A stretch of DNA of 64,000 nucleotides. It comes from an uncultured Pseudomonadota bacterium. Its GTDB lineage: Bacteria; Babelota; Babeliae; Babelales; RVW-14. Below are positions 1-64,000 of this stretch, in pieces. How positions within the stretch are numbered: position 1 is the first letter of the stretch; the number at the start of each line of letters is the position of its first letter. The notes beneath the pieces are model-generated. The model was not told the DNA's origin. It saw nothing but the letters and a program-made list of their open reading frames with translations, and searched no databases. A program made the position numbers and the translations under genes. The stretch spans positions 72,627 to 136,626 of the forward strand of contig CAZHRK010000003.1 of the NCBI GenBank assembly GCA_964534555.1, given 5' to 3'.

Positions 1-105
1 CGCCCGCGTAGAGCTCCTGCAGCAGTTGGCGCACCAGCGTCTATGCCAGGTGGAGAGATTGCGCTTAAAGATGAAGCACCATTTGAAGACGATCTTCCGT
101 TCTAA
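1..105 (+). CDS. ssb: 3' end of a single-stranded DNA-binding protein gene (partial, runs off the left edge)
   Basis: Frame 1 is open from base 1 to TAA at 103-105. It ends ...EAPFEDDLPF*, the acidic DDxPF tip typical of bacterial SSB C-termini, after a Gly/Pro/Ala-rich linker. Only 34 codons are visible. Confidence 0.55.
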   Translation, partial: RPRRAPAAVGAPASMPGGEIALKDEAPFEDDLPF

Positions 106-128
106 TATAGATGTGTAAACATAAAAAA

Positions 129-158
129 GGCCCCCGGAAATTTCCGGGGGCCTTTTTT
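129..158. terminator. Bidirectional rho-independent terminator between ssb (+) and the giant gene (-)
   Basis: Perfect GC-rich palindrome ggcccccggaaa/tttccgggggcc (129-152), with an A-run upstream and a T-run downstream. Confidence 0.8.
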
Positions 159-162
159 ATGT

Positions 163-3100
163 TTATTGTGTCGCTAGAGTTTTTGCTTGATCTGCAGAAA
201 TCAGTTTTGTTTTCTGTGCAGCATCACTAATGATTTTCTTTAACTCAGCCAGACGTTTTGTATCAACTGTTTTAATTCTTTCTATTGTTTCACTCAGGGC
301 CTTGCTTGCAATAGCCTGAGCATTCGCATCAAGTCCCTTGGCAACAGCCCATGTTGCAAGGCCTTGTGTAGCTTTAATAATATCATCAGCCGTTTGTGCT
401 CGTTTTATCTTGCTAATATTATCTGTTAGCCCTTGCATGATAACAGCAGATGTCGATACGCCTGCAGCTCTGCTTGGTTTTGCCGCACTGGTATCTATTT
501 TAACAACACGGCGGCTTACAGGACGCTGGCTTTGCTCATCAACAACTTTTGGTGCACTGCGTACTGCACTTATTGCTTGTGTTGCACTTGGGCGTGCTAG
601 CGGTTGTATCGCAGCAGTTGTTGAGGTAGCAGTTTCTTTGCTGATTACATTTTTAGTTTGAGCTGTTTTAATAACCTGCATTACAGCGTTTACTTTAGCA
701 AGGTCTCCCTGCTTTAGTTGTTTGCTGAGCGCATTAATACGCGTTTCAATTTGTGCTTTTTCTTCTGGGCTTAATGAGCTTGCATTAGGTGCATTAAGGA
801 GTTTTGTTAATGCATCGATTTCTTCCCATACAGGGTCGGTTGGTTTTTGTGGTGCTTGTTGTGCTGGGCCTGCTTTAGTAATCTCGGCTTTCATAGCTGC
901 TGCTTCACTTGCGCTGAGTGTTCCTGTCGCAACCAGTATGTCAATCGTTGCAAGAAGCTCATCGCGATCGGATGCACTTAATGTTTTTACGCTGCGAATG
1001 GTATCATTTAACGCATCCACAACTTCTTGTTTTTCTTTACCAGCAAGTGGTGCCTTGAGCTTCTGGCCCATTCCTTTTAGCAATTTTATACGACGTGATT
1101 TATTTGTCGTTTTCTTCATTTTGCTAATATTGCCTGGTGTTGGCTCTGTTTCTTCTTCTTTAATTAATCCGCCTGAACGAGGCTGATTGCCGGCTGATAA
1201 ATCATTAATATCAGTATCAGTTAACCCTGCAAGGCCTTTAGTCGTTATTATTTTTTGGCCGCGGGCTTTTTTAATAAGGCCGCCAAGGCGTTTTTTCTCT
1301 TCGATTGTTAGATCAGATTCATCTGCAATAACTGAAGCAAGAAGCTCATCAAGTGCTGCTTGTGTTGCGGCATCTGGTACTTTGCCCCCAAGCTTGTTAA
1401 TAAATGTTTCAAGAGCTGTAAGCTTGTTTTGCGGCGTTGCTGAGTCTTGTGTTTTTTTGATGTTTTCTGCTGTTGGCTCAGATGCTTGGCGTAGCGCTTC
1501 ATTAATCAACGGTGTTACTTTTGATGACAATGATACTTTTTGATCTTTGTTTAAAAGGCCTGTGTTGGTTGCTTTTTGTATGATTTCATTTAGCTCACTA
1601 AGGCTACCAGCATCAGCACCAAGATTGTCTTTAACGATTGTTTCGAGTAAGGTGCTAAAAGATTTTTGCACATCAGCGTCAATTACCCCTGTGCCTGCAC
1701 GTTTAATAAGGTCTTTGATTTTTTGTTTTTTAACAACAGGATCAGTTTCGTTATTAATATCATCAATATCAGCTTGACTAACTTTCGCTGCGGTGCCAGC
1801 TTGGCCAGAAGATTTAGCGCCCTTAGGCTTACCGCCCGTTGCAATCGCTTCATCGAGTGAGGAATCAATATCATCAATAGTTGAAGCTTTACCAGGTGGG
1901 ATGATACCAGTCTTCTTAGCTTTTTTAACGATGTTGCTTAGTGTTTTAATAGTCTCAGGATCCATGTCTTGGCCCTGAGCAGCAAGGTCAGCAAGTGCAT
2001 CTGCAAGTTCGTTTTGTTCCTCAGGAGAGAGGGCGCCGGTAGCGGCTTTATCAACAAGGGCTTGTAGCTTTTTGACCTTGTCTTTAACTGAGCCCTTAGC
2101 GTTTTTGATAGCTTTAATATTGTCTGCGGTTGGCTCAGTAGGAAGCGTATCAATCACATCAGCGTCAGCTTTAGCTTTAGTGATTTTAACTTTGATAGTT
2201 TTATTAACATACTCTTTTTGCGCATCGCTTAGCGCGCCGCTGTCATCAGCGTCTTGTAGAAGCTGCTCAAAAGCAATAAGTTCATCTTTGCTCATCTTAT
2301 CAATGTTTTTAGACATTTTATCGATCTGAGCAGCGATAGCGTTTTTAGTAGCAGCATCAAGATTTTTATCTTTAGCTTTACCGATGATATTTTTCAGAAT
2401 AGCGATTTGCTCTGTTGTTGGTGCAGCATCAGCTTTTTTGACATCGTCCTGAGCTTTTTTGTTTTCAGCAGGGGTGGCAGGAGTTGTCGGTGTTTTACCT
2501 TTAGTGCCAGCTTGGCCAGAAGATTTAGCGCCCTTAGGCTTACCACCTGTTGCAATCGCTTCATCGAGTGAGGAATCAATATCATCAATAGTTGAAGCTT
2601 TACCAGGTGGGATGATACCAGTCTTCTTAGCTTTTTTAACGATGTTGCTTAGTGTTTTAATAGTCTCAGGATCCATGTCTTGGCCCTGAGCAGCAAGGTC
2701 AGCAAGTGCATCTGCAAGTTCGTTTTGTTCCTCAGGAGAGAGGGCGCCGGTAGCGGCTTTATCAACAAGGGCTTGTAGCTTTTTGACCTTGTCTTTAACT
2801 GAGCCCTTAGCGTTTTTGATAGCTTTAATATTGTCTGCGGTTGGCTCAGTAGGAAGCGTATCAATCACATCAGCGTCAGCTTTAGCTTTAGTGATTTTAA
2901 CTTTGATAGTTTTATTAACATACTCTTTTTGCGCATCGCTTAGCGCGCCGCTGTCATCAGCGTCTTGTAGAAGCTGCTCAAAAGCAATAAGTTCATCTTT
3001 GCTCATCTTATCAATGTTTTTAGACATTTTATCGATCTGAGCAGCGATAGCGTTTTTAGTAGCAGCATCAAGATTTTTATCTTTAGCTTTACCGATGATA

Positions 3101-6100
3101 TTTTTCAGAATAGCGATTTGCTCTGTTGTTGGTGCAGCATCAGCTTTTTTGACATCGTCCTGAGCTTTTTTGTTTTCAGCAGGGGTGGCAGGAGTTGTCG
3201 GTGTTTTACCTTTAGTGCCAGCTTGGCCAGAAGATTTAGCGCCCTTAGGCTTACCACCTGTTGCAATCGCTTCATCGAGTGAGGAATCAATATCATCAAT
3301 AGTTGAAGCTTTACCAGGTGGGATGATACCAGTCTTCTTAGCTTTTTTAACGATGTTGCTTAGTGTTTTAATAGTCTCAGGATCCATGTCTTGGCCCTGA
3401 GCAGCAAGGTCAGCAAGTGCATCTGCAAGTTCGTTTTGTTCCTCAGGAGAGAGGGCGCCGGTAGCGGCTTTATCAACAAGGGCTTGTAGCTTTTTGACCT
3501 TGTCTTTAACTGAGCCCTTAGCGTTTTTGATAGCTTTAATATTGTCTGCGGTTGGCTCAGTAGGAAGCGCGGAGATATCTTCTGTTGTTACGCCTTGCTG
3601 CTGTTTACCCTTGCCACCTTTTTTGCCAGGGGAGCTTGCGCTCCCCTTTGCATCTTTAGCCTGGCTTGGTTGTTGTCCGCTATCGTTTGATGGGCTGCTT
3701 ACTTGCGGGCTGCTTTTTTGCTGGTTGGGGTTTTGATTGCTGGACTTTTTTTTTTCGCCCCCTGTTTTGGAGCCCGTCTTTGCTGTTGTTGTGTCTGTTG
3801 GCGTTGTGCTATCAGGAGCTTGCGGTTTGCTTGTGCCTGATGCTGGAGTTGTAGTTTTGCCTTTTGCTGGCTTAGCTTGTTTTTCTTGTTTTTTAGCTGC
3901 TGGCGCAGATGTTTGTTGTCCGCCTGTTGATGCTGGTGCGCTTGATCCTTTGCCTTGTGCTGCTCTTGATGGATCAAGGTCAAGCAAGATACTCTCAATT
4001 TGTTTGCTCATGCTGCCGCCCAAGCTGCTTGTTTGCGCGCTTGAGATGAATCGTATGATCTCTGCTTTGTCGCTTGCGCTTGCTGATTTACCTTTGGCAG
4101 CCATGTCTCTTAATGCTTTGATAAATGCTTCTTGATCAGCTTTGTTTGTTGAAGCTTTTCCTGCAGTACTTGTAAGCAGTGTCATTTGTGACTTGAGATC
4201 GCTTACTTGTAGAGCATTAAATATCTCTCTTTGAATCGAGCTTTCAACGATGCTGATTCCTTGGTCACTCAGCATTTGTTTAACTTGTTGCTGCTGGATT
4301 GCATTAAGAATAGATATGTTGATACATGATCTTAGGAATGTAATTACGCTATCAGAACGTTTAACAGATTTGTCTGAATCACCATACACAGCTTGTACAA
4401 GTTTGAAGAACAATCCGTACGTAATCTCATCAAAGCGCTGAGAATCAGGAATGATACGTACAATATTACGTGCTAATGAAAGTTGCTGATCACCAAATGC
4501 TGCAAGTGCATTTGAAATACGCTTATCAATATCAATAACATCGCCATACTCTGGAATTATCTGTCTTTGTGCTGCGCTGAGCAGTGGGGTGTCTTCAGCT
4601 GAGACGAGCAAAAACTCAAGGTTTGCAACTACATCAAGAGAAGAGCTTGTCAGCGAGTATGCCTCTGTTCGTGTTGCTACGAGTTGTACAACTGCATTAT
4701 AGAACAGTGTTTGCAGGCGATTGCCAACAACAACAATGTCATCAAACTCTGCCATGATATCAAGCATAGCTTCTATGCGCGCGTTGTAATCGCTAAGAGC
4801 AAGTGCTGCAAGGATCATAACTTCAACGCGTACTGTTATTGCCATTGATTTTGCATAATCTTGTTGAGCCTTGCTCAGGAGGGATGACGTGCTTGCAGCA
4901 TCAAGTACATCAAGGAGCGCTCTATTTGTATCAAGGCTTTCTCCTTCGCGAGCATCAAATGTTGCAACAAGTCCATCTCGTGCAAATAAGTTTTGAACTT
5001 CAGCAGAGAACATGACTGTCTTGGTTGCGCTTACCTGTGCAAGCGCAGCAACGTCACTTAAGATCGCGCTGAACTCTTTAAGTCGTGCGTTGTAATCAGA
5101 AATTGCAATAGCAGATCTGATGCGCGCAAGAAACTTAAGTGAGTTAATTTCGCCTTGAACTGTCGGAAGGCTTACAGACGTAATAACGCCTTTAGCTGAT
5201 TCATTTAAAAGTCCTACTTCTGCAGCATCAGCGCTATCAAGTAATGTTACAAGAATACCAAGCTGGTCAACATCTGTTTTGCTTCGTTTTGTATACACTT
5301 GATTGAGTGCAGTGTTGAAAAGACCTTGAATATTTGCAGCAACGCGCGCTGTTCTGAATGTCGTTAAGATGTCGTTCACTTCGCCAAGCTGCGATGTATA
5401 GTCTTTCATCGCTATTACAGCATTAAGTCTTCGTACGAGGCTGAGGTTTGCAAGTTCACCTTCAACCGTTGGTGTGTATGTTGTTCTAACGGCATCTTGT
5501 GATGCTGAATTAAGAAGAGGTGAGGTGCTTGCTGAGCGCAGGAGCTGGAGCAGCGCTGTAAGTTGTTTTTCATTTGTTGATTGGCGGCCAATAAAACAGC
5601 TATTCAGAACACGCATGAGCGCGCTTGATACATCGCCAACTGTTAGATCAAGATTTGACTGTGCGTATTTAATCACAATATTAAGAGCTGAGCTAATACG
5701 CGCATCAATGTTTCCAATTCTCTCAGCTGCTGCAATTTCCGCTAGTGCTGCGAGTGTAAATAACTCTTTATCAATTTGTGTTGTCCATGTTGTCATTGTT
5801 GCTTTTTGTTCAGCAGTAAACAGTGCCTTGCTTTGCGCCTTAGTGATTGTTGCTTTGATTTTTGTTAATCCATCAATCGTTTTTGTTCTGCTGTCGTATT
5901 GCTTTTTAAGCGCCTCAAAAAGGCTATTACGTGTTGCTTCGTCAACTTGGCTTGGGTCAAGGTCAAGAAGATCATCAATGCTTGCAGGGGCTCCATCTGT
6001 TCCTGTTTTGCCCGTGATGGCATCTTGAATGCGGGCTTTATTGATCTCTTTTTGTAATGTTGGAATCCAATCATCACGCATAATGTCATTTACAAAGCGT

Positions 6101-8088
6101 CCACCATCTTGAACAGCTCTTAGTTGGTTGCTTGAAAGCCAGCTTTGAATTAGATCAAGTAAGTTTTGTAGCGCGGCGGTGTTTGATGCGTCTCGACCAT
6201 TGTACATTTTCTTAAGGCCATCCCAGACATTTTTTGCTTGTTCTGCAGTTAGTGTTTGTCCTGCAACAGGGCGCGGGAAGCCATTTGGATTTTTTGGGTC
6301 TGCGCTTGCAATTTTTGTTAAGAGATCAAGTTCGCGTGCAATTTGTGGTAACCATGTGCCAACAATTGTTGCATGGTGTGTTTGAATAAGTTTGCGTGGT
6401 GTTGACCATAATTCCAGAAGTCCACGTAGGCTCGTTAGGCTATCAATTGATAACGAGTTACGTTTGTCATAACGATCTTTGAGTTGGCTGAAAACCATAT
6501 TAGAAAGCGCAACATCAGCAGGATTGTTTTGATCAAGCGCTGGATTAAATGCCGCACCAGGACCTGCATCAATATCTACAGATCCGCTTTTAACAAGCTG
6601 AAGCTTTGCAATTTCTGCATTAACAGTTGGCACCCATGTGCTGTTTATCGTGCTGTTTTGTCCTGAGGTCAGTTTGCCACTACGTGACCAGCTGGTAAGG
6701 TACGCAACAAGATCTTGGAGGAATTTAATTTTTTCATCGTTACCGGTTAGGCCAGCTACTGCAGCTGTTCTACCATTGTAACGTGCTTGTAGCAGCGCGA
6801 AAATTTGGCTTTGAAGTTGTGGCGTAAGAGGGCTTGGGGTATCCTCTGGTGCTATGTCTCCGCCTGCTCCTGTGCCGCTTCCACCTGTTGAAAGGTCATT
6901 AATCTTTTTTTCTAAAATTGTACCAGCAAGACTGTTGAGCCATGATGCAATTGTTGCGCGCTGTGTTTCTGTTAATTTTCCACCAGAGCTATTGTCATAC
7001 CAATTTTTTAGAATGTCTCGCATTGTCTCTAGCTCAGTGATCGCAAGTGTTGAGGCTGTGCTGTAGTAGTTTGACAAGCTTTGCATGATTTGTCCTTGCA
7101 GGCGCGCTTGATGGCTGACTGCTGAGGATTTACCACTGTCGTCAAGGATAGGTGATGTTGTTACAGAGACAACATCAGTGCATGAGCTAAGTTGTGCTGT
7201 GATTGAGGTTGGTACCGTCACAGAGGTTGTTGTAACTGTTGAAATAATTGGATCAATAAGCTGCTTAAGGCGCGCAAGGAAGATTCGCTGTGTTTCGTTT
7301 GGTACTGTAATGGTTGTTCTTAGCCCACCGAGTGCGCTGATTGTTGTTGCGCTTAAAATGCTTGATTCAAGATCAACAATAGCTATAAATGTTGCGAGTT
7401 GTGATTTGTATGAAGAATCAGTTACAAGTGGTGAGTTAGACGCTGTTGTAAAAATAGCTTTTACAGTAGCAAGTGATGTCAGTGTTGGAATTGTTACGGC
7501 GCCAGTCGATGTGCTACTTACTCGTTGTGCAAATACTTTAAGTAAGTTTGTGTAAAATATTTTTTTAATCGCATCTGTAAACGTTACTGTTGTCGTTGTT
7601 GTAAGGTTTCCAGCTTGTTGCAGTAGCAGTCTAATATTGCTGAGCGTTTGAGTCGTGAACCCAGATGTCCCCATGCTAAATATTTTTGTTTCAATAGAAA
7701 GCATGCTATTCATGCTTTTAATAACATTATCATAGCTACTATTGCTCGACATTGTGTCTTTTTGGATAAGAACAGCAATAATACTATTAAGGTTATCTGC
7801 AGCTGTGCTGCCTGAAGCATCACTTTCAGCGTACGCTGTTATACGGTCTGAAAAGAGCTTAGTGATGGCGCTGTAAACGCTTTCGATATCACTTCCTGCT
7901 ATTGTATCGGCAAAAGTGATCGCTTCGTTTACTTGATTCAGCCTGTCTACGTATGAGCTTGCACCCATAGCAGCGGTGATTTGACTACTCAATGATGCTG
8001 CATGCGCAGAGGAGCACCAAAACAGTGCTGCTGTCATCGCGCAGCTTATTAAGGTTTTGATTCCTGTAATACGTTTAAATAGGCTCAT
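163..8088 (-). CDS. Giant secreted alpha-helical repeat protein (about 2,640 aa), function unknown
   Basis: Uninterrupted ORF 163-8118. The ATG at 8088 (MSLFKRITGIKTLISCAMTAALFWCSSAHA...) follows GGAGACGGAGA and gives a classical signal peptide, so I prefer it to the 8118 start. Composition is Ala/Lys/Thr/Asp-rich with several internal repeat families. Confidence 0.85.
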   Translation of the reverse strand: MSLFKRITGIKTLISCAMTAALFWCSSAHAASLSSQITAAMGASSYVDRLNQVNEAITFADTIAGSDIESVYSAITKLFSDRITAYAESDASGSTAADNLNSIIAVLIQKDTMSSNSSYDNVIKSMNSMLSIETKIFSMGTSGFTTQTLSNIRLLLQQAGNLTTTTTVTFTDAIKKIFYTNLLKVFAQRVSSTSTGAVTIPTLTSLATVKAIFTTASNSPLVTDSSYKSQLATFIAIVDLESSILSATTISALGGLRTTITVPNETQRIFLARLKQLIDPIISTVTTTSVTVPTSITAQLSSCTDVVSVTTSPILDDSGKSSAVSHQARLQGQIMQSLSNYYSTASTLAITELETMRDILKNWYDNSSGGKLTETQRATIASWLNSLAGTILEKKINDLSTGGSGTGAGGDIAPEDTPSPLTPQLQSQIFALLQARYNGRTAAVAGLTGNDEKIKFLQDLVAYLTSWSRSGKLTSGQNSTINSTWVPTVNAEIAKLQLVKSGSVDIDAGPGAAFNPALDQNNPADVALSNMVFSQLKDRYDKRNSLSIDSLTSLRGLLELWSTPRKLIQTHHATIVGTWLPQIARELDLLTKIASADPKNPNGFPRPVAGQTLTAEQAKNVWDGLKKMYNGRDASNTAALQNLLDLIQSWLSSNQLRAVQDGGRFVNDIMRDDWIPTLQKEINKARIQDAITGKTGTDGAPASIDDLLDLDPSQVDEATRNSLFEALKKQYDSRTKTIDGLTKIKATITKAQSKALFTAEQKATMTTWTTQIDKELFTLAALAEIAAAERIGNIDARISSALNIVIKYAQSNLDLTVGDVSSALMRVLNSCFIGRQSTNEKQLTALLQLLRSASTSPLLNSASQDAVRTTYTPTVEGELANLSLVRRLNAVIAMKDYTSQLGEVNDILTTFRTARVAANIQGLFNTALNQVYTKRSKTDVDQLGILVTLLDSADAAEVGLLNESAKGVITSVSLPTVQGEINSLKFLARIRSAIAISDYNARLKEFSAILSDVAALAQVSATKTVMFSAEVQNLFARDGLVATFDAREGESLDTNRALLDVLDAASTSSLLSKAQQDYAKSMAITVRVEVMILAALALSDYNARIEAMLDIMAEFDDIVVVGNRLQTLFYNAVVQLVATRTEAYSLTSSSLDVVANLEFLLVSAEDTPLLSAAQRQIIPEYGDVIDIDKRISNALAAFGDQQLSLARNIVRIIPDSQRFDEITYGLFFKLVQAVYGDSDKSVKRSDSVITFLRSCINISILNAIQQQQVKQMLSDQGISIVESSIQREIFNALQVSDLKSQMTLLTSTAGKASTNKADQEAFIKALRDMAAKGKSASASDKAEIIRFISSAQTSSLGGSMSKQIESILLDLDPSRAAQGKGSSAPASTGGQQTSAPAAKKQEKQAKPAKGKTTTPASGTSKPQAPDSTTPTDTTTAKTGSKTGGEKKKSSNQNPNQQKSSPQVSSPSNDSGQQPSQAKDAKGSASSPGKKGGKGKQQQGVTTEDISALPTEPTADNIKAIKNAKGSVKDKVKKLQALVDKAATGALSPEEQNELADALADLAAQGQDMDPETIKTLSNIVKKAKKTGIIPPGKASTIDDIDSSLDEAIATGGKPKGAKSSGQAGTKGKTPTTPATPAENKKAQDDVKKADAAPTTEQIAILKNIIGKAKDKNLDAATKNAIAAQIDKMSKNIDKMSKDELIAFEQLLQDADDSGALSDAQKEYVNKTIKVKITKAKADADVIDTLPTEPTADNIKAIKNAKGSVKDKVKKLQALVDKAATGALSPEEQNELADALADLAAQGQDMDPETIKTLSNIVKKAKKTGIIPPGKASTIDDIDSSLDEAIATGGKPKGAKSSGQAGTKGKTPTTPATPAENKKAQDDVKKADAAPTTEQIAILKNIIGKAKDKNLDAATKNAIAAQIDKMSKNIDKMSKDELIAFEQLLQDADDSGALSDAQKEYVNKTIKVKITKAKADADVIDTLPTEPTADNIKAIKNAKGSVKDKVKKLQALVDKAATGALSPEEQNELADALADLAAQGQDMDPETIKTLSNIVKKAKKTGIIPPGKASTIDDIDSSLDEAIATGGKPKGAKSSGQAGTAAKVSQADIDDINNETDPVVKKQKIKDLIKRAGTGVIDADVQKSFSTLLETIVKDNLGADAGSLSELNEIIQKATNTGLLNKDQKVSLSSKVTPLINEALRQASEPTAENIKKTQDSATPQNKLTALETFINKLGGKVPDAATQAALDELLASVIADESDLTIEEKKRLGGLIKKARGQKIITTKGLAGLTDTDINDLSAGNQPRSGGLIKEEETEPTPGNISKMKKTTNKSRRIKLLKGMGQKLKAPLAGKEKQEVVDALNDTIRSVKTLSASDRDELLATIDILVATGTLSASEAAAMKAEITKAGPAQQAPQKPTDPVWEEIDALTKLLNAPNASSLSPEEKAQIETRINALSKQLKQGDLAKVNAVMQVIKTAQTKNVISKETATSTTAAIQPLARPSATQAISAVRSAPKVVDEQSQRPVSRRVVKIDTSAAKPSRAAGVSTSAVIMQGLTDNISKIKRAQTADDIIKATQGLATWAVAKGLDANAQAIASKALSETIERIKTVDTKRLAELKKIISDAAQKTKLISADQAKTLATQ
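1793..3569 (-). repeat. 2.5 copies of a near-identical 711-bp in-frame tandem repeat (237 aa per unit) inside the giant gene
   Basis: The anchor gtgccagcttggccagaag occurs at 1793 and 2504, an offset of 711. The right boundary ggaagcg ends at 2858 and 3569. Antisense ORFs in the track repeat identically at 711-bp offsets (1683/2394/3105 and 2072/2783/3494). Confidence 0.95.
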
Positions 8089-8225
8089 TCTCCGTCTCCT
8101 CGGGGCTGAAAACGTCATTATTTAAGATCCAATAAATAGTTACAGAGTGTACGCCTTATGATCAAGAGTTATAAAAGCTCATTTGTTGCACACGCGTACA
8201 CGATGACCTACCCTAGACAAAAAGT

Positions 8226-8239
8226 TTGATGCGCATCAA
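8226..8239. promoter_or_regulatory. Perfect 14-bp palindrome TTGATGCGCATCAA upstream of the nitroreductase gene (candidate operator)
   Basis: Read directly from the sequence. It ends 27 nt before the ATG at 8267, inside the divergent intergenic region. Confidence 0.3.
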
Positions 8240-8266
8240 GACATTAGAAAGTATGAAAGGTAAGTT

Positions 8267-8839
8267 ATGAGCTTTGTTCGTTTAAAAGAATATGACGTTG
8301 CGGATGTTTTTATTAATAGATGGTCGCCACGCGCGTTTATCCCAACTGAGCTGAGTAAAGACCAGCTTAAAAAACTTTTTGAGGCGGCTCGTTGGGCTCC
8401 ATCTGCATATAATAATCAGCCATGGCGATTTGTTTATGCAACTCGAGGTGCAGCTTCTTGGCAGAGCTTTGTTGATCTACTAGTTCCTTTTAATCAGCTT
8501 TGGGCGTCAAATACATCAGTTTTGGTTATTATGTGTGCCCGCCAAACTTTTGAATATAATAATGAGCCGAGCAAGACTCATGCTTTTGACACTGGAGCTG
8601 CATGGATGAGCCTTGCTCTCCAGGCCCAGATGATGGGTCTTGCTGCGCATGGTATGCAGGGTTTTGACTATGAAAAAGCAGCAAAGCTTATTAACTTACC
8701 TGCTGATCATGTTGTCCTTGCAATGTGTGCTATAGGTGTCCCTGGTGATGCTGCAACCTTGCCGCCAGAGATGAAGGAAAAAGAGTTTCCGAGTGAGCGT
8801 AAGCTTCAGAATGAGCGATTTTTTGAGGGGAGTTTCTAA
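8267..8839 (+). CDS. Nitroreductase-family flavoprotein
   Basis: 190 aa. RWSPRAF...AARWAPSAYNNQPWRF is the typical N-terminal nitroreductase signature. Confidence 0.8.
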   Translation: MSFVRLKEYDVADVFINRWSPRAFIPTELSKDQLKKLFEAARWAPSAYNNQPWRFVYATRGAASWQSFVDLLVPFNQLWASNTSVLVIMCARQTFEYNNEPSKTHAFDTGAAWMSLALQAQMMGLAAHGMQGFDYEKAAKLINLPADHVVLAMCAIGVPGDAATLPPEMKEKEFPSERKLQNERFFEGSF

Positions 8840-8842
8840 ATC

Positions 8843-10306
8843 GTGAAAATAGCGCTTGTATTGCCGCACCAACTTTTTGAGAAAAGTGAGATTTTAAACG
8901 GTGCTGAAAAAGCAGTTATCGTTGAGCACCCGCATTTTTTTACAGCATTTAAGTATCATAAACAGAAGCTTGTTCTTCACAGGGCGAGCATGCAGTGGTA
9001 CGCAGATTTACTTATCTCTAAGGGTATTTTTGTTGACTATGTTCCGTTTTCAACGCCTTTAGCTGATGCATTTAAACTTATCTCCGACGATGCTGGTCAT
9101 ATGGAAATTGTCATGTATGACCCAATAGAAAAAGCTGTTATTAAAGATATAAAAGCACTTGCTGCAAAGTATAAATGCGAGCTTACGATAGTAGACACCC
9201 CTATGCTTATGACTGAGCGGGCTACGCTTGAAAAGACTTTTGCACAGAAAAAGTCCTACCGCATGGCTGCATTTTATCAGCAGCAGCGTAAACGATTTGG
9301 TATTTTACTTACTAATCATGGAGATCCCGTTGGTGGCAAATGGTCATTTGATGAAGATAATCGTAGTGCGCTACCTAAGGGTATTACGATTCCGCCACTA
9401 CAAATGCCTGATACTACAGCATATGTTAAAAGCGCATTAGCGTATGTTGATAAATATTTTTCAAGCAATCCTGGTGCTGCAGAAAGCTTTATGTATCCAA
9501 TCTCTCATGATGAAGCTCGTGCTGTGCTTAAAGAATTTGTGCATAAACGACTAGCACATTTCGGCCCATATCAGGATGCAATGTCTGCAACGCAGCCGTT
9601 TATTTTCCATTCGCTTCTTTCATCAAGTTTGAATAATGGATTGATCACGCCTCACGAGGTTGTCCAGGATGTATTAGATTATGCCGCACGCAACCATGTT
9701 TCACTGTCATCTGTAGAGGGTTTTGTCAGACAAGTCATTGGATGGCGTGAATTTGTCGCTGGGTTGTATATGACTCATGATGATACAATGCGTTCAAAAA
9801 ACTTTTGGGCGCACACAAAAAAACTGGCATCTGCCTGGTATACGGCTAAAACAGGATTGCTTCCAGTTGATATTGTGATTAAACGCGTTATGAAGTACGC
9901 TTACGCCCACCATATCGAGCGATTAATGGTACTTGGTAATGCTATGCTGCTGTGTCAAACAGATCCAAACGATGTTTATCGCTGGTTTATGGAGCTTTTT
10001 ATAGATGCATATGATTGGGTTATGGTTCCAAATGTTTATGGAATGAGTCAGTTTGCTGACGGCGGAATGCTTGCAAGCAAGCCTTATATTTCGGGTTCAA
10101 ACTATATTAATAAAATGTCTGATTTTGCAGCTGGAGAGTGGGAAGATACGTGGAATGCGCTTTATTGGCATTTTATCGATAAACATAAAGACTACTTTGC
10201 AAAAAATCAGCGTGCATCATTCACCGTGACGACTTTAAATAGAATGAATCCTGAAAAAAGAAATTTATATGCAAAACGAGCTGAGGCTTTTCTTAAAAGT
10301 CTCTAG
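8843..10306 (+). CDS. Cryptochrome/photolyase-related protein (COG3046-like family)
   Basis: The C-terminal block HHIERLMVLGNAMLL...FIDAYDWVMVPNVYGMSQFADGG...KPYISGSNYINKMSDF is collinear with the photolyase-related (FeS-BCP/CryB-type) family. GTG start lies 4 nt after the nitroreductase stop. Confidence 0.75.
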   Translation: MKIALVLPHQLFEKSEILNGAEKAVIVEHPHFFTAFKYHKQKLVLHRASMQWYADLLISKGIFVDYVPFSTPLADAFKLISDDAGHMEIVMYDPIEKAVIKDIKALAAKYKCELTIVDTPMLMTERATLEKTFAQKKSYRMAAFYQQQRKRFGILLTNHGDPVGGKWSFDEDNRSALPKGITIPPLQMPDTTAYVKSALAYVDKYFSSNPGAAESFMYPISHDEARAVLKEFVHKRLAHFGPYQDAMSATQPFIFHSLLSSSLNNGLITPHEVVQDVLDYAARNHVSLSSVEGFVRQVIGWREFVAGLYMTHDDTMRSKNFWAHTKKLASAWYTAKTGLLPVDIVIKRVMKYAYAHHIERLMVLGNAMLLCQTDPNDVYRWFMELFIDAYDWVMVPNVYGMSQFADGGMLASKPYISGSNYINKMSDFAAGEWEDTWNALYWHFIDKHKDYFAKNQRASFTVTTLNRMNPEKRNLYAKRAEAFLKSL

Positions 10307-10335
10307 CTGATGAGGCTATTAGGTGTTTAAAGGTT

Positions 10336-11226
10336 TTGAGTATGCAGGATTTTGAAAAGTTGTATGACGCTTCGTTTGTCCAGAAGCTTATTGAGCATTC
10401 TTGCCCACAGTTTACACGCAAAGACGTTATTCCATTGCCCTCAGCTGGTACTGACAATATTTTATACAGGCTTGGCAGTAACTTGCTTATTCGCCTGCCT
10501 GCATATGATTTGATAGCGATTCAGATTCAGAAGGAGGCGCACTGGTTGCCTCAGTTATCAAAAAAATTGCCTGTTCATGTTCCAACGTGTGTTCTCTTAG
10601 TAGAGCCATCGGAGCTTTTCCCTTGTTATTGGTCTGTTTGGGAATGGATTGAAGGCGACACCGCAGAGCTTAAGGACTGCTTAAATAATGTTTCGTTGTA
10701 TGATGGTCTTTTAGTTTTACTTAAGACATTACGATCAGAAGAAGATAAAAGCATTCCACTCTATGGCCAGCATAATGCCTTTAGGGGGCAGCCGCTTAAG
10801 GAGCGTGATCTTAAAGTTCGCGCTGCGCTTGATAAGATAGTCCACTCCATAGATGGTCATAGCGCGCTTAAAATTTGGTCTGATGCGCTGGAGTCTGAGT
10901 GTGGTACAAGTGATCTTAGGTTAATTCATGGCGATCTACATCCGCATAATCTTTTAATTAAAGAGGGTGCGCTTGCGGCTGTTATTGACTGGGGACTTAT
11001 GGGGCGGGGTGACCCCGCGTGTGATCTTATGGCTGCCTGGACATTATTTGATCGTCAGCAACGGATTAATTTAAAAAGAGATTTAGCGGTAAGCGATTCA
11101 GAATGGTTGCGAGCTCGAGGGTGGGCGCTCTCTTTTTCTGTGCTGATTTTAGATTTTTATGGCGGTAAGAATAATTACTTATATGACCTTGGGCTGCATG
11201 TTATGCGCGAGTTATTAAGCGATTGA
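10336..11226 (+). CDS. Aminoglycoside/choline-kinase-type phosphotransferase (APH family)
   Basis: LIHGDLHPHNLLI...VIDWGLMGRGDPACDL contains the HGDxxxxN catalytic loop and the D-x-G metal-binding motif of the APH fold. An alternative ATG is at 10342. Confidence 0.75.
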   Translation: MSMQDFEKLYDASFVQKLIEHSCPQFTRKDVIPLPSAGTDNILYRLGSNLLIRLPAYDLIAIQIQKEAHWLPQLSKKLPVHVPTCVLLVEPSELFPCYWSVWEWIEGDTAELKDCLNNVSLYDGLLVLLKTLRSEEDKSIPLYGQHNAFRGQPLKERDLKVRAALDKIVHSIDGHSALKIWSDALESECGTSDLRLIHGDLHPHNLLIKEGALAAVIDWGLMGRGDPACDLMAAWTLFDRQQRINLKRDLAVSDSEWLRARGWALSFSVLILDFYGGKNNYLYDLGLHVMRELLSD

Positions 11227-11255
11227 ACATCAAGAAGGTTCTGCACATTTAAAAA

Positions 11256-11273
11256 GGGGACGCTTGCGTCCCC
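11256..11273. terminator. Short GC hairpin between convergent genes
   Basis: ggggacgc-tt-gcgtcccc preceded by aaaaa. It sits between the stops at 11226 (+) and 11278 (-). Confidence 0.55.
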
Positions 11274-11277
11274 GCTA

Positions 11278-11904
11278 CTATTTTGCGTATCTAATGATGC
11301 TTAGTTTGCTTGTAGCAATTTTAGCTGCATAAACAGAGAGCGTAAGTACCAAGGTGCTTACAAGGCGTTCGTAAGCAACGACAGGAATCAGCCCTATCCA
11401 GAATTCAGGGGTTGTTTGCGTGCTGTATATCCATATAACGCTTCCCACCGCGTGAGCGACAAATGTGGCTTGAAGTGCTTTTGCTAGAATGCTTTCATAA
11501 TTTAATAATGATAATCCTGCAGGAATCAGCCAGTATAATGTGTAAACCCATGCTTCAGCACCGTTGGGGTTGTTTATAAAAAGTGCCATGCACATGAGTG
11601 GGAGCAGTGTGTTGATAACAACTGATGCTGCTCGTGATGATTGATTTGCAGCAAGGCTTAACGCTGCTGCAGCTGTTGGAATGCCGAGCGTTATAGGCAG
11701 GCTGCCAAGTATAATTTTTGCAACCGCTAAAAAACCAAAACTAATAATAAGAGGGCTTATTGCTGTTATTGCTCCAAGCACAGGCAGTAGCAGCGCGCTG
11801 ATGCTGATTTTGTATGCCCCAATACCCAAAAGCTTAATACCACCAACCCAATTCAGGCTCATAATCAGACTTGTAGTGCCAAGTGTTATTAGATACTTTT
11901 TCAT
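11278..11904 (-). CDS. Multi-pass integral membrane protein, function unknown; co-oriented with folA-thyA
   Basis: 208 aa, almost entirely hydrophobic segments. It starts 15 nt after the folA stop and is followed by a hairpin. Confidence 0.6.
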   Translation of the reverse strand: MKKYLITLGTTSLIMSLNWVGGIKLLGIGAYKISISALLLPVLGAITAISPLIISFGFLAVAKIILGSLPITLGIPTAAAALSLAANQSSRAASVVINTLLPLMCMALFINNPNGAEAWVYTLYWLIPAGLSLLNYESILAKALQATFVAHAVGSVIWIYSTQTTPEFWIGLIPVVAYERLVSTLVLTLSVYAAKIATSKLSIIRYAK

Positions 11905-11919
11905 GAATAAAAGTCCTTT

Positions 11920-12405
11920 TTAAGCGTTATTAATTTGTGTCATGTTTTTTCGTGTATAAAGTACGCGTGTGAATTCAGGGTGCTCAATAACTTCTATTGA
12001 TTCCCAGCTAGATGCATCAAATGCGGGAAAAAATACATCACCATCATAATCATGTTTGATATAGCTTATATAAAGCCTGTCTGCTATCGGCAGAAACTGT
12101 TCATACGTATACGCGCCACCAATAATAAAAATGTCTGTTCCATGACTGTATGCTTTATTCAGTGCTTCTTGAGCTGAAGTACAGATCTCAACGCCGCTGA
12201 TAGTAATATTTTCATGACTCAGAACAATATTATGACGGTTGGGAAGCGGGCGTCCAATCGATTGATAGGTTTTAAGACCCATTATGACAGTATGGCCTGT
12301 TGTGAGTGATTTGAAATTTTTTAATTCATCTGGAATGTTCCATGGTAGGTTATTCCCCTTCCCGATGACGCCTTTTGAGGTCATTGCTGTGATGATATAA
12401 ATCAT
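11920..12405 (-). CDS. folA: Dihydrofolate reductase
   Basis: MIYIITAMTSKGVIGKGNNLPWNIPDELKNFKSLTTGHTVIMGLKTYQSIGRPLPNRHNIVLS is the canonical DHFR N-terminus. It overlaps the thyA stop by 4 nt. Confidence 0.9.
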   Translation of the reverse strand: MIYIITAMTSKGVIGKGNNLPWNIPDELKNFKSLTTGHTVIMGLKTYQSIGRPLPNRHNIVLSHENITISGVEICTSAQEALNKAYSHGTDIFIIGGAYTYEQFLPIADRLYISYIKHDYDGDVFFPAFDASSWESIEVIEHPEFTRVLYTRKNMTQINNA

Positions 12406-13268
12406 ACTGCTATCTCAAATTTAATAGTTGGTTGGCTGACGTAATCAATCACTGTTGAATCTTCTGCTTTCCACTCAAAAATAGATGTAAATGGTTCAGT
12501 TACAATGCGAGGGAGCGGGGTGGGGATGCGTTGTATTTGTTCATTTGCCCCTTCTAGGTGATTGATATAAATATGTGCATCAGCTAAAAATCCTATAACT
12601 TTACCCTCTTTGAGGCCAGCTTCTTTTGCAAGCAGATGAAGGAGGAGTGAATAACTTGCAATATTAAAAGGTAATCCGAGCATGATATCAACAGATCGTT
12701 GATTCCATAAAAGATTTAATTTGCTTTCAATCACAGTTAGCTGAAATGCGTAGTGACATGGTGGTAACGCCATCTCATCAAGCGCTAACGGATTCCAAGC
12801 TGATACCAGCATACGCCGACTTGAAGGGTCTGCTTTTAATGTCTGCACAACTTTCTTGAGTTGATCGTACCCTTGATTAATATATTCTTGATCAAACGAG
12901 GTATAGCGCGCTCCAAAATGTCTCCACTGAAAACCATAAATTGGTCCAAGGTCGCGCTCTTCAAGCATTTTTTGCTTCGCCTCTGAGCTGTGGCCATAAG
13001 GAGCTTTTTGTGGGTATGCCCACTCATCCCAGATGTGATTATTTCTTTCTTGAAGCCATTTTTTATCTGTTATTCCTTTGATAAAAAATTCTAGCTCTGA
13101 TGCAACAAGTTTAAAGGGCACTCTTTTTGTTGTGAGCAACGGGAAGCCATTTTCAAGGTCATGCTCAAACATTAACCCAGCAACAGTAAGCGCATCAATA
13201 CTTGTTCTATTGCTTTTGCGTATGCCATAAGCAAGTACATGTCGTACAATATCAAGATATGACTTCAT
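12402..13268 (-). CDS. thyA: Thymidylate synthase (ThyA type)
   Basis: Contains GFPLLTTKRV, DLGPIYGFQWRHFG, and PPCH in LPPCHYAFQ. The ORF extends to a GTG at 13301, but the ATG at 13268 (MKSYLDIV...) matches the usual ThyA N-terminus. Confidence 0.92.
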   Translation of the reverse strand: MKSYLDIVRHVLAYGIRKSNRTSIDALTVAGLMFEHDLENGFPLLTTKRVPFKLVASELEFFIKGITDKKWLQERNNHIWDEWAYPQKAPYGHSSEAKQKMLEERDLGPIYGFQWRHFGARYTSFDQEYINQGYDQLKKVVQTLKADPSSRRMLVSAWNPLALDEMALPPCHYAFQLTVIESKLNLLWNQRSVDIMLGLPFNIASYSLLLHLLAKEAGLKEGKVIGFLADAHIYINHLEGANEQIQRIPTPLPRIVTEPFTSIFEWKAEDSTVIDYVSQPTIKFEIAV

Positions 13269-13385
13269 TGAAAACTCTGTCGCAATAAAGGATTGAAACA
13301 CATTTTACTCTTACTTGTACATTACCATAAAACCACTTGAGCGTAAAAAATTAGCTGCCAGGTATTTCATGTGACAATCTTTTTC

Positions 13386-14654
13386 TCAGCTTAACTCAGG
13401 ATATCCGCATGAGAAGAGTAATGCGCATTCTTTCAGAGCGGTAGTAATTTTTGAAGATTGATAAAGAGTGCGCGCTTTTTCAAATTCAGCTTTTTTTTGA
13501 CTGAGAGCTTCTTCTGAGATAAGACCAGCAAGATATTCTAATCTTTTTTTGTTATATGAGTTTTTATTTTTTAAATAGGTAACTCTTTGTGCTTTCAGAA
13601 AATTTAAGCTTTTCTGAAACTCGTAGTAGTTGTCAGAGACGTTTTGTGCAATCTCAAGCTGAAGTTGTTCGTTTTCTAAGATCTGACGAGTTTTTTCTGC
13701 CTGTGCAGCAAGTTCTTGAAAATAGCTCACAGTGCCATCAAATATATTCCATGATGCCGTGAGCCCAAAGCTATAAGTCCCTTGGTTCTTTTTGAGTTGG
13801 TTTGCCACTGTGGGATAGTGAGAAAATCCAGCATCTGCTTGAGCTGCAATTATTGGTAGACGAGCAGATTGTGTTATTTTTTCACTGAGTTTAAGCGCAT
13901 GTACTTTTTTAATGCTGCTTTTTAAGTCTGGACGGTTTTTAATTGCTTGCTCTTGATACCATGCAAGCGGTTTAATCGTATGCGGCTTTTTTTGTTTCCA
14001 TGTCAGCTTTGTGTTATCAAGTGGCGCTGCAATTAAAAGACTGAGCTTATTGCGCGCAGCTAAATAGTCATGCGCATAATTTTGCACAGAGATAATATCA
14101 TTAGAATAATCACTTATTTGCTCAAGATATGTTTGTTTGTTAATAAGTGAAATTTTTCGTTCTCTTTTTGTTTTGTCATAAGTTATAGCAGCTGATTTTT
14201 TTAGTGCATGGGTAAATGCTTGCTGCTGCTGAATGTCATAGTATTCGAGAAATGATTTTTCAACTGCGAATCTGATGGTGTGCGCTTCTCGCTCACGGTA
14301 CCCCTCTTGGATTTCAGCTTCAGTAGTGCCTCTTTCGTATTTTGTTAGTGGCCCAGCATGCTGGAAAATGAGTTGCTGAGCATGGAGTATTGTCGTATTG
14401 CCAAATGAACTTTCTCCCTTATGTTGAGAGAGGTCGCTTGAAATGCTAACTGTCGGCGCATATGCAACAAGCTCGCTTTTTGCTCGAAACTGAGACGCTT
14501 GAATTCCTGCAGCAACTGCTTTAAGGGATGGTCGATTTACAAGGGCGTTTTGTACCGCCTGGTCTATTGTCAGATTATGTGCATGAGTTTGACTCATAGC
14601 TATTATAAAGATACTTAATAAAAAAAAACTATACGCAAGCGATGTCTTCATCAT
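13386..14654 (-). CDS. TolC-family outer-membrane efflux protein
   Basis: Signal peptide, then LTIDQAVQNALVNRPSLKAVAAGIQASQFRAK, the typical OEP-family opening. 422 aa with two coiled-coil-rich halves. Confidence 0.75.
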   Translation of the reverse strand: MMKTSLAYSFFLLSIFIIAMSQTHAHNLTIDQAVQNALVNRPSLKAVAAGIQASQFRAKSELVAYAPTVSISSDLSQHKGESSFGNTTILHAQQLIFQHAGPLTKYERGTTEAEIQEGYREREAHTIRFAVEKSFLEYYDIQQQQAFTHALKKSAAITYDKTKRERKISLINKQTYLEQISDYSNDIISVQNYAHDYLAARNKLSLLIAAPLDNTKLTWKQKKPHTIKPLAWYQEQAIKNRPDLKSSIKKVHALKLSEKITQSARLPIIAAQADAGFSHYPTVANQLKKNQGTYSFGLTASWNIFDGTVSYFQELAAQAEKTRQILENEQLQLEIAQNVSDNYYEFQKSLNFLKAQRVTYLKNKNSYNKKRLEYLAGLISEEALSQKKAEFEKARTLYQSSKITTALKECALLFSCGYPELS

Positions 14655-14756
14655 GAGATGGGTTCTTTCTTGCTTATTGCCCTAAGTAATTTTGCAGAAT
14701 TATTACAGTACATTAATCACCTTAAGCAAGCAAACCCTTTCTGTCTATAAAGCAAA

Positions 14757-14787
14757 AAGCCTGCGGATATTATTATCCACAGGCTTT
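14757..14787 (-). terminator. Rho-independent terminator downstream of the 14810-16003 gene
   Basis: agcctgcggat-attatt-atccacaggct with one mismatch. On the minus strand the stem is followed by tttttgcttt. Confidence 0.65.
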
Positions 14788-14809
14788 TAAGGTAGTTGCT
14801 TGTACTCTA

Positions 14810-16003
14810 TTAGAACGTTGCAGAGCCAAAGACCCCAAATGCTCCAGCTACTTTGCGCATTGTTGTACCCGCAAGATCGATTCTTTTAGGGTGCATAGTG
14901 CTTATATTAAGAATGAATCCAAACATATCATTCTTAAAATACTTACCGTTTGTTAATGCATCCTGAAAGCCCATGCGTAGTTCGCCATTGAAAATATTTT
15001 GTGGAGCGATTCTAAGTGCATTACCGCGGATTTCTGGCGCCACAACAAGGCCATTAAAGTCAACTCGGTCATTTGCAGCGACTAATGCGCTTAATGTGTC
15101 AATACCGGTAGCTTTTTGTTGGGTGAGTAAATCATATCGAGCTTCAAGGTCGATAAAGAACAATTTATAGCGGTAACCTAGCATTCCGTAACCACCGAGC
15201 TGAAAAAAGTCTCTGCGTTTTGCGATGGTTGGAGTAATTTTGTACTGAGGGTACAGTATCGCAGAAATGGTATCGGATATGAGATTAGCTATGTTTGTTG
15301 AAGCAAAAGGCTCTTCTTTTAGAAAAGAGACATGCATTTTATTCATGCCAAAAAATTCGCGAGCTTGGCCGCCAAAAATTAGATCAAGATTATGTTTTTT
15401 AGTATTAACACATTTGATTTGTAAATCGGCACCAAATCCTGCGCTGTGGGCTCTTTCCCCGGTTGTGCCTTTGTAAATATCTGATTTTCGTATGATTGAT
15501 AGTGTTGAACCATCAAGCTGGCCAAATACATATGGGGTAAGGCGCAGATGATCATTGTCGATTGCAATCCACTCTGTTCCCATAAAGAAAAACGGGAAGA
15601 CCTCATTACGTGATGATGCTTTCATTGTTTCTACAGCTTGTGAATTTTTGCTGTAGACGGCATATCTGTTTATATTGCTGCCAACGCCGACTCTAACACC
15701 CGTCTGCAGAGATAAGCCATCAACTAACCCATAAAGCTTTTGATCATATCTGAAATCAACAGTAGATGCATTAGAGCTAGACGGATCATTATCAAGGCTT
15801 ATTGATGAAAAGCTGCTTATTCTTAGGTTAGCGCCATTTTTACTTTTGCGCTTGAGAGCAAACGTTCTGGAGTGTTCTTCCATTCTCGTTGTCACAGTAT
15901 GAACTGGAATATTGTTAAATGACAAAGAGTGTTCAAAGGCTGAGAGGTTTGAGCCTAAGCAAAAAACAACCCATAAAAAACCAAAAAGAAACATAATAAA
16001 CAT
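14810..16003 (-). CDS. Putative outer-membrane beta-barrel protein
   Basis: N-terminal signal peptide, alternating beta-strand-like pattern with Gly/aromatic richness, and a C-terminal ...GVFGSATF ending in Phe (OMP signature). No named family recognised. Confidence 0.55.
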   Translation of the reverse strand: MFIMFLFGFLWVVFCLGSNLSAFEHSLSFNNIPVHTVTTRMEEHSRTFALKRKSKNGANLRISSFSSISLDNDPSSSNASTVDFRYDQKLYGLVDGLSLQTGVRVGVGSNINRYAVYSKNSQAVETMKASSRNEVFPFFFMGTEWIAIDNDHLRLTPYVFGQLDGSTLSIIRKSDIYKGTTGERAHSAGFGADLQIKCVNTKKHNLDLIFGGQAREFFGMNKMHVSFLKEEPFASTNIANLISDTISAILYPQYKITPTIAKRRDFFQLGGYGMLGYRYKLFFIDLEARYDLLTQQKATGIDTLSALVAANDRVDFNGLVVAPEIRGNALRIAPQNIFNGELRMGFQDALTNGKYFKNDMFGFILNISTMHPKRIDLAGTTMRKVAGAFGVFGSATF

Positions 16004-16024
16004 GCTCCAGGTAATTTGTGTTAT

Positions 16025-17056
16025 CTACATGTAAAGCTGAAGTTTTTTCAGCAACTCTGACGGGGTCAATGCTATCATGCAATCGCGCTCGGGTCCATGG
16101 GTTTTTTTATACCGGTGATTACAAGGAATCTGTATAGCACGCTCTTTATTGGCAGGTGTAATGAACGGCCCGTGCCTGTCTTTTAGGGTAGGGCCAAATA
16201 GCGTTAGCGCGCTGCCCCCAATAAAATCGACCAGGTGCATAAGTCCTGTATCTGGGCCAACAACAAGGTGGGCTTTGCTTAGCGCGTAAGCTGTTGTTGC
16301 AAGATCCCACGCCGGCATGATGCCGTGATGCAGATTATTTTGGGTAGCATAAAGCGCTAAGCTTGATGCAGCTGGGCCATAGGTGGTGCCTACAATCACA
16401 GGAAGCGCCGGGCCAGTGTAACTCTTCAGAAGCGCTTGCCAGTGCTCTTGTGGCCAATGTTTTGATTCCCATGTTGTATTTGGGCATACCGCAATGAAGT
16501 TGCTTCCAATTTTATTGATCCATTCATTAACAAGCTGTTTGTTTTCCTCTGATATATCTACCTTAAAACTCTTTGCAAGGGCTAAAAGGCTTGGCTGAGA
16601 TGCCTGTGGAGCCAGTGTGTGACACACAAAACTAGCCAGGGATAAGTTCTTTTGAATAATATTTATGTACTCAACATCTGTTTTTTTGTCGGTAAATAAG
16701 CTGCTTGGCGCCCAGCGGGCGTGCTTCCAGGAAAACCCAAATTTAGTGCCACGTAATCTGCTAATAATAACTGATGTTTTGATCAGGCCTTGAAAATCGA
16801 TAATAGCATCCCACTCAACAGCCCTGAGTGTCTGAATTGTCTTTCCGAGCGCGCTCCAGTTCATTGGGTACAGATAGTTATCTGGGATGATATGGAGGGT
16901 ATTAATGAGCGGATTATTTACTAAAAGGCTAGCAGCTTTTTTTTGAACAACCCAATCGATAGTCGCATGAGGAATGAGTTGTTTGATAAGCAAAAGCGCC
17001 GGAAGCGTATGAATAACATCACCAATAGATGAAACTCGAATAATAAGAATTCTCAT
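16025..17056 (-). CDS. LPS heptosyltransferase (glycosyltransferase family 9)
   Basis: MRILIIRVSSIGDVIHTLPALLLIKQLIPHATIDWVV is the canonical WaaC/WaaF-type N-terminus. DTGLMHL lies in the C-terminal half. Confidence 0.85.
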   Translation of the reverse strand: MRILIIRVSSIGDVIHTLPALLLIKQLIPHATIDWVVQKKAASLLVNNPLINTLHIIPDNYLYPMNWSALGKTIQTLRAVEWDAIIDFQGLIKTSVIISRLRGTKFGFSWKHARWAPSSLFTDKKTDVEYINIIQKNLSLASFVCHTLAPQASQPSLLALAKSFKVDISEENKQLVNEWINKIGSNFIAVCPNTTWESKHWPQEHWQALLKSYTGPALPVIVGTTYGPAASSLALYATQNNLHHGIMPAWDLATTAYALSKAHLVVGPDTGLMHLVDFIGGSALTLFGPTLKDRHGPFITPANKERAIQIPCNHRYKKTHGPERDCMIALTPSELLKKLQLYM

Positions 17057-17144
17057 TATTACATCTCATGAGCAAACTCGAAAAAATTACAACTTTGCTG
17101 TAGTATCACAAAAATAGATCAAGCTGAGAAGGAGAGGGGAGCTA

Positions 17145-19901
17145 ATGTTTGCGTTAAAAAAATATGTGGTGGCATTTGTGCTAGTCCTAGCTGGTATTGC
17201 TGCTGCCCACTATGTGATGTCAGATCATTCAAAAGTAAAAAAATATAAAAAGATAGTAGATATTATGTTTAAAGCACCTAAAGAGCATGTAAAAAAAATA
17301 GAGCTTGAAAATGGTATGCACGTTGTGTTGTTTAAAAACACAGCCTTACCAAAAGTTTTGGTCCAAATCGCTTACGATGTTGGCTCATACGTTGAAGAGT
17401 CTGGTGAGCGTGGCCTTGCGCACCTTGTTGAACATATGATTTTTAAAGGTACAGACACCTTGTCAGAGTCTGATGTAACTGCAATAGCACGTAAATATGG
17501 TGCAACGTATAATGCTTTTACAAGTTATGATATGACAAGCTACTTCTTTGAGGTTGATAAAAACAACTGGCACCCATTCCTTCCTATTTTGGCAGACTGT
17601 ATGCAAAATGCACGGTTTGATCCGCAGCACCTGGCTTCAGAAGTTAAGGCTGTTATTCAAGAACTAAAGATGTATAAAGACTCTCCTACGCGCGTTATGC
17701 TCTATAAAGCTCTTGAGCTTCTCTATCCGCCACACCACCCATATCATACCCCTGTAATTGGCTACAAAGAAGATCTTCTCAGTTTGTCCGCAGAGCGTGT
17801 TAAAGCATTTTATAAAAAATATTACCGACCAGACAGAGCAACGCTTTTTATTGTTGGAGATATAGATCTTGCTGAGGCGGAATCTCTTGCACGTAAAAAC
17901 TTCGGGTCTATTAAAGCAAGCCCGACATCAGTCAAAAAAGACTTCCCAGTTGTGCTTCCAGACCTCACCACGCATCATACCCGTTTTTATGAAGAGATTA
18001 CCAGCCCAATGCTAGCTCTTTACTGGCTTATTCCTGGTTATAGTGATGAGCAAGAACAGGTCGGGAGTGTAATTAATGCTATTCTTGCAGGTGGGCAGGC
18101 GGGGCGCCTTGTTAGATTACTTGTTGATGAGCATAAAGTTGCGGCATCGGTGGGTATCAGCGAGGTTACGCTTATGCACTCAGGCGTGTTTTTTGTTTTG
18201 GTGCGCCCTTTGCCTGGAAAGACAGAGGAGTGTGTTTCCTTGATTTCTCAAGAGCTTGAGAAAATAGCACGCGATGGTGTGACTGATGAAGAGCTTGCCC
18301 GTACAATAAAAACAAAGAGTAAAGACTTTTTCCATTCAATGCATGATTACAGTACGCTTGTATACGACTGGATACAGTCCTACTTTGTTACGGGTAATGA
18401 ACTTGATGTCTTTGAAAAAGTTAATAGATTCAGCGCTATTACAGACGACCAGGTTAAAGATTTTGCACGAGTTTATTTAGATCCTATCTTAATGCACCGC
18501 ATGGATATGCTGCCTATTCCTGAAGATAAAAAGCGCATGCGCCAAGATGCTAAGATGCAGTCAGATCGACTTGATCAAGAAATTTTAGCTAAACATGTTC
18601 GACATACTGATGTTGAGGAAGCCGAATACTTGCATAAAACTCCAGCGCAAGATCGTCTTGAGATAGCTTTTCCTAAGCCAGATCGTCAGCTTGAGCTTGA
18701 GAATGGCTTGAGAGTTCTTATTCATGAGCAACACCATACACCTCTTGTAAGTGTATTTCTTGGCTTTAGGGATGGGTATTACCTTGATTCATCACGTGAG
18801 GGAATTCAGGCCCAAGTAATGATGGATATGCTTATTGAAGGATCAAAAGGGCGCACCAAGGTTCAGAATGTTGATGTATTTGAGCGTAATGGTGCGTCAT
18901 ATGAGTTTACAACGTCAGGCGTTACGTTTACCTGCTTGAAGCAAGATTTCTCAGACTTGCTGGAGCATATGTTCTTAATTGTGTGTCAGCCTACGTTTCC
19001 ACATGATGCTCTTGAGAAACTAAAAAAAATGACTCTTGAGGCAATAAAGAAACAGCAAGATTCTCCAAAAGCTATGGCTAGTCGTATACTGCGCAGCACT
19101 CTATACAAAGGGTATCCGTTTGAATGGAGTTACGATGATGCAGCAAAAGATATCCAGGCTCTTAATGAGAGCAGGTTGCGTCAGTTGCATAATCAACTTA
19201 TTTGCGGCAAAAATATGACCCTGACTATTGTTGGTGATGTTGAGGTTGATCAAGCTGCTCGTCTGGCACAGCAAAAAGGGTTAGCGCTTGGCGCGGGAGA
19301 GCGCTTTGTTGTCCCTACATTTGCATCTCGATCTGGCGAGCCGACAGTTCTCAAGCATAATATGCTGCGCGATCAAACAATTGTTATTCTTGGTAGGCCT
19401 TCTCCTGTTACCGTTTTTCACCCTGATAATACAGGCCTTCGAGTTCTTAGTACGATTGCATTTGATTCTCTTGGATCAAGAATTTTTGAGCTAAGGGAGC
19501 GCTCTGGTTTGTTTTATACAGCCTCTGGGGCATTTGCTTCTAGCGCTTCTGTTATTCCTGGGTTTGATCAGATTAGTGCAATTATTAGCCCTGAGAATGT
19601 TGATACGTTTAAAAAAGGTATCAAAGAAATGCTTGAGGTTCTTGCGCGTGATGGTGTGCAGCAAACAGAGCTTAATGCAGCACGTACAAGCTTTACCAAA
19701 GATCTAATTGATGTCATCTCAGATACTACAGCAATTGCTCGAACTTTGTGTAAGCTTGATTCGTATAATCTTGGTTTTGATTACTACGACAAAATGTTGC
19801 AGGCACTTCAGGACATGACGATTGATGATCTTAATGCCCTAGCTAAGCGATATTCTACGATTGATAACATGACAACAGTTATTGTCGGGCGCGTTGATTA
19901 G
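17145..19901 (+). CDS. Membrane-anchored two-unit M16 (pitrilysin-family) zinc peptidase
   Basis: HLVEHMIFKGT carries the inverted HxxEH zinc motif. 918 aa with an N-terminal TM segment and two M16-like halves. Confidence 0.85.
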   Translation: MFALKKYVVAFVLVLAGIAAAHYVMSDHSKVKKYKKIVDIMFKAPKEHVKKIELENGMHVVLFKNTALPKVLVQIAYDVGSYVEESGERGLAHLVEHMIFKGTDTLSESDVTAIARKYGATYNAFTSYDMTSYFFEVDKNNWHPFLPILADCMQNARFDPQHLASEVKAVIQELKMYKDSPTRVMLYKALELLYPPHHPYHTPVIGYKEDLLSLSAERVKAFYKKYYRPDRATLFIVGDIDLAEAESLARKNFGSIKASPTSVKKDFPVVLPDLTTHHTRFYEEITSPMLALYWLIPGYSDEQEQVGSVINAILAGGQAGRLVRLLVDEHKVAASVGISEVTLMHSGVFFVLVRPLPGKTEECVSLISQELEKIARDGVTDEELARTIKTKSKDFFHSMHDYSTLVYDWIQSYFVTGNELDVFEKVNRFSAITDDQVKDFARVYLDPILMHRMDMLPIPEDKKRMRQDAKMQSDRLDQEILAKHVRHTDVEEAEYLHKTPAQDRLEIAFPKPDRQLELENGLRVLIHEQHHTPLVSVFLGFRDGYYLDSSREGIQAQVMMDMLIEGSKGRTKVQNVDVFERNGASYEFTTSGVTFTCLKQDFSDLLEHMFLIVCQPTFPHDALEKLKKMTLEAIKKQQDSPKAMASRILRSTLYKGYPFEWSYDDAAKDIQALNESRLRQLHNQLICGKNMTLTIVGDVEVDQAARLAQQKGLALGAGERFVVPTFASRSGEPTVLKHNMLRDQTIVILGRPSPVTVFHPDNTGLRVLSTIAFDSLGSRIFELRERSGLFYTASGAFASSASVIPGFDQISAIISPENVDTFKKGIKEMLEVLARDGVQQTELNAARTSFTKDLIDVISDTTAIARTLCKLDSYNLGFDYYDKMLQALQDMTIDDLNALAKRYSTIDNMTTVIVGRVD

Positions 19902-19920
19902 TCATCTGCGCTGAATAATA

Positions 19921-19947
19921 AAAAGGGCTCGAAGAGGGCCCTTTTTT
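19921..19947. terminator. Bidirectional terminator between the M16 peptidase gene and yidD
   Basis: aaaagggc-tcgaagagg-gccctttttt, a GC stem flanked by an A-run and a T-run. Confidence 0.6.
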
Positions 19948-20173
19948 ATTGTAGTTTCCATTTGATTATTCTAAGCAATGCCGTAATTGGATTGCATGAT
20001 ATGAGTCTTATTAGTATCAGCGGTATAGCGATGCTATATCGTTTCTGATTGAGGCAAAGGCGTGCATAATCAGTGCAGCTAATAGGGTAAATGCATACGC
20101 CGACAGGGCCTAAGACCCTTCTTGCTGTCACGATAAAATCACTAAGAAGGCGTGGGGTGTTTTTTTTGCTCAT
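19946..20173 (-). CDS. yidD: Membrane protein insertion efficiency factor YidD
   Basis: 75 aa. CIYPISCTDYA...RLISCNP matches the YidD C-x-F/Y-x-P-T/S-C-S-x-YA ... R-C-H/N-P pattern. It overlaps the rnpA stop by 4 nt, the classical arrangement. Confidence 0.7.
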   Translation of the reverse strand: MSKKNTPRLLSDFIVTARRVLGPVGVCIYPISCTDYARLCLNQKRYSIAIPLILIRLISCNPITALLRIIKWKLQ

Positions 20174-20499
20174 GCTGTTATTGCTTTAAGAATATGCTGC
20201 TTAAGTGTTTCGTATGTCATAGCATGGAGGTCTTTTCTGACAAGGACAATCCATGTTGTTGGTGCTGTATAAAGCTTTTCTTCATAAAAAATTGATTTTA
20301 TGCGCCTGCGTGCCTTGTTTCGATCGTGAGCTTTGCCGCACACCCTTGGTGTTATGATAAGCATTCTTCCATAAGGAAGGTTAGATGCTGTTTTAAGGAT
20401 TTTAAGCCCATGTACTTTGTAGGCTTGCTTTGAAGTTTCAAAAGCTCGTTCTACTTCTTGTTTTGAAAAAGAGAAAAGCTCTTTATGATTTGGAATCAT
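20170..20499 (-). CDS. rnpA: Ribonuclease P protein component
   Basis: GKAHDRNKARRRIKSIF is the RNase P protein RNR-type motif. The ORF runs to 20565, but a start at 20499 (MIPNHKELFSF...) gives the usual size of about 110 aa. A hairpin at 20568-20589 argues against the longer form. Confidence 0.75.
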   Translation of the reverse strand: MIPNHKELFSFSKQEVERAFETSKQAYKVHGLKILKTASNLPYGRMLIITPRVCGKAHDRNKARRRIKSIFYEEKLYTAPTTWIVLVRKDLHAMTYETLKQHILKAITA

Positions 20500-20567
20500 A
20501 AGTATCACGCATAATTTTAAGCTAATAACAGTCAGTATTTCTCTGGCAGTATAGCACAAATTCAAAA

Positions 20568-20589
20568 GGACTCATGTTTCCATGAGCCC
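20568..20589 (-). terminator. Terminator hairpin after the 20616-21698 gene
   Basis: Minus strand reads gggctcatg-gaaa-catgagtcc followed by tttt. Confidence 0.55.
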
Positions 20590-20615
20590 TCACAAAATCT
20601 TGATTAACAAATATA

Positions 20616-21698
20616 TTAAAGACCAGCAGCTGCAAGGTGTGCAAGATGCGCTGACGCGCGTGCTGATTTATCAGGGTCTTCTGTTTGCGCTTGAAGTACT
20701 AGAAGGTGTGCCTTCAGCTCGTCAATTATTTCATCGTCTACATGGAGTGTAATGTAGTTTCCGACTGTTTCTGCAGTCAAAGAAACTCTTATTTTACCTG
20801 TTGTAATGTGCATCGGGTCTTGTTTGAGTGCTTTTTGAAATGCTGCATGATAAATAGTTGGACGGAAATCTTTTGCAACATCACCGCTCATAGCGATTGT
20901 AAAAACCTTACCATCTCTAAATGATCGTGCAATTGCACCAGTTGTTGGCATAACTACTGAACCATCGCTCTCAATAAGTTGGCGATCAATCGGTGCTGTA
21001 ACACGAACGCAGAAGGTAAAAGTGCCATCTTTACGAATATCAAGGCCAAAGCTTGGTAGAACTGACGGGTATAAGAAGGCTGTTTTAAGAGATTCATTTG
21101 AGCAGAGGTGGTCGCATACATTGTTTTGAGCTATATGGTTAGGAGCAACCTCTCCTCGTTTAGCTCTTTCAGCTCTATCTTCTGTAATAAAACGAATAAT
21201 GTTTACAGGGCTACGATCATTAACGCGTGCATGCAAGTCGAAAATGATTGTGTCATTATTTATAAAATTCGAAACAGGATCACCAGAAAACAGCTCAGGT
21301 GCAAATCTAAATGGCCACTGAGCAAGCGCTCTAGTTTTTGTTGTTGAGTGTACAATTCCTCTGCCCCCAGGTGTTGCTTGAAGGTTGTTGGTATGACTGT
21401 CTGGGCGCTCCGGAGTGTGGTAGTGTACAACTTTAGCTGATCGCGGTGGGGTGCTAGCAGGTGCAGCACTTATAGAAGGTGATAAAACTTTTGTTGTTGG
21501 GGCACCAAGCGCAGCAAGGACATCATCTGGAATTAAAGAATCTGCTCGAGGCGATGCGCTAGCACCGGCGCCACCTCTTAGTGGTGATGCTGTATGCTCT
21601 GAAACTGATGATCTGCGTGTTCTGGGTGGAGTTGCTGTTGATGCAGCATTACTATCAAGTACAGCGGCAACTGTTATGAGTATGAGTGTTTTCAGCAT
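20616..21698 (-). CDS. Secreted protein, paralog A (disordered Pro/Ser/Arg-rich N-region plus a conserved domain of about 250 aa), unknown function
   Basis: The ATG at 21698 follows AGGAAATCAC and gives the signal peptide MLKTLILITVAAVLDSNA. It shares ATPGGRGIVH and TIYHAAFQK blocks with the next gene. The ORF maximum is 21746. Confidence 0.75.
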   Translation of the reverse strand: MLKTLILITVAAVLDSNAASTATPPRTRRSSVSEHTASPLRGGAGASASPRADSLIPDDVLAALGAPTTKVLSPSISAAPASTPPRSAKVVHYHTPERPDSHTNNLQATPGGRGIVHSTTKTRALAQWPFRFAPELFSGDPVSNFINNDTIIFDLHARVNDRSPVNIIRFITEDRAERAKRGEVAPNHIAQNNVCDHLCSNESLKTAFLYPSVLPSFGLDIRKDGTFTFCVRVTAPIDRQLIESDGSVVMPTTGAIARSFRDGKVFTIAMSGDVAKDFRPTIYHAAFQKALKQDPMHITTGKIRVSLTAETVGNYITLHVDDEIIDELKAHLLVLQAQTEDPDKSARASAHLAHLAAAGL

Positions 21699-21758
21699 GT
21701 GATTTCCTATAAGGGCTTGTAATTTTATTTCGATTTTAATGAGCATGGGGCGAGTATT

Positions 21759-22829
21759 TTAGGCTGTAATCAGCGTATCGATAACAGCCGAAAGCTCAAC
21801 TGCATCAGCATATTCTTGATGTGAAGAGTCGGCAGCGATTACATCGACTCGTGCTTTTAGATCGGCCAGAGCAGAAGCACCAACAGTGTATGTAATTTTC
21901 TTGTAGGATGATCCATCTGGATTGTTGGCATCAACTGCAGAAAGGTTAATATCCTTTGTTTCAATCTCAAATGTCCATGCCCCAAATGATTTTTGAAATG
22001 CTGCATGATAAATAGTAGACAATTCACAGCTAGGAACCGCTTCAGATCGTACTGCAATAGTAAAAAGCTCTGATTTACTAAATGAGTTTCCAATTTTGCC
22101 GCCAGGCGTACGTGTTGCAGGGTCTCCAATTTTTACGACTGCTTCACGATTTATAGTTGCTGTAATGCGGATATACGTGAAAATATTGCCGGTCTTATGA
22201 TCTTTTTTTATACCAAAGGCGATTTTGCGTGATGGGTATATTACAGCAGCTTTTAAAAGTTGCTGTGAGCATATATGGTCATAAATATCTGATGATGCAT
22301 AAAATGGGTCTTTATTTTTGCTTTGGGGTGTCAGACCGCTTTTACGGCGATCATTTGCAATCATAGCGACTATTTTATCGCTAAGATTGTTTTCAACACG
22401 CTTTGCAAGATCAAAAACAACATCTTTGTTCATAATAAAGCTCGTATTAGCGCCGTCTTCAAAAAGCTCTTCATCCCATGCATAGCATTGATCACTAAGC
22501 GTTGATGTTTTTTGGATTATATGGATAATTGAGCGACCACCAGGTGTTGCTTTATGAGGGATAGTAGCTTTTTCATCGCGCATAGGCGTGCGCTTTGTTG
22601 GCGCCTCTTCGGCTGCTTTTATGTTTTGATGGGTTGGTGTTCCATACTTGCTTGGGCTGCCGAGTATTCTGCGTAACGGTGTTTCTTCTCTCGGACGAGT
22701 TGAGCGTGCTGGGCTTGCATAAGAAGCATCAGTAGTACCAGCGTTTTCAGTTTCAGGCTTTACGCTTGGGCTTTCTGCCCCAAAAAGCGGAGTAAAAACA
22801 AGAGTCATTATAAGAAGAGGAATATGCAT
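21759..22829 (-). CDS. Secreted protein, paralog B of the 20616 gene, unknown function
   Basis: Signal peptide MHIPLLIMTLVFTPLFGAES from the ATG at 22829 (ORF maximum 22871, GTG). Collinear with paralog A: ATPGGRSIIH, DHICS vs DHLCS, TIYHAAFQK. Confidence 0.75.
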   Translation of the reverse strand: MHIPLLIMTLVFTPLFGAESPSVKPETENAGTTDASYASPARSTRPREETPLRRILGSPSKYGTPTHQNIKAAEEAPTKRTPMRDEKATIPHKATPGGRSIIHIIQKTSTLSDQCYAWDEELFEDGANTSFIMNKDVVFDLAKRVENNLSDKIVAMIANDRRKSGLTPQSKNKDPFYASSDIYDHICSQQLLKAAVIYPSRKIAFGIKKDHKTGNIFTYIRITATINREAVVKIGDPATRTPGGKIGNSFSKSELFTIAVRSEAVPSCELSTIYHAAFQKSFGAWTFEIETKDINLSAVDANNPDGSSYKKITYTVGASALADLKARVDVIAADSSHQEYADAVELSAVIDTLITA

Positions 22830-22942
22830 TGCTAATAAGCCTTTCGTAAGACAATCTTTAAAGTGCCCCACTGAGCCTGAGAAAAGCTTGAGGGGGGCAC
22901 CATTATAGAGATTCTATCGATATTAGCAACCGTTACCAGGCC

Positions 22943-25900
22943 TTAGAACAGGTCTTTTAGCTTAGAAACAAGGCTTTTTGATGCTTTAATTAAAAGATCA
23001 TCTAAATCGTTAACATTTGCTTCGATTCTAATAGAAAAGTCTTTGCCACCAATAACACCTTCAATTATTGATATTGGCATTTTGCCTTGGACAACCGCCT
23101 TAAGGCTTTCAATTTCTATTCGAATTTTATTGATAGTGAAGACGTTTACTGCTCGCAGGCCAAAATCAAGGACTTTTGAGCTTACGCCAGTTGCTTTTTC
23201 TGCTGCATACAAGCTACCTTTTGCCAGCGTTAGAGCCGCGTCAGCTGTTTTTTGTGCTGCTATCAGAGCGGCTAGCTCAGCACGCTCATCAGCTGTTGTT
23301 TTATCAAGGACTTCTTTTTGTACAACCTTGCCTGCAGATTTGCCTGTATCAACCACCGAGTCAACGGCATCTTTGCCTGTATCAACCACTGAATCAAGGG
23401 TGTTTTTGCCTGTATCAACAACAGAGCTACCGATACTTTTTGCTTTATCTACTACTTTATTAAAAACGCCCCATGCATAGAGTTTATGTGGTTTTTGATT
23501 TGTCAAAAGTGTATCTAAATCAAATCGAGCATCAGTATTAGTTGCTATTTTACGTCTGAGTTCTGCTATACGTACGTCAAGCCTATCAAGATCCTTCTGA
23601 GCGCTTTCAACTTTTGATCGAGCGTCTCGAATAGATGCCCCAGCTTGATCAAGCTCACCGCGTATTTGTTTTCTGAAGCGCTCAATAAATGCTGCATCAA
23701 ATCCTGATGCGATTTCTCCTGATAATCTGAAGTCTATATTTTTAACACGCGCTACATCGTCAATACTATCCATTTCAGTTGGAAGGTTGACCGCAGATCC
23801 CTCAAATGTTGCTCTAAAAGGACCAAACAACGTGCGCACGGTTTTGAAGCTAAGCTTGTCCCCGCTAAAGAAAAGATCTGTTTGGCTTACAGATCCCAGA
23901 AGTTCTGCAAGCCCAGTGAAGGTGATGATTTGTCTGTCTTTGGTTAGTGTTAGTTCAAATGCTGCGCCATCATCATCTGTTCCGTATTTTTGATCAAGCC
24001 CCGCGCCGGTTAATTTGAGAGGCCCAATATCTATTTTCGGAATTGTTCCATTCATACTAAAGCCGCTGTCACTTACAACTATTTGTGCTTTACCATCTCC
24101 CACAAATGGCAGTGCAACAAGAGCATTCATTCTTAATCCAGGCGCAAGCACTGGTTTCTTTAATGATGTACCTTTGAGCCCAACAGTAAATTCAGCTGCT
24201 TTAATCCCCATGTTCGGTAATCTTAACGTTGGCATATCAAGGCCCGATTTTGTGGCAAATGCAATTACATCTTTAAGCGTTAGTCTCTCCGCGCGCATTG
24301 ATGTGTAGAGCAGAAAGCCTTCTTTGCTTAGTTTTACATCTGTTTGGCTTGAAACTCCAAATAGCTGTACCAACCCAGACATAAGAAAGCGTTGTTCTTC
24401 TTTTGTTAATTTAATATCAACAATCGCTCCATCATCAGCTGTTCCATATGCGCCGTCTTCTCCCATGCCTGTTATAAGCACTGGGCCGCACTCTATTTTG
24501 CTTAATTTACCTTTTGCGCTAATTCCATTATCGCGCACGAGTAGTTCTACAAGAGCAAATTCATCAAGCACCTGGACTTTACCTTTCATGGTAATCCCAG
24601 GATCGAGTCTGAAGGTTTTGAATTTTTCACCCTTCATACCAACGGTGTATTCAACATCGCTTAATCCAAGGTCGGGTAGTGCATCAGGTGGTAGCGTGAG
24701 TCCTGTTTTGTTTGCAGCAGCAATAATGTCTTTTAAATTAATGCGATCAATTTTGAGCGATGATAAGAATTCAAAGCCTTCTTTTCCTAGGTACACTTCT
24801 GTTTGTGCTGAGCTTCCAAATATTTTAATTAACCCCGAAATTAAGACATGCTGCTTTGTTGGCGTAAGCGCAAAACTAACAACTGGTCCATCATCAGGTG
24901 TGCCGTATGTTTTATCTAACCCTTTTCCTGTTATCAGTACTGGGCCTAGCTCTAGTTGGGATATTGTGCCCTCTGCTATTATGCCGCCTATATCAACATT
25001 AACGTTAATAGTTGCTTTTTCATCAAGTACTTCCATAGAGCCTTTGAACGTTAGGCCTGGGTCGAATTGAATCTCTCCAATCGATCCACCAGTTGGTGCA
25101 AATTTTACTTCAACATCATGAAAGCCAAAGTTTGGAACTTTTTCTATTGCGATATTTGCGCCTGCGCTTCTTGCAAGGCTTGCAAGGTCAGATAAGAAAA
25201 GTCGGTTGATACTGCCATACATAATCAGGTCTTGAAGATTTGCAGTGACCAGCGTTCCTACGCGTGCTTTGATATCACCTACTTGTACAGCGCCAGTAAG
25301 ACCGAATTTAGTCGGTAAACCAGTAGCAGAGAAGACCGCGTAGTCTATACCAGCTTCTACCGCCACATCAGATATAGCAAAGCCTTTGATGCCCATAGGG
25401 TTGTGCCAATCTCCCTTCATTGTGCCTGAGAGCGATGCGCTATCTGGCTCAACTTTTACTCGGCCATAGAGTCCCAGGGGCTCGTCTTTATCAGATGGGA
25501 TAACAGTGATTTTTGTTATGAGAGAGAGCTTCGGGCCACTTCCGTCAAATTCAAAAATGAGGTTATCAAGTGTTGCCTTTTTACCCAGGCGTACTTGCGC
25601 AGGGATATTTGCTTGAAGCTTAAGGTCTCTGATGCTCCTGCCAACCGACATAACGGTATAAACTTCTTTAGGTGCATCAGGGACTAAATTGCTTACACCA
25701 GCAAAGACACCACCGGTTGTAGGCATTTTTAGGACAATTGAGACGCCCTGAGGGATATCAATTTTTAATGCTGGGTCGGTGTAGGCTTTTGATGCAGCGA
25801 TGATACTTGCGCGTGAGAAGTCGATTTTATCAATATCTGTTCCTGCTGCATCAGGAATAGAGTCAGATACTTTCCAGCCAGCTTTAATACCGCCCTTAAG

Positions 25901-53257: not shown

Positions 53258-54979
53258 ATGTTGATACTATCTCTTGTAATTAATTTCCTATTAAGTACTT
53301 CTCTGTATGCTGCCGCGGCATCCTCACATGATTTGCCACATGTTTTATCTACAGAAGCAGCCGATGCAATAGCAAAATTCTATTGTGTTGAACCAAGCGC
53401 AAAAAGAATAGCACGAGATATTTTGTTGCGAGCGACAAAACGCGATCGAGATGATTTAGTCCTTGAGTTAGATGAAGATGCAAAAAGAGTTGCATATAGT
53501 TTATATCAACAAGCATTAGCTCGGGGTGATGTACGGGTTGTAGATTTGGTTAGTCATAGCCTACCAGAGCTTCTTGATCGGCCGATTTCAGCAAGATCAG
53601 CCTATTCTGATTTGCATTTAAACATGAGGCGCTTTCCTAAGAGACTTAGAAATGAGCTATCTGGTCGTGATGATAATCTTGCTGCTGAAGTTATAGATGA
53701 TTATGTTGGCCTTAGTTTGCCAAAGCGAGTTATGAATTTTTCTAAAGAAGAAATTCTTGGCGCCTCAATAGAAAGGCTTGAAGAAATTATTGAAGTATTT
53801 GAATGTTATGCAACTCAAGAAGAGCAGCTTGTATTTAGAGATCCGATTATAACAAGGTTGACTGAATTTCTCTATGCGGCGCTTGATGCAAAAGATTACG
53901 ATACTGTTATTTTATTATTAGACTCGTATTATCTTTATTATAAAACGATTGATTTTGATGCTAAACACAACCTCTTTTTTATTGCGATTGCTAACTCAAT
54001 AGCGTTATTTAAAAAAATTGTAGATCTTGATTTAGATGATCCAGGATTTATCAATAAATTTTCTGCTAACCCTTTTCACAATAGATTATCACCTGAATTT
54101 AGTGTTGATGCTATGAAAGTACTCATTGATGCCTATGGAGTAAGAAGTCTAATTCAACCATTAGTCGTAAAAAAAGCACATCATTCCCCTCAAGCGCGTC
54201 AGATTTATCCATTCATGATTGCTCTAGCATATGGTGATGTTCCACTTTTAAAATTTCTACTCAGTGTAAAAAACCCAGAAACAGACCTTTATGTGCACTA
54301 TGAAGAATTATTATTAGATAAAATTCCACTTATGTGGCATGCAGATGATGCTGAAATAATTTTAGACTGCAGCCTTCCAAGGCCGCATGGCTGTGATCCT
54401 GAGATTATTCTTCATGGGACAACTATTTTCCATTGGTTGGCATGCTCACAAATTGCTCCAGAGGTTTTTATAAAATTTTTGACTGGATTATCTAGATCAG
54501 ATCTTGCCTCTGGTCCCGTTGACCCTATCGCACCTGAAAAAATTATGGAGTGTCTAGATCTATTGCTCAAACATTTACGGTCACCAATAAGAATAATCTA
54601 CAACACAGCTCTTATTGAACCACTTGAGTTTGCACTAGCATCAAAAAATTATGCTACGGCAAAAATGCTTATTACCGCGGGCATGGTCAGTGAGATTAAT
54701 AGAGCTTCATTCGCTATGAGTTTATTTAAAGAAGGCCAAGTAGAGCTTGCACGACTCTTGATCCCAAGCATCACAGCTGAGTCTATTGAAAGATATGAAG
54801 CGATGGAGGCTGCTTCATATGCAGCTCGTAGAAGCGTCGTTCCAGTAGCTAATGCATCAGAAGCGGAGTATGAAACATTACCACGCTCTCACAGCCTTCG
54901 AAACCCTGGAACAACTCGTCGCGGTAGACTACCTGCTTCTGGCAAGGAATCAACTAGAAAAATTATTCCACTGCGATAA
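53258..54979 (+). CDS. Ankyrin-repeat-like protein with a signal peptide (paralog 2)
   Basis: The ATG at 53258 after AAGG gives MLILSLVINFLLSTSLYAAAAS (track start is a TTG at 53219). It is collinear with the 51281 gene. The 3' end overlaps the lpxI stop convergently by 17 nt. Confidence 0.65.
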   Translation: MLILSLVINFLLSTSLYAAAASSHDLPHVLSTEAADAIAKFYCVEPSAKRIARDILLRATKRDRDDLVLELDEDAKRVAYSLYQQALARGDVRVVDLVSHSLPELLDRPISARSAYSDLHLNMRRFPKRLRNELSGRDDNLAAEVIDDYVGLSLPKRVMNFSKEEILGASIERLEEIIEVFECYATQEEQLVFRDPIITRLTEFLYAALDAKDYDTVILLLDSYYLYYKTIDFDAKHNLFFIAIANSIALFKKIVDLDLDDPGFINKFSANPFHNRLSPEFSVDAMKVLIDAYGVRSLIQPLVVKKAHHSPQARQIYPFMIALAYGDVPLLKFLLSVKNPETDLYVHYEELLLDKIPLMWHADDAEIILDCSLPRPHGCDPEIILHGTTIFHWLACSQIAPEVFIKFLTGLSRSDLASGPVDPIAPEKIMECLDLLLKHLRSPIRIIYNTALIEPLEFALASKNYATAKMLITAGMVSEINRASFAMSLFKEGQVELARLLIPSITAESIERYEAMEAASYAARRSVVPVANASEAEYETLPRSHSLRNPGTTRRGRLPASGKESTRKIIPLR

Positions 54980-55769
54980 GACAGATATTCAGCTCCTGGG
55001 CTTTTTGTTTGAAAAGCTCAAGATCATTAATGAGTGTTGTGTGGGCTTCCCACGCAATTGCCTTGACGTCACCAGCTTGTAGCACTGCAAGTGTTGCAGG
55101 CCCTAGAGTAGGAAGATCATATTTTCGATTGTGATCTTTAAACGCTGTTTTGCATAAAATAACGCCGCCTTGTGCAAGTGCAATTGCCCGTTGCAAGCAA
55201 GCATCAGTTCCCTCTATTGCCTCTGCTGCTATGACCATGCAATCTTTAACAACAACTGTTTGGCCAATATCAGCCGCAGAAATCTCACGGGCTTTTTGCA
55301 GACCAAAAAAGATACTTTTTTTATCTTCCTCAGAAAGTTCACCACAAATAATTCCCGGCTTACAAAAAAGCCCACCAAGCACCTCGTCTTGCTGCAAGAC
55401 GCTAAACCCTTGGTCCTCTAAAAAATTTATAGCTCCTTGCATGATGTCGCGATCACCTTTAAACGTTAATTTTGCAAAAAAGCTAAGTGCCATGCTGTCA
55501 AAACTAATATGTTTTAACAAAGCTCCTTTATCAACTTTACCTATAAAAAAAAGTTTGTTACAGCCACGGCTTTTCACCGCGGCAATAATTGAGCTTGGTT
55601 TATAATAGGGCTTTTGTAAAACTTCGGCATGGCCATCGCACACAGCGGCAAGTGCCTGACCATTATTTTCTGGAAATAACGATACAACCATAAAGCTTGT
55701 ATTTTGTTCAATAAGTGTGCTGCATGCGCGCAGCGGAAGTTGGCCAGTACCTGCTATAAGAGCAATCAT
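54963..55769 (-). CDS. lpxI: UDP-2,3-diacylglucosamine pyrophosphatase LpxI (DUF1009 family)
   Basis: N-terminus MIALIAGTGQLPL and the C-terminal block KYDLPTLGPATLAVLQAGDVKAIAWEA are typical of LpxI. It lies in a lipid A gene context. Confidence 0.75.
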   Translation of the reverse strand: MIALIAGTGQLPLRACSTLIEQNTSFMVVSLFPENNGQALAAVCDGHAEVLQKPYYKPSSIIAAVKSRGCNKLFFIGKVDKGALLKHISFDSMALSFFAKLTFKGDRDIMQGAINFLEDQGFSVLQQDEVLGGLFCKPGIICGELSEEDKKSIFFGLQKAREISAADIGQTVVVKDCMVIAAEAIEGTDACLQRAIALAQGGVILCKTAFKDHNRKYDLPTLGPATLAVLQAGDVKAIAWEAHTTLINDLELFKQKAQELNICLIAVE

Positions 55770-55839
55770 TATAAAATCCCACTAAGACTCAAGCGGCGGC
55801 TTTGTTTTATCTCAGCCGCCACTTGCTATGACTCTGCTA

Positions 55840-56829
55840 TTATAAGACGCTTTGTTCTTGTTGCTTAGAAAAATTAATTGGGCGCTCTCGAAGTCCGAGT
55901 AAGGATTCGATTTCAAAAGTTAAACTCAAAGCTTTTAGATCTCGGTCAGAGTTCCAAAGGTTTGTCCCATTTTTGACGGCCGTTAGGAAATGAATAATTT
56001 CTTGTCGTAACGGATTATCTTTGAAAACAAAAACATGCTCAACAGTTGACTCTTGGCGATATTTGAGCTGATCTGCCGCAATATCAATACGAGAGCTTGT
56101 TTGTCTGTAGATTGCAAGATCTTGAGTGGTGAAATCCAAATTAATAAAAGCATCTTGTTGGTGGACAGCCATGCTGCGCTTTTTAATTTGAGAAGCTCTG
56201 CTTGAGCTTATAGTTGCTACACAACCATTACTAAAAGTAATTTGTGCTGTCGCAATATCGCATGAGTTGCTGTAGATTTTTGTTCCATGAGCAGAAACAT
56301 TAACTACCTCAGCATCAACAAGATTCATGATTAGATCTATGTCATGAATCATAAGATCAAGGACAACACTATCTTGTGAAACCCGTGCATTAAAAGGCCC
56401 CATTCTGTGGCATTCTATAAGAAGCGGGTTAGACATGATTTTTTTTAGTTCTTGTACTGCACCATTAAAACGCTCAATATGCCCGATGTGGAGTGCTTTG
56501 TTATTTTTATGTGCAAGAGCTATAAGATCTTGTGCTTGTTCAAGCGTATTTGTCATAGGCTTTTCAAGGAGCACATGCTTTCCTGCTTCTAAGCATTGTT
56601 TTGCAAGTGGATAGTGCATCCCTGTTGGAACTGCAATAATGACTGCGTCAACAAAATCAAGCCAAGCATCACATGTATGTGTTTTAATAACAGCATCGTT
56701 TTTGATTTTTGCCCAGTTGTTTTCATTTGGATCAGCCACGGCAATAAGCTGCGCGTCTGAGATACTTCCAACGACTGATGCATGGTAGTTACCCATGTGG
56801 CCTAGGCCAATAACGCCTATTTTAATCAT
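55840..56829 (-). CDS. Gfo/Idh/MocA-family NAD(P)-dependent oxidoreductase
   Basis: MIKIGVIGLGHMGNYHA is a Rossmann N-terminus, and HVLLEKPM is the family EKP motif. 329 aa. Confidence 0.8.
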   Translation of the reverse strand: MIKIGVIGLGHMGNYHASVVGSISDAQLIAVADPNENNWAKIKNDAVIKTHTCDAWLDFVDAVIIAVPTGMHYPLAKQCLEAGKHVLLEKPMTNTLEQAQDLIALAHKNNKALHIGHIERFNGAVQELKKIMSNPLLIECHRMGPFNARVSQDSVVLDLMIHDIDLIMNLVDAEVVNVSAHGTKIYSNSCDIATAQITFSNGCVATISSSRASQIKKRSMAVHQQDAFINLDFTTQDLAIYRQTSSRIDIAADQLKYRQESTVEHVFVFKDNPLRQEIIHFLTAVKNGTNLWNSDRDLKALSLTFEIESLLGLRERPINFSKQQEQSVL

Positions 56830-56847
56830 GTTTACTCTGCTCCTTGC

Positions 56848-57645
56848 TTATTCTAAAGATGCTTCTTTTTCATGTGCACATTTGCGCGATACGCCACGCT
56901 CACTTGAGGTGATAAATTCTATGAATTTAATAACGTGACTATCACTGCCCCAGCTTTCATGTGAGGCTGCGTTTTTAATTTCGTCTAAAGAAATTTTGTC
57001 TTGGTAAAAAAGCTTTGTAACGTGTTTGAGTGCATTAATACTTTCGCGCGGCATTCCTGCTCGGCGTAATGCGATAACGTTAAGCCCATAAAATGCTGCT
57101 GGCTGACCACTATATAATCCATAAGGTGGCAAGTCTTGTCTGATGCCACTAAATGGTGCAAGTGCGGCAAATGTACCAACACGACAAAATTGATGTGTTG
57201 CCGCGCCCGCCATTAAAAAAGCTCGCGTTTCAACATACGTATGCCCGCCCAGGTTAACATTATTTATTAATGTTACGTGGTCTTCAAGAATAGAGTCATG
57301 CGATACATGAGCAAAATTCATCAGATAGCAGTTGTTGCCTATTTTGGTAATACCGTCTTGTGTACGTGGGCCATGAACTGTTACAAATTCACGAAGGTGA
57401 CAATTTTTTCCGATCTCAATACGCCCAACTGGTTTTTCAAGGCCGATTACTTGCCCCTCAAATCCAACTGTTGCATGCGAGTAGAGTCGGGTGCCATCAC
57501 CGATTGTGACATTACCTGTCACAGTGCAGAATGGGCCAATTTTAACGTTCTTACCAAGTACAACATTTTCGCCGATTACAGCAGAGGGATGAATATATGT
57601 TTCATCAGAATGAAAGAAACCTTCCTCAAACGAGGAAGGTTTCAT
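56848..57645 (-). CDS. lpxA: Acyl-ACP--UDP-N-acetylglucosamine O-acyltransferase
   Basis: Left-handed beta-helix hexapeptide repeats (IHPSAVIGENVVLGKNVKIGPFCTVTGNVTIGDG...) plus the helical LpxA C-domain (LNVIALRRAGMPRESINALKHVTKLFY). The start is trimmed to the ATG at 57645 because the ORF maximum (57771) runs through tRNA-Gln. Confidence 0.9.
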   Translation of the reverse strand: MKPSSFEEGFFHSDETYIHPSAVIGENVVLGKNVKIGPFCTVTGNVTIGDGTRLYSHATVGFEGQVIGLEKPVGRIEIGKNCHLREFVTVHGPRTQDGITKIGNNCYLMNFAHVSHDSILEDHVTLINNVNLGGHTYVETRAFLMAGAATHQFCRVGTFAALAPFSGIRQDLPPYGLYSGQPAAFYGLNVIALRRAGMPRESINALKHVTKLFYQDKISLDEIKNAASHESWGSDSHVIKFIEFITSSERGVSRKCAHEKEASLE

Positions 57646-57689
57646 ATTTTTTTGTGCAGATAAATTTTCCAAGATGTGAACTCCGATGC

Positions 57690-57764
57690 TGGCTGGGGCG
57701 GAAGGATTCGAACCTACGCATGGCGGAACCAAAACCCGCTGCCTTACCACTTGGCGACGCCCCA
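57690..57764 (-). tRNA. tRNA-Gln (anticodon UUG), encoded CCA
   Basis: The minus strand reads TGGGGCGTCGCCAAGTGGTAAGGCAGCGGGTTTTGGTTCCGC...GGTTCGAATCCTTCCGCCCCAGCCA. The anticodon loop is TTTTGGT. Confidence 0.9.
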
Positions 57765-57786
57765 ATTGCATTTCACGAGAGGTATA

Positions 57787-58059
57787 TTACATTAAATTTT
57801 GAGATTCGCCAACTACTTTTTTGTATTCTTTTATAACTTCTTGTTCAATAAGTTCGCGCGTTTCTGCATTAAGCGGGTGCACGATATCTTTGAACGTTCC
57901 GTCTTTTTTTCTTCGTGATGGCATTGAGACAAAAAATCCCTCATCACTTTCTATAATTTTCATATCCCGGACGATGAAGCAATCATCGAACACCATGGTA
58001 GCATAACCCTTAAGTCTACCTTCATTTGCTGGGAAAACTTTTACTTCGGTTATTTTCAT
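57787..58059 (-). CDS. spoVG: Regulatory protein SpoVG
   Basis: MKITEVKVFPANEGRLKGYATMVFDDCFIVRDMKIIESDEGFFVSMPSRRKKDGTFKDIVHPLNAETRELI is canonical SpoVG. The ATG at 58059 follows GGAGAG; the ORF maximum is 58137. Confidence 0.9.
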   Translation of the reverse strand: MKITEVKVFPANEGRLKGYATMVFDDCFIVRDMKIIESDEGFFVSMPSRRKKDGTFKDIVHPLNAETRELIEQEVIKEYKKVVGESQNLM

Positions 58060-58302
58060 AAGAAGCTCTCCGGTTTGTGCCTGGTTGCGATTAACAGTAA
58101 GTTTCGCGCGACCTGTAACCTTTTTCGTGACAAACATGGCATCAATCTAAAGCGGGGGTCTATTCATGTCAACTTTTTTTTACTGACTGTAACGCTTTTC
58201 TTAAAAAACATGCTAAATGTGTACAGTTAATGAATTTAATTCCGTAAAAAAGGGCTTTTTATTGTTAAATTCGATTAAAATGCTTTATCTGTTACTATTA
58301 AA

Positions 58303-58337
58303 AATATCGAGGCATAATTAGGGTATGCCCTGATATT
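58303..58337. promoter_or_regulatory. Imperfect inverted repeat upstream of the CaaX/ankyrin-like gene (candidate operator or 5' hairpin)
   Basis: aatatcgaggcata - 7 nt - tatgccctgatatt, with 12 of 14 positions complementary. It ends 23 nt before the ATG at 58361. Confidence 0.25.
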
Positions 58338-58360
58338 TTTAGTTTATGGAGGGGGTTTTT

Positions 58361-59185
58361 ATGGTAACTAACTATTTAGTGAAAATAATTACATTTTTAT
58401 TCAGTTTTTTAACGTATTCATTAGTATCACCAGCGGCAGCTTCAGGCACCGTTAGTCCCGCAGAATCTGGTTCTGGAAGTACTAAGAAAAGAGTAGGTTT
58501 TGCACCTTTAGTAGATATAAAGACTATAGAGCCAAGAGAGCTTGTTAATCACAGGCCGCCAAGCTTGAGATCGAGCGATACAGATGCTACACCTAAAAGT
58601 CCTGCTGATAGTAACGCACTAAGACGCCTTCACGTGGCAATATGCAGTGATGATGATTCTAAGGTTGATCGTATACTAAGTTTATACGAATTTTCTCCAG
58701 AGTTGCTTCTTTCACCGCTTGAGTTTACTTATGAACCAGAAACGCTTGTGCACGCGGTTGCTCGATCTATCCACAAAGAGCCAAAAAAACAATTATCTAT
58801 CTTGAGAAAGATTATAAATCATTTGGAAGATGGTGTTGATTTTTCGCATGAAGATGCGCGCGGAAATAAGCCGCTTGAGCTTATGTGTCAGCTTCAGCAT
58901 GATGCCACATGCCCTTATTTTGCAGAGGCGGTCATGCTTTTTATTCGACATGGTGCATCAGTTGATAGAATTAAAAATTCTTTAACTATTAGTCCTAGAA
59001 TCAAGGCTATAGTTCTGAGTATGCATACTGCACGTACGCGTGTTATGCGAGTTCCGCTACATGGTTCTGAGGAATCTTCGCCATCAGTTGCAGCTTCTGC
59101 TGCTGCTACACCTGCCGTACGAAAAGATGGTTCAACTGAAAAAACTACACCAAAAGCTGGCGCAGGGTGCTGCACTATAAGCTAA
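58361..59185 (+). CDS. Ankyrin-like protein with a signal peptide and a C-terminal CaaX-type motif (CCTIS)
   Basis: The ATG at 58361 follows GGAGGGGG (ORF maximum 58346). The N-terminus is MVTNYLVKIITFLFSFLTYSLVSPAAAS. GNKPLELMCQL...LFIRHGASVD is ANK-like. The last codons tgc tgc act ata agc taa give C-C-T-I-S-stop. Confidence 0.65.
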   Translation: MVTNYLVKIITFLFSFLTYSLVSPAAASGTVSPAESGSGSTKKRVGFAPLVDIKTIEPRELVNHRPPSLRSSDTDATPKSPADSNALRRLHVAICSDDDSKVDRILSLYEFSPELLLSPLEFTYEPETLVHAVARSIHKEPKKQLSILRKIINHLEDGVDFSHEDARGNKPLELMCQLQHDATCPYFAEAVMLFIRHGASVDRIKNSLTISPRIKAIVLSMHTARTRVMRVPLHGSEESSPSVAASAAATPAVRKDGSTEKTTPKAGAGCCTIS

Positions 59186-59294
59186 TGAGCGCTTGCTCTA
59201 GAATGTTTATTTTTAGTTCTTGCATAAAGTATTAAAAAAGGTCATAAAAATACCAGGTTTCAATCGGTGCTCTAAAGCAACGTGAAGGTATTCT

Positions 59295-60080
59295 ATGACC
59301 TTTTTTAATGTACTAGCGTTTTTAGTATTGTTCTTTGGTTTTGAACTCCGTGCAGCTAATCAATCCGTTCTATTATTAGATGATAAAATTAATCAGTTGT
59401 ATGAGCTTGATAATCTGGAATCAGCATTTAAAGATGCTATTGAGAAATCAGAAACGCTTTATGGCGCAACAAAAACAAATGAGTTTATCTCTGTTTGCAA
59501 GCAGGTTGTAGAGCAGGTGCGCCTTGCGTATATCGATTCCTACAAATCCTATGTTCTTCAATCATTTGAAAAGCGTCAAAATCATAAAAGTCGTATGCTT
59601 CGACTTCCACAGTATCTTGGTAATCTTTTTAAAAAAATTCTTACAGATGTTATTAAAAAAAAGGTTTTGGTTTTTTTTGATCAAGACGTCTTGTCATCTC
59701 ACCAAAAAGATTACGCATACATTCTGGCCCACTGCATTTGTGCTAAGGCTCTAAAATTGTATGATATGACTGGATTAATGATAGATCTTGCATTAGATGC
59801 GCGTTCCGTTGATGATTTTAGAGGCTTGATGCACCATGCACCCTCTATTTTACGCCAGCGTAGTGAACCAGAGGCCAGAGGCCTACGCTTTCTCGTTTTT
59901 ATAATACTTTTTAGCTGTGGTAGTTATGCAATACTCAGTGAGTATAATCTCCCTAAGCAGGCAGTGCAGAGCAGTCCTCAAGCGTACGGCTCATTAAATG
60001 CATTTACAGCACAAAAGCAGGTGCTGAGCAATCCACGCCCAACGCTGCTTTCTTTGCTTTCCATAAACTCAAATCGCTAA
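59295..60080 (+). CDS. Hypothetical protein with a signal peptide and a C-terminal TM segment
   Basis: MTFFNVLAFLVLFFGFELRA at the N-terminus and LRFLVFIILFSCGSYAIL near the C-terminus. No family recognised. It overlaps the rsmH stop by 4 nt. Confidence 0.55.
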   Translation: MTFFNVLAFLVLFFGFELRAANQSVLLLDDKINQLYELDNLESAFKDAIEKSETLYGATKTNEFISVCKQVVEQVRLAYIDSYKSYVLQSFEKRQNHKSRMLRLPQYLGNLFKKILTDVIKKKVLVFFDQDVLSSHQKDYAYILAHCICAKALKLYDMTGLMIDLALDARSVDDFRGLMHHAPSILRQRSEPEARGLRFLVFIILFSCGSYAILSEYNLPKQAVQSSPQAYGSLNAFTAQKQVLSNPRPTLLSLLSINSNR

Positions 60081-60964
60081 ATACGTTCAGCTACTCGCAG
60101 CTTTGCTGACCGTGAAGACGCGTTTTCAGCAAGCTCATCTTCTTGGGCTGTAATAGGTCGCTTGGAGAGCATTTGAAGCTCCATCTGATGTTCTTGGAAA
60201 TAGTCTTTAACAAGGCCATCTTCAAGTGAGTGGAAGCTAATGCAAACAAGGCGCCCACCAGGGTTTAGCTGTGGTGTTGCTGCCGCAAGGAAAGATTTAA
60301 TATTATTAAGCTCATCATTAACTTCAATACGCAGCGCCTGAAAAACCTTAGTCGCTGGGTGAATACCACGCTTTGCCCTAAAAATAACAGGGTTATAAAC
60401 CTGCTCAATGACTGCAACCAGATCTGCAGTTGTTTTTAGTGGTTTGATTTTACGTGCTTCAACGATAAGGCGTGCAATTTTTCTTGATGCCTGCTCTTCA
60501 CCATAGTACCAAAATAGATCAGCAAGATCTTTTTCTGAGTATTCATTAACGATAATCGCAGCGGTTTTGTGCTGGTGTGATGTTGACATTCTCATATCAA
60601 GCGGGGTGTCTTTACGAAATGAGAATCCATCTTTTTCATGAATCTGAAATTGTGACGTTCCAAAGTCAGCAAGGATACCATCAAACTTTGGTAGGCGCTC
60701 TTTTTTTATAATTTTATAAAGGTGCGCCATATTTCCCCATACCATGGTAAATCGATCACCAAAAGTTTCTTTTATAGGTCCAGCGTTTGTCTCAATCGCA
60801 ACCTTATCCCAATCAAGAGAGGTTACATGACATGTGGGTTCTGCTTCTAAAATTGCTCTGGTGTGCCCGCCGCCGCCAAAAGTCACATCAAGATAGTGCC
60901 CCCCAGGTTTAAGTGAGAGAGCTTGAAGTACTTCGCGGACTAGGACGGGTTTGTGGTATGTCAT
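60077..60964 (-). CDS. rsmH: 16S rRNA (cytosine1402-N4)-methyltransferase
   Basis: MTYHKPVLVREVLQAL...YLDVTFGGGGHTRAIL...DFGTSQFQ...ISFHSLEDGLVK are canonical RsmH/MraW blocks. Confidence 0.93.
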   Translation of the reverse strand: MTYHKPVLVREVLQALSLKPGGHYLDVTFGGGGHTRAILEAEPTCHVTSLDWDKVAIETNAGPIKETFGDRFTMVWGNMAHLYKIIKKERLPKFDGILADFGTSQFQIHEKDGFSFRKDTPLDMRMSTSHQHKTAAIIVNEYSEKDLADLFWYYGEEQASRKIARLIVEARKIKPLKTTADLVAVIEQVYNPVIFRAKRGIHPATKVFQALRIEVNDELNNIKSFLAAATPQLNPGGRLVCISFHSLEDGLVKDYFQEHQMELQMLSKRPITAQEDELAENASSRSAKLRVAERI

Positions 60965-60966
60965 TA

Positions 60967-62187
60967 TTAAATCTTTGTAAAATCGATTTTACGTATTGGT
61001 TTTACTACAAAATCAGGTTTTTCAAGGATACCATAACTTTCAACTTCCAGCACTACCTTCTTTCCGCCAAGAGCGCGCAGAGGCCCAAGATTCATTTTGC
61101 GTGTATTATCAAGAAGTTCATAGGTTGCCGCTTTTGCAAGCTCAAGCTCAGACTCCCCAAAAATCCCTAGATATCCCCGCACATAGGACTGATCTCGTTG
61201 CGTTACGATTGTGTCAACATCGATAACCCCTACTTGATTTGGTTCGACTCTGATAATAGGGGTTTTATCAAATCGCCACACAGCCATATCATCTTTATCT
61301 TCTGTAGCTCCAAGCCAGCTGCCTTTTGCTTTTTTCATATAAATAAAACCACAGACATAGAGCGGTACGCCTGTTTTGTTTTCAACAGCAAAATCAAGCT
61401 CTCGGGTTGAGGCTACTTGTTCTTTCTGATCATTTTTTTCAAAATCGTATTCTACAAACTCGCCTTTAAAACCATAGGTTTCAACATGCAGCGTCACGGT
61501 TTTATTTTTTAGGGCAATAAGTTTATCAAGATCGAGTTTGAATCGATCTTCTGTTAGCTCATATGTTGCTTTTTCAGCTTGTTCGTATGATGGGAAAACC
61601 CCTAGATACCCAAAGACATTTTTTCTGTCTTGCTCATTTTCGATACTATTAATATCAATTGTTTGAGTACTATTATTTTTTAGCACATAGACAGGGCTTT
61701 TGTACCATCCCCATCGTGCAAAATCCCTACGGCGCAGATACGCAAAACATGTGACGTAAACAGTTTTACCTGTTTTATTAAGTACATCAAAATCAAGTTC
61801 ACGTGAGCTTTTTGAGCTCAGCACAGATGACGGTCTTATTTTTTTGATCGTGCCTTTTGACTCTTTTTCAGCTCGAGCGAGCTTAACTTGGAGGCGTGCT
61901 TTTTTCTTAGCCTTTTTTGGTTCAGGTTTTTCCGGCGCACTCGTTTCTAGTATTTTGGGTTGTTTCTTTTCTGGTGCGTCGTCAAAATCAGGCATGTCAC
62001 CGAGTTCTGTAAGCATGAGCGCTTTAAAGGCATCTCGTGCGCCTGTGTCTGCAGTTGTGCTCGTTAATTGTAGTTGTTGGGGTGCTTCTGGTATTTCTTG
62101 AACCACTGCGAGTTCTTCGACTGCTGCTCTTATTGGATCTGAAACAAATACAACTGATAGCGCCAACACAAATAATTTGAACTTCAT
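60967..62187 (-). CDS. Secreted protein with a Lys/Pro/Glu-rich linker and two copies of an unknown domain of about 125-135 aa
   Basis: Signal peptide MKFKLFVLALSVVFVSDPIRA. The internal duplication is detailed in the repeat feature. It ends 2 nt before the rsmH start. Confidence 0.7.
   Translation of the reverse strand: MKFKLFVLALSVVFVSDPIRAAVEELAVVQEIPEAPQQLQLTSTTADTGARDAFKALMLTELGDMPDFDDAPEKKQPKILETSAPEKPEPKKAKKKARLQVKLARAEKESKGTIKKIRPSSVLSSKSSRELDFDVLNKTGKTVYVTCFAYLRRRDFARWGWYKSPVYVLKNNSTQTIDINSIENEQDRKNVFGYLGVFPSYEQAEKATYELTEDRFKLDLDKLIALKNKTVTLHVETYGFKGEFVEYDFEKNDQKEQVASTRELDFAVENKTGVPLYVCGFIYMKKAKGSWLGATEDKDDMAVWRFDKTPIIRVEPNQVGVIDVDTIVTQRDQSYVRGYLGIFGESELELAKAATYELLDNTRKMNLGPLRALGGKKVVLEVESYGILEKPDFVVKPIRKIDFTKI
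61000..61806 (-). repeat. Internal domain duplication (aa 128-248 and 261-396 of the 406-aa protein)
   Basis: RELDFDVLNKTGKTVYVTCFAY...VFGYLGVFPSYEQAEKATYELTEDRFKLDL...KTVTLHVETYG aligns with RELDFAVENKTGVPLYVCGFIY...VRGYLGIFGESELELAKAATYELLDNTRKMNL...KKVVLEVESYG. Confidence 0.85.
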
Positions 62188-62321
62188 AATACTTATCTCC
62201 AGCCGATACCTTTAATGAGCACGGGTTTTGCGAGCTTTTTATTATGTATGTCCAGAAGAGTAGGGCGTTGGTAGTGTCTTATGTTTGATTATTGCCAAAC
62301 AATCGTCCGAACTTCTCAATT

Positions 62322-63752
62322 CTAAGCTGATAGCACGGCCTGTTCAATAGCTTTAATTTTTTGTGCAAGCGAAACGTCATTCTTGAGCAATAAATCAACC
62401 TTGCCCAGCGCATGAATTACTGTTGAGTGGTCACGACCACCAATAAAGCTCCCAATCACTTGGAGTGAGCATGAGCTATGTTTTTTCATCATATAAAATG
62501 CTATCTGACGTATGGTTGCGATATCTTGGTGCCGCTTCTTGGATTTAATATCCTGAATCGAAACATCAAAATGATCAGCCACAATTTTGAGTATAACATC
62601 AAGCATGATGCCTTCTCTGCGCGGTTCATTGAGTGTGAGCAGTACCTTGCGCGCCATTTCTATCGACACGGGCTGATTGGTCAGCGCTGAAAACGCGCCA
62701 ACGCGAACGAGCGAACCCTCAAGCTCACGTATATTTGAAATAACGCGGGATGCGATAAATTCAGCAACATCGTCTGGAAGGTTGATTTTATTCTGGTCGG
62801 CTTTTTTCTTTAAAATAGCCATTTTTGTCTCTGTGTCTGGCGTTTGAATATCAGCAACAAGTCCCCACTCCATACGAGATTTAAGTCTGTTTTGAAGCCC
62901 GACAATCTCTTTGGGAAAGGTGTCGCTTGAGAGCACGATCTGTTTTTGTTGCTCATAAAGGACATTAAAGATATGAAAAAATGTCTCTTGAGTTTGCTCT
63001 TTATTTGATAAGAACTGAATATCATCAAATAAAATGATATCGACTTTTGCATAGCGCGTTCTGAACAGATGTGATTTATCAAATCTAATTGAGTTTATAA
63101 ACTCATTAATAAAATTATCAGATGTTTCGTACCGCACTACGGCTTCAGGATTATTCTTTTTGACTTCATTACCAATAGCGTGCAGAAGGTGCGTTTTGCC
63201 AAGTCCCGTACCACCATAAATATACAGTGGGTTATACACTTTACCCAGATTTTCACATATTGCGTATGCAGCGGCATGCGCAAGTGAGTTGCTTGGTCCA
63301 ACAACAAAATTTTCAAATCGATACGCAGGATTAATATTTGAGCCGTTTCTTTGTTGGCTCTTGCGATCCATGACCAGCTCTTCAGACTTTTGTGGAATGA
63401 TAGTCGGTGCGGTCTGGCGATGGTGTTGCTGAGGTACAGCTTCATCTCCCATGCTGTGGAGCACTGATGCAGGAATAATTGTTCTGGGTCTTTGAACTTC
63501 GGGCTGCGTTGCAGATACAAACTCAAGCTTTGGTTGCTGAGTATTGAGTAAGCGTCCAAGGTGCCGCTTGAGTAGCTCTGTATAGTGCTCTTGGATCCAG
63601 CGGCTTACAAATTGATTTGGTACACGCAGGGTTGCAATATTGTTTTCTTGGTCCCATCGTTCGAGCAACACAGCCTTGAACCATGTCTCAACGACTTGGC
63701 TTCCAGCTTCTTCTTTGATGATTTTTAAAAACTCATCCCAAATTAGTTGCAC
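62322..63752 (-). CDS. dnaA: Chromosomal replication initiator protein DnaA
   Basis: GGTGLGKTHLLHAIGNE (Walker A), ILFDDIQFL (Walker B), and the C-terminal DNA-binding helix ...IGGRDHSTVIHA. GTG start at 63752. Confidence 0.95.
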   Translation of the reverse strand: MQLIWDEFLKIIKEEAGSQVVETWFKAVLLERWDQENNIATLRVPNQFVSRWIQEHYTELLKRHLGRLLNTQQPKLEFVSATQPEVQRPRTIIPASVLHSMGDEAVPQQHHRQTAPTIIPQKSEELVMDRKSQQRNGSNINPAYRFENFVVGPSNSLAHAAAYAICENLGKVYNPLYIYGGTGLGKTHLLHAIGNEVKKNNPEAVVRYETSDNFINEFINSIRFDKSHLFRTRYAKVDIILFDDIQFLSNKEQTQETFFHIFNVLYEQQKQIVLSSDTFPKEIVGLQNRLKSRMEWGLVADIQTPDTETKMAILKKKADQNKINLPDDVAEFIASRVISNIRELEGSLVRVGAFSALTNQPVSIEMARKVLLTLNEPRREGIMLDVILKIVADHFDVSIQDIKSKKRHQDIATIRQIAFYMMKKHSSCSLQVIGSFIGGRDHSTVIHALGKVDLLLKNDVSLAQKIKAIEQAVLSA

Positions 63753-63845
63753 GATATCCTTGATTATATGCTACACCTGTTTTGGTGTACTTGCAGTCCC
63801 CGCCTTATGTGCTGGGTAGTATAACAAACGAAACGGATATTGAGT

Positions 63846-64000
63846 ATGCACTTTACACAATTCATGCAAACTTCTAAAACATTTTTGCTGCTTGGCCTTT
63901 TTTTGGTTACTGCATGCGCAAAGAAAAAACAAACAACGCGCCCAGAGCACTACCTTAAGCGTGCGTATGCGGTGCTTGATGATCAATCGCCGCAGGCATT
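63846..64000 (+). CDS. 5' end of a lipoprotein gene (partial, runs off the right edge)
   Basis: MHFTQFMQTSKTFLLLGLFLVTAC|AKKKQ... has a lipobox-like LVTAC. The frame stays open to the window end. It is not listed in the ORF track because it is unterminated. Confidence 0.6.
   Translation, partial: MHFTQFMQTSKTFLLLGLFLVTACAKKKQTTRPEHYLKRAYAVLDDQSPQA

Follow-up and report, generated by a model that had tools for sequence, protein, structure and literature searches.

The streptococcal M protein and the alpha C protein change in size when the repeats inside their genes recombine. Surface proteins such as SasG, Rib, and Sgo_0707, which are variable in length and contain tandem domain repeats of high identity, have been described as Periscope Proteins (PMC8201768, PMC9704523). 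Where tandem repeats are highly identical, the accepted mechanism behind variation in protein length is homologous recombination (PMC9704523). The staphylococcal proteins Embp and Ebh are giant exported proteins that consist of dozens of helical-bundle modules and have a repeat unit of two bundles (PMC7587433). Among Gram-negative bacteria, the type I-secreted RTX adhesins are giant proteins with an extender of near-identical tandem BIg repeats (PMC7493085).

Here, we describe a near-identical repeat array in a giant gene of a Candidatus Dependentiae (TM6/Babeliales) bacterium. The array is of a kind well known from giant repeat proteins of variable length, and the protein family itself is undescribed in the databases. 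Dependentiae are intracellular parasites of protists; only three members of the phylum are in culture, and few of its surface or host-interaction proteins are known. The whole stretch of DNA analysed is 64 kb long and is referred to below as the window. The best matches of its LepA protein were to metagenome-assembled genomes (MAGs) labelled only 'bacterium' (up to 84% identity), followed by Babeliales, Dependentiae, and TM6 MAGs (up to 82% identity). An ankyrin-repeat gene is also present within the window.

The self-comparison of the window at an offset of 711 showed 100% identity across positions 1793–2858 except for 1834 and 1837. As 1064 of the 1066 compared positions match against a background of ~25–30%, a chance match is ruled out. 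Just outside the array, the identity is that of the background (10–50% per 30 nt). The array (1793–3569, minus strand) is a direct repeat with a period of 711, which extends over 1777 nt and comprises 2.50 in-frame units as counted in one assembly. Since 711 equals 3 × 237, the reading frame is preserved across the units, and both peptides, LPTEPTADNIKAIKNAKGSVKDK ... KAKADADVIDT, are present in the translation of the giant gene. These results bear out the initial annotation, which had reported a near-identical 711-bp tandem repeat of 2.5 in-frame units of 237 aa each with a single point of difference between them. This difference amounts to two bases, accgcccgt at 1831–1839 versus accacctgt at 2542–2550 and 3253–3261 (on the plus strand, G versus A at 1834 and C versus T at 1837), located 41–44 nt from the array edge. 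Read on the coding strand, both variants are synonymous (ACG/ACA for Thr and GGC/GGT for Gly). No difference was found between the unit 2504–3214 and the partial unit 3215–3569, and no other repeat of at least 80 nt is present anywhere in the 64-kb window. It should be noted that the array was not reported by Tandem Repeats Finder only because the longest period in that search was 500.

One 711-bp unit encodes two modules, A and B, with their linkers. In the order of the protein, the units lie at about 2859–3569 and 2148–2858 and are followed by the partial unit 1793–2147, so that the array covers aa 1517–2109 (ORF numbering) as modules A-B-A-B-A. Both variants sit in the last copy in this order. 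The coordinates of the modules and of the other features of the locus are listed in Table 1.

Table 1. Features of the giant gene and its flanks (window positions).
Feature	Position	Strand	Remarks
Perfect 20-bp G+C-rich hairpin	118..163	.	Between the stop codons of the giant gene and ssb
CDS of the giant protein	163..8088	-	2641 aa, ~280 kDa, pI 8.8
Five diverged C-terminal modules	166..1764	-	aa 2119–2651; module profile
Module A, copy 3	1822..2115	-	aa 2002–2099; bears both variant bases
Module B, copy 2	2149..2442	-	aa 1893–1990; profile match
Module A, copy 2	2533..2826	-	aa 1765–1862; profile match
Module B, copy 1	2860..3153	-	aa 1656–1753; hmmsearch with A1 profile, 72.5 bits
Module A, copy 1	3244..3537	-	aa 1528–1625; hmmsearch with A1 profile, 71 bits
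Low-complexity linker, S/T/P/K/Q/G-rich	3571..3963	-	131 aa, pI 10.1; sequence and composition
Acidic N-terminal half	3964..7998	-	pI 5.3, 12 modules; module profile coordinates
Predicted Sec-type signal peptide MSLFKRITGIKTLISCAMTAALFWCSSAHA	7999..8088	-	Read from the translation; predicted cleavage before AS
Shine-Dalgarno-like AGGAGA (8095–8100) and ATG (8086–8088)	8086..8100	-	6-nt spacing

The gene is encoded on the minus strand, which is a correction to the initial annotation. Its longest ORF spans 163–8118 (2651 codons). The second ATG, at 8088, is the probable start as judged from the sequence, and the protein read from it is equal in length to the database copy P0001; a start at 8118 would lengthen the product by 10 codons. 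A convergent ssb gene adjoins the giant gene, with the C-terminus of SSB (EDDLPF before the stop codon) encoded at 1–105, and the hairpin between the two genes is probably a bidirectional terminator.

The signal peptide, read by eye, has a basic n-region, a hydrophobic core, and an AHA|A cleavage site, from which we infer that the protein is exported via Sec. Besides the signal peptide, the translation and composition of the protein revealed no strongly hydrophobic segment, and every full-length relative likewise starts with a segment resembling a signal peptide. The earlier designation of the product as a giant secreted protein is thereby supported. No LPXTG-type C-terminus was found in the translation, and the protein showed no recognisable surface anchor, outer-membrane barrel, or secretion-system signal.

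The signal peptide is followed by 22 homologous modules of ~95 residues (alignment A1 and profile hits), which are separated by K/P/T/G-rich linkers of 12–45 residues; in the C-terminal half, the modules are connected by low-complexity linkers. The modules along the protein are only 9–27% identical to module A, in agreement with the initial view that, outside the array, the gene has only strongly diverged copies of this module. The linker of 131 aa separates the conserved half of the protein, which contains a core colinear with the relatives (aa 430–1385), from the variable half, and equivalents of it are seen in the relatives P0002 and P0009. The last module is kept across the orthologues together with a conserved Trp.

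The AlphaFold model of a single module has five helices (pLDDT 88.5, pTM 0.79), and the model of three modules reached a pLDDT of 83 with a linker segment below 50. Each module is thus predicted to fold as a five-helix bundle, and the linkers between the modules are predicted to be flexible. Fold searches returned matches to generic helical bundles only, so no ligand is indicated. No domain model of Pfam or NCBIfam matches the giant protein; the Pfam scan at E <= 1 gave a weak FIMAH match (E 0.059) under the cut-off of that model.

The giant protein looked like an orphan at first, and the module profile revealed its relatives. The profile search returned 128 proteins at E <= 1e-3, 23 of them at E <= 1e-30. 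Ten of these are giants of 2,400–4,700 residues with 22–30 modules, and the range across the relatives compared is 21–30 modules. The blastp comparison with P0002 showed 30% identity over 998 aa (E 2e-78), and the mean column identity of the core alignment A2 is 45%. Those family members that bear a name are annotated as hypothetical proteins and come from MAGs of Candidatus Dependentiae or Babeliales, and Pfam contains no model for the module family.

The window shares the gene order Peptidase_M16 – GT9 – thymidylate synthase – 221-aa ORF – nitroreductase – giant gene – SSB with the loci of P0009 and P0007, and the order at the P0004 locus is identical to that of the window except for the nitroreductase. 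The positional orthologues are therefore those of loci L161 (P0009), L162 (P0004), and L163/L164 (P0007); the gene neighbourhood of P0003 and P0005 is not that of the window gene. In the syntenic MAG L001, no giant gene is present beside the nitroreductase, and the scan of species-representative genomes with the whole protein and the core-region alignment A3 found no relative. Either the family is patchy or the pattern scan is insensitive.

The family shares the conserved N-terminal half and the last module, and the C-terminal arrays are lineage-specific and range widely in age. The identity of the copies within an array is 100% in the window, 96–99% in P0009, 80–92% in P0002, and 50–67% in P0007; P0004 has no such array. 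The amplified C-terminal modules are 50–100% identical within their own protein and 25–35% identical to the modules of other genomes. The array of P0009 consists of nine interleaved modules, copies of both A and B, with a mosaic DNA identity of 95–100%. The pN/pS ratio among the copies in the array of the orthologue is ~0.3–0.9, and up to ~1.5 in one pair, at very few sites; the constraint on these copies appears to be weak at most. The polymorphic copy number that the initial annotation considered probable has only indirect support, from one homologue for which two assemblies are apart by a single unit of 273 bp and one SNP over 8.6 kb. As these units share an exact stretch of 178 nt and a k141 MEGAHIT contig is the source of one of the two sequences, this difference could be an assembly collapse. 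The unit junction of the window array was absent from all the other public contigs searched, in which no close relative was found.

We consider it likely that the repeat is genuine and arose by recent in-frame amplification within the variable region of a conserved exported protein family. The initial annotation had proposed very recent expansion or ongoing conversion, which is the only reasonable reading of such identity with sharp edges, and the comparison with relatives that it had suggested fits this reading, the amplified modules being closest within their own protein. The array would arise and change in size via unequal homologous recombination or replication slippage between the units, each event gaining or losing 237 residues (two bundles) with the frame intact. 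The half unit implies at least two such events; a possible route would be a triplication with a subsequent in-frame deletion at the array end, or else an amplification across an older A-B-A layout. Old duplicates held identical by gene conversion (concerted evolution) would account for several of the same features: the non-integer copy number A-B-A-B-A fits a homogenised older A-B-A layout, the sole two differences lie near the array edge, as would be expected if conversion tracts stopped there, and the interleaved mosaic copies of P0009 are of a similar kind. However, this origin seems improbable, as the identity is 100% up to both edges and reaches background within a few bases of them, without any flanking zone of diverged homology, and 1,022 of the other positions compared show no difference at all.

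The count of the units is a separate matter. It is possible, though we regard it as unlikely, that the repeat is real and the assembler traversed the loop a wrong number of times, the true array having 1.5 or at least 3.5 units. The two identical units cannot be counted by short reads or ordinary read pairs, the locus is represented by a single assembly and by no reads in the collections searched, and the assemblies of the homologue mentioned above disagree by one unit where the exact stretch exceeds the k-mer. The length of the giant gene is accordingly the least trustworthy number in the contig. On the other hand, the linked variants at 1834 and 1837 set one copy of module A apart, which implies at least 1.5 units; a plain graph traversal would normally yield the minimal 1.5, and a path of 2.5 units in a 155-kb contig suggests that spanning evidence was used. 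The relatives examined also carry multi-copy arrays in the same region.

Outside the cytoplasm, the giant protein would function as an extended, flexible chain of helical modules, and the length of the chain and the number of binding surfaces would differ between lineages. We tentatively suggest that it might serve this protist parasite as a surface or host-contact structure. It is rather doubtful whether the fuller picture holds as a whole, namely, an undescribed family, in part of the Dependentiae, of giant Sec-exported all-helical proteins with a labile C-terminal array, a flexible counterpart of the Periscope Proteins and Embp, that forms a main host-contact structure of these obligate parasites. 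A periplasmic or envelope structural protein, in which the repeats tune a structural dimension, would agree with a Sec signal peptide that is accompanied by no recognisable path across the outer membrane, and with a conserved neighbourhood rich in envelope genes (a GT9 heptosyltransferase and an OEP/TolC-like gene near the giant gene in the window, and LpxB and a CDP-alcohol phosphatidyltransferase downstream in the syntenic loci). Such a role is unlikely, since it is exposed proteins, not housekeeping parts of the envelope, whose module arrays typically turn over fast in a lineage-specific way, one family member contains MIR ligand-binding domains, and L001 lacks the gene. More improbable is a tandem-repeat effector that would be delivered into the host cell as the Ehrlichia TRP proteins are. 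The intracellular life of Dependentiae and the lysine-rich tails of several relatives are in line with it, and a large share of Dependentiae proteins carry signal peptides, many of them being candidate effectors (PMC6561590). However, a positional orthologue with a conserved N-terminal half of 1,300 residues is unlike fast-evolving effectors, and in spite of the TolC-like gene nearby, a Sec signal is present, with no type I signal or RTX repeats according to Pfam/NCBIfam and the reading of the C-terminus.

The locus points to a conserved but unannotated family of giant exported proteins in Dependentiae that appears to gain and lose modules rapidly and in a lineage-specific way, and a family of the Pfam type could be defined from the module profile. 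If the protein is exposed, it would be a candidate for host attachment or recognition, and its gene would also be a convenient marker for strain typing.

Among the systems described, the RTX adhesins resemble the giant protein in being giant Gram-negative proteins with a run of highly similar tandem domains. Unlike it, they have calcium-stiffened beta-sandwich repeats and a C-terminal RTX/T1SS signal and lack a Sec signal peptide, whereas the protein studied here has helical modules, an N-terminal Sec signal, and no RTX region; no RTX or Hemolysin-type Pfam match was found in it, and its C-terminus is a helical module. With the M and alpha C proteins it shares the in-frame gain or loss of near-identical units that alters protein length. 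Their units, however, are short coiled-coil or small-domain ones in Gram-positive pathogens under antibody pressure, compared with 237 residues here. The predicted repeat unit of two helical bundles (A and B) recalls that of Embp and Ebh, a resemblance only: neither FIVAR (PF07554) nor GA (PF01468) appeared in the Pfam scan of the giant protein at E <= 1, so there is no evidence of homology. Those proteins are, moreover, Gram-positive with their own anchoring, in contrast to the five-helix modules and disordered linkers of the present one. The Periscope Proteins differ in that their rigid interfaces make rods, whereas all-helical modules on low-complexity linkers are predicted to be flexible; no sortase motif or outer-membrane barrel was recognised here, the host belongs to a phylum of intracellular parasites of protists, and the repeat number, which varies between strains there, is known here from one assembly. 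Nevertheless, the likeness to them extends to several features. Their tandem units exceed 50 residues and have near-100% DNA identity (237 aa, or 711 bp, with 1064/1066 matches here), each unit encodes foldable domains (here by AlphaFold prediction only), and the unit number differs among relatives, with homologous recombination as the proposed mechanism.

The window was compared with itself at an offset of 711 nt, which showed a perfect match throughout 1793-2858 with mismatches at 1834 and 1837 alone, and identity dropped to the background within a few bases at both edges of the array. Since the match at this offset spans 1793-2858, the periodic region covers 1777 nt and holds 2.5 units. The near-identical 711-bp tandem repeat described in the initial annotation was thus confirmed and chance was ruled out. 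The single difference that had been noticed between units was also found, the + strand reading accgcccgt in the first unit and accacctgt elsewhere, while unit two and the part of unit three that is present showed no differences. On the coding strand, the two mismatches correspond to ACG/ACA (Thr) and GGC/GGT (Gly), both of them silent. The units are in frame, as had been claimed, with 711 bp equalling 237 codons. No further repeats of at least 80 nt were present in the 64 kb window, and Tandem Repeats Finder was silent on the array because its period limit is 500. The promoter-like and terminator-like matches inside the units occurred at chance frequency and merely recurred with the unit. Taken by itself, the array is unremarkable, a recent tandem amplification that kept the frame within the gene of a giant repeat protein that is exported.

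The coordinates of the features are collected in the table.

Features of the window and of the loci compared with it
Feature	Position	Strand	Remarks
ssb, C-terminal end	ends at 105		SSB C-terminus EAPFEDDLPF before the stop; convergent on the giant gene
Hairpin	118-163		perfect, 20 bp, G+C-rich; between the stop codons of ssb and the giant gene
Giant gene	163-8118	-	longest ORF of the window
Repeat array	1793-3569	-	711-bp units
aph-like kinase gene	10336-11226		presence varies among otherwise syntenic loci
Thymidylate slot, window	11920-13301		thyA + folA (likewise in the syntenic MAG L001)
Thymidylate slot, P0009 locus (L161)	5638-6962		thyA + folA
Thymidylate slot, P0004 locus (L162)	7238-8008		thyX (PF02511)
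Thymidylate slot, P0007 locus (L163)	4128-4871		thyX (PF02511)
TolC-like gene and 397-aa Pfam-less ORF	13386-16003		presence varies among syntenic loci
Second large ORF	22943-27553	-	1536 aa; no Pfam/NCBIfam match; unrelated to the module family
33-bp tandem repeat	23339-23426		inside the 1536-aa ORF
tRNA-Met	36069-36145		
221-aa ORF	36189-36854		ends 19 nt upstream of the DNA ligase gene
ATP-dependent DNA ligase	36873-38657	+	dnl1 type (TIGR00574, E 4e-109)
Ankyrin-repeat protein gene	51281-52978	+	typical of Dependentiae genomes
P0009 array (L161)	14052-17204		nine modules

No ORF in the window is longer than the one that holds the array. The second ATG of this gene, at 8088, is the likely start, because AGGAGA lies 6 nt upstream of it and it matches the 2641-aa database copy. 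At the N-terminus the translation reads MSLFKRITGIKTLISCAMTAALFWCSSAHA/AS, which is organised like a Sec signal peptide; the rest of the protein contains no strongly hydrophobic stretch. A lipoprotein signal (LISC) was considered and rejected on account of charged residues inside the required hydrophobic stretch and of a hydrophobic core that runs beyond the Cys to the AHA/A site. Type I secretion, considered for the TolC-like gene ~5 kb away, was rejected because the protein lacks RTX repeats and its N-terminal signal peptide is conserved.

The modules were defined first with an iterated profile and next with an alignment of 17 sequences (A1). A module of ~95 residues makes up nearly the whole giant protein, in 22 copies of 9-27% mutual identity. 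The N-terminal half is acidic (pI 5.3) and contains 12 modules, a linker of 131 residues rich in S/T/P/K/Q follows, and the basic C-terminal half contains ten modules parted by short low-complexity linkers. The repeat unit comprises modules of two types, A and B, with their linkers, so that the array reads A-B-A-B-A. AlphaFold predicted a five-helix bundle for the single module (pLDDT 88.5, pTM 0.79), and the three-module model had a pLDDT of 83, with one linker segment below 50. Foldseek was run with both models on the PDB and with the module also on BFVD; for the module nothing had E < 0.1, and the matches were limited to designed helical repeats, CID and TPR-like bundles. The PDB sequence profile search returned designed helical repeats alone (E about 2e-4). 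We treat all these matches as compositional or generic helical-bundle likeness.

Pfam and NCBIfam gave no match above threshold in the giant protein. The word-indexed protein search, using the whole protein or a core alignment, found the query itself as the sole match, and no relative was confirmed when species-representative genomes were pattern-scanned with either the whole protein or a four-sequence core alignment as the query; an alignment of ten sequences offered no segment of sufficient conservation for such a scan. This "orphan" impression was wrong, because the candidates of the word search were apparently swamped by low-complexity words, while an exhaustive profile search did find relatives. 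For this, all 1.84 billion cluster representatives were searched with the A1 profile. The search gave 128 proteins at E <= 1e-3, and 23 of these passed E <= 1e-30; among the relatives are ten giants, which measure 2,436-4,728 residues and contain 22-30 modules apiece. The window protein is colinear with these giants, with P0002 at 30% identity across 998 residues (E 2e-78), and a core of ~320 residues shows 45% mean column identity among ten proteins. All full-length members have a signal-peptide-like start, and the named ones are annotated as hypothetical proteins from Candidatus Dependentiae or Babeliales. No Pfam domain was detected in the scanned members except for MIR in P0008 (4728 aa). 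The MIR match lies around aa 770-839, before most of the helical modules, and apart from the modules themselves no domain other than this one was recognised in the family. This helical-module family of giant proteins is undescribed and comes from an under-studied phylum; no description of such a family in Dependentiae was found in the literature.

High-identity internal arrays are common in the giant family. In the C-terminal regions of five giants, each amplified module had its nearest match within its own protein and only 25-35% identity with the modules of any other genome. The within-protein identity of these amplified modules was 100% in the window protein, 96-99% in P0009, 80-92% in P0002 and 50-67% in P0007, and P0004 contained no recent copies. 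The P0009 array consists of two interleaved module types at 95-100% DNA identity, with one module pair identical throughout the 300 nt compared; the pN/pS of its copies was roughly 0.3-0.9, and up to ~1.5 in one pair, on so few sites that the ratios carry no real information. The N-terminal half and the last module, with a conserved Trp, are kept between genomes. The picture is that of a conserved frame surrounding a region that expands repeatedly in each lineage, and the window array is the youngest example among those seen. The proposal in the initial annotation of very recent expansion or ongoing gene conversion is reasonable and was partly borne out by the relatives.

One member of the 90%-identity cluster of the homologue P0005 is shorter by exactly one 91-residue unit. 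The loci of this shorter protein (P0130, L166) and of P0005 (L167), from independent assemblies (samples ERZ28564009 and ERZ27254744), differ by one 273-bp unit and a single SNP over 8.6 kb. Because adjacent units have an exact stretch of 178 nt in common and the shorter gene lies on a k141 MEGAHIT contig, this difference is as likely to reflect a collapsed assembly as a real polymorphism.

The near-identity of the units, the sharp edges and the kept frame led us to propose that the array changes by unequal homologous recombination or replication slippage between units; homologous recombination is the accepted mechanism for such repeat proteins (PMC9704523). Since the copy number is a non-integer and the flanks are non-homologous, we infer at least two events. 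The array may have been amplified to three units and then have lost its distal end by an in-frame deletion, or an older A-B-A layout may have been amplified and then converted. Each gain or loss of a unit would shift the protein by 237 residues, i.e., by two helical bundles. Short reads cannot tell how many interior units there are, because these do not differ over 711 bp. At least 1.5 units are real, as the two linked variants near 1793 show that module A exists in two or more distinct copies, and the 2.5-unit path within a 155-kb contig hints that spanning evidence was used in the assembly. An exact search for the unit junction in metagenome and genome contigs gave no hit, nor did a protein-guided scan of metagenome contigs, and thus a second assembly of the locus was not found. 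The copy number of 2.5 is provisional.

With about 41% G+C, the window is bacterial chromosomal DNA, and its housekeeping genes include argS, lepA, secD, murD, hldE, thyA and folA. Its LepA has up to 84% identity with two MAGs labelled "bacterium" and next up to 82% with MAGs labelled Candidatus Babeliales, Dependentiae or TM6. The order Peptidase_M16, GT9, thymidylate synthase, a 221-aa ORF, nitroreductase, giant gene and ssb is common to the window and to the contigs of its positional orthologues P0009 and P0007, with lpxB next after ssb in the P0009 contig; the P0004 contig has the same order, including lpxB, without the nitroreductase. The P0003 and P0005 genes are located outside this type of neighbourhood, and one syntenic MAG (L001) has no giant gene. 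As the synteny is common to several loci and the giant gene is missing in this MAG, the family is conserved but patchy. The exchange of thyA with folA for thyX is an in-place swap of unrelated thymidylate synthase systems. The window ThyA best matches two loci apparently of the same phylum, L001 (76%) and L002 (73%). The next matches (64-71% identity) come mostly from MAGs of Patescibacteria and of DPANN type, a pattern suggestive of horizontal transfer.

Several traits led us to infer that the giant protein is exported, elongated and multivalent: its ends are conserved, its array turns over fast, its linkers are predicted to be flexible, several relatives have lysine-rich tails, and one relative has MIR domains. 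Its most likely location is the surface or the host interface. Dependentiae are obligate parasites of protists and have signal peptides on many proteins (PMC6561590). The main alternative is a periplasmic or envelope role, hinted at by the envelope genes adjoining the giant gene and by the lack of a recognisable route across the outer membrane; beyond the signal peptide, no anchor or secretion signal was found in the protein.

Conceptually, the giant protein comes nearest to the Periscope Protein class. It resembles these proteins as well as Embp and Ebh, although membership in either group is not established. Unlike Embp and Ebh, the window protein has no FIVAR or GA domains; it also has no anchor, and its linkers are predicted to be flexible rather than rigid. 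Embp and Ebh are the closest individual proteins, their repeat unit likewise consisting of two helical bundles (PMC7587433).

Follow-up and report, generated by a model that had tools for sequence, protein, structure and literature searches.

The 64,000-nt stretch of DNA analysed here (the window) contains near its start one very long open reading frame, and the locus raises the question of what kind of protein this gene encodes and where that protein might act. LepA places the organism, which comes from bioreactor metagenomes, in the Babeliales/Dependentiae. The Dependentiae are obligate intracellular parasites of protists, and their proteins with signal peptides are taken to be secreted (PMC6561590, PMC4378268).

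The giant gene and its N-terminus

The ORF list and translation give a single frame at 163–8118 on the minus strand, with 2,651 codons counted from the first ATG and the stop codon at 163–165. A second ATG at 8088, with GGAG 8 nt upstream, yields a 2,641-aa product, and the database protein for the gene (P0001, 2,641 aa) begins at the Met of this ATG, which is probably the start codon. An earlier note on this DNA, made from the letters alone, had described a giant frame of about 2,640 aa at these positions; the frame is borne out, with its strand corrected to minus. The gene is flanked or opened by the following features (residues are numbered from the first ATG):

118–163, no strand assigned: bidirectional intrinsic terminator, common to the giant gene and the convergent ssb gene; palindromic GC-rich hairpin between A and T runs
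7999–8088, minus strand: probable start and Sec-type signal peptide, aa 11–40 (MSLFKRITGIKTLISCAMTAALFWCSSAHA, cleaved before A), from direct reading of the sequence
8119–8266, no strand assigned: presumed promoter region, the 148 bp that separate the divergent giant and nitroreductase genes

A scan of 8119–8266 for a consensus sigma-70 match found none. By inspection, the product that starts at the 8088 Met reads MSLFKRITGIK, TLISCAMTAALFWCSS and AHA followed by A, corresponding to a basic n-region followed by 16 hydrophobic core residues and an AXA cleavage site. A hydrophobic signal-like segment also opens each homologue whose N-terminus is included, in agreement with the classical signal peptide of the earlier note. 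Elsewhere in the giant protein there is no hydrophobic segment convincingly above signal-peptide level, and no LPXTG.

One helical module, about two dozen times

The remainder of the protein consists of about two dozen copies of one unnamed, all-helical module of ~85–105 residues. A single ~85-column profile from an iterated HMM finds 21 copies that cover 67% of the protein, arranged along the gene as follows:

7159–7998, minus strand: Ser/Thr-rich N-terminal modules, aa 41–320, degenerate copies of the common module (iterated HMM copy at aa 165–259)
5740–7155, minus strand: five Trp-containing B modules, aa 322–793 (self-BLAST and HMM)
3982–5730, minus strand: A (DY-type) modules and the best-conserved core of the family, aa 797–1379 (HMM copies at aa 808–1206 and 1309–1387)
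3568–3981, minus strand: low-complexity Ser/Lys/Thr/Gln/Pro/Gly linker, aa 1380–1517, net basic (composition and charge scans)
1788–3574, minus strand: 711-bp (237-aa) units in tandem, about 2.5 copies, 99–100% identical
166–1779, minus strand: five diverged Lys/Ala-rich C modules, aa 2114–2651 (HMM)

The N-terminal modules are collinear with the N-terminus of the relative P0005 and are weakly related to the other types by hhalign (A–N E 0.007). HMM copies of the B module lie at aa 321–408, 416–510, 521–604, 608–699 and 711–793, share the motif F..L...Y..R ... L..W ... (T)W.P.I..E(I/L) and are separated by Pro/Gly-rich linkers; P0002 has many B-type units in tandem. Nine homologues share the core in collinear order at 22–30% identity, and the conserved repeat motif is DY..QL / Q.LF..AL...F..R / L..LL..A..S.LL / ..QQ. 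At the other end of the protein, C modules are found by HMM at aa 2131–2214, 2233–2310, 2344–2417, 2434–2516 and 2581–2651. The terminal one (aa about 2565–2651, DNA 166–426), compared by eye, has counterparts at the C-termini of homologues, and the stretch that precedes it is basic (net +7 over aa 2501–2600 in the charge profile).

Much of this layout had been recognised in the earlier note, which placed A units where DYTSQL, DYNARL and DYNARI occur (aa 906, 1008 and 1110; DNA about 5403, 5097 and 4791), counted five B copies, now delimited at aa 322–793, and gave for family C a motif that recurs as EPT..NIK at aa 1521, 1758, 1995, 2214 and 2325. Its division into at least three families does not hold: A, B and C are diverged copies of one module, as the iterated HMM, hhalign and a common four-helix pattern all indicate. 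An HMM built from four B units only scores the A units at 27.7, 16.5 and 6.6 bits and the C units at 7.0 bits, and its best score against 50 locally shuffled copies of the protein is 1.9 bits. The profile–profile link is strong for B–A (hhalign probability 94.9%) and moderate for A–C (66.9%) and B–C (59.8%).

The note had also reported 711-bp units in family C, and these form the near-identical array of about 2.5 copies. Identity at a period of 711 extends from 1788 to about 3574, broken by only two internal mismatches, the three in-register copies are 99–100% identical, and each unit comprises two C modules and a linker. Short-read unitigs from the source runs break at the array, and their depth relative to the flanks (about 2.1–2.3x for a 355-nt piece and 1.7–2.0x for a 416-nt piece) supports an array of at least two units while leaving the exact copy number unfixed.

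AlphaFold2 models of the core (aa 825–1345, 521 residues; pLDDT 87.9, pTM 0.69) and of one C module (pLDDT 87.2, pTM 0.78) are both all-alpha, the former with four helices per ~100 aa. The modules contain four to five helices, with lengths of about 14, 16, 14 and 24–32 residues, and in the core model the long last helix passes almost straight into the following module. The secondary structure, the pTM values and the weak fold neighbours described below suggest an elongated rod. The repeated modules found by profile and the two models agree with the modular, helical protein of the earlier note, although its phrase "purely helical" holds for the modules only, because three low-complexity linkers (aa 1380–1517, 1611–1669 and 1848–1906) are probably disordered, judging by composition. 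Similarly, "Lys/Ala-rich" describes the C-terminal half but not the whole protein (A 12.7%, S 9.4%, T 9.2%, L 9.2%, K 9.1%).

A small, unnamed family and its relation to known repeats

Searched exhaustively with HMMER, 1.84 billion representative proteins yielded only 16 relatives (P0002–P0017, E 4e-117 to 3e-6). All are metagenomic hypothetical proteins, most of them 2,100–2,950 aa long, and full-length members have 16–26 modules (19–26 in those longer than 2,400 aa). The relatives that could be placed sit in Babeliales-like loci, three of them with the gene order of the window. That order (M16 peptidase, GT9, OEP, thymidylate synthase, a ~220-aa hypothetical protein, the giant gene convergent with ssb, and lpxB) is conserved in three other contigs (L082, L083 and L084), which carry intact giant orthologues of 2,847–2,938 aa. 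With its collinear ~500-residue core, signal, modules and synteny, the giant protein is a member of an unnamed Babeliales family, which is new and small, though of a familiar kind.

Between syntenic genomes the giant protein is 22–35% identical and its neighbours 33–75%; LepA is 82–83% identical between the window and the putative carrier genomes of P0011 and P0009. On these comparisons the family is fast-evolving and diverges much faster than the neighbouring genes, as would also be expected of any weakly constrained repeat protein. Near-identical C-terminal tandem units are private to each lineage (the window, P0011, P0022, P0003 and P0004). The C-terminal modules have been amplified separately in each lineage, and the N-terminal two thirds (N, B, A and core) are conserved in position.

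It is very improbable that the frame or its array is an assembly artefact, or that the gene is decaying and unexpressed. The break in the unitigs and depths that are not exactly 3:2 copies would fit such an explanation, but the 1.7-kb and 4.9-kb parts of the gene that flank the array assembled identically in three independent runs, and a related strain from another study, 95–99% identical, differs mainly synonymously. We estimate the chance of an uninterrupted 2,651-codon frame at ~1e-59 (~5% stop codons, 42% GC). The intact syntenic orthologues, which are of similar length and come from several lineages, together with the strain variants in the gene (9 of 15 synonymous, 6 non-synonymous), establish a real, conserved gene.

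Neither Pfam nor NCBIfam gives anything above cut-off for the whole protein, in line with the earlier note, which had seen no enzymatic motif; these searches found no catalytic domain. Pfam places three homologues in no known family, spectrin included, and a PDB sequence search with the core profile returns nothing below E 0.09. Foldseek finds no match at E<=1e-3 for the core or the single module. The weak best neighbours of both models belong to the alpha-alpha repeat and solenoid class: for the 521-residue core, proteasome Rpn-type, CAND1, karyopherin and DHR proteins (non-significant, E>=0.0076, TM<=0.26), and for the C module, the Rtt103 CID and designed repeat proteins (non-significant, TM 0.5–0.62, E>=0.098). 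The note had been unable to name the family and had itself proposed the opposing test, a sensitive search that assigns the modules to a well-described repeat family. Several forms of that search were run, and all are negative.

The nearest known architectures differ in specific ways. HEAT/ARM-like proteins, the Rtt103 CID, MA3 and designed repeats are the best structural neighbours, none of them significant, and HEAT/ARM/TPR-type solenoids have no Pfam match. The modules may share the general architecture class of alpha-solenoids, which does not imply family membership: their repeat is ~100 aa with its own conserved motif, not a 40-aa hairpin. Spectrin resembles the protein in its ~100–106-aa all-alpha repeat and in a long last helix that passes almost straight into the next module. 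The spectrin repeat (PF00435), however, requires three ~30-residue helices per ~106 residues, whereas the models show four to five shorter ones; no spectrin family turns up in Pfam for the whole protein at E<=1, and no spectrin structure is among the 50 best Foldseek matches listed per model.

Ebh and Embp, giant rod-shaped adhesins of Gram-positive cocci built from helical bundles, are exported proteins of several hundred kDa to the megadalton class, with tandem ~100–130-residue all-alpha modules, no enzymatic domain and a varying number of repeats. The giant protein is like these FIVAR-GA proteins in size class, all-alpha tandem modules, lack of an enzyme and variable copy number. Their modules consist of two three-helix bundles, in contrast to the four to five short helices here, and the giant protein has no FIVAR or GA match (only FIMAH, at E 0.059 and 14.4 bits vs a cut-off of 24.8), no YSIRK, no LPXTG and no C-terminal membrane anchor. 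Its host is a diderm with LPS and outer-membrane genes.

Three other export classes are likewise disfavoured. For the C-terminal beta-barrel translocator of type V adhesins, Pfam gives no autotransporter match, and the C-terminal 70 residues fit the helical module profile. An RTX or type I giant adhesin is disfavoured by the absence of the GG.G.D motif and the presence of an N-terminal signal-like segment. The L-I-S-C string that might suggest a lipoprotein lies before, not after, the hydrophobic core, and the signal regions of P0002 and P0003 have no Cys.

Where the protein might act

Our preferred but tentative reading is that the gene encodes a non-enzymatic, elongated surface or secreted protein, an adhesin or coat, at the host interface of an obligately host-dependent Dependentiae (Babeliales) bacterium. 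After Sec export and signal cleavage, about 2,600 residues would remain, in which roughly two dozen four-helix modules (sometimes with a short fifth helix) would be stacked or strung together as a long rod of helical repeats, broken at three points by flexible low-complexity linkers. The shaft would be formed by the N-terminal two thirds, and the Lys-rich C-terminal modules would be the part amplified independently in each lineage. The protein would then be carried out of the cell, with the type II secretion system common in the phylum as the probable route, and where parasite and host meet it would form a fibrous coat on the infectious cell or serve it as a fibrous adhesin. Its basic C-terminal part would attach to a negatively charged surface, which could be the bacterium's own envelope or that of the host. 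It is inferred that the protein passes beyond the periplasm, is rod-shaped, lies at the surface and works as an adhesin or coat; the surface-layer, fibril or host-interaction roles suggested in the earlier note are likewise conjectural. Two general points count against this reading: a substrate of ~280 kDa is unusually large for a T2SS, and known Gram-negative fibrillar adhesins are mostly beta-rich. The TM6 genomes studied share T2SS components, among them two copies of gspD (PMC4776705). The fast divergence, the lineage-specific amplification and the ankyrin, F-box-LRR and tectonin genes near the giant gene or its relatives are in keeping with a protein of the host interface.

The main rival, which we judge rather unlikely, is a periplasmic scaffold: the Sec-exported protein would stay in the periplasm and give the small, coccoid infectious cell a structural matrix or envelope skeleton. 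A Sec signal by itself takes a Gram-negative protein only as far as the periplasm, and here it stands alone: the family has no conserved beta-barrel, RTX, LPXTG or lipobox feature, and in the loci read no gene for a secretion or anchoring partner is linked to the giant gene. Binding to peptidoglycan or membrane is conceivable for the basic C-terminal region, and envelope genes adjoin (the GT9 heptosyltransferase and OEP in the window, lpxB in the orthologous loci). However, rapid divergence and lineage-specific amplification typify exposed proteins more than housekeeping envelope parts, and the family is confined to few lineages (17 representatives). The Dependentiae isolate in which a dense periplasmic layer is described is not among its known carriers.

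It is less likely still that the protein is an effector or scaffold secreted into the host vacuole or cytoplasm, where the modules would be a protein-binding platform, for example for tethering host organelles or membranes. Helical-repeat modules are classic protein-binding surfaces, and the weak fold neighbours include CID, MA3, 14-3-3 and HEAT-like structures. Delivery to the host is assumed for Dependentiae proteins with signal peptides, ankyrin proteins included (PMC4378268, PMC6561590), and genes with eukaryote-like domains neighbour the giant gene in related contigs. Against this, the giant protein itself shows no recognisable eukaryote-like domain or short host-targeting motif, no dedicated translocation system is in evidence, and the passage of ~280 kDa across an additional host membrane is hard to picture.

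A surface role has a possible parallel in the giant ORFs of further symbionts or predators with reduced genomes, such as the Omnitrophota Velamenicoccia, host-dependent bacteria in which these poorly conserved ORFs are proposed to form coats or to mediate cell–cell adhesion (PMC10066038). The giant gene is also very large, poorly annotated and poorly conserved in a host-dependent bacterium. Unlike its product, the Velamenicoccia ORFs, which exceed 20 kb, often have many transmembrane helices or beta-type adhesin domains, and no homology between the two was found, all 16 relatives being hypothetical proteins.

A bolder extension of the surface reading, in which we place low confidence, is that the family combines an undescribed four-helix repeat of ~100 residues with an undescribed class of diderm surface fibre. 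This would be a Sec/T2SS-exported all-alpha rod, tens of nanometres long, that forms the coat or electron-dense envelope layer of the infectious stage in a Babeliales clade, and its fast-turnover, Lys-rich C-terminal modules would set to which protist the cell attaches and which it enters. If so, a Gram-negative parasite of protists would have a helical analogue of the Gram-positive adhesins of the Ebh/M-protein type.

The giant gene and its organism

The window holds a single very long ORF, evident from the ORF list and its translation, which takes up almost 8 kb of a genome that is probably small and ends at a hairpin terminator.

163-8118, minus strand: giant ORF of 2,651 codons
118-163: bidirectional terminator at the end of the giant gene, a palindromic GC-rich hairpin with A/T runs on either side

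A GGAG lies at the proper distance before the second ATG of this ORF, at 8088, and the product from that start is the 2,641-aa database protein P0001. Its N-terminus (MSLFKRITGIK-TLISCAMTAALFWCSS-AHA|ASL) has a basic n-region ahead of its hydrophobic core, then an AXA site, and by inspection is a predicted substrate of signal peptidase I. This agrees with the signal peptide proposed in the earlier note, which had also bounded the gene correctly at 163-8118. The gene lies on the minus strand, so that the predicted signal peptide is at the 8.1-kb end and 163-3569, the note's "family C" region, encodes the C-terminal part. The terminator is common to the giant gene and a convergent gene (3' end at 1-103, plus strand), whose last codons (…EDDLPF*) resemble the acidic tail typical of SSB; SSB is the product of the convergent downstream gene in orthologous loci.

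Other genes in the window, encoding LpxA, LpxI, a GT9 heptosyltransferase, an OEP, a MurE-like ligase and FtsW, fit a diderm that makes both LPS and peptidoglycan; an ankyrin protein and many orphan signal-peptide proteins are also encoded. We place the organism in the Babeliales/Dependentiae because of LepA. Among its 120 best matches, the closest are 82-89% identical, and named relatives (75-81% identical) are nearly all from Candidatus Babeliales, Dependentiae or candidate division TM6. The matches of the photolyase-related DPRP (8843-10306, plus strand) are scattered over many phyla; its best relatives in species-representative genomes, 42-48% identical, come from Bacteroidota, Planctomycetota, Verrucomicrobiota, Acidobacteriota and TM6, and a Babeliales orthologue on the related contig L082 is 53% identical. 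Four bioreactor metagenome runs from a single study contain the giant gene itself at 100% word identity, and a strain 95-99% identical is present at low depth in a wastewater metagenome (run X5) of a different study.

The lipid A pathway uses LpxI (54963-55769, minus strand; both LpxI domains match), whose gene adjoins those for a GFO/IDH/MocA oxidoreductase and LpxA. The LpxA-like ORF (56848-57771, minus strand) overlaps a tRNA-Gln gene on the same strand (57690-57764), so the true LpxA start must lie downstream of the first start codon. Rfam matches over the window are three tRNAs only. A three-domain ATP-dependent DNA ligase (DNA_ligase_A_N/M/C; 36873-38657, plus strand), a type common in archaea, eukaryotes and viruses and here bacterial, adjoins plsY and a tRNA-Met gene. 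The replication origin may lie nearby, since dnaA is near the right end (62322-63752, minus strand) and the steady climb of cumulative GC skew stops at about 54 kb, giving way to a flat or falling course. A 187-aa ORF (41018-41581, minus strand) matches Pfam Effector_1, a family of type III secretion effectors, below threshold (18.8 bits, where the cut-off is 23.8; E 9.5e-4).

Repeat modules and their predicted structure

The giant protein contains DY-type (A), Trp-containing (B) and Lys/Ala-rich C-terminal (C) modules, preceded by Ser/Thr-rich N-terminal units (N). Chunked self-BLAST linked aa 363-752 internally and aa 838-1152 internally, matched aa 465-510 to aa 851-896 at 39% identity, and revealed nearly identical 237-aa units within aa 1515-2113. 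In the DNA, the latter appear as three in-register copies at 711-bp spacing, 99-100% identical, with period-711 identity from 1788 to about 3574 and two internal mismatches. This array was seen by repeat search and a period-711 scan; the longest period of Tandem Repeats Finder is 500, below 711. The assembly gives 2.5 x 237 aa, an exact copy number that short-read unitigs do not fix.

A self-iterated profile converged on a single ~85-column module with 21 copies, distributed between aa 165 and the C-terminal residue. Because iteration on self can inflate scores, we also used a model trained on the four clearest B units alone, which gave A units 27.7, 16.5 and 6.6 bits and C units 7.0 bits, against a best score of 1.9 bits in 50 locally shuffled copies of the protein. 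In hhalign comparisons of window-only alignments, B-A (94.9% probability, E 4e-8), A-C (66.9%, E 5e-5) and B-C (59.8%, E 9e-5) all aligned in register, and the N units were weakly linked (A-N, E 0.007). An approximate form of the common motif is (D)Y..QL..L…G / …Q.(L)F..AL…(F/Y)..R / …L..L..LL..A..S /.LL(S/T)..Q…, after which comes a long final helix. Low-complexity stretches, probably flexible, lie at aa 1380-1517, 1611-1669 and 1848-1906.

An AlphaFold2 model of the best-conserved part, the core (aa 825-1345; alignment of nine collinear homologue cores), is all helix, with mean pLDDT 87.9 and pTM 0.69, and in every ~100 aa repeats a set of four helices, whose lengths are about 14, 16, 14 and 24-32 residues. 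Modelling an individual module, as had been suggested, gave an all-alpha C module (aa 1517-1625; pLDDT 87.2, pTM 0.78; alignment of 41 other module copies) with one short helix and then four helices. Since the four-helix pattern occurs in both models, C modules have the same architecture as A modules. The motifs listed in the earlier note occur where it placed them; its "at least three families" collapse into one by the iterated profile, the B-only model, hhalign and the shared architecture, so that the A, B and C modules are a single superfamily. We infer an elongated rod or solenoid shape from the secondary-structure pattern, from a pTM that stays fairly high across five modules and from the class of weak fold neighbours.

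This module matches no named family in the collections searched, as the earlier note had anticipated. Pfam gave sub-threshold noise only for the giant protein and three homologues, NCBIfam gave no match, and a profile search of all PDB sequences gave nothing below E 0.09. Foldseek against PDB returned no match at E<=1e-3 for the core (best 7.6e-3, TM 0.21-0.26; weak neighbours Rpn-type, CAND1, karyopherins and designed helical repeats) or the C module (best 0.098; weak neighbours the Rtt103 CID domain and designed repeats, TM 0.5-0.62). BFVD likewise had no match at E<=1e-3, and giant-virus relatives were rejected on this result. RTX, LPXTG and extra transmembrane features are absent; spectrin, FIVAR/GA, autotransporter, RTX adhesin and lipoprotein identities were each rejected. 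Our literature search found nothing on such a protein in Dependentiae, its only match being an Omnitrophota paper.

The module profile also found no paralogue among other ORFs of the window (best E 0.095), and that possibility was rejected. Six orphan ORFs without a Pfam match, including 1,536-aa and 819-aa ones and most with a hydrophobic signal-like N-terminus, likewise do not match the profile:

20616-22871, minus strand: orphan ORF
22943-27553, minus strand: orphan ORF
28076-29467, plus strand: orphan ORF
46629-49088, plus strand: orphan ORF
53219-54979, plus strand: orphan ORF
60967-62187, minus strand: orphan ORF

Relatives, synteny and divergence

With aa 1-1200 as the query, HMMER searched 1.84 billion representative proteins exhaustively and found only 16 relatives (E 4e-117 to 3e-6), all metagenomic and either unnamed or called "hypothetical protein". 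Nine relatives, counting the full-length cluster member P0022, have 2,100-2,950 aa. Contigs of 185,579 species representatives yielded no relative of the N-terminal 1,333 aa, and a word-indexed protein search with the whole protein returned itself only. A hydrophobic signal-like segment starts every member that includes its N-terminus, and full-length members carry 16-26 module copies (19-26 in those >2,400 aa). The family is specific to a Babeliales clade.

The relatives P0011, P0009 and P0006 are positional orthologues of the giant gene because their loci share its gene order: M16 peptidase, GT9, (OEP), thymidylate synthase, a ~220-aa hypothetical, one or two variable genes, the giant gene and convergent ssb. 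P0002 is located elsewhere, outside this order. In two lineages the divergent upstream neighbour encodes a tectonin-domain (beta-propeller lectin-like) protein (contigs L083, 6781-7821, and L084, 6805-7785), a position taken in the window by nitroreductase and DPRP genes. On L084, an inserted nucleotidyltransferase/HEPN pair, a toxin-antitoxin-like module, also interrupts the synteny at 90-807.

Compared with its counterparts in the syntenic loci, the giant protein of the window shows 22-35% identity, and its neighbours show 33-75%; LepA is 82-83% identical to that of genomes that appear to carry P0011 and P0009.

Identity of neighbouring products, window against syntenic loci
OEP: about 34%
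hyp208: about 40%
GT9: 46-50%
M16: about 52%
DPRP: 53%
DHFR: 63%
ThyA: 75%

Judged from these identities, the giant protein evolves far faster than its neighbours. The recently duplicated C-terminal units also differ by lineage, being 2.5 x 237 aa in the window, many ~105-130-aa units in P0011, three units in P0022 and three larger units each in P0003 and P0004. The C-terminal module recurs across the family, and so does a basic stretch or tail close to the C-terminus. At 15 sites public-run contigs differ from the window, and 9/15 differences are synonymous, which in this small sample fits a translated gene under purifying selection; that the giant gene is an artefact or dead is very unlikely.

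Possible roles of the giant protein

These results confirm and sharpen the overall observation of the earlier note: the giant protein represents an exported (by its signal peptide, read by inspection), non-enzymatic, modular all-alpha family with a conserved position and with a sequence and repeat number that evolve quickly. Tentatively, we favor a protein that would be surface-exposed or secreted at the host interface, as an adhesin or coat, because the giant protein combines a signal peptide with great length, a turning-over repeat number and fast divergence, the usual signature of such proteins, because Dependentiae are obligate parasites of protists (PMC6561590, PMC4378268), and because T2SS genes with two secretins are common in the phylum (PMC4776705). 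The main rival, which we consider less probable, is a periplasmic scaffold; this would need a Sec signal alone, without passage across the outer membrane, and electron-dense periplasmic material occurs in a related isolate (PMC6561590). In the loci read, the giant gene has no constant neighbour for secretion, anchoring or modification. A scaffold or effector in the host cytoplasm or vacuole is possible, if rather doubtful.

Giant, repetitive proteins exported by host-dependent bacteria are of a familiar kind; this one is a new protein family built on a new, confidently modelled, unnamed helical repeat module, which extends the catalogue of protein modules. If its function proves mundane, for example as periplasmic filler, it would still be a new protein family, of local interest only. 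Dependentiae are widespread parasites of protists and almost entirely uncultured, and the literature searched describes no adhesin or coat protein from them. With nearly 8 kb of gene, positional orthologues in several lineages, fast divergence and lineage-by-lineage C-terminal re-amplification, the giant protein is a concrete candidate for a host-contact or envelope structure of one Babeliales clade.

What the first reader, a model, noticed from the sequence alone, without database searches (positions are those of the whole stretch)
59140..59185. Eukaryote-type CaaX prenylation box (C-C-T-I-S-stop) on a bacterial ankyrin-like protein
The 58361-59185 product ends ...TPKAGAGCCTIS*. Cys at position -4, an aliphatic Ile at -2 and Ser at the C-terminus fit the farnesyltransferase CaaX rule; H-Ras ends CVLS. 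The adjacent upstream Cys resembles the palmitoylation site of Ras proteins. Bacteria lack protein prenyltransferases of this type. Intracellular pathogens such as Legionella are known to use CaaX-bearing effectors, including the ankyrin/F-box protein AnkB, which host enzymes lipidate to target them to membranes. Together with the ANK-like units, this marks a candidate host-targeted effector.
Basis: partly seen in the sequence, partly recalled or inferred. Interest (0 to 1): 0.7.

Follow-up and report, generated by a model that had tools for sequence, protein, structure and literature searches.

The report
Ras-like lipidation tail on Dependentiae protein
A small secreted, ankyrin-like protein of an uncultured protist-dependent bacterium (phylum Dependentiae) ends in CCTIS, which closely resembles the tail that eukaryotic cells farnesylate and palmitoylate on Ras; the bacterium probably borrows host enzymes to pin the protein to host membranes, a trick already known from Legionella and Salmonella.

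Summary
The 274-aa product of 58361..59185 ends ...KAGAGCCTIS, followed by two stop codons.

What supports the host-lipidation reading:
- The genome is a Dependentiae (TM6/Babeliales) bacterium, a phylum of obligate parasites of protists.
- The protein has a Sec-type signal peptide, a disordered linker, a roughly 150-residue ankyrin-like helical domain, a 45-residue disordered linker, then the CCaaX tail.
- CTIS is a published positive CaaX box in a yeast H-Ras reporter screen (enrichment 7.6; Ras2's CIIS 9.0; H-Ras's CVLS 11.8).
- GG-CCIIS is the farnesylated and palmitoylated tail of yeast Ras2.

What limits it:
- Only one ortholog exists in about 5.8 billion proteins (77% identity). It keeps GCCTIS and the double stop, but with six codons this is not significant.
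- About one strict CaaX per genome is expected by chance.
- A census of 418 Dependentiae-like genes found no other credible case.
- Delivery to host cytosol is unproven.

The gene and its 261-aa neighbour are a lineage-specific, fast-evolving insertion between rsmH and spoVG.

Verdict: a plausible candidate (about 0.55) and a new member of the known class of host-prenylated bacterial effectors. It is not homologous to AnkB. Moderate interest.

The parts
58361..59185 (+). CDS of the 274-aa protein, including the first stop. A GGAGG Shine-Dalgarno sequence lies at 58348..58352, 8 nt upstream of the ATG.
   Evidence: dN/dS against the sister ortholog is 0.28, so this is a real coding gene under purifying selection, though it evolves fast.
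58361..58444 (+). Sec-type signal peptide, residues 1-27/28. MVTNYLVK is the n-region, IITFLFSFLTYSLV is a 14-residue h-region, and SPAAA|S is the c-region with an A-x-A site.
   Evidence: Read directly from the sequence. Hydropathy maximum is 2.30 over 12 residues. AlphaFold predicts a helix at 2-21. dN/dS is 0.06, the most constrained part of the gene. No dedicated signal-peptide predictor was available.
58445..58600 (+). Disordered Ser/Gly/Pro/Thr-rich linker 1, residues 29-80.
   Evidence: pLDDT is 28-46. dN/dS is 0.40, and the sister ortholog carries a 7-aa GSGSTSK duplication here.
58601..59050 (+). Ankyrin-like helical repeat domain, residues ~81-230, with three helix-pair units. The one repeat recognisable by sequence is at residues 157-190 (58829..58930).
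   Evidence: pLDDT is 72-91. The top 50 Foldseek PDB hits are almost all DARPins or ankyrin proteins, at E~0.01, prob ~1 and TM 0.5-0.65 on the target. An hmmsearch profile hits 10 and 7 ANK units of P0003 and P0004. hhalign aligns 27 columns at E 1e-3. Pfam itself gives no hit.
59051..59164 (+). Disordered linker 2, residues 231-268, comparable to the hypervariable region of Ras. It is Ala/Ser/Pro/Thr/Lys-rich.
   Evidence: pLDDT is 33-37. There are 8 nonsynonymous differences from the sister ortholog, with dN/dS 0.36.
59165..59182 (+). Tail G269-C270-C271-T272-I273-S274. Cys271 (59171..59173) is the predicted farnesyl acceptor of the CaaX box CTIS. Cys270 (59168..59170) is the predicted S-palmitoylation site.
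   Evidence: The six codons are identical in the sister species. CTIS scored positive in the Ras61 screen. The CCIIS tail of Ras2 is prenylated and palmitoylated.
59183..59188 (+). Double stop codon TAA TGA (TGA TGA in the sister species). It fixes Cys271 at position -4.
59295..60080 (+). Co-inserted orphan gene p261. It has a signal-peptide-like N-terminus and a hydrophobic segment near the C-terminus. Whether it is functionally linked to the target is unknown.
   Evidence: It has a single homolog at 77% identity. Its dN/dS is 0.23. Like the target, it is absent between rsmH and spoVG in seven more distant Dependentiae loci.

Best explanation
The gene encodes a small secreted host-interaction protein of a Dependentiae bacterium that mimics the membrane-targeting tail of Ras.

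Proposed steps:
1. The N-terminal signal peptide takes the protein through Sec and is cleaved (inferred).
2. The protein leaves the cell by the phylum's type II secretion-like apparatus or in outer-membrane vesicles and reaches host cytosol (inferred; this is the weakest step).
3. Host farnesyltransferase farnesylates Cys271 of the C-terminal CTIS box. Rce1 and ICMT then remove -TIS and methylate the cysteine, and a host DHHC palmitoyltransferase acylates the adjacent Cys270, as happens on yeast Ras2 (CCIIS) (inferred from motif identity and published screens).
4. The double lipid anchor, at the end of a 45-residue flexible linker, tethers the ankyrin-like domain to the cytosolic face of a host membrane, either the plasma membrane or the membrane around the bacterium. 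There the domain binds an unknown host protein.

Shown here: the motif, its exact C-terminal position, the disordered context, the signal peptide, the ankyrin-like fold prediction, the taxon, retention in the one ortholog, and the lineage-specific, fast-evolving nature of the gene.
For: - The motif is exact and terminal, followed by a double stop.
- CTIS is in the 'Prenylation (positive)' training set of PMC9231725. In the Ras61 screen of PMC4358939 its enrichment is 7.57 (702/37/34 reads), against 9.01 for Ras2's CIIS and 11.8 for H-Ras's CVLS; the positive cut-off is >3.
- The Ras2 tail ...SGSGG-CCIIS is prenylated and palmitoylated and is sufficient for plasma-membrane targeting (PMC5328616). 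The tail here is ...KAGAG-CCTIS.
- The last 45 residues are predicted disordered (pLDDT 33-37), as a prenylation linker should be.
- The host-dependent lifestyle fits. LepA is 79-85% identical to Babeliales/Dependentiae/TM6 MAGs, and Dependentiae are intracellular parasites of protists rich in signal-peptide-bearing ankyrin proteins (78% of 98 in C. destructans; PMC6561590).
- T2SS components, including two gspD copies, are core genes of TM6 (PMC4776705).
- The ankyrin-like fold is supported.
- The ortholog keeps GCCTIS and the stop position, while the linker just upstream has 8 amino-acid changes.
- The gene and p261 are a lineage-specific insertion into the conserved DnaA-p406-RsmH-SpoVG block. 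Their dN is 15-30 times that of DnaA and RsmH, as is typical of host-interaction genes.
- There is precedent: Legionella AnkB (ANK plus CaaX CVLC) is farnesylated by host FTase in macrophages and Dictyostelium (PMC2916131).
Against: - Only two sequences exist. Zero changes in six tail codons is not significant: ~1.5 nonsynonymous changes would be expected at the linker's rate, P~0.2, and no synonymous change shows independent selection.
- A strict CaaX is expected about once per genome by chance.
- No other credible CaaX-ended protein was found among 418 genes in 566 kb of Dependentiae-like loci, so there is no sign of a lineage-wide strategy. That sample is small and biased towards housekeeping regions.
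- The Sec signal peptide sends the protein to the periplasm. Passage across the outer membrane and any vacuolar membrane is not shown for any Dependentiae protein.
- The periplasm could oxidise the CC pair.
- The ankyrin assignment fails Pfam thresholds.
- No host is known for this organism.
Confidence: 0.55

Rival explanations
1. Chance motif. The protein is an ordinary exported (periplasmic, envelope or extracellular) ankyrin-like protein of the bacterium. Its last four residues merely happen to fit the CaaX rule, it never meets a prenyltransferase, and the tail has no lipidation role.
For: About one strict CaaX per 1200-1500-gene genome is expected by chance. Cys at -4 occurs at the expected frequency in Dependentiae-like loci (6 seen, 4.4 expected, including the two orthologs) and there is no further credible CaaX. 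Tail conservation is not significant. The protein has a classical Sec signal peptide, and 45% of window proteins have one too, so export by itself does not imply host targeting. The finding was picked by eye from a large scan.
Against: The combination is improbable by chance: an experimentally strong box, an adjacent Cys giving a tail that closely resembles Ras2's (~0.01 expected per genome), a 45-residue disordered linker, an ankyrin-like domain, and an obligately protist-dependent phylum. A double stop at the same position is kept in both species even though the first stop codon itself changed, TAA to TGA.
Confidence: 0.3
2. The C-terminal Cys pair has a bacterial-side function. After Sec export the two cysteines might form intermolecular disulfides that fix the protein in a cross-linked envelope, bind a metal, or act as the acceptor of a bacterial C-terminal lipidation or sorting pathway analogous to MYXO-CTERM and myxosortase.
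For: MYXO-CTERM proteins also combine an N-terminal signal peptide with a Gly/Cys signature (generic GCGC; TraA has an adjacent CC). They are thought to be lipidated on Cys, cleaved by a CaaX-protease-family enzyme and displayed through the T2SS (PMC11980579). TM6 genomes carry T2SS parts. The tail here is G-A-G-C-C.
Against: The defining tripartite tag is absent. Only three residues (TIS) follow the Cys, then two stops. The downstream frame (ALALECLFLVLA* in the window, ASAQERLFLFLA* in the sister) has no transmembrane helix plus Arg cluster and is not conserved. No CPBP protease or other sorting enzyme was seen among the window proteins scanned. No family of proteins shares the tail.
Confidence: 0.1
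3. The N-terminal hydrophobic segment is an uncleaved membrane anchor. The protein would then stay in the bacterial inner membrane with its ankyrin-like domain in the periplasm, and the C-terminal tail would be irrelevant.
For: The N-terminal helix is predicted at residues 2-21 and the segment is strongly conserved (dN/dS 0.06). No signal-peptidase prediction tool was available.
Against: The hydrophobic core is only 14 residues. It is followed by Pro and an Ala-Ala-Ala-Ser small-residue site, typical of cleavage by signal peptidase I (read directly).
Confidence: 0.05

Closest known systems
Legionella pneumophila AnkB (F-box / ankyrin / CaaX effector)
   Same: Both are small proteins of a bacterium that lives inside amoebae, with ankyrin-type repeats and a C-terminal CaaX box. 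In AnkB the box (CVLC) is farnesylated by host FTase in macrophages and Dictyostelium and anchors the effector to the vacuole membrane (PMC2916131).
   Different: There is no detectable sequence homology: whole-database searches find only one ortholog. There is no F-box. The protein has a Sec signal peptide rather than being a Dot/Icm type IV substrate. It has a CC pair that predicts additional palmitoylation. It comes from a different phylum (Dependentiae).
Saccharomyces cerevisiae Ras2 C-terminal CCaaX tail (…SGSGG-CCIIS); H-Ras CVLS
   Same: The tail closely resembles Ras2's: a small-residue, Gly-rich linker followed by C-C-x-I-S. In Ras2 the first Cys is palmitoylated and the second farnesylated, and the tail alone targets proteins to the plasma membrane (PMC5328616). 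CTIS performs like CIIS and CVLS in the Ras61 reporter.
   Different: The protein is not a GTPase and has no homology to Ras outside the last 5-9 residues. It is encoded by a bacterium. Position a1 is Thr rather than Ile.
Salmonella SifA (C-terminal CLCCFL) and the Legionella 'Pel' CaaX effectors
   Same: These are bacterial effectors modified by host prenylation. From my own knowledge, SifA is additionally S-acylated on a neighbouring Cys. PelC and PelE are localised to the Legionella vacuole by host prenylation (PMC13081727, listed).
   Different: Those effectors are injected by type III or type IV systems of Proteobacteria. No such system is known for Dependentiae; only Sec plus T2SS-like parts are reported. 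They are unrelated in sequence.
MYXO-CTERM / myxosortase C-terminal Cys sorting tags
   Same: Both have an N-terminal signal peptide and a Gly/Cys C-terminal signature. In MYXO-CTERM the Cys is thought to be lipidated, and the proteins are displayed through the T2SS (PMC11980579).
   Different: MYXO-CTERM requires a transmembrane helix and an Arg cluster after the Cys. Here only TIS and two stop codons follow.

Membership tests
Eukaryotic CaaX farnesylation substrates (FTase) | Cys exactly four residues from the C-terminus | tested here: met
   Translation gives ...GAGCCTIS followed by TAA TGA. The sister species is the same.
Eukaryotic CaaX farnesylation substrates (FTase) | a2 aliphatic and X in S/M/Q/A/C; tetrapeptide accepted by FTase | tested here: met
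   a2 is Ile and X is Ser. CTIS is in the positive prenylation set of PMC9231725 and scored 7.57 in the yeast Ras61 screen of PMC4358939, where the positive cut-off is >3. This is published data on the tetrapeptide in an H-Ras context, not on this protein.
Eukaryotic CaaX farnesylation substrates (FTase) | Flexible, accessible linker upstream of the box | tested here: met
   The AlphaFold model has pLDDT 33-37 over residues 230-274 with no secondary structure. The sequence there is rich in A/S/P/T/G/K.
Eukaryotic CaaX farnesylation substrates (FTase) | The protein is present in eukaryotic cytosol and is actually farnesylated | not testable with these tools
   This needs expression or infection experiments. 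Only a Sec signal peptide and phylum-level T2SS genes indicate export.
Ras-type dual lipidation (CCaaX: palmitoyl + farnesyl) | A second Cys immediately upstream of the prenylated Cys, no polybasic stretch | tested here: met
   Cys270-Cys271 are adjacent, and the last 20 residues carry a net charge of about +1. The model is Ras2 CCIIS. Palmitoylation itself cannot be tested here.
Ankyrin repeat proteins (Pfam Ank clan) | Match to a Pfam ankyrin model at or above the gathering score | tested here: not met
   hmmscan against Pfam-A returned no family at E<=0.1.
Ankyrin repeat proteins (Pfam Ank clan) | Stacked helix-turn-helix repeat fold and repeat-level sequence similarity | tested here: inconclusive
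   The top 50 Foldseek PDB hits are almost all DARPin or ankyrin proteins, but at E~0.01 and from a model built on a 2-sequence alignment. Profile hits to 10 and 7 ANK units of two true ANK proteins have E 1.9e-5 and 1.3e-4. hhalign gives probability 22%. PDB phmmer gives E~0.1.
Legionella AnkB family | Sequence homology to AnkB and an N-terminal F-box | tested here: not met
   No F-box was found in Pfam. Searches of 5.8 billion proteins and 1.84 billion representatives returned only the self hit, one ortholog and two unrelated multi-ANK proteins.
MYXO-CTERM-type C-terminal sorting tags | Tripartite tag: Cys signature, then a transmembrane helix, then an Arg-rich cluster | tested here: not met
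   Only three residues and two stops follow the Cys pair, and the downstream frame is short and not conserved. The definition is from PMC11980579.
Sec-dependent secreted proteins (signal peptidase I substrates) | n-region with a positive charge, 10-15-residue hydrophobic core, small residues at -3/-1 | tested here: met
   K8, then IITFLFSFLTYSLV, then S-P-A-A-A|S. Hydropathy is 2.30 and dN/dS is 0.06. This rests on inspection; no SignalP-type predictor was available.

The most novel reading that the evidence does not exclude
Dependentiae, a phylum with no known injection-type secretion system, deliver Sec/T2SS- or vesicle-exported proteins into the cytosol of their protist hosts. At least one of them is then farnesylated and palmitoylated by host enzymes as a mimic of the Ras tail. 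To my knowledge this would be the first case of host-prenylation hijacking outside the Proteobacteria and the first on a signal-peptide-bearing effector. It would also give a simple, testable reporter (the 45-residue tail) for whether Dependentiae secreted proteins reach host cytosol at all.
Probability: 0.4. Interest if true: 0.6.

Novelty: new member of a known kind. Interest (0 to 1): 0.42.

Why it matters
Almost nothing is known about how Dependentiae (TM6), a widespread phylum of obligate protist parasites, manipulate their hosts. Their many signal-peptide-bearing ankyrin proteins are assumed to be effectors, but none has been shown to reach host cytosol. A host-lipidated tail would be direct, easily tested evidence of cytosolic exposure. 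It would extend the Legionella and Salmonella paradigm of prenylation mimicry to a distant phylum and to a different export route. If the motif is a coincidence, the finding is just one more orphan secreted protein.

Tried and rejected
- **Pfam, NCBIfam and PDB sequence searches of the protein.** These gave no family; the PDB search gave only weak DARPin hits at E~0.1.
- **Search for orthologs to test tail conservation.** Searches of 5.8 billion proteins, 1.84 billion representatives and GTDB genomes yielded a single ortholog, so the conservation test has almost no power.
- **Positional orthologs in more distant Dependentiae, through DnaA-anchored metagenome loci.** There are none. In seven loci rsmH lies next to spoVG, so the gene pair is an insertion.
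- **Census of CaaX tails.** In 566 kb of Dependentiae-like loci and 839 kb from other phyla, no further credible case was found. One 'strict' hit (L086 15182..15568) is an antisense ORF over spoVG. The sample is too small and too housekeeping-biased to exclude a genome-wide pattern.
- **Foreign origin by composition.** Rejected: GC is 0.415 against 0.406 +/- 0.021, and GC3 is within 2 sd.
- **Paralogy with other window proteins.** None was found; phmmer gave nothing better than E=0.06, to the ANK565 protein.
- **MYXO-CTERM-like sorting tag or stop-codon read-through.** Rejected.
- **Literature search for CaaX in Dependentiae/TM6/Babela.** Nothing was found. The sample accessions are not in the paper library.
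- **Full 8000-CXXX Ydj1 screen.** Its supplement is not held.
- **Promoter scan.** It gave no + strand consensus promoter upstream of the gene, which is uninformative for this phylum.

Full report
**Observation**

The mechanical ORF runs 58346..59185. A GGAGG lies 8 nt upstream of the ATG at 58361, and public gene calls give the 274-aa product.

Translation of 59141..59224 reads KTTPKAGAGCCTIS**ALALECLFLVLA. So Cys271 is exactly at -4, Cys270 at -5, Ile at -2 and Ser at the C-terminus, followed by two stop codons.

Chance expectation, with Cys at 1.1% of residues:
- A strict FTase-type box (C-x-[VILM]-[SMQAC]) is expected 0.04 times among the window's ~55 genes, and about 0.8-1.05 times per 1200-1500-gene genome.
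- With a second Cys at -5, the expectation falls to about 0.01 per genome.

This is the only ORF of at least 100 aa in the window with Cys at -4. The bare motif is therefore not beyond chance at genome scale. The CC context makes it unlikely, but that criterion was chosen after seeing the sequence.

**Organism and neighbourhood**

The window has 41% GC. It carries housekeeping genes: ArgS, LepA, SecD, MurD, HldE, FtsW, LpxA, LpxI, RsmH, DnaA and SpoVG.

LepA is 79-85% identical to MAGs labelled Babeliales, Dependentiae or TM6. The genome is therefore an uncultured member of Dependentiae. The few cultured members of this phylum are obligate intracellular parasites of amoebae and flagellates (PMC6561590 and PMC4776705).

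Of 42 window proteins, 19 have an N-terminal hydrophobic segment. This matches the 44% signal-peptide content reported for Chromulinavorax destructans, where 78% of the 98 ankyrin proteins carry a signal peptide.

**Anatomy of the protein**

| Residues | Feature | Evidence |
|---|---|---|
| 1-28 | Classical Sec signal peptide: K8, a 14-residue hydrophobic core, then P-A-A-A\|S | Most conserved part of the gene, dN/dS 0.06 |
| 29-80 | Disordered linker | pLDDT 28-46 |
| 81-230 | Confidently modelled helical domain | pLDDT 72-91 |
| 231-274 | Disordered linker and tail | pLDDT 33-37 |

The top 50 PDB matches of the helical domain are almost all ankyrin-repeat proteins (DARPins or natural ANK proteins). 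They are weak, however: E~0.01, with TM 0.5-0.65 normalised to the target.

By sequence, Pfam finds nothing. A profile of the two orthologs does hit 10 and 7 repeat units of two genuine multi-ANK proteins, at E 1.9e-5 and 1.3e-4 over 1.84 billion proteins. hhalign aligns 27 columns (DGVDFSHEDARGNKPLELMCQLQHDAT) to an ANK unit at E 1e-3. "Ankyrin-like" is therefore reasonable as a fold statement, but the protein does not pass the family's curated threshold.

**Is CTIS a real CaaX box?**

No prenylation predictor was available, so I used published experimental data.
- In the yeast Ras-recruitment screen of nearly all CXXX boxes on H-Ras61 (PMC4358939, S2 File), -CTIS has enrichment 7.57, with 702, 37 and 34 reads at 37 °C, 25 °C and naive. 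Ras2's own -CIIS scores 9.01 and H-Ras's own -CVLS scores 11.8.
- PMC9231725 uses enrichment >3 as its positive criterion and lists CTIS in its "Prenylation (positive)" training set.
- The Ras2 tail ...SEASKSGSGG-CCIIS is prenylated and palmitoylated, and it is used as a portable plasma-membrane anchor (PMC5328616).

The tail here, ...EKTTPKAGAG-CCTIS, has the same architecture. A small-residue linker leads into CC, then one variable residue, then I-S. There is no polybasic stretch, so palmitoylation of Cys270 would be the second membrane signal.

**Conservation and evolution**

Whole-database searches find a single ortholog (P0002, 77% identity). It comes from a sister species at ~90% DNA identity and lies in perfect synteny.
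- The ortholog keeps GCCTIS and the double stop (TGA TGA instead of TAA TGA), while the preceding linker has 8 amino-acid changes.
- This has little weight. All six tail codons are identical at the DNA level. At the linker's rate only ~1.5 nonsynonymous changes would be expected, giving P~0.2.
- The whole gene has dN/dS 0.28, so it is a real gene.
- Its dN (0.119) is 15-30 times that of DnaA (0.007) and RsmH (0.004).

In seven more distant Dependentiae loci the order is DnaA-p406-RsmH-SpoVG, with rsmH directly next to spoVG. The target and the adjacent orphan p261 (also a single homolog) are thus a lineage-specific two-gene insertion on the opposite strand. Their base composition is ordinary.

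A census of 418 genes in 566 kb of Dependentiae-like loci found no other credible CaaX-ended protein. I therefore cannot show that CaaX mimicry is a strategy of the phylum. The sample is small and centred on lepA and dnaA.

**Mechanism proposed**

1. Sec export and signal-peptide cleavage.
2. Release through the T2SS-like apparatus that is core to TM6 genomes (two gspD copies; PMC4776705), or through the outer-membrane vesicles seen in C. destructans.
3. Access to host cytosol.
4. Farnesylation of Cys271 by host FTase.
5. Removal of -TIS and methylation of the cysteine.
6. Palmitoylation of Cys270.
7. Anchoring of the ankyrin-like domain on a host membrane.

Only the sequence features are shown. 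Every step after Sec export is inferred, and the route to host cytosol is the weakest link. I put this reading at about 0.55.

**Rivals**

- **Coincidental motif on an exported bacterial protein (0.30).** It is favoured by the chance rate, the lack of enrichment and the weak conservation test.
- **A bacterial role for the CC pair (0.10).** This could be disulfide cross-linking or a MYXO-CTERM-like lipidation and sorting pathway. Those tags also combine a signal peptide, a G/C signature and the T2SS (PMC11980579). But the defining transmembrane helix and Arg cluster are absent here: only TIS and two stops follow the Cys, and the downstream frame is short and not conserved.
- **An uncleaved N-terminal anchor (0.05).**

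**Comparison with known systems**

Functionally, the closest are Legionella AnkB (ANK plus CaaX, farnesylated by host FTase; PMC2916131), the Legionella Pel effectors and, from my own knowledge, Salmonella SifA (prenylated and S-acylated).

The protein is not a member of the AnkB family: it has no homology and no F-box. What differs is the phylum, the Sec signal in place of a type III/IV signal, and the Ras2-like CC tail.

No paper in the searchable library links CaaX or prenylation with Dependentiae, TM6 or Babela.

**Verdict**

This is a candidate new member of a known kind, the host-prenylated bacterial effectors, in a phylum where no effector mechanism is known. Interest is moderate (0.42). 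The experiments needed to test it are simple ones.

Noticed in passing
window 53100-55018 (ORF 53219..54979, +): This 586-aa orphan ORF, with a signal-peptide-like N-terminus, is absent from the sister species, where the 565-aa ANK gene is followed directly by lpxI. It is 25% identical to that adjacent ANK protein (51281..52978). It is therefore either a diverged tandem paralogue gained in this lineage or one lost in the sister.
   Followed up: partly
window 58138-60076 (between spoVG and rsmH): The target and the 261-aa orphan p261 form a two-gene insertion on the opposite strand, inside the otherwise conserved DnaA-p406-RsmH-SpoVG block. Seven more distant Dependentiae loci have rsmH next to spoVG with gaps of only ~60-220 bp. 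p261 has a signal-peptide-like N-terminus and a hydrophobic segment near its C-terminus. It evolves as fast as the target (dN/dS 0.23).
   Followed up: partly
window 58138-58360: The spoVG/target intergenic region is 97% identical to the sister species, and the first ~105 nt next to spoVG are 100% identical. Flanking genes are ~90% identical with dS~0.4. This suggests a strongly constrained non-coding element, possibly the spoVG leader or promoter. A hairpin with a T-run lies at 58311..58334, just upstream of the target's ribosome-binding site.
   Followed up: no
window 60967-62187 (-): The 406-aa secreted protein p406 has an internal duplication of a ~130-residue unit and no Pfam match. It is conserved immediately downstream of dnaA in all Dependentiae-like loci examined (38-49% identity).
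   Followed up: no
window 163-8118 (-) and 22943-27553 (-): Two giant ORFs of 2651 aa and 1536 aa have N-terminal hydrophobic segments and no significant Pfam domain. They may be surface or secreted proteins.
   Followed up: no
window 57693-57764 (-): A tRNA gene lies inside the 5' extension of the mechanical LpxA ORF (56848..57771). The real lpxA start must be downstream of the tRNA.
   Followed up: no
window 36873-38657 (+): This gene encodes an ATP-dependent DNA ligase of the dnl1 type (TIGR00574, E 4e-109), rather than only the usual bacterial NAD-dependent LigA.
   Followed up: no
L083 11604-13818: In the closest DnaA relative (69% identity), dnaA is not followed by p406 and rsmH. Instead there are two small ORFs that look like a HEPN/nucleotidyltransferase toxin-antitoxin pair (my reading of the sequences, not tested) and a 420-aa protein made of 'WSPNGNY' beta-propeller-like repeats.
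   Followed up: no
window 41018-41581 (-): This 187-aa protein with a signal-peptide-like N-terminus gives a sub-threshold Pfam match to Effector_1, a type III effector family (E 9.5e-4; 18.8 bits against a cut-off of 23.8).
   Followed up: no
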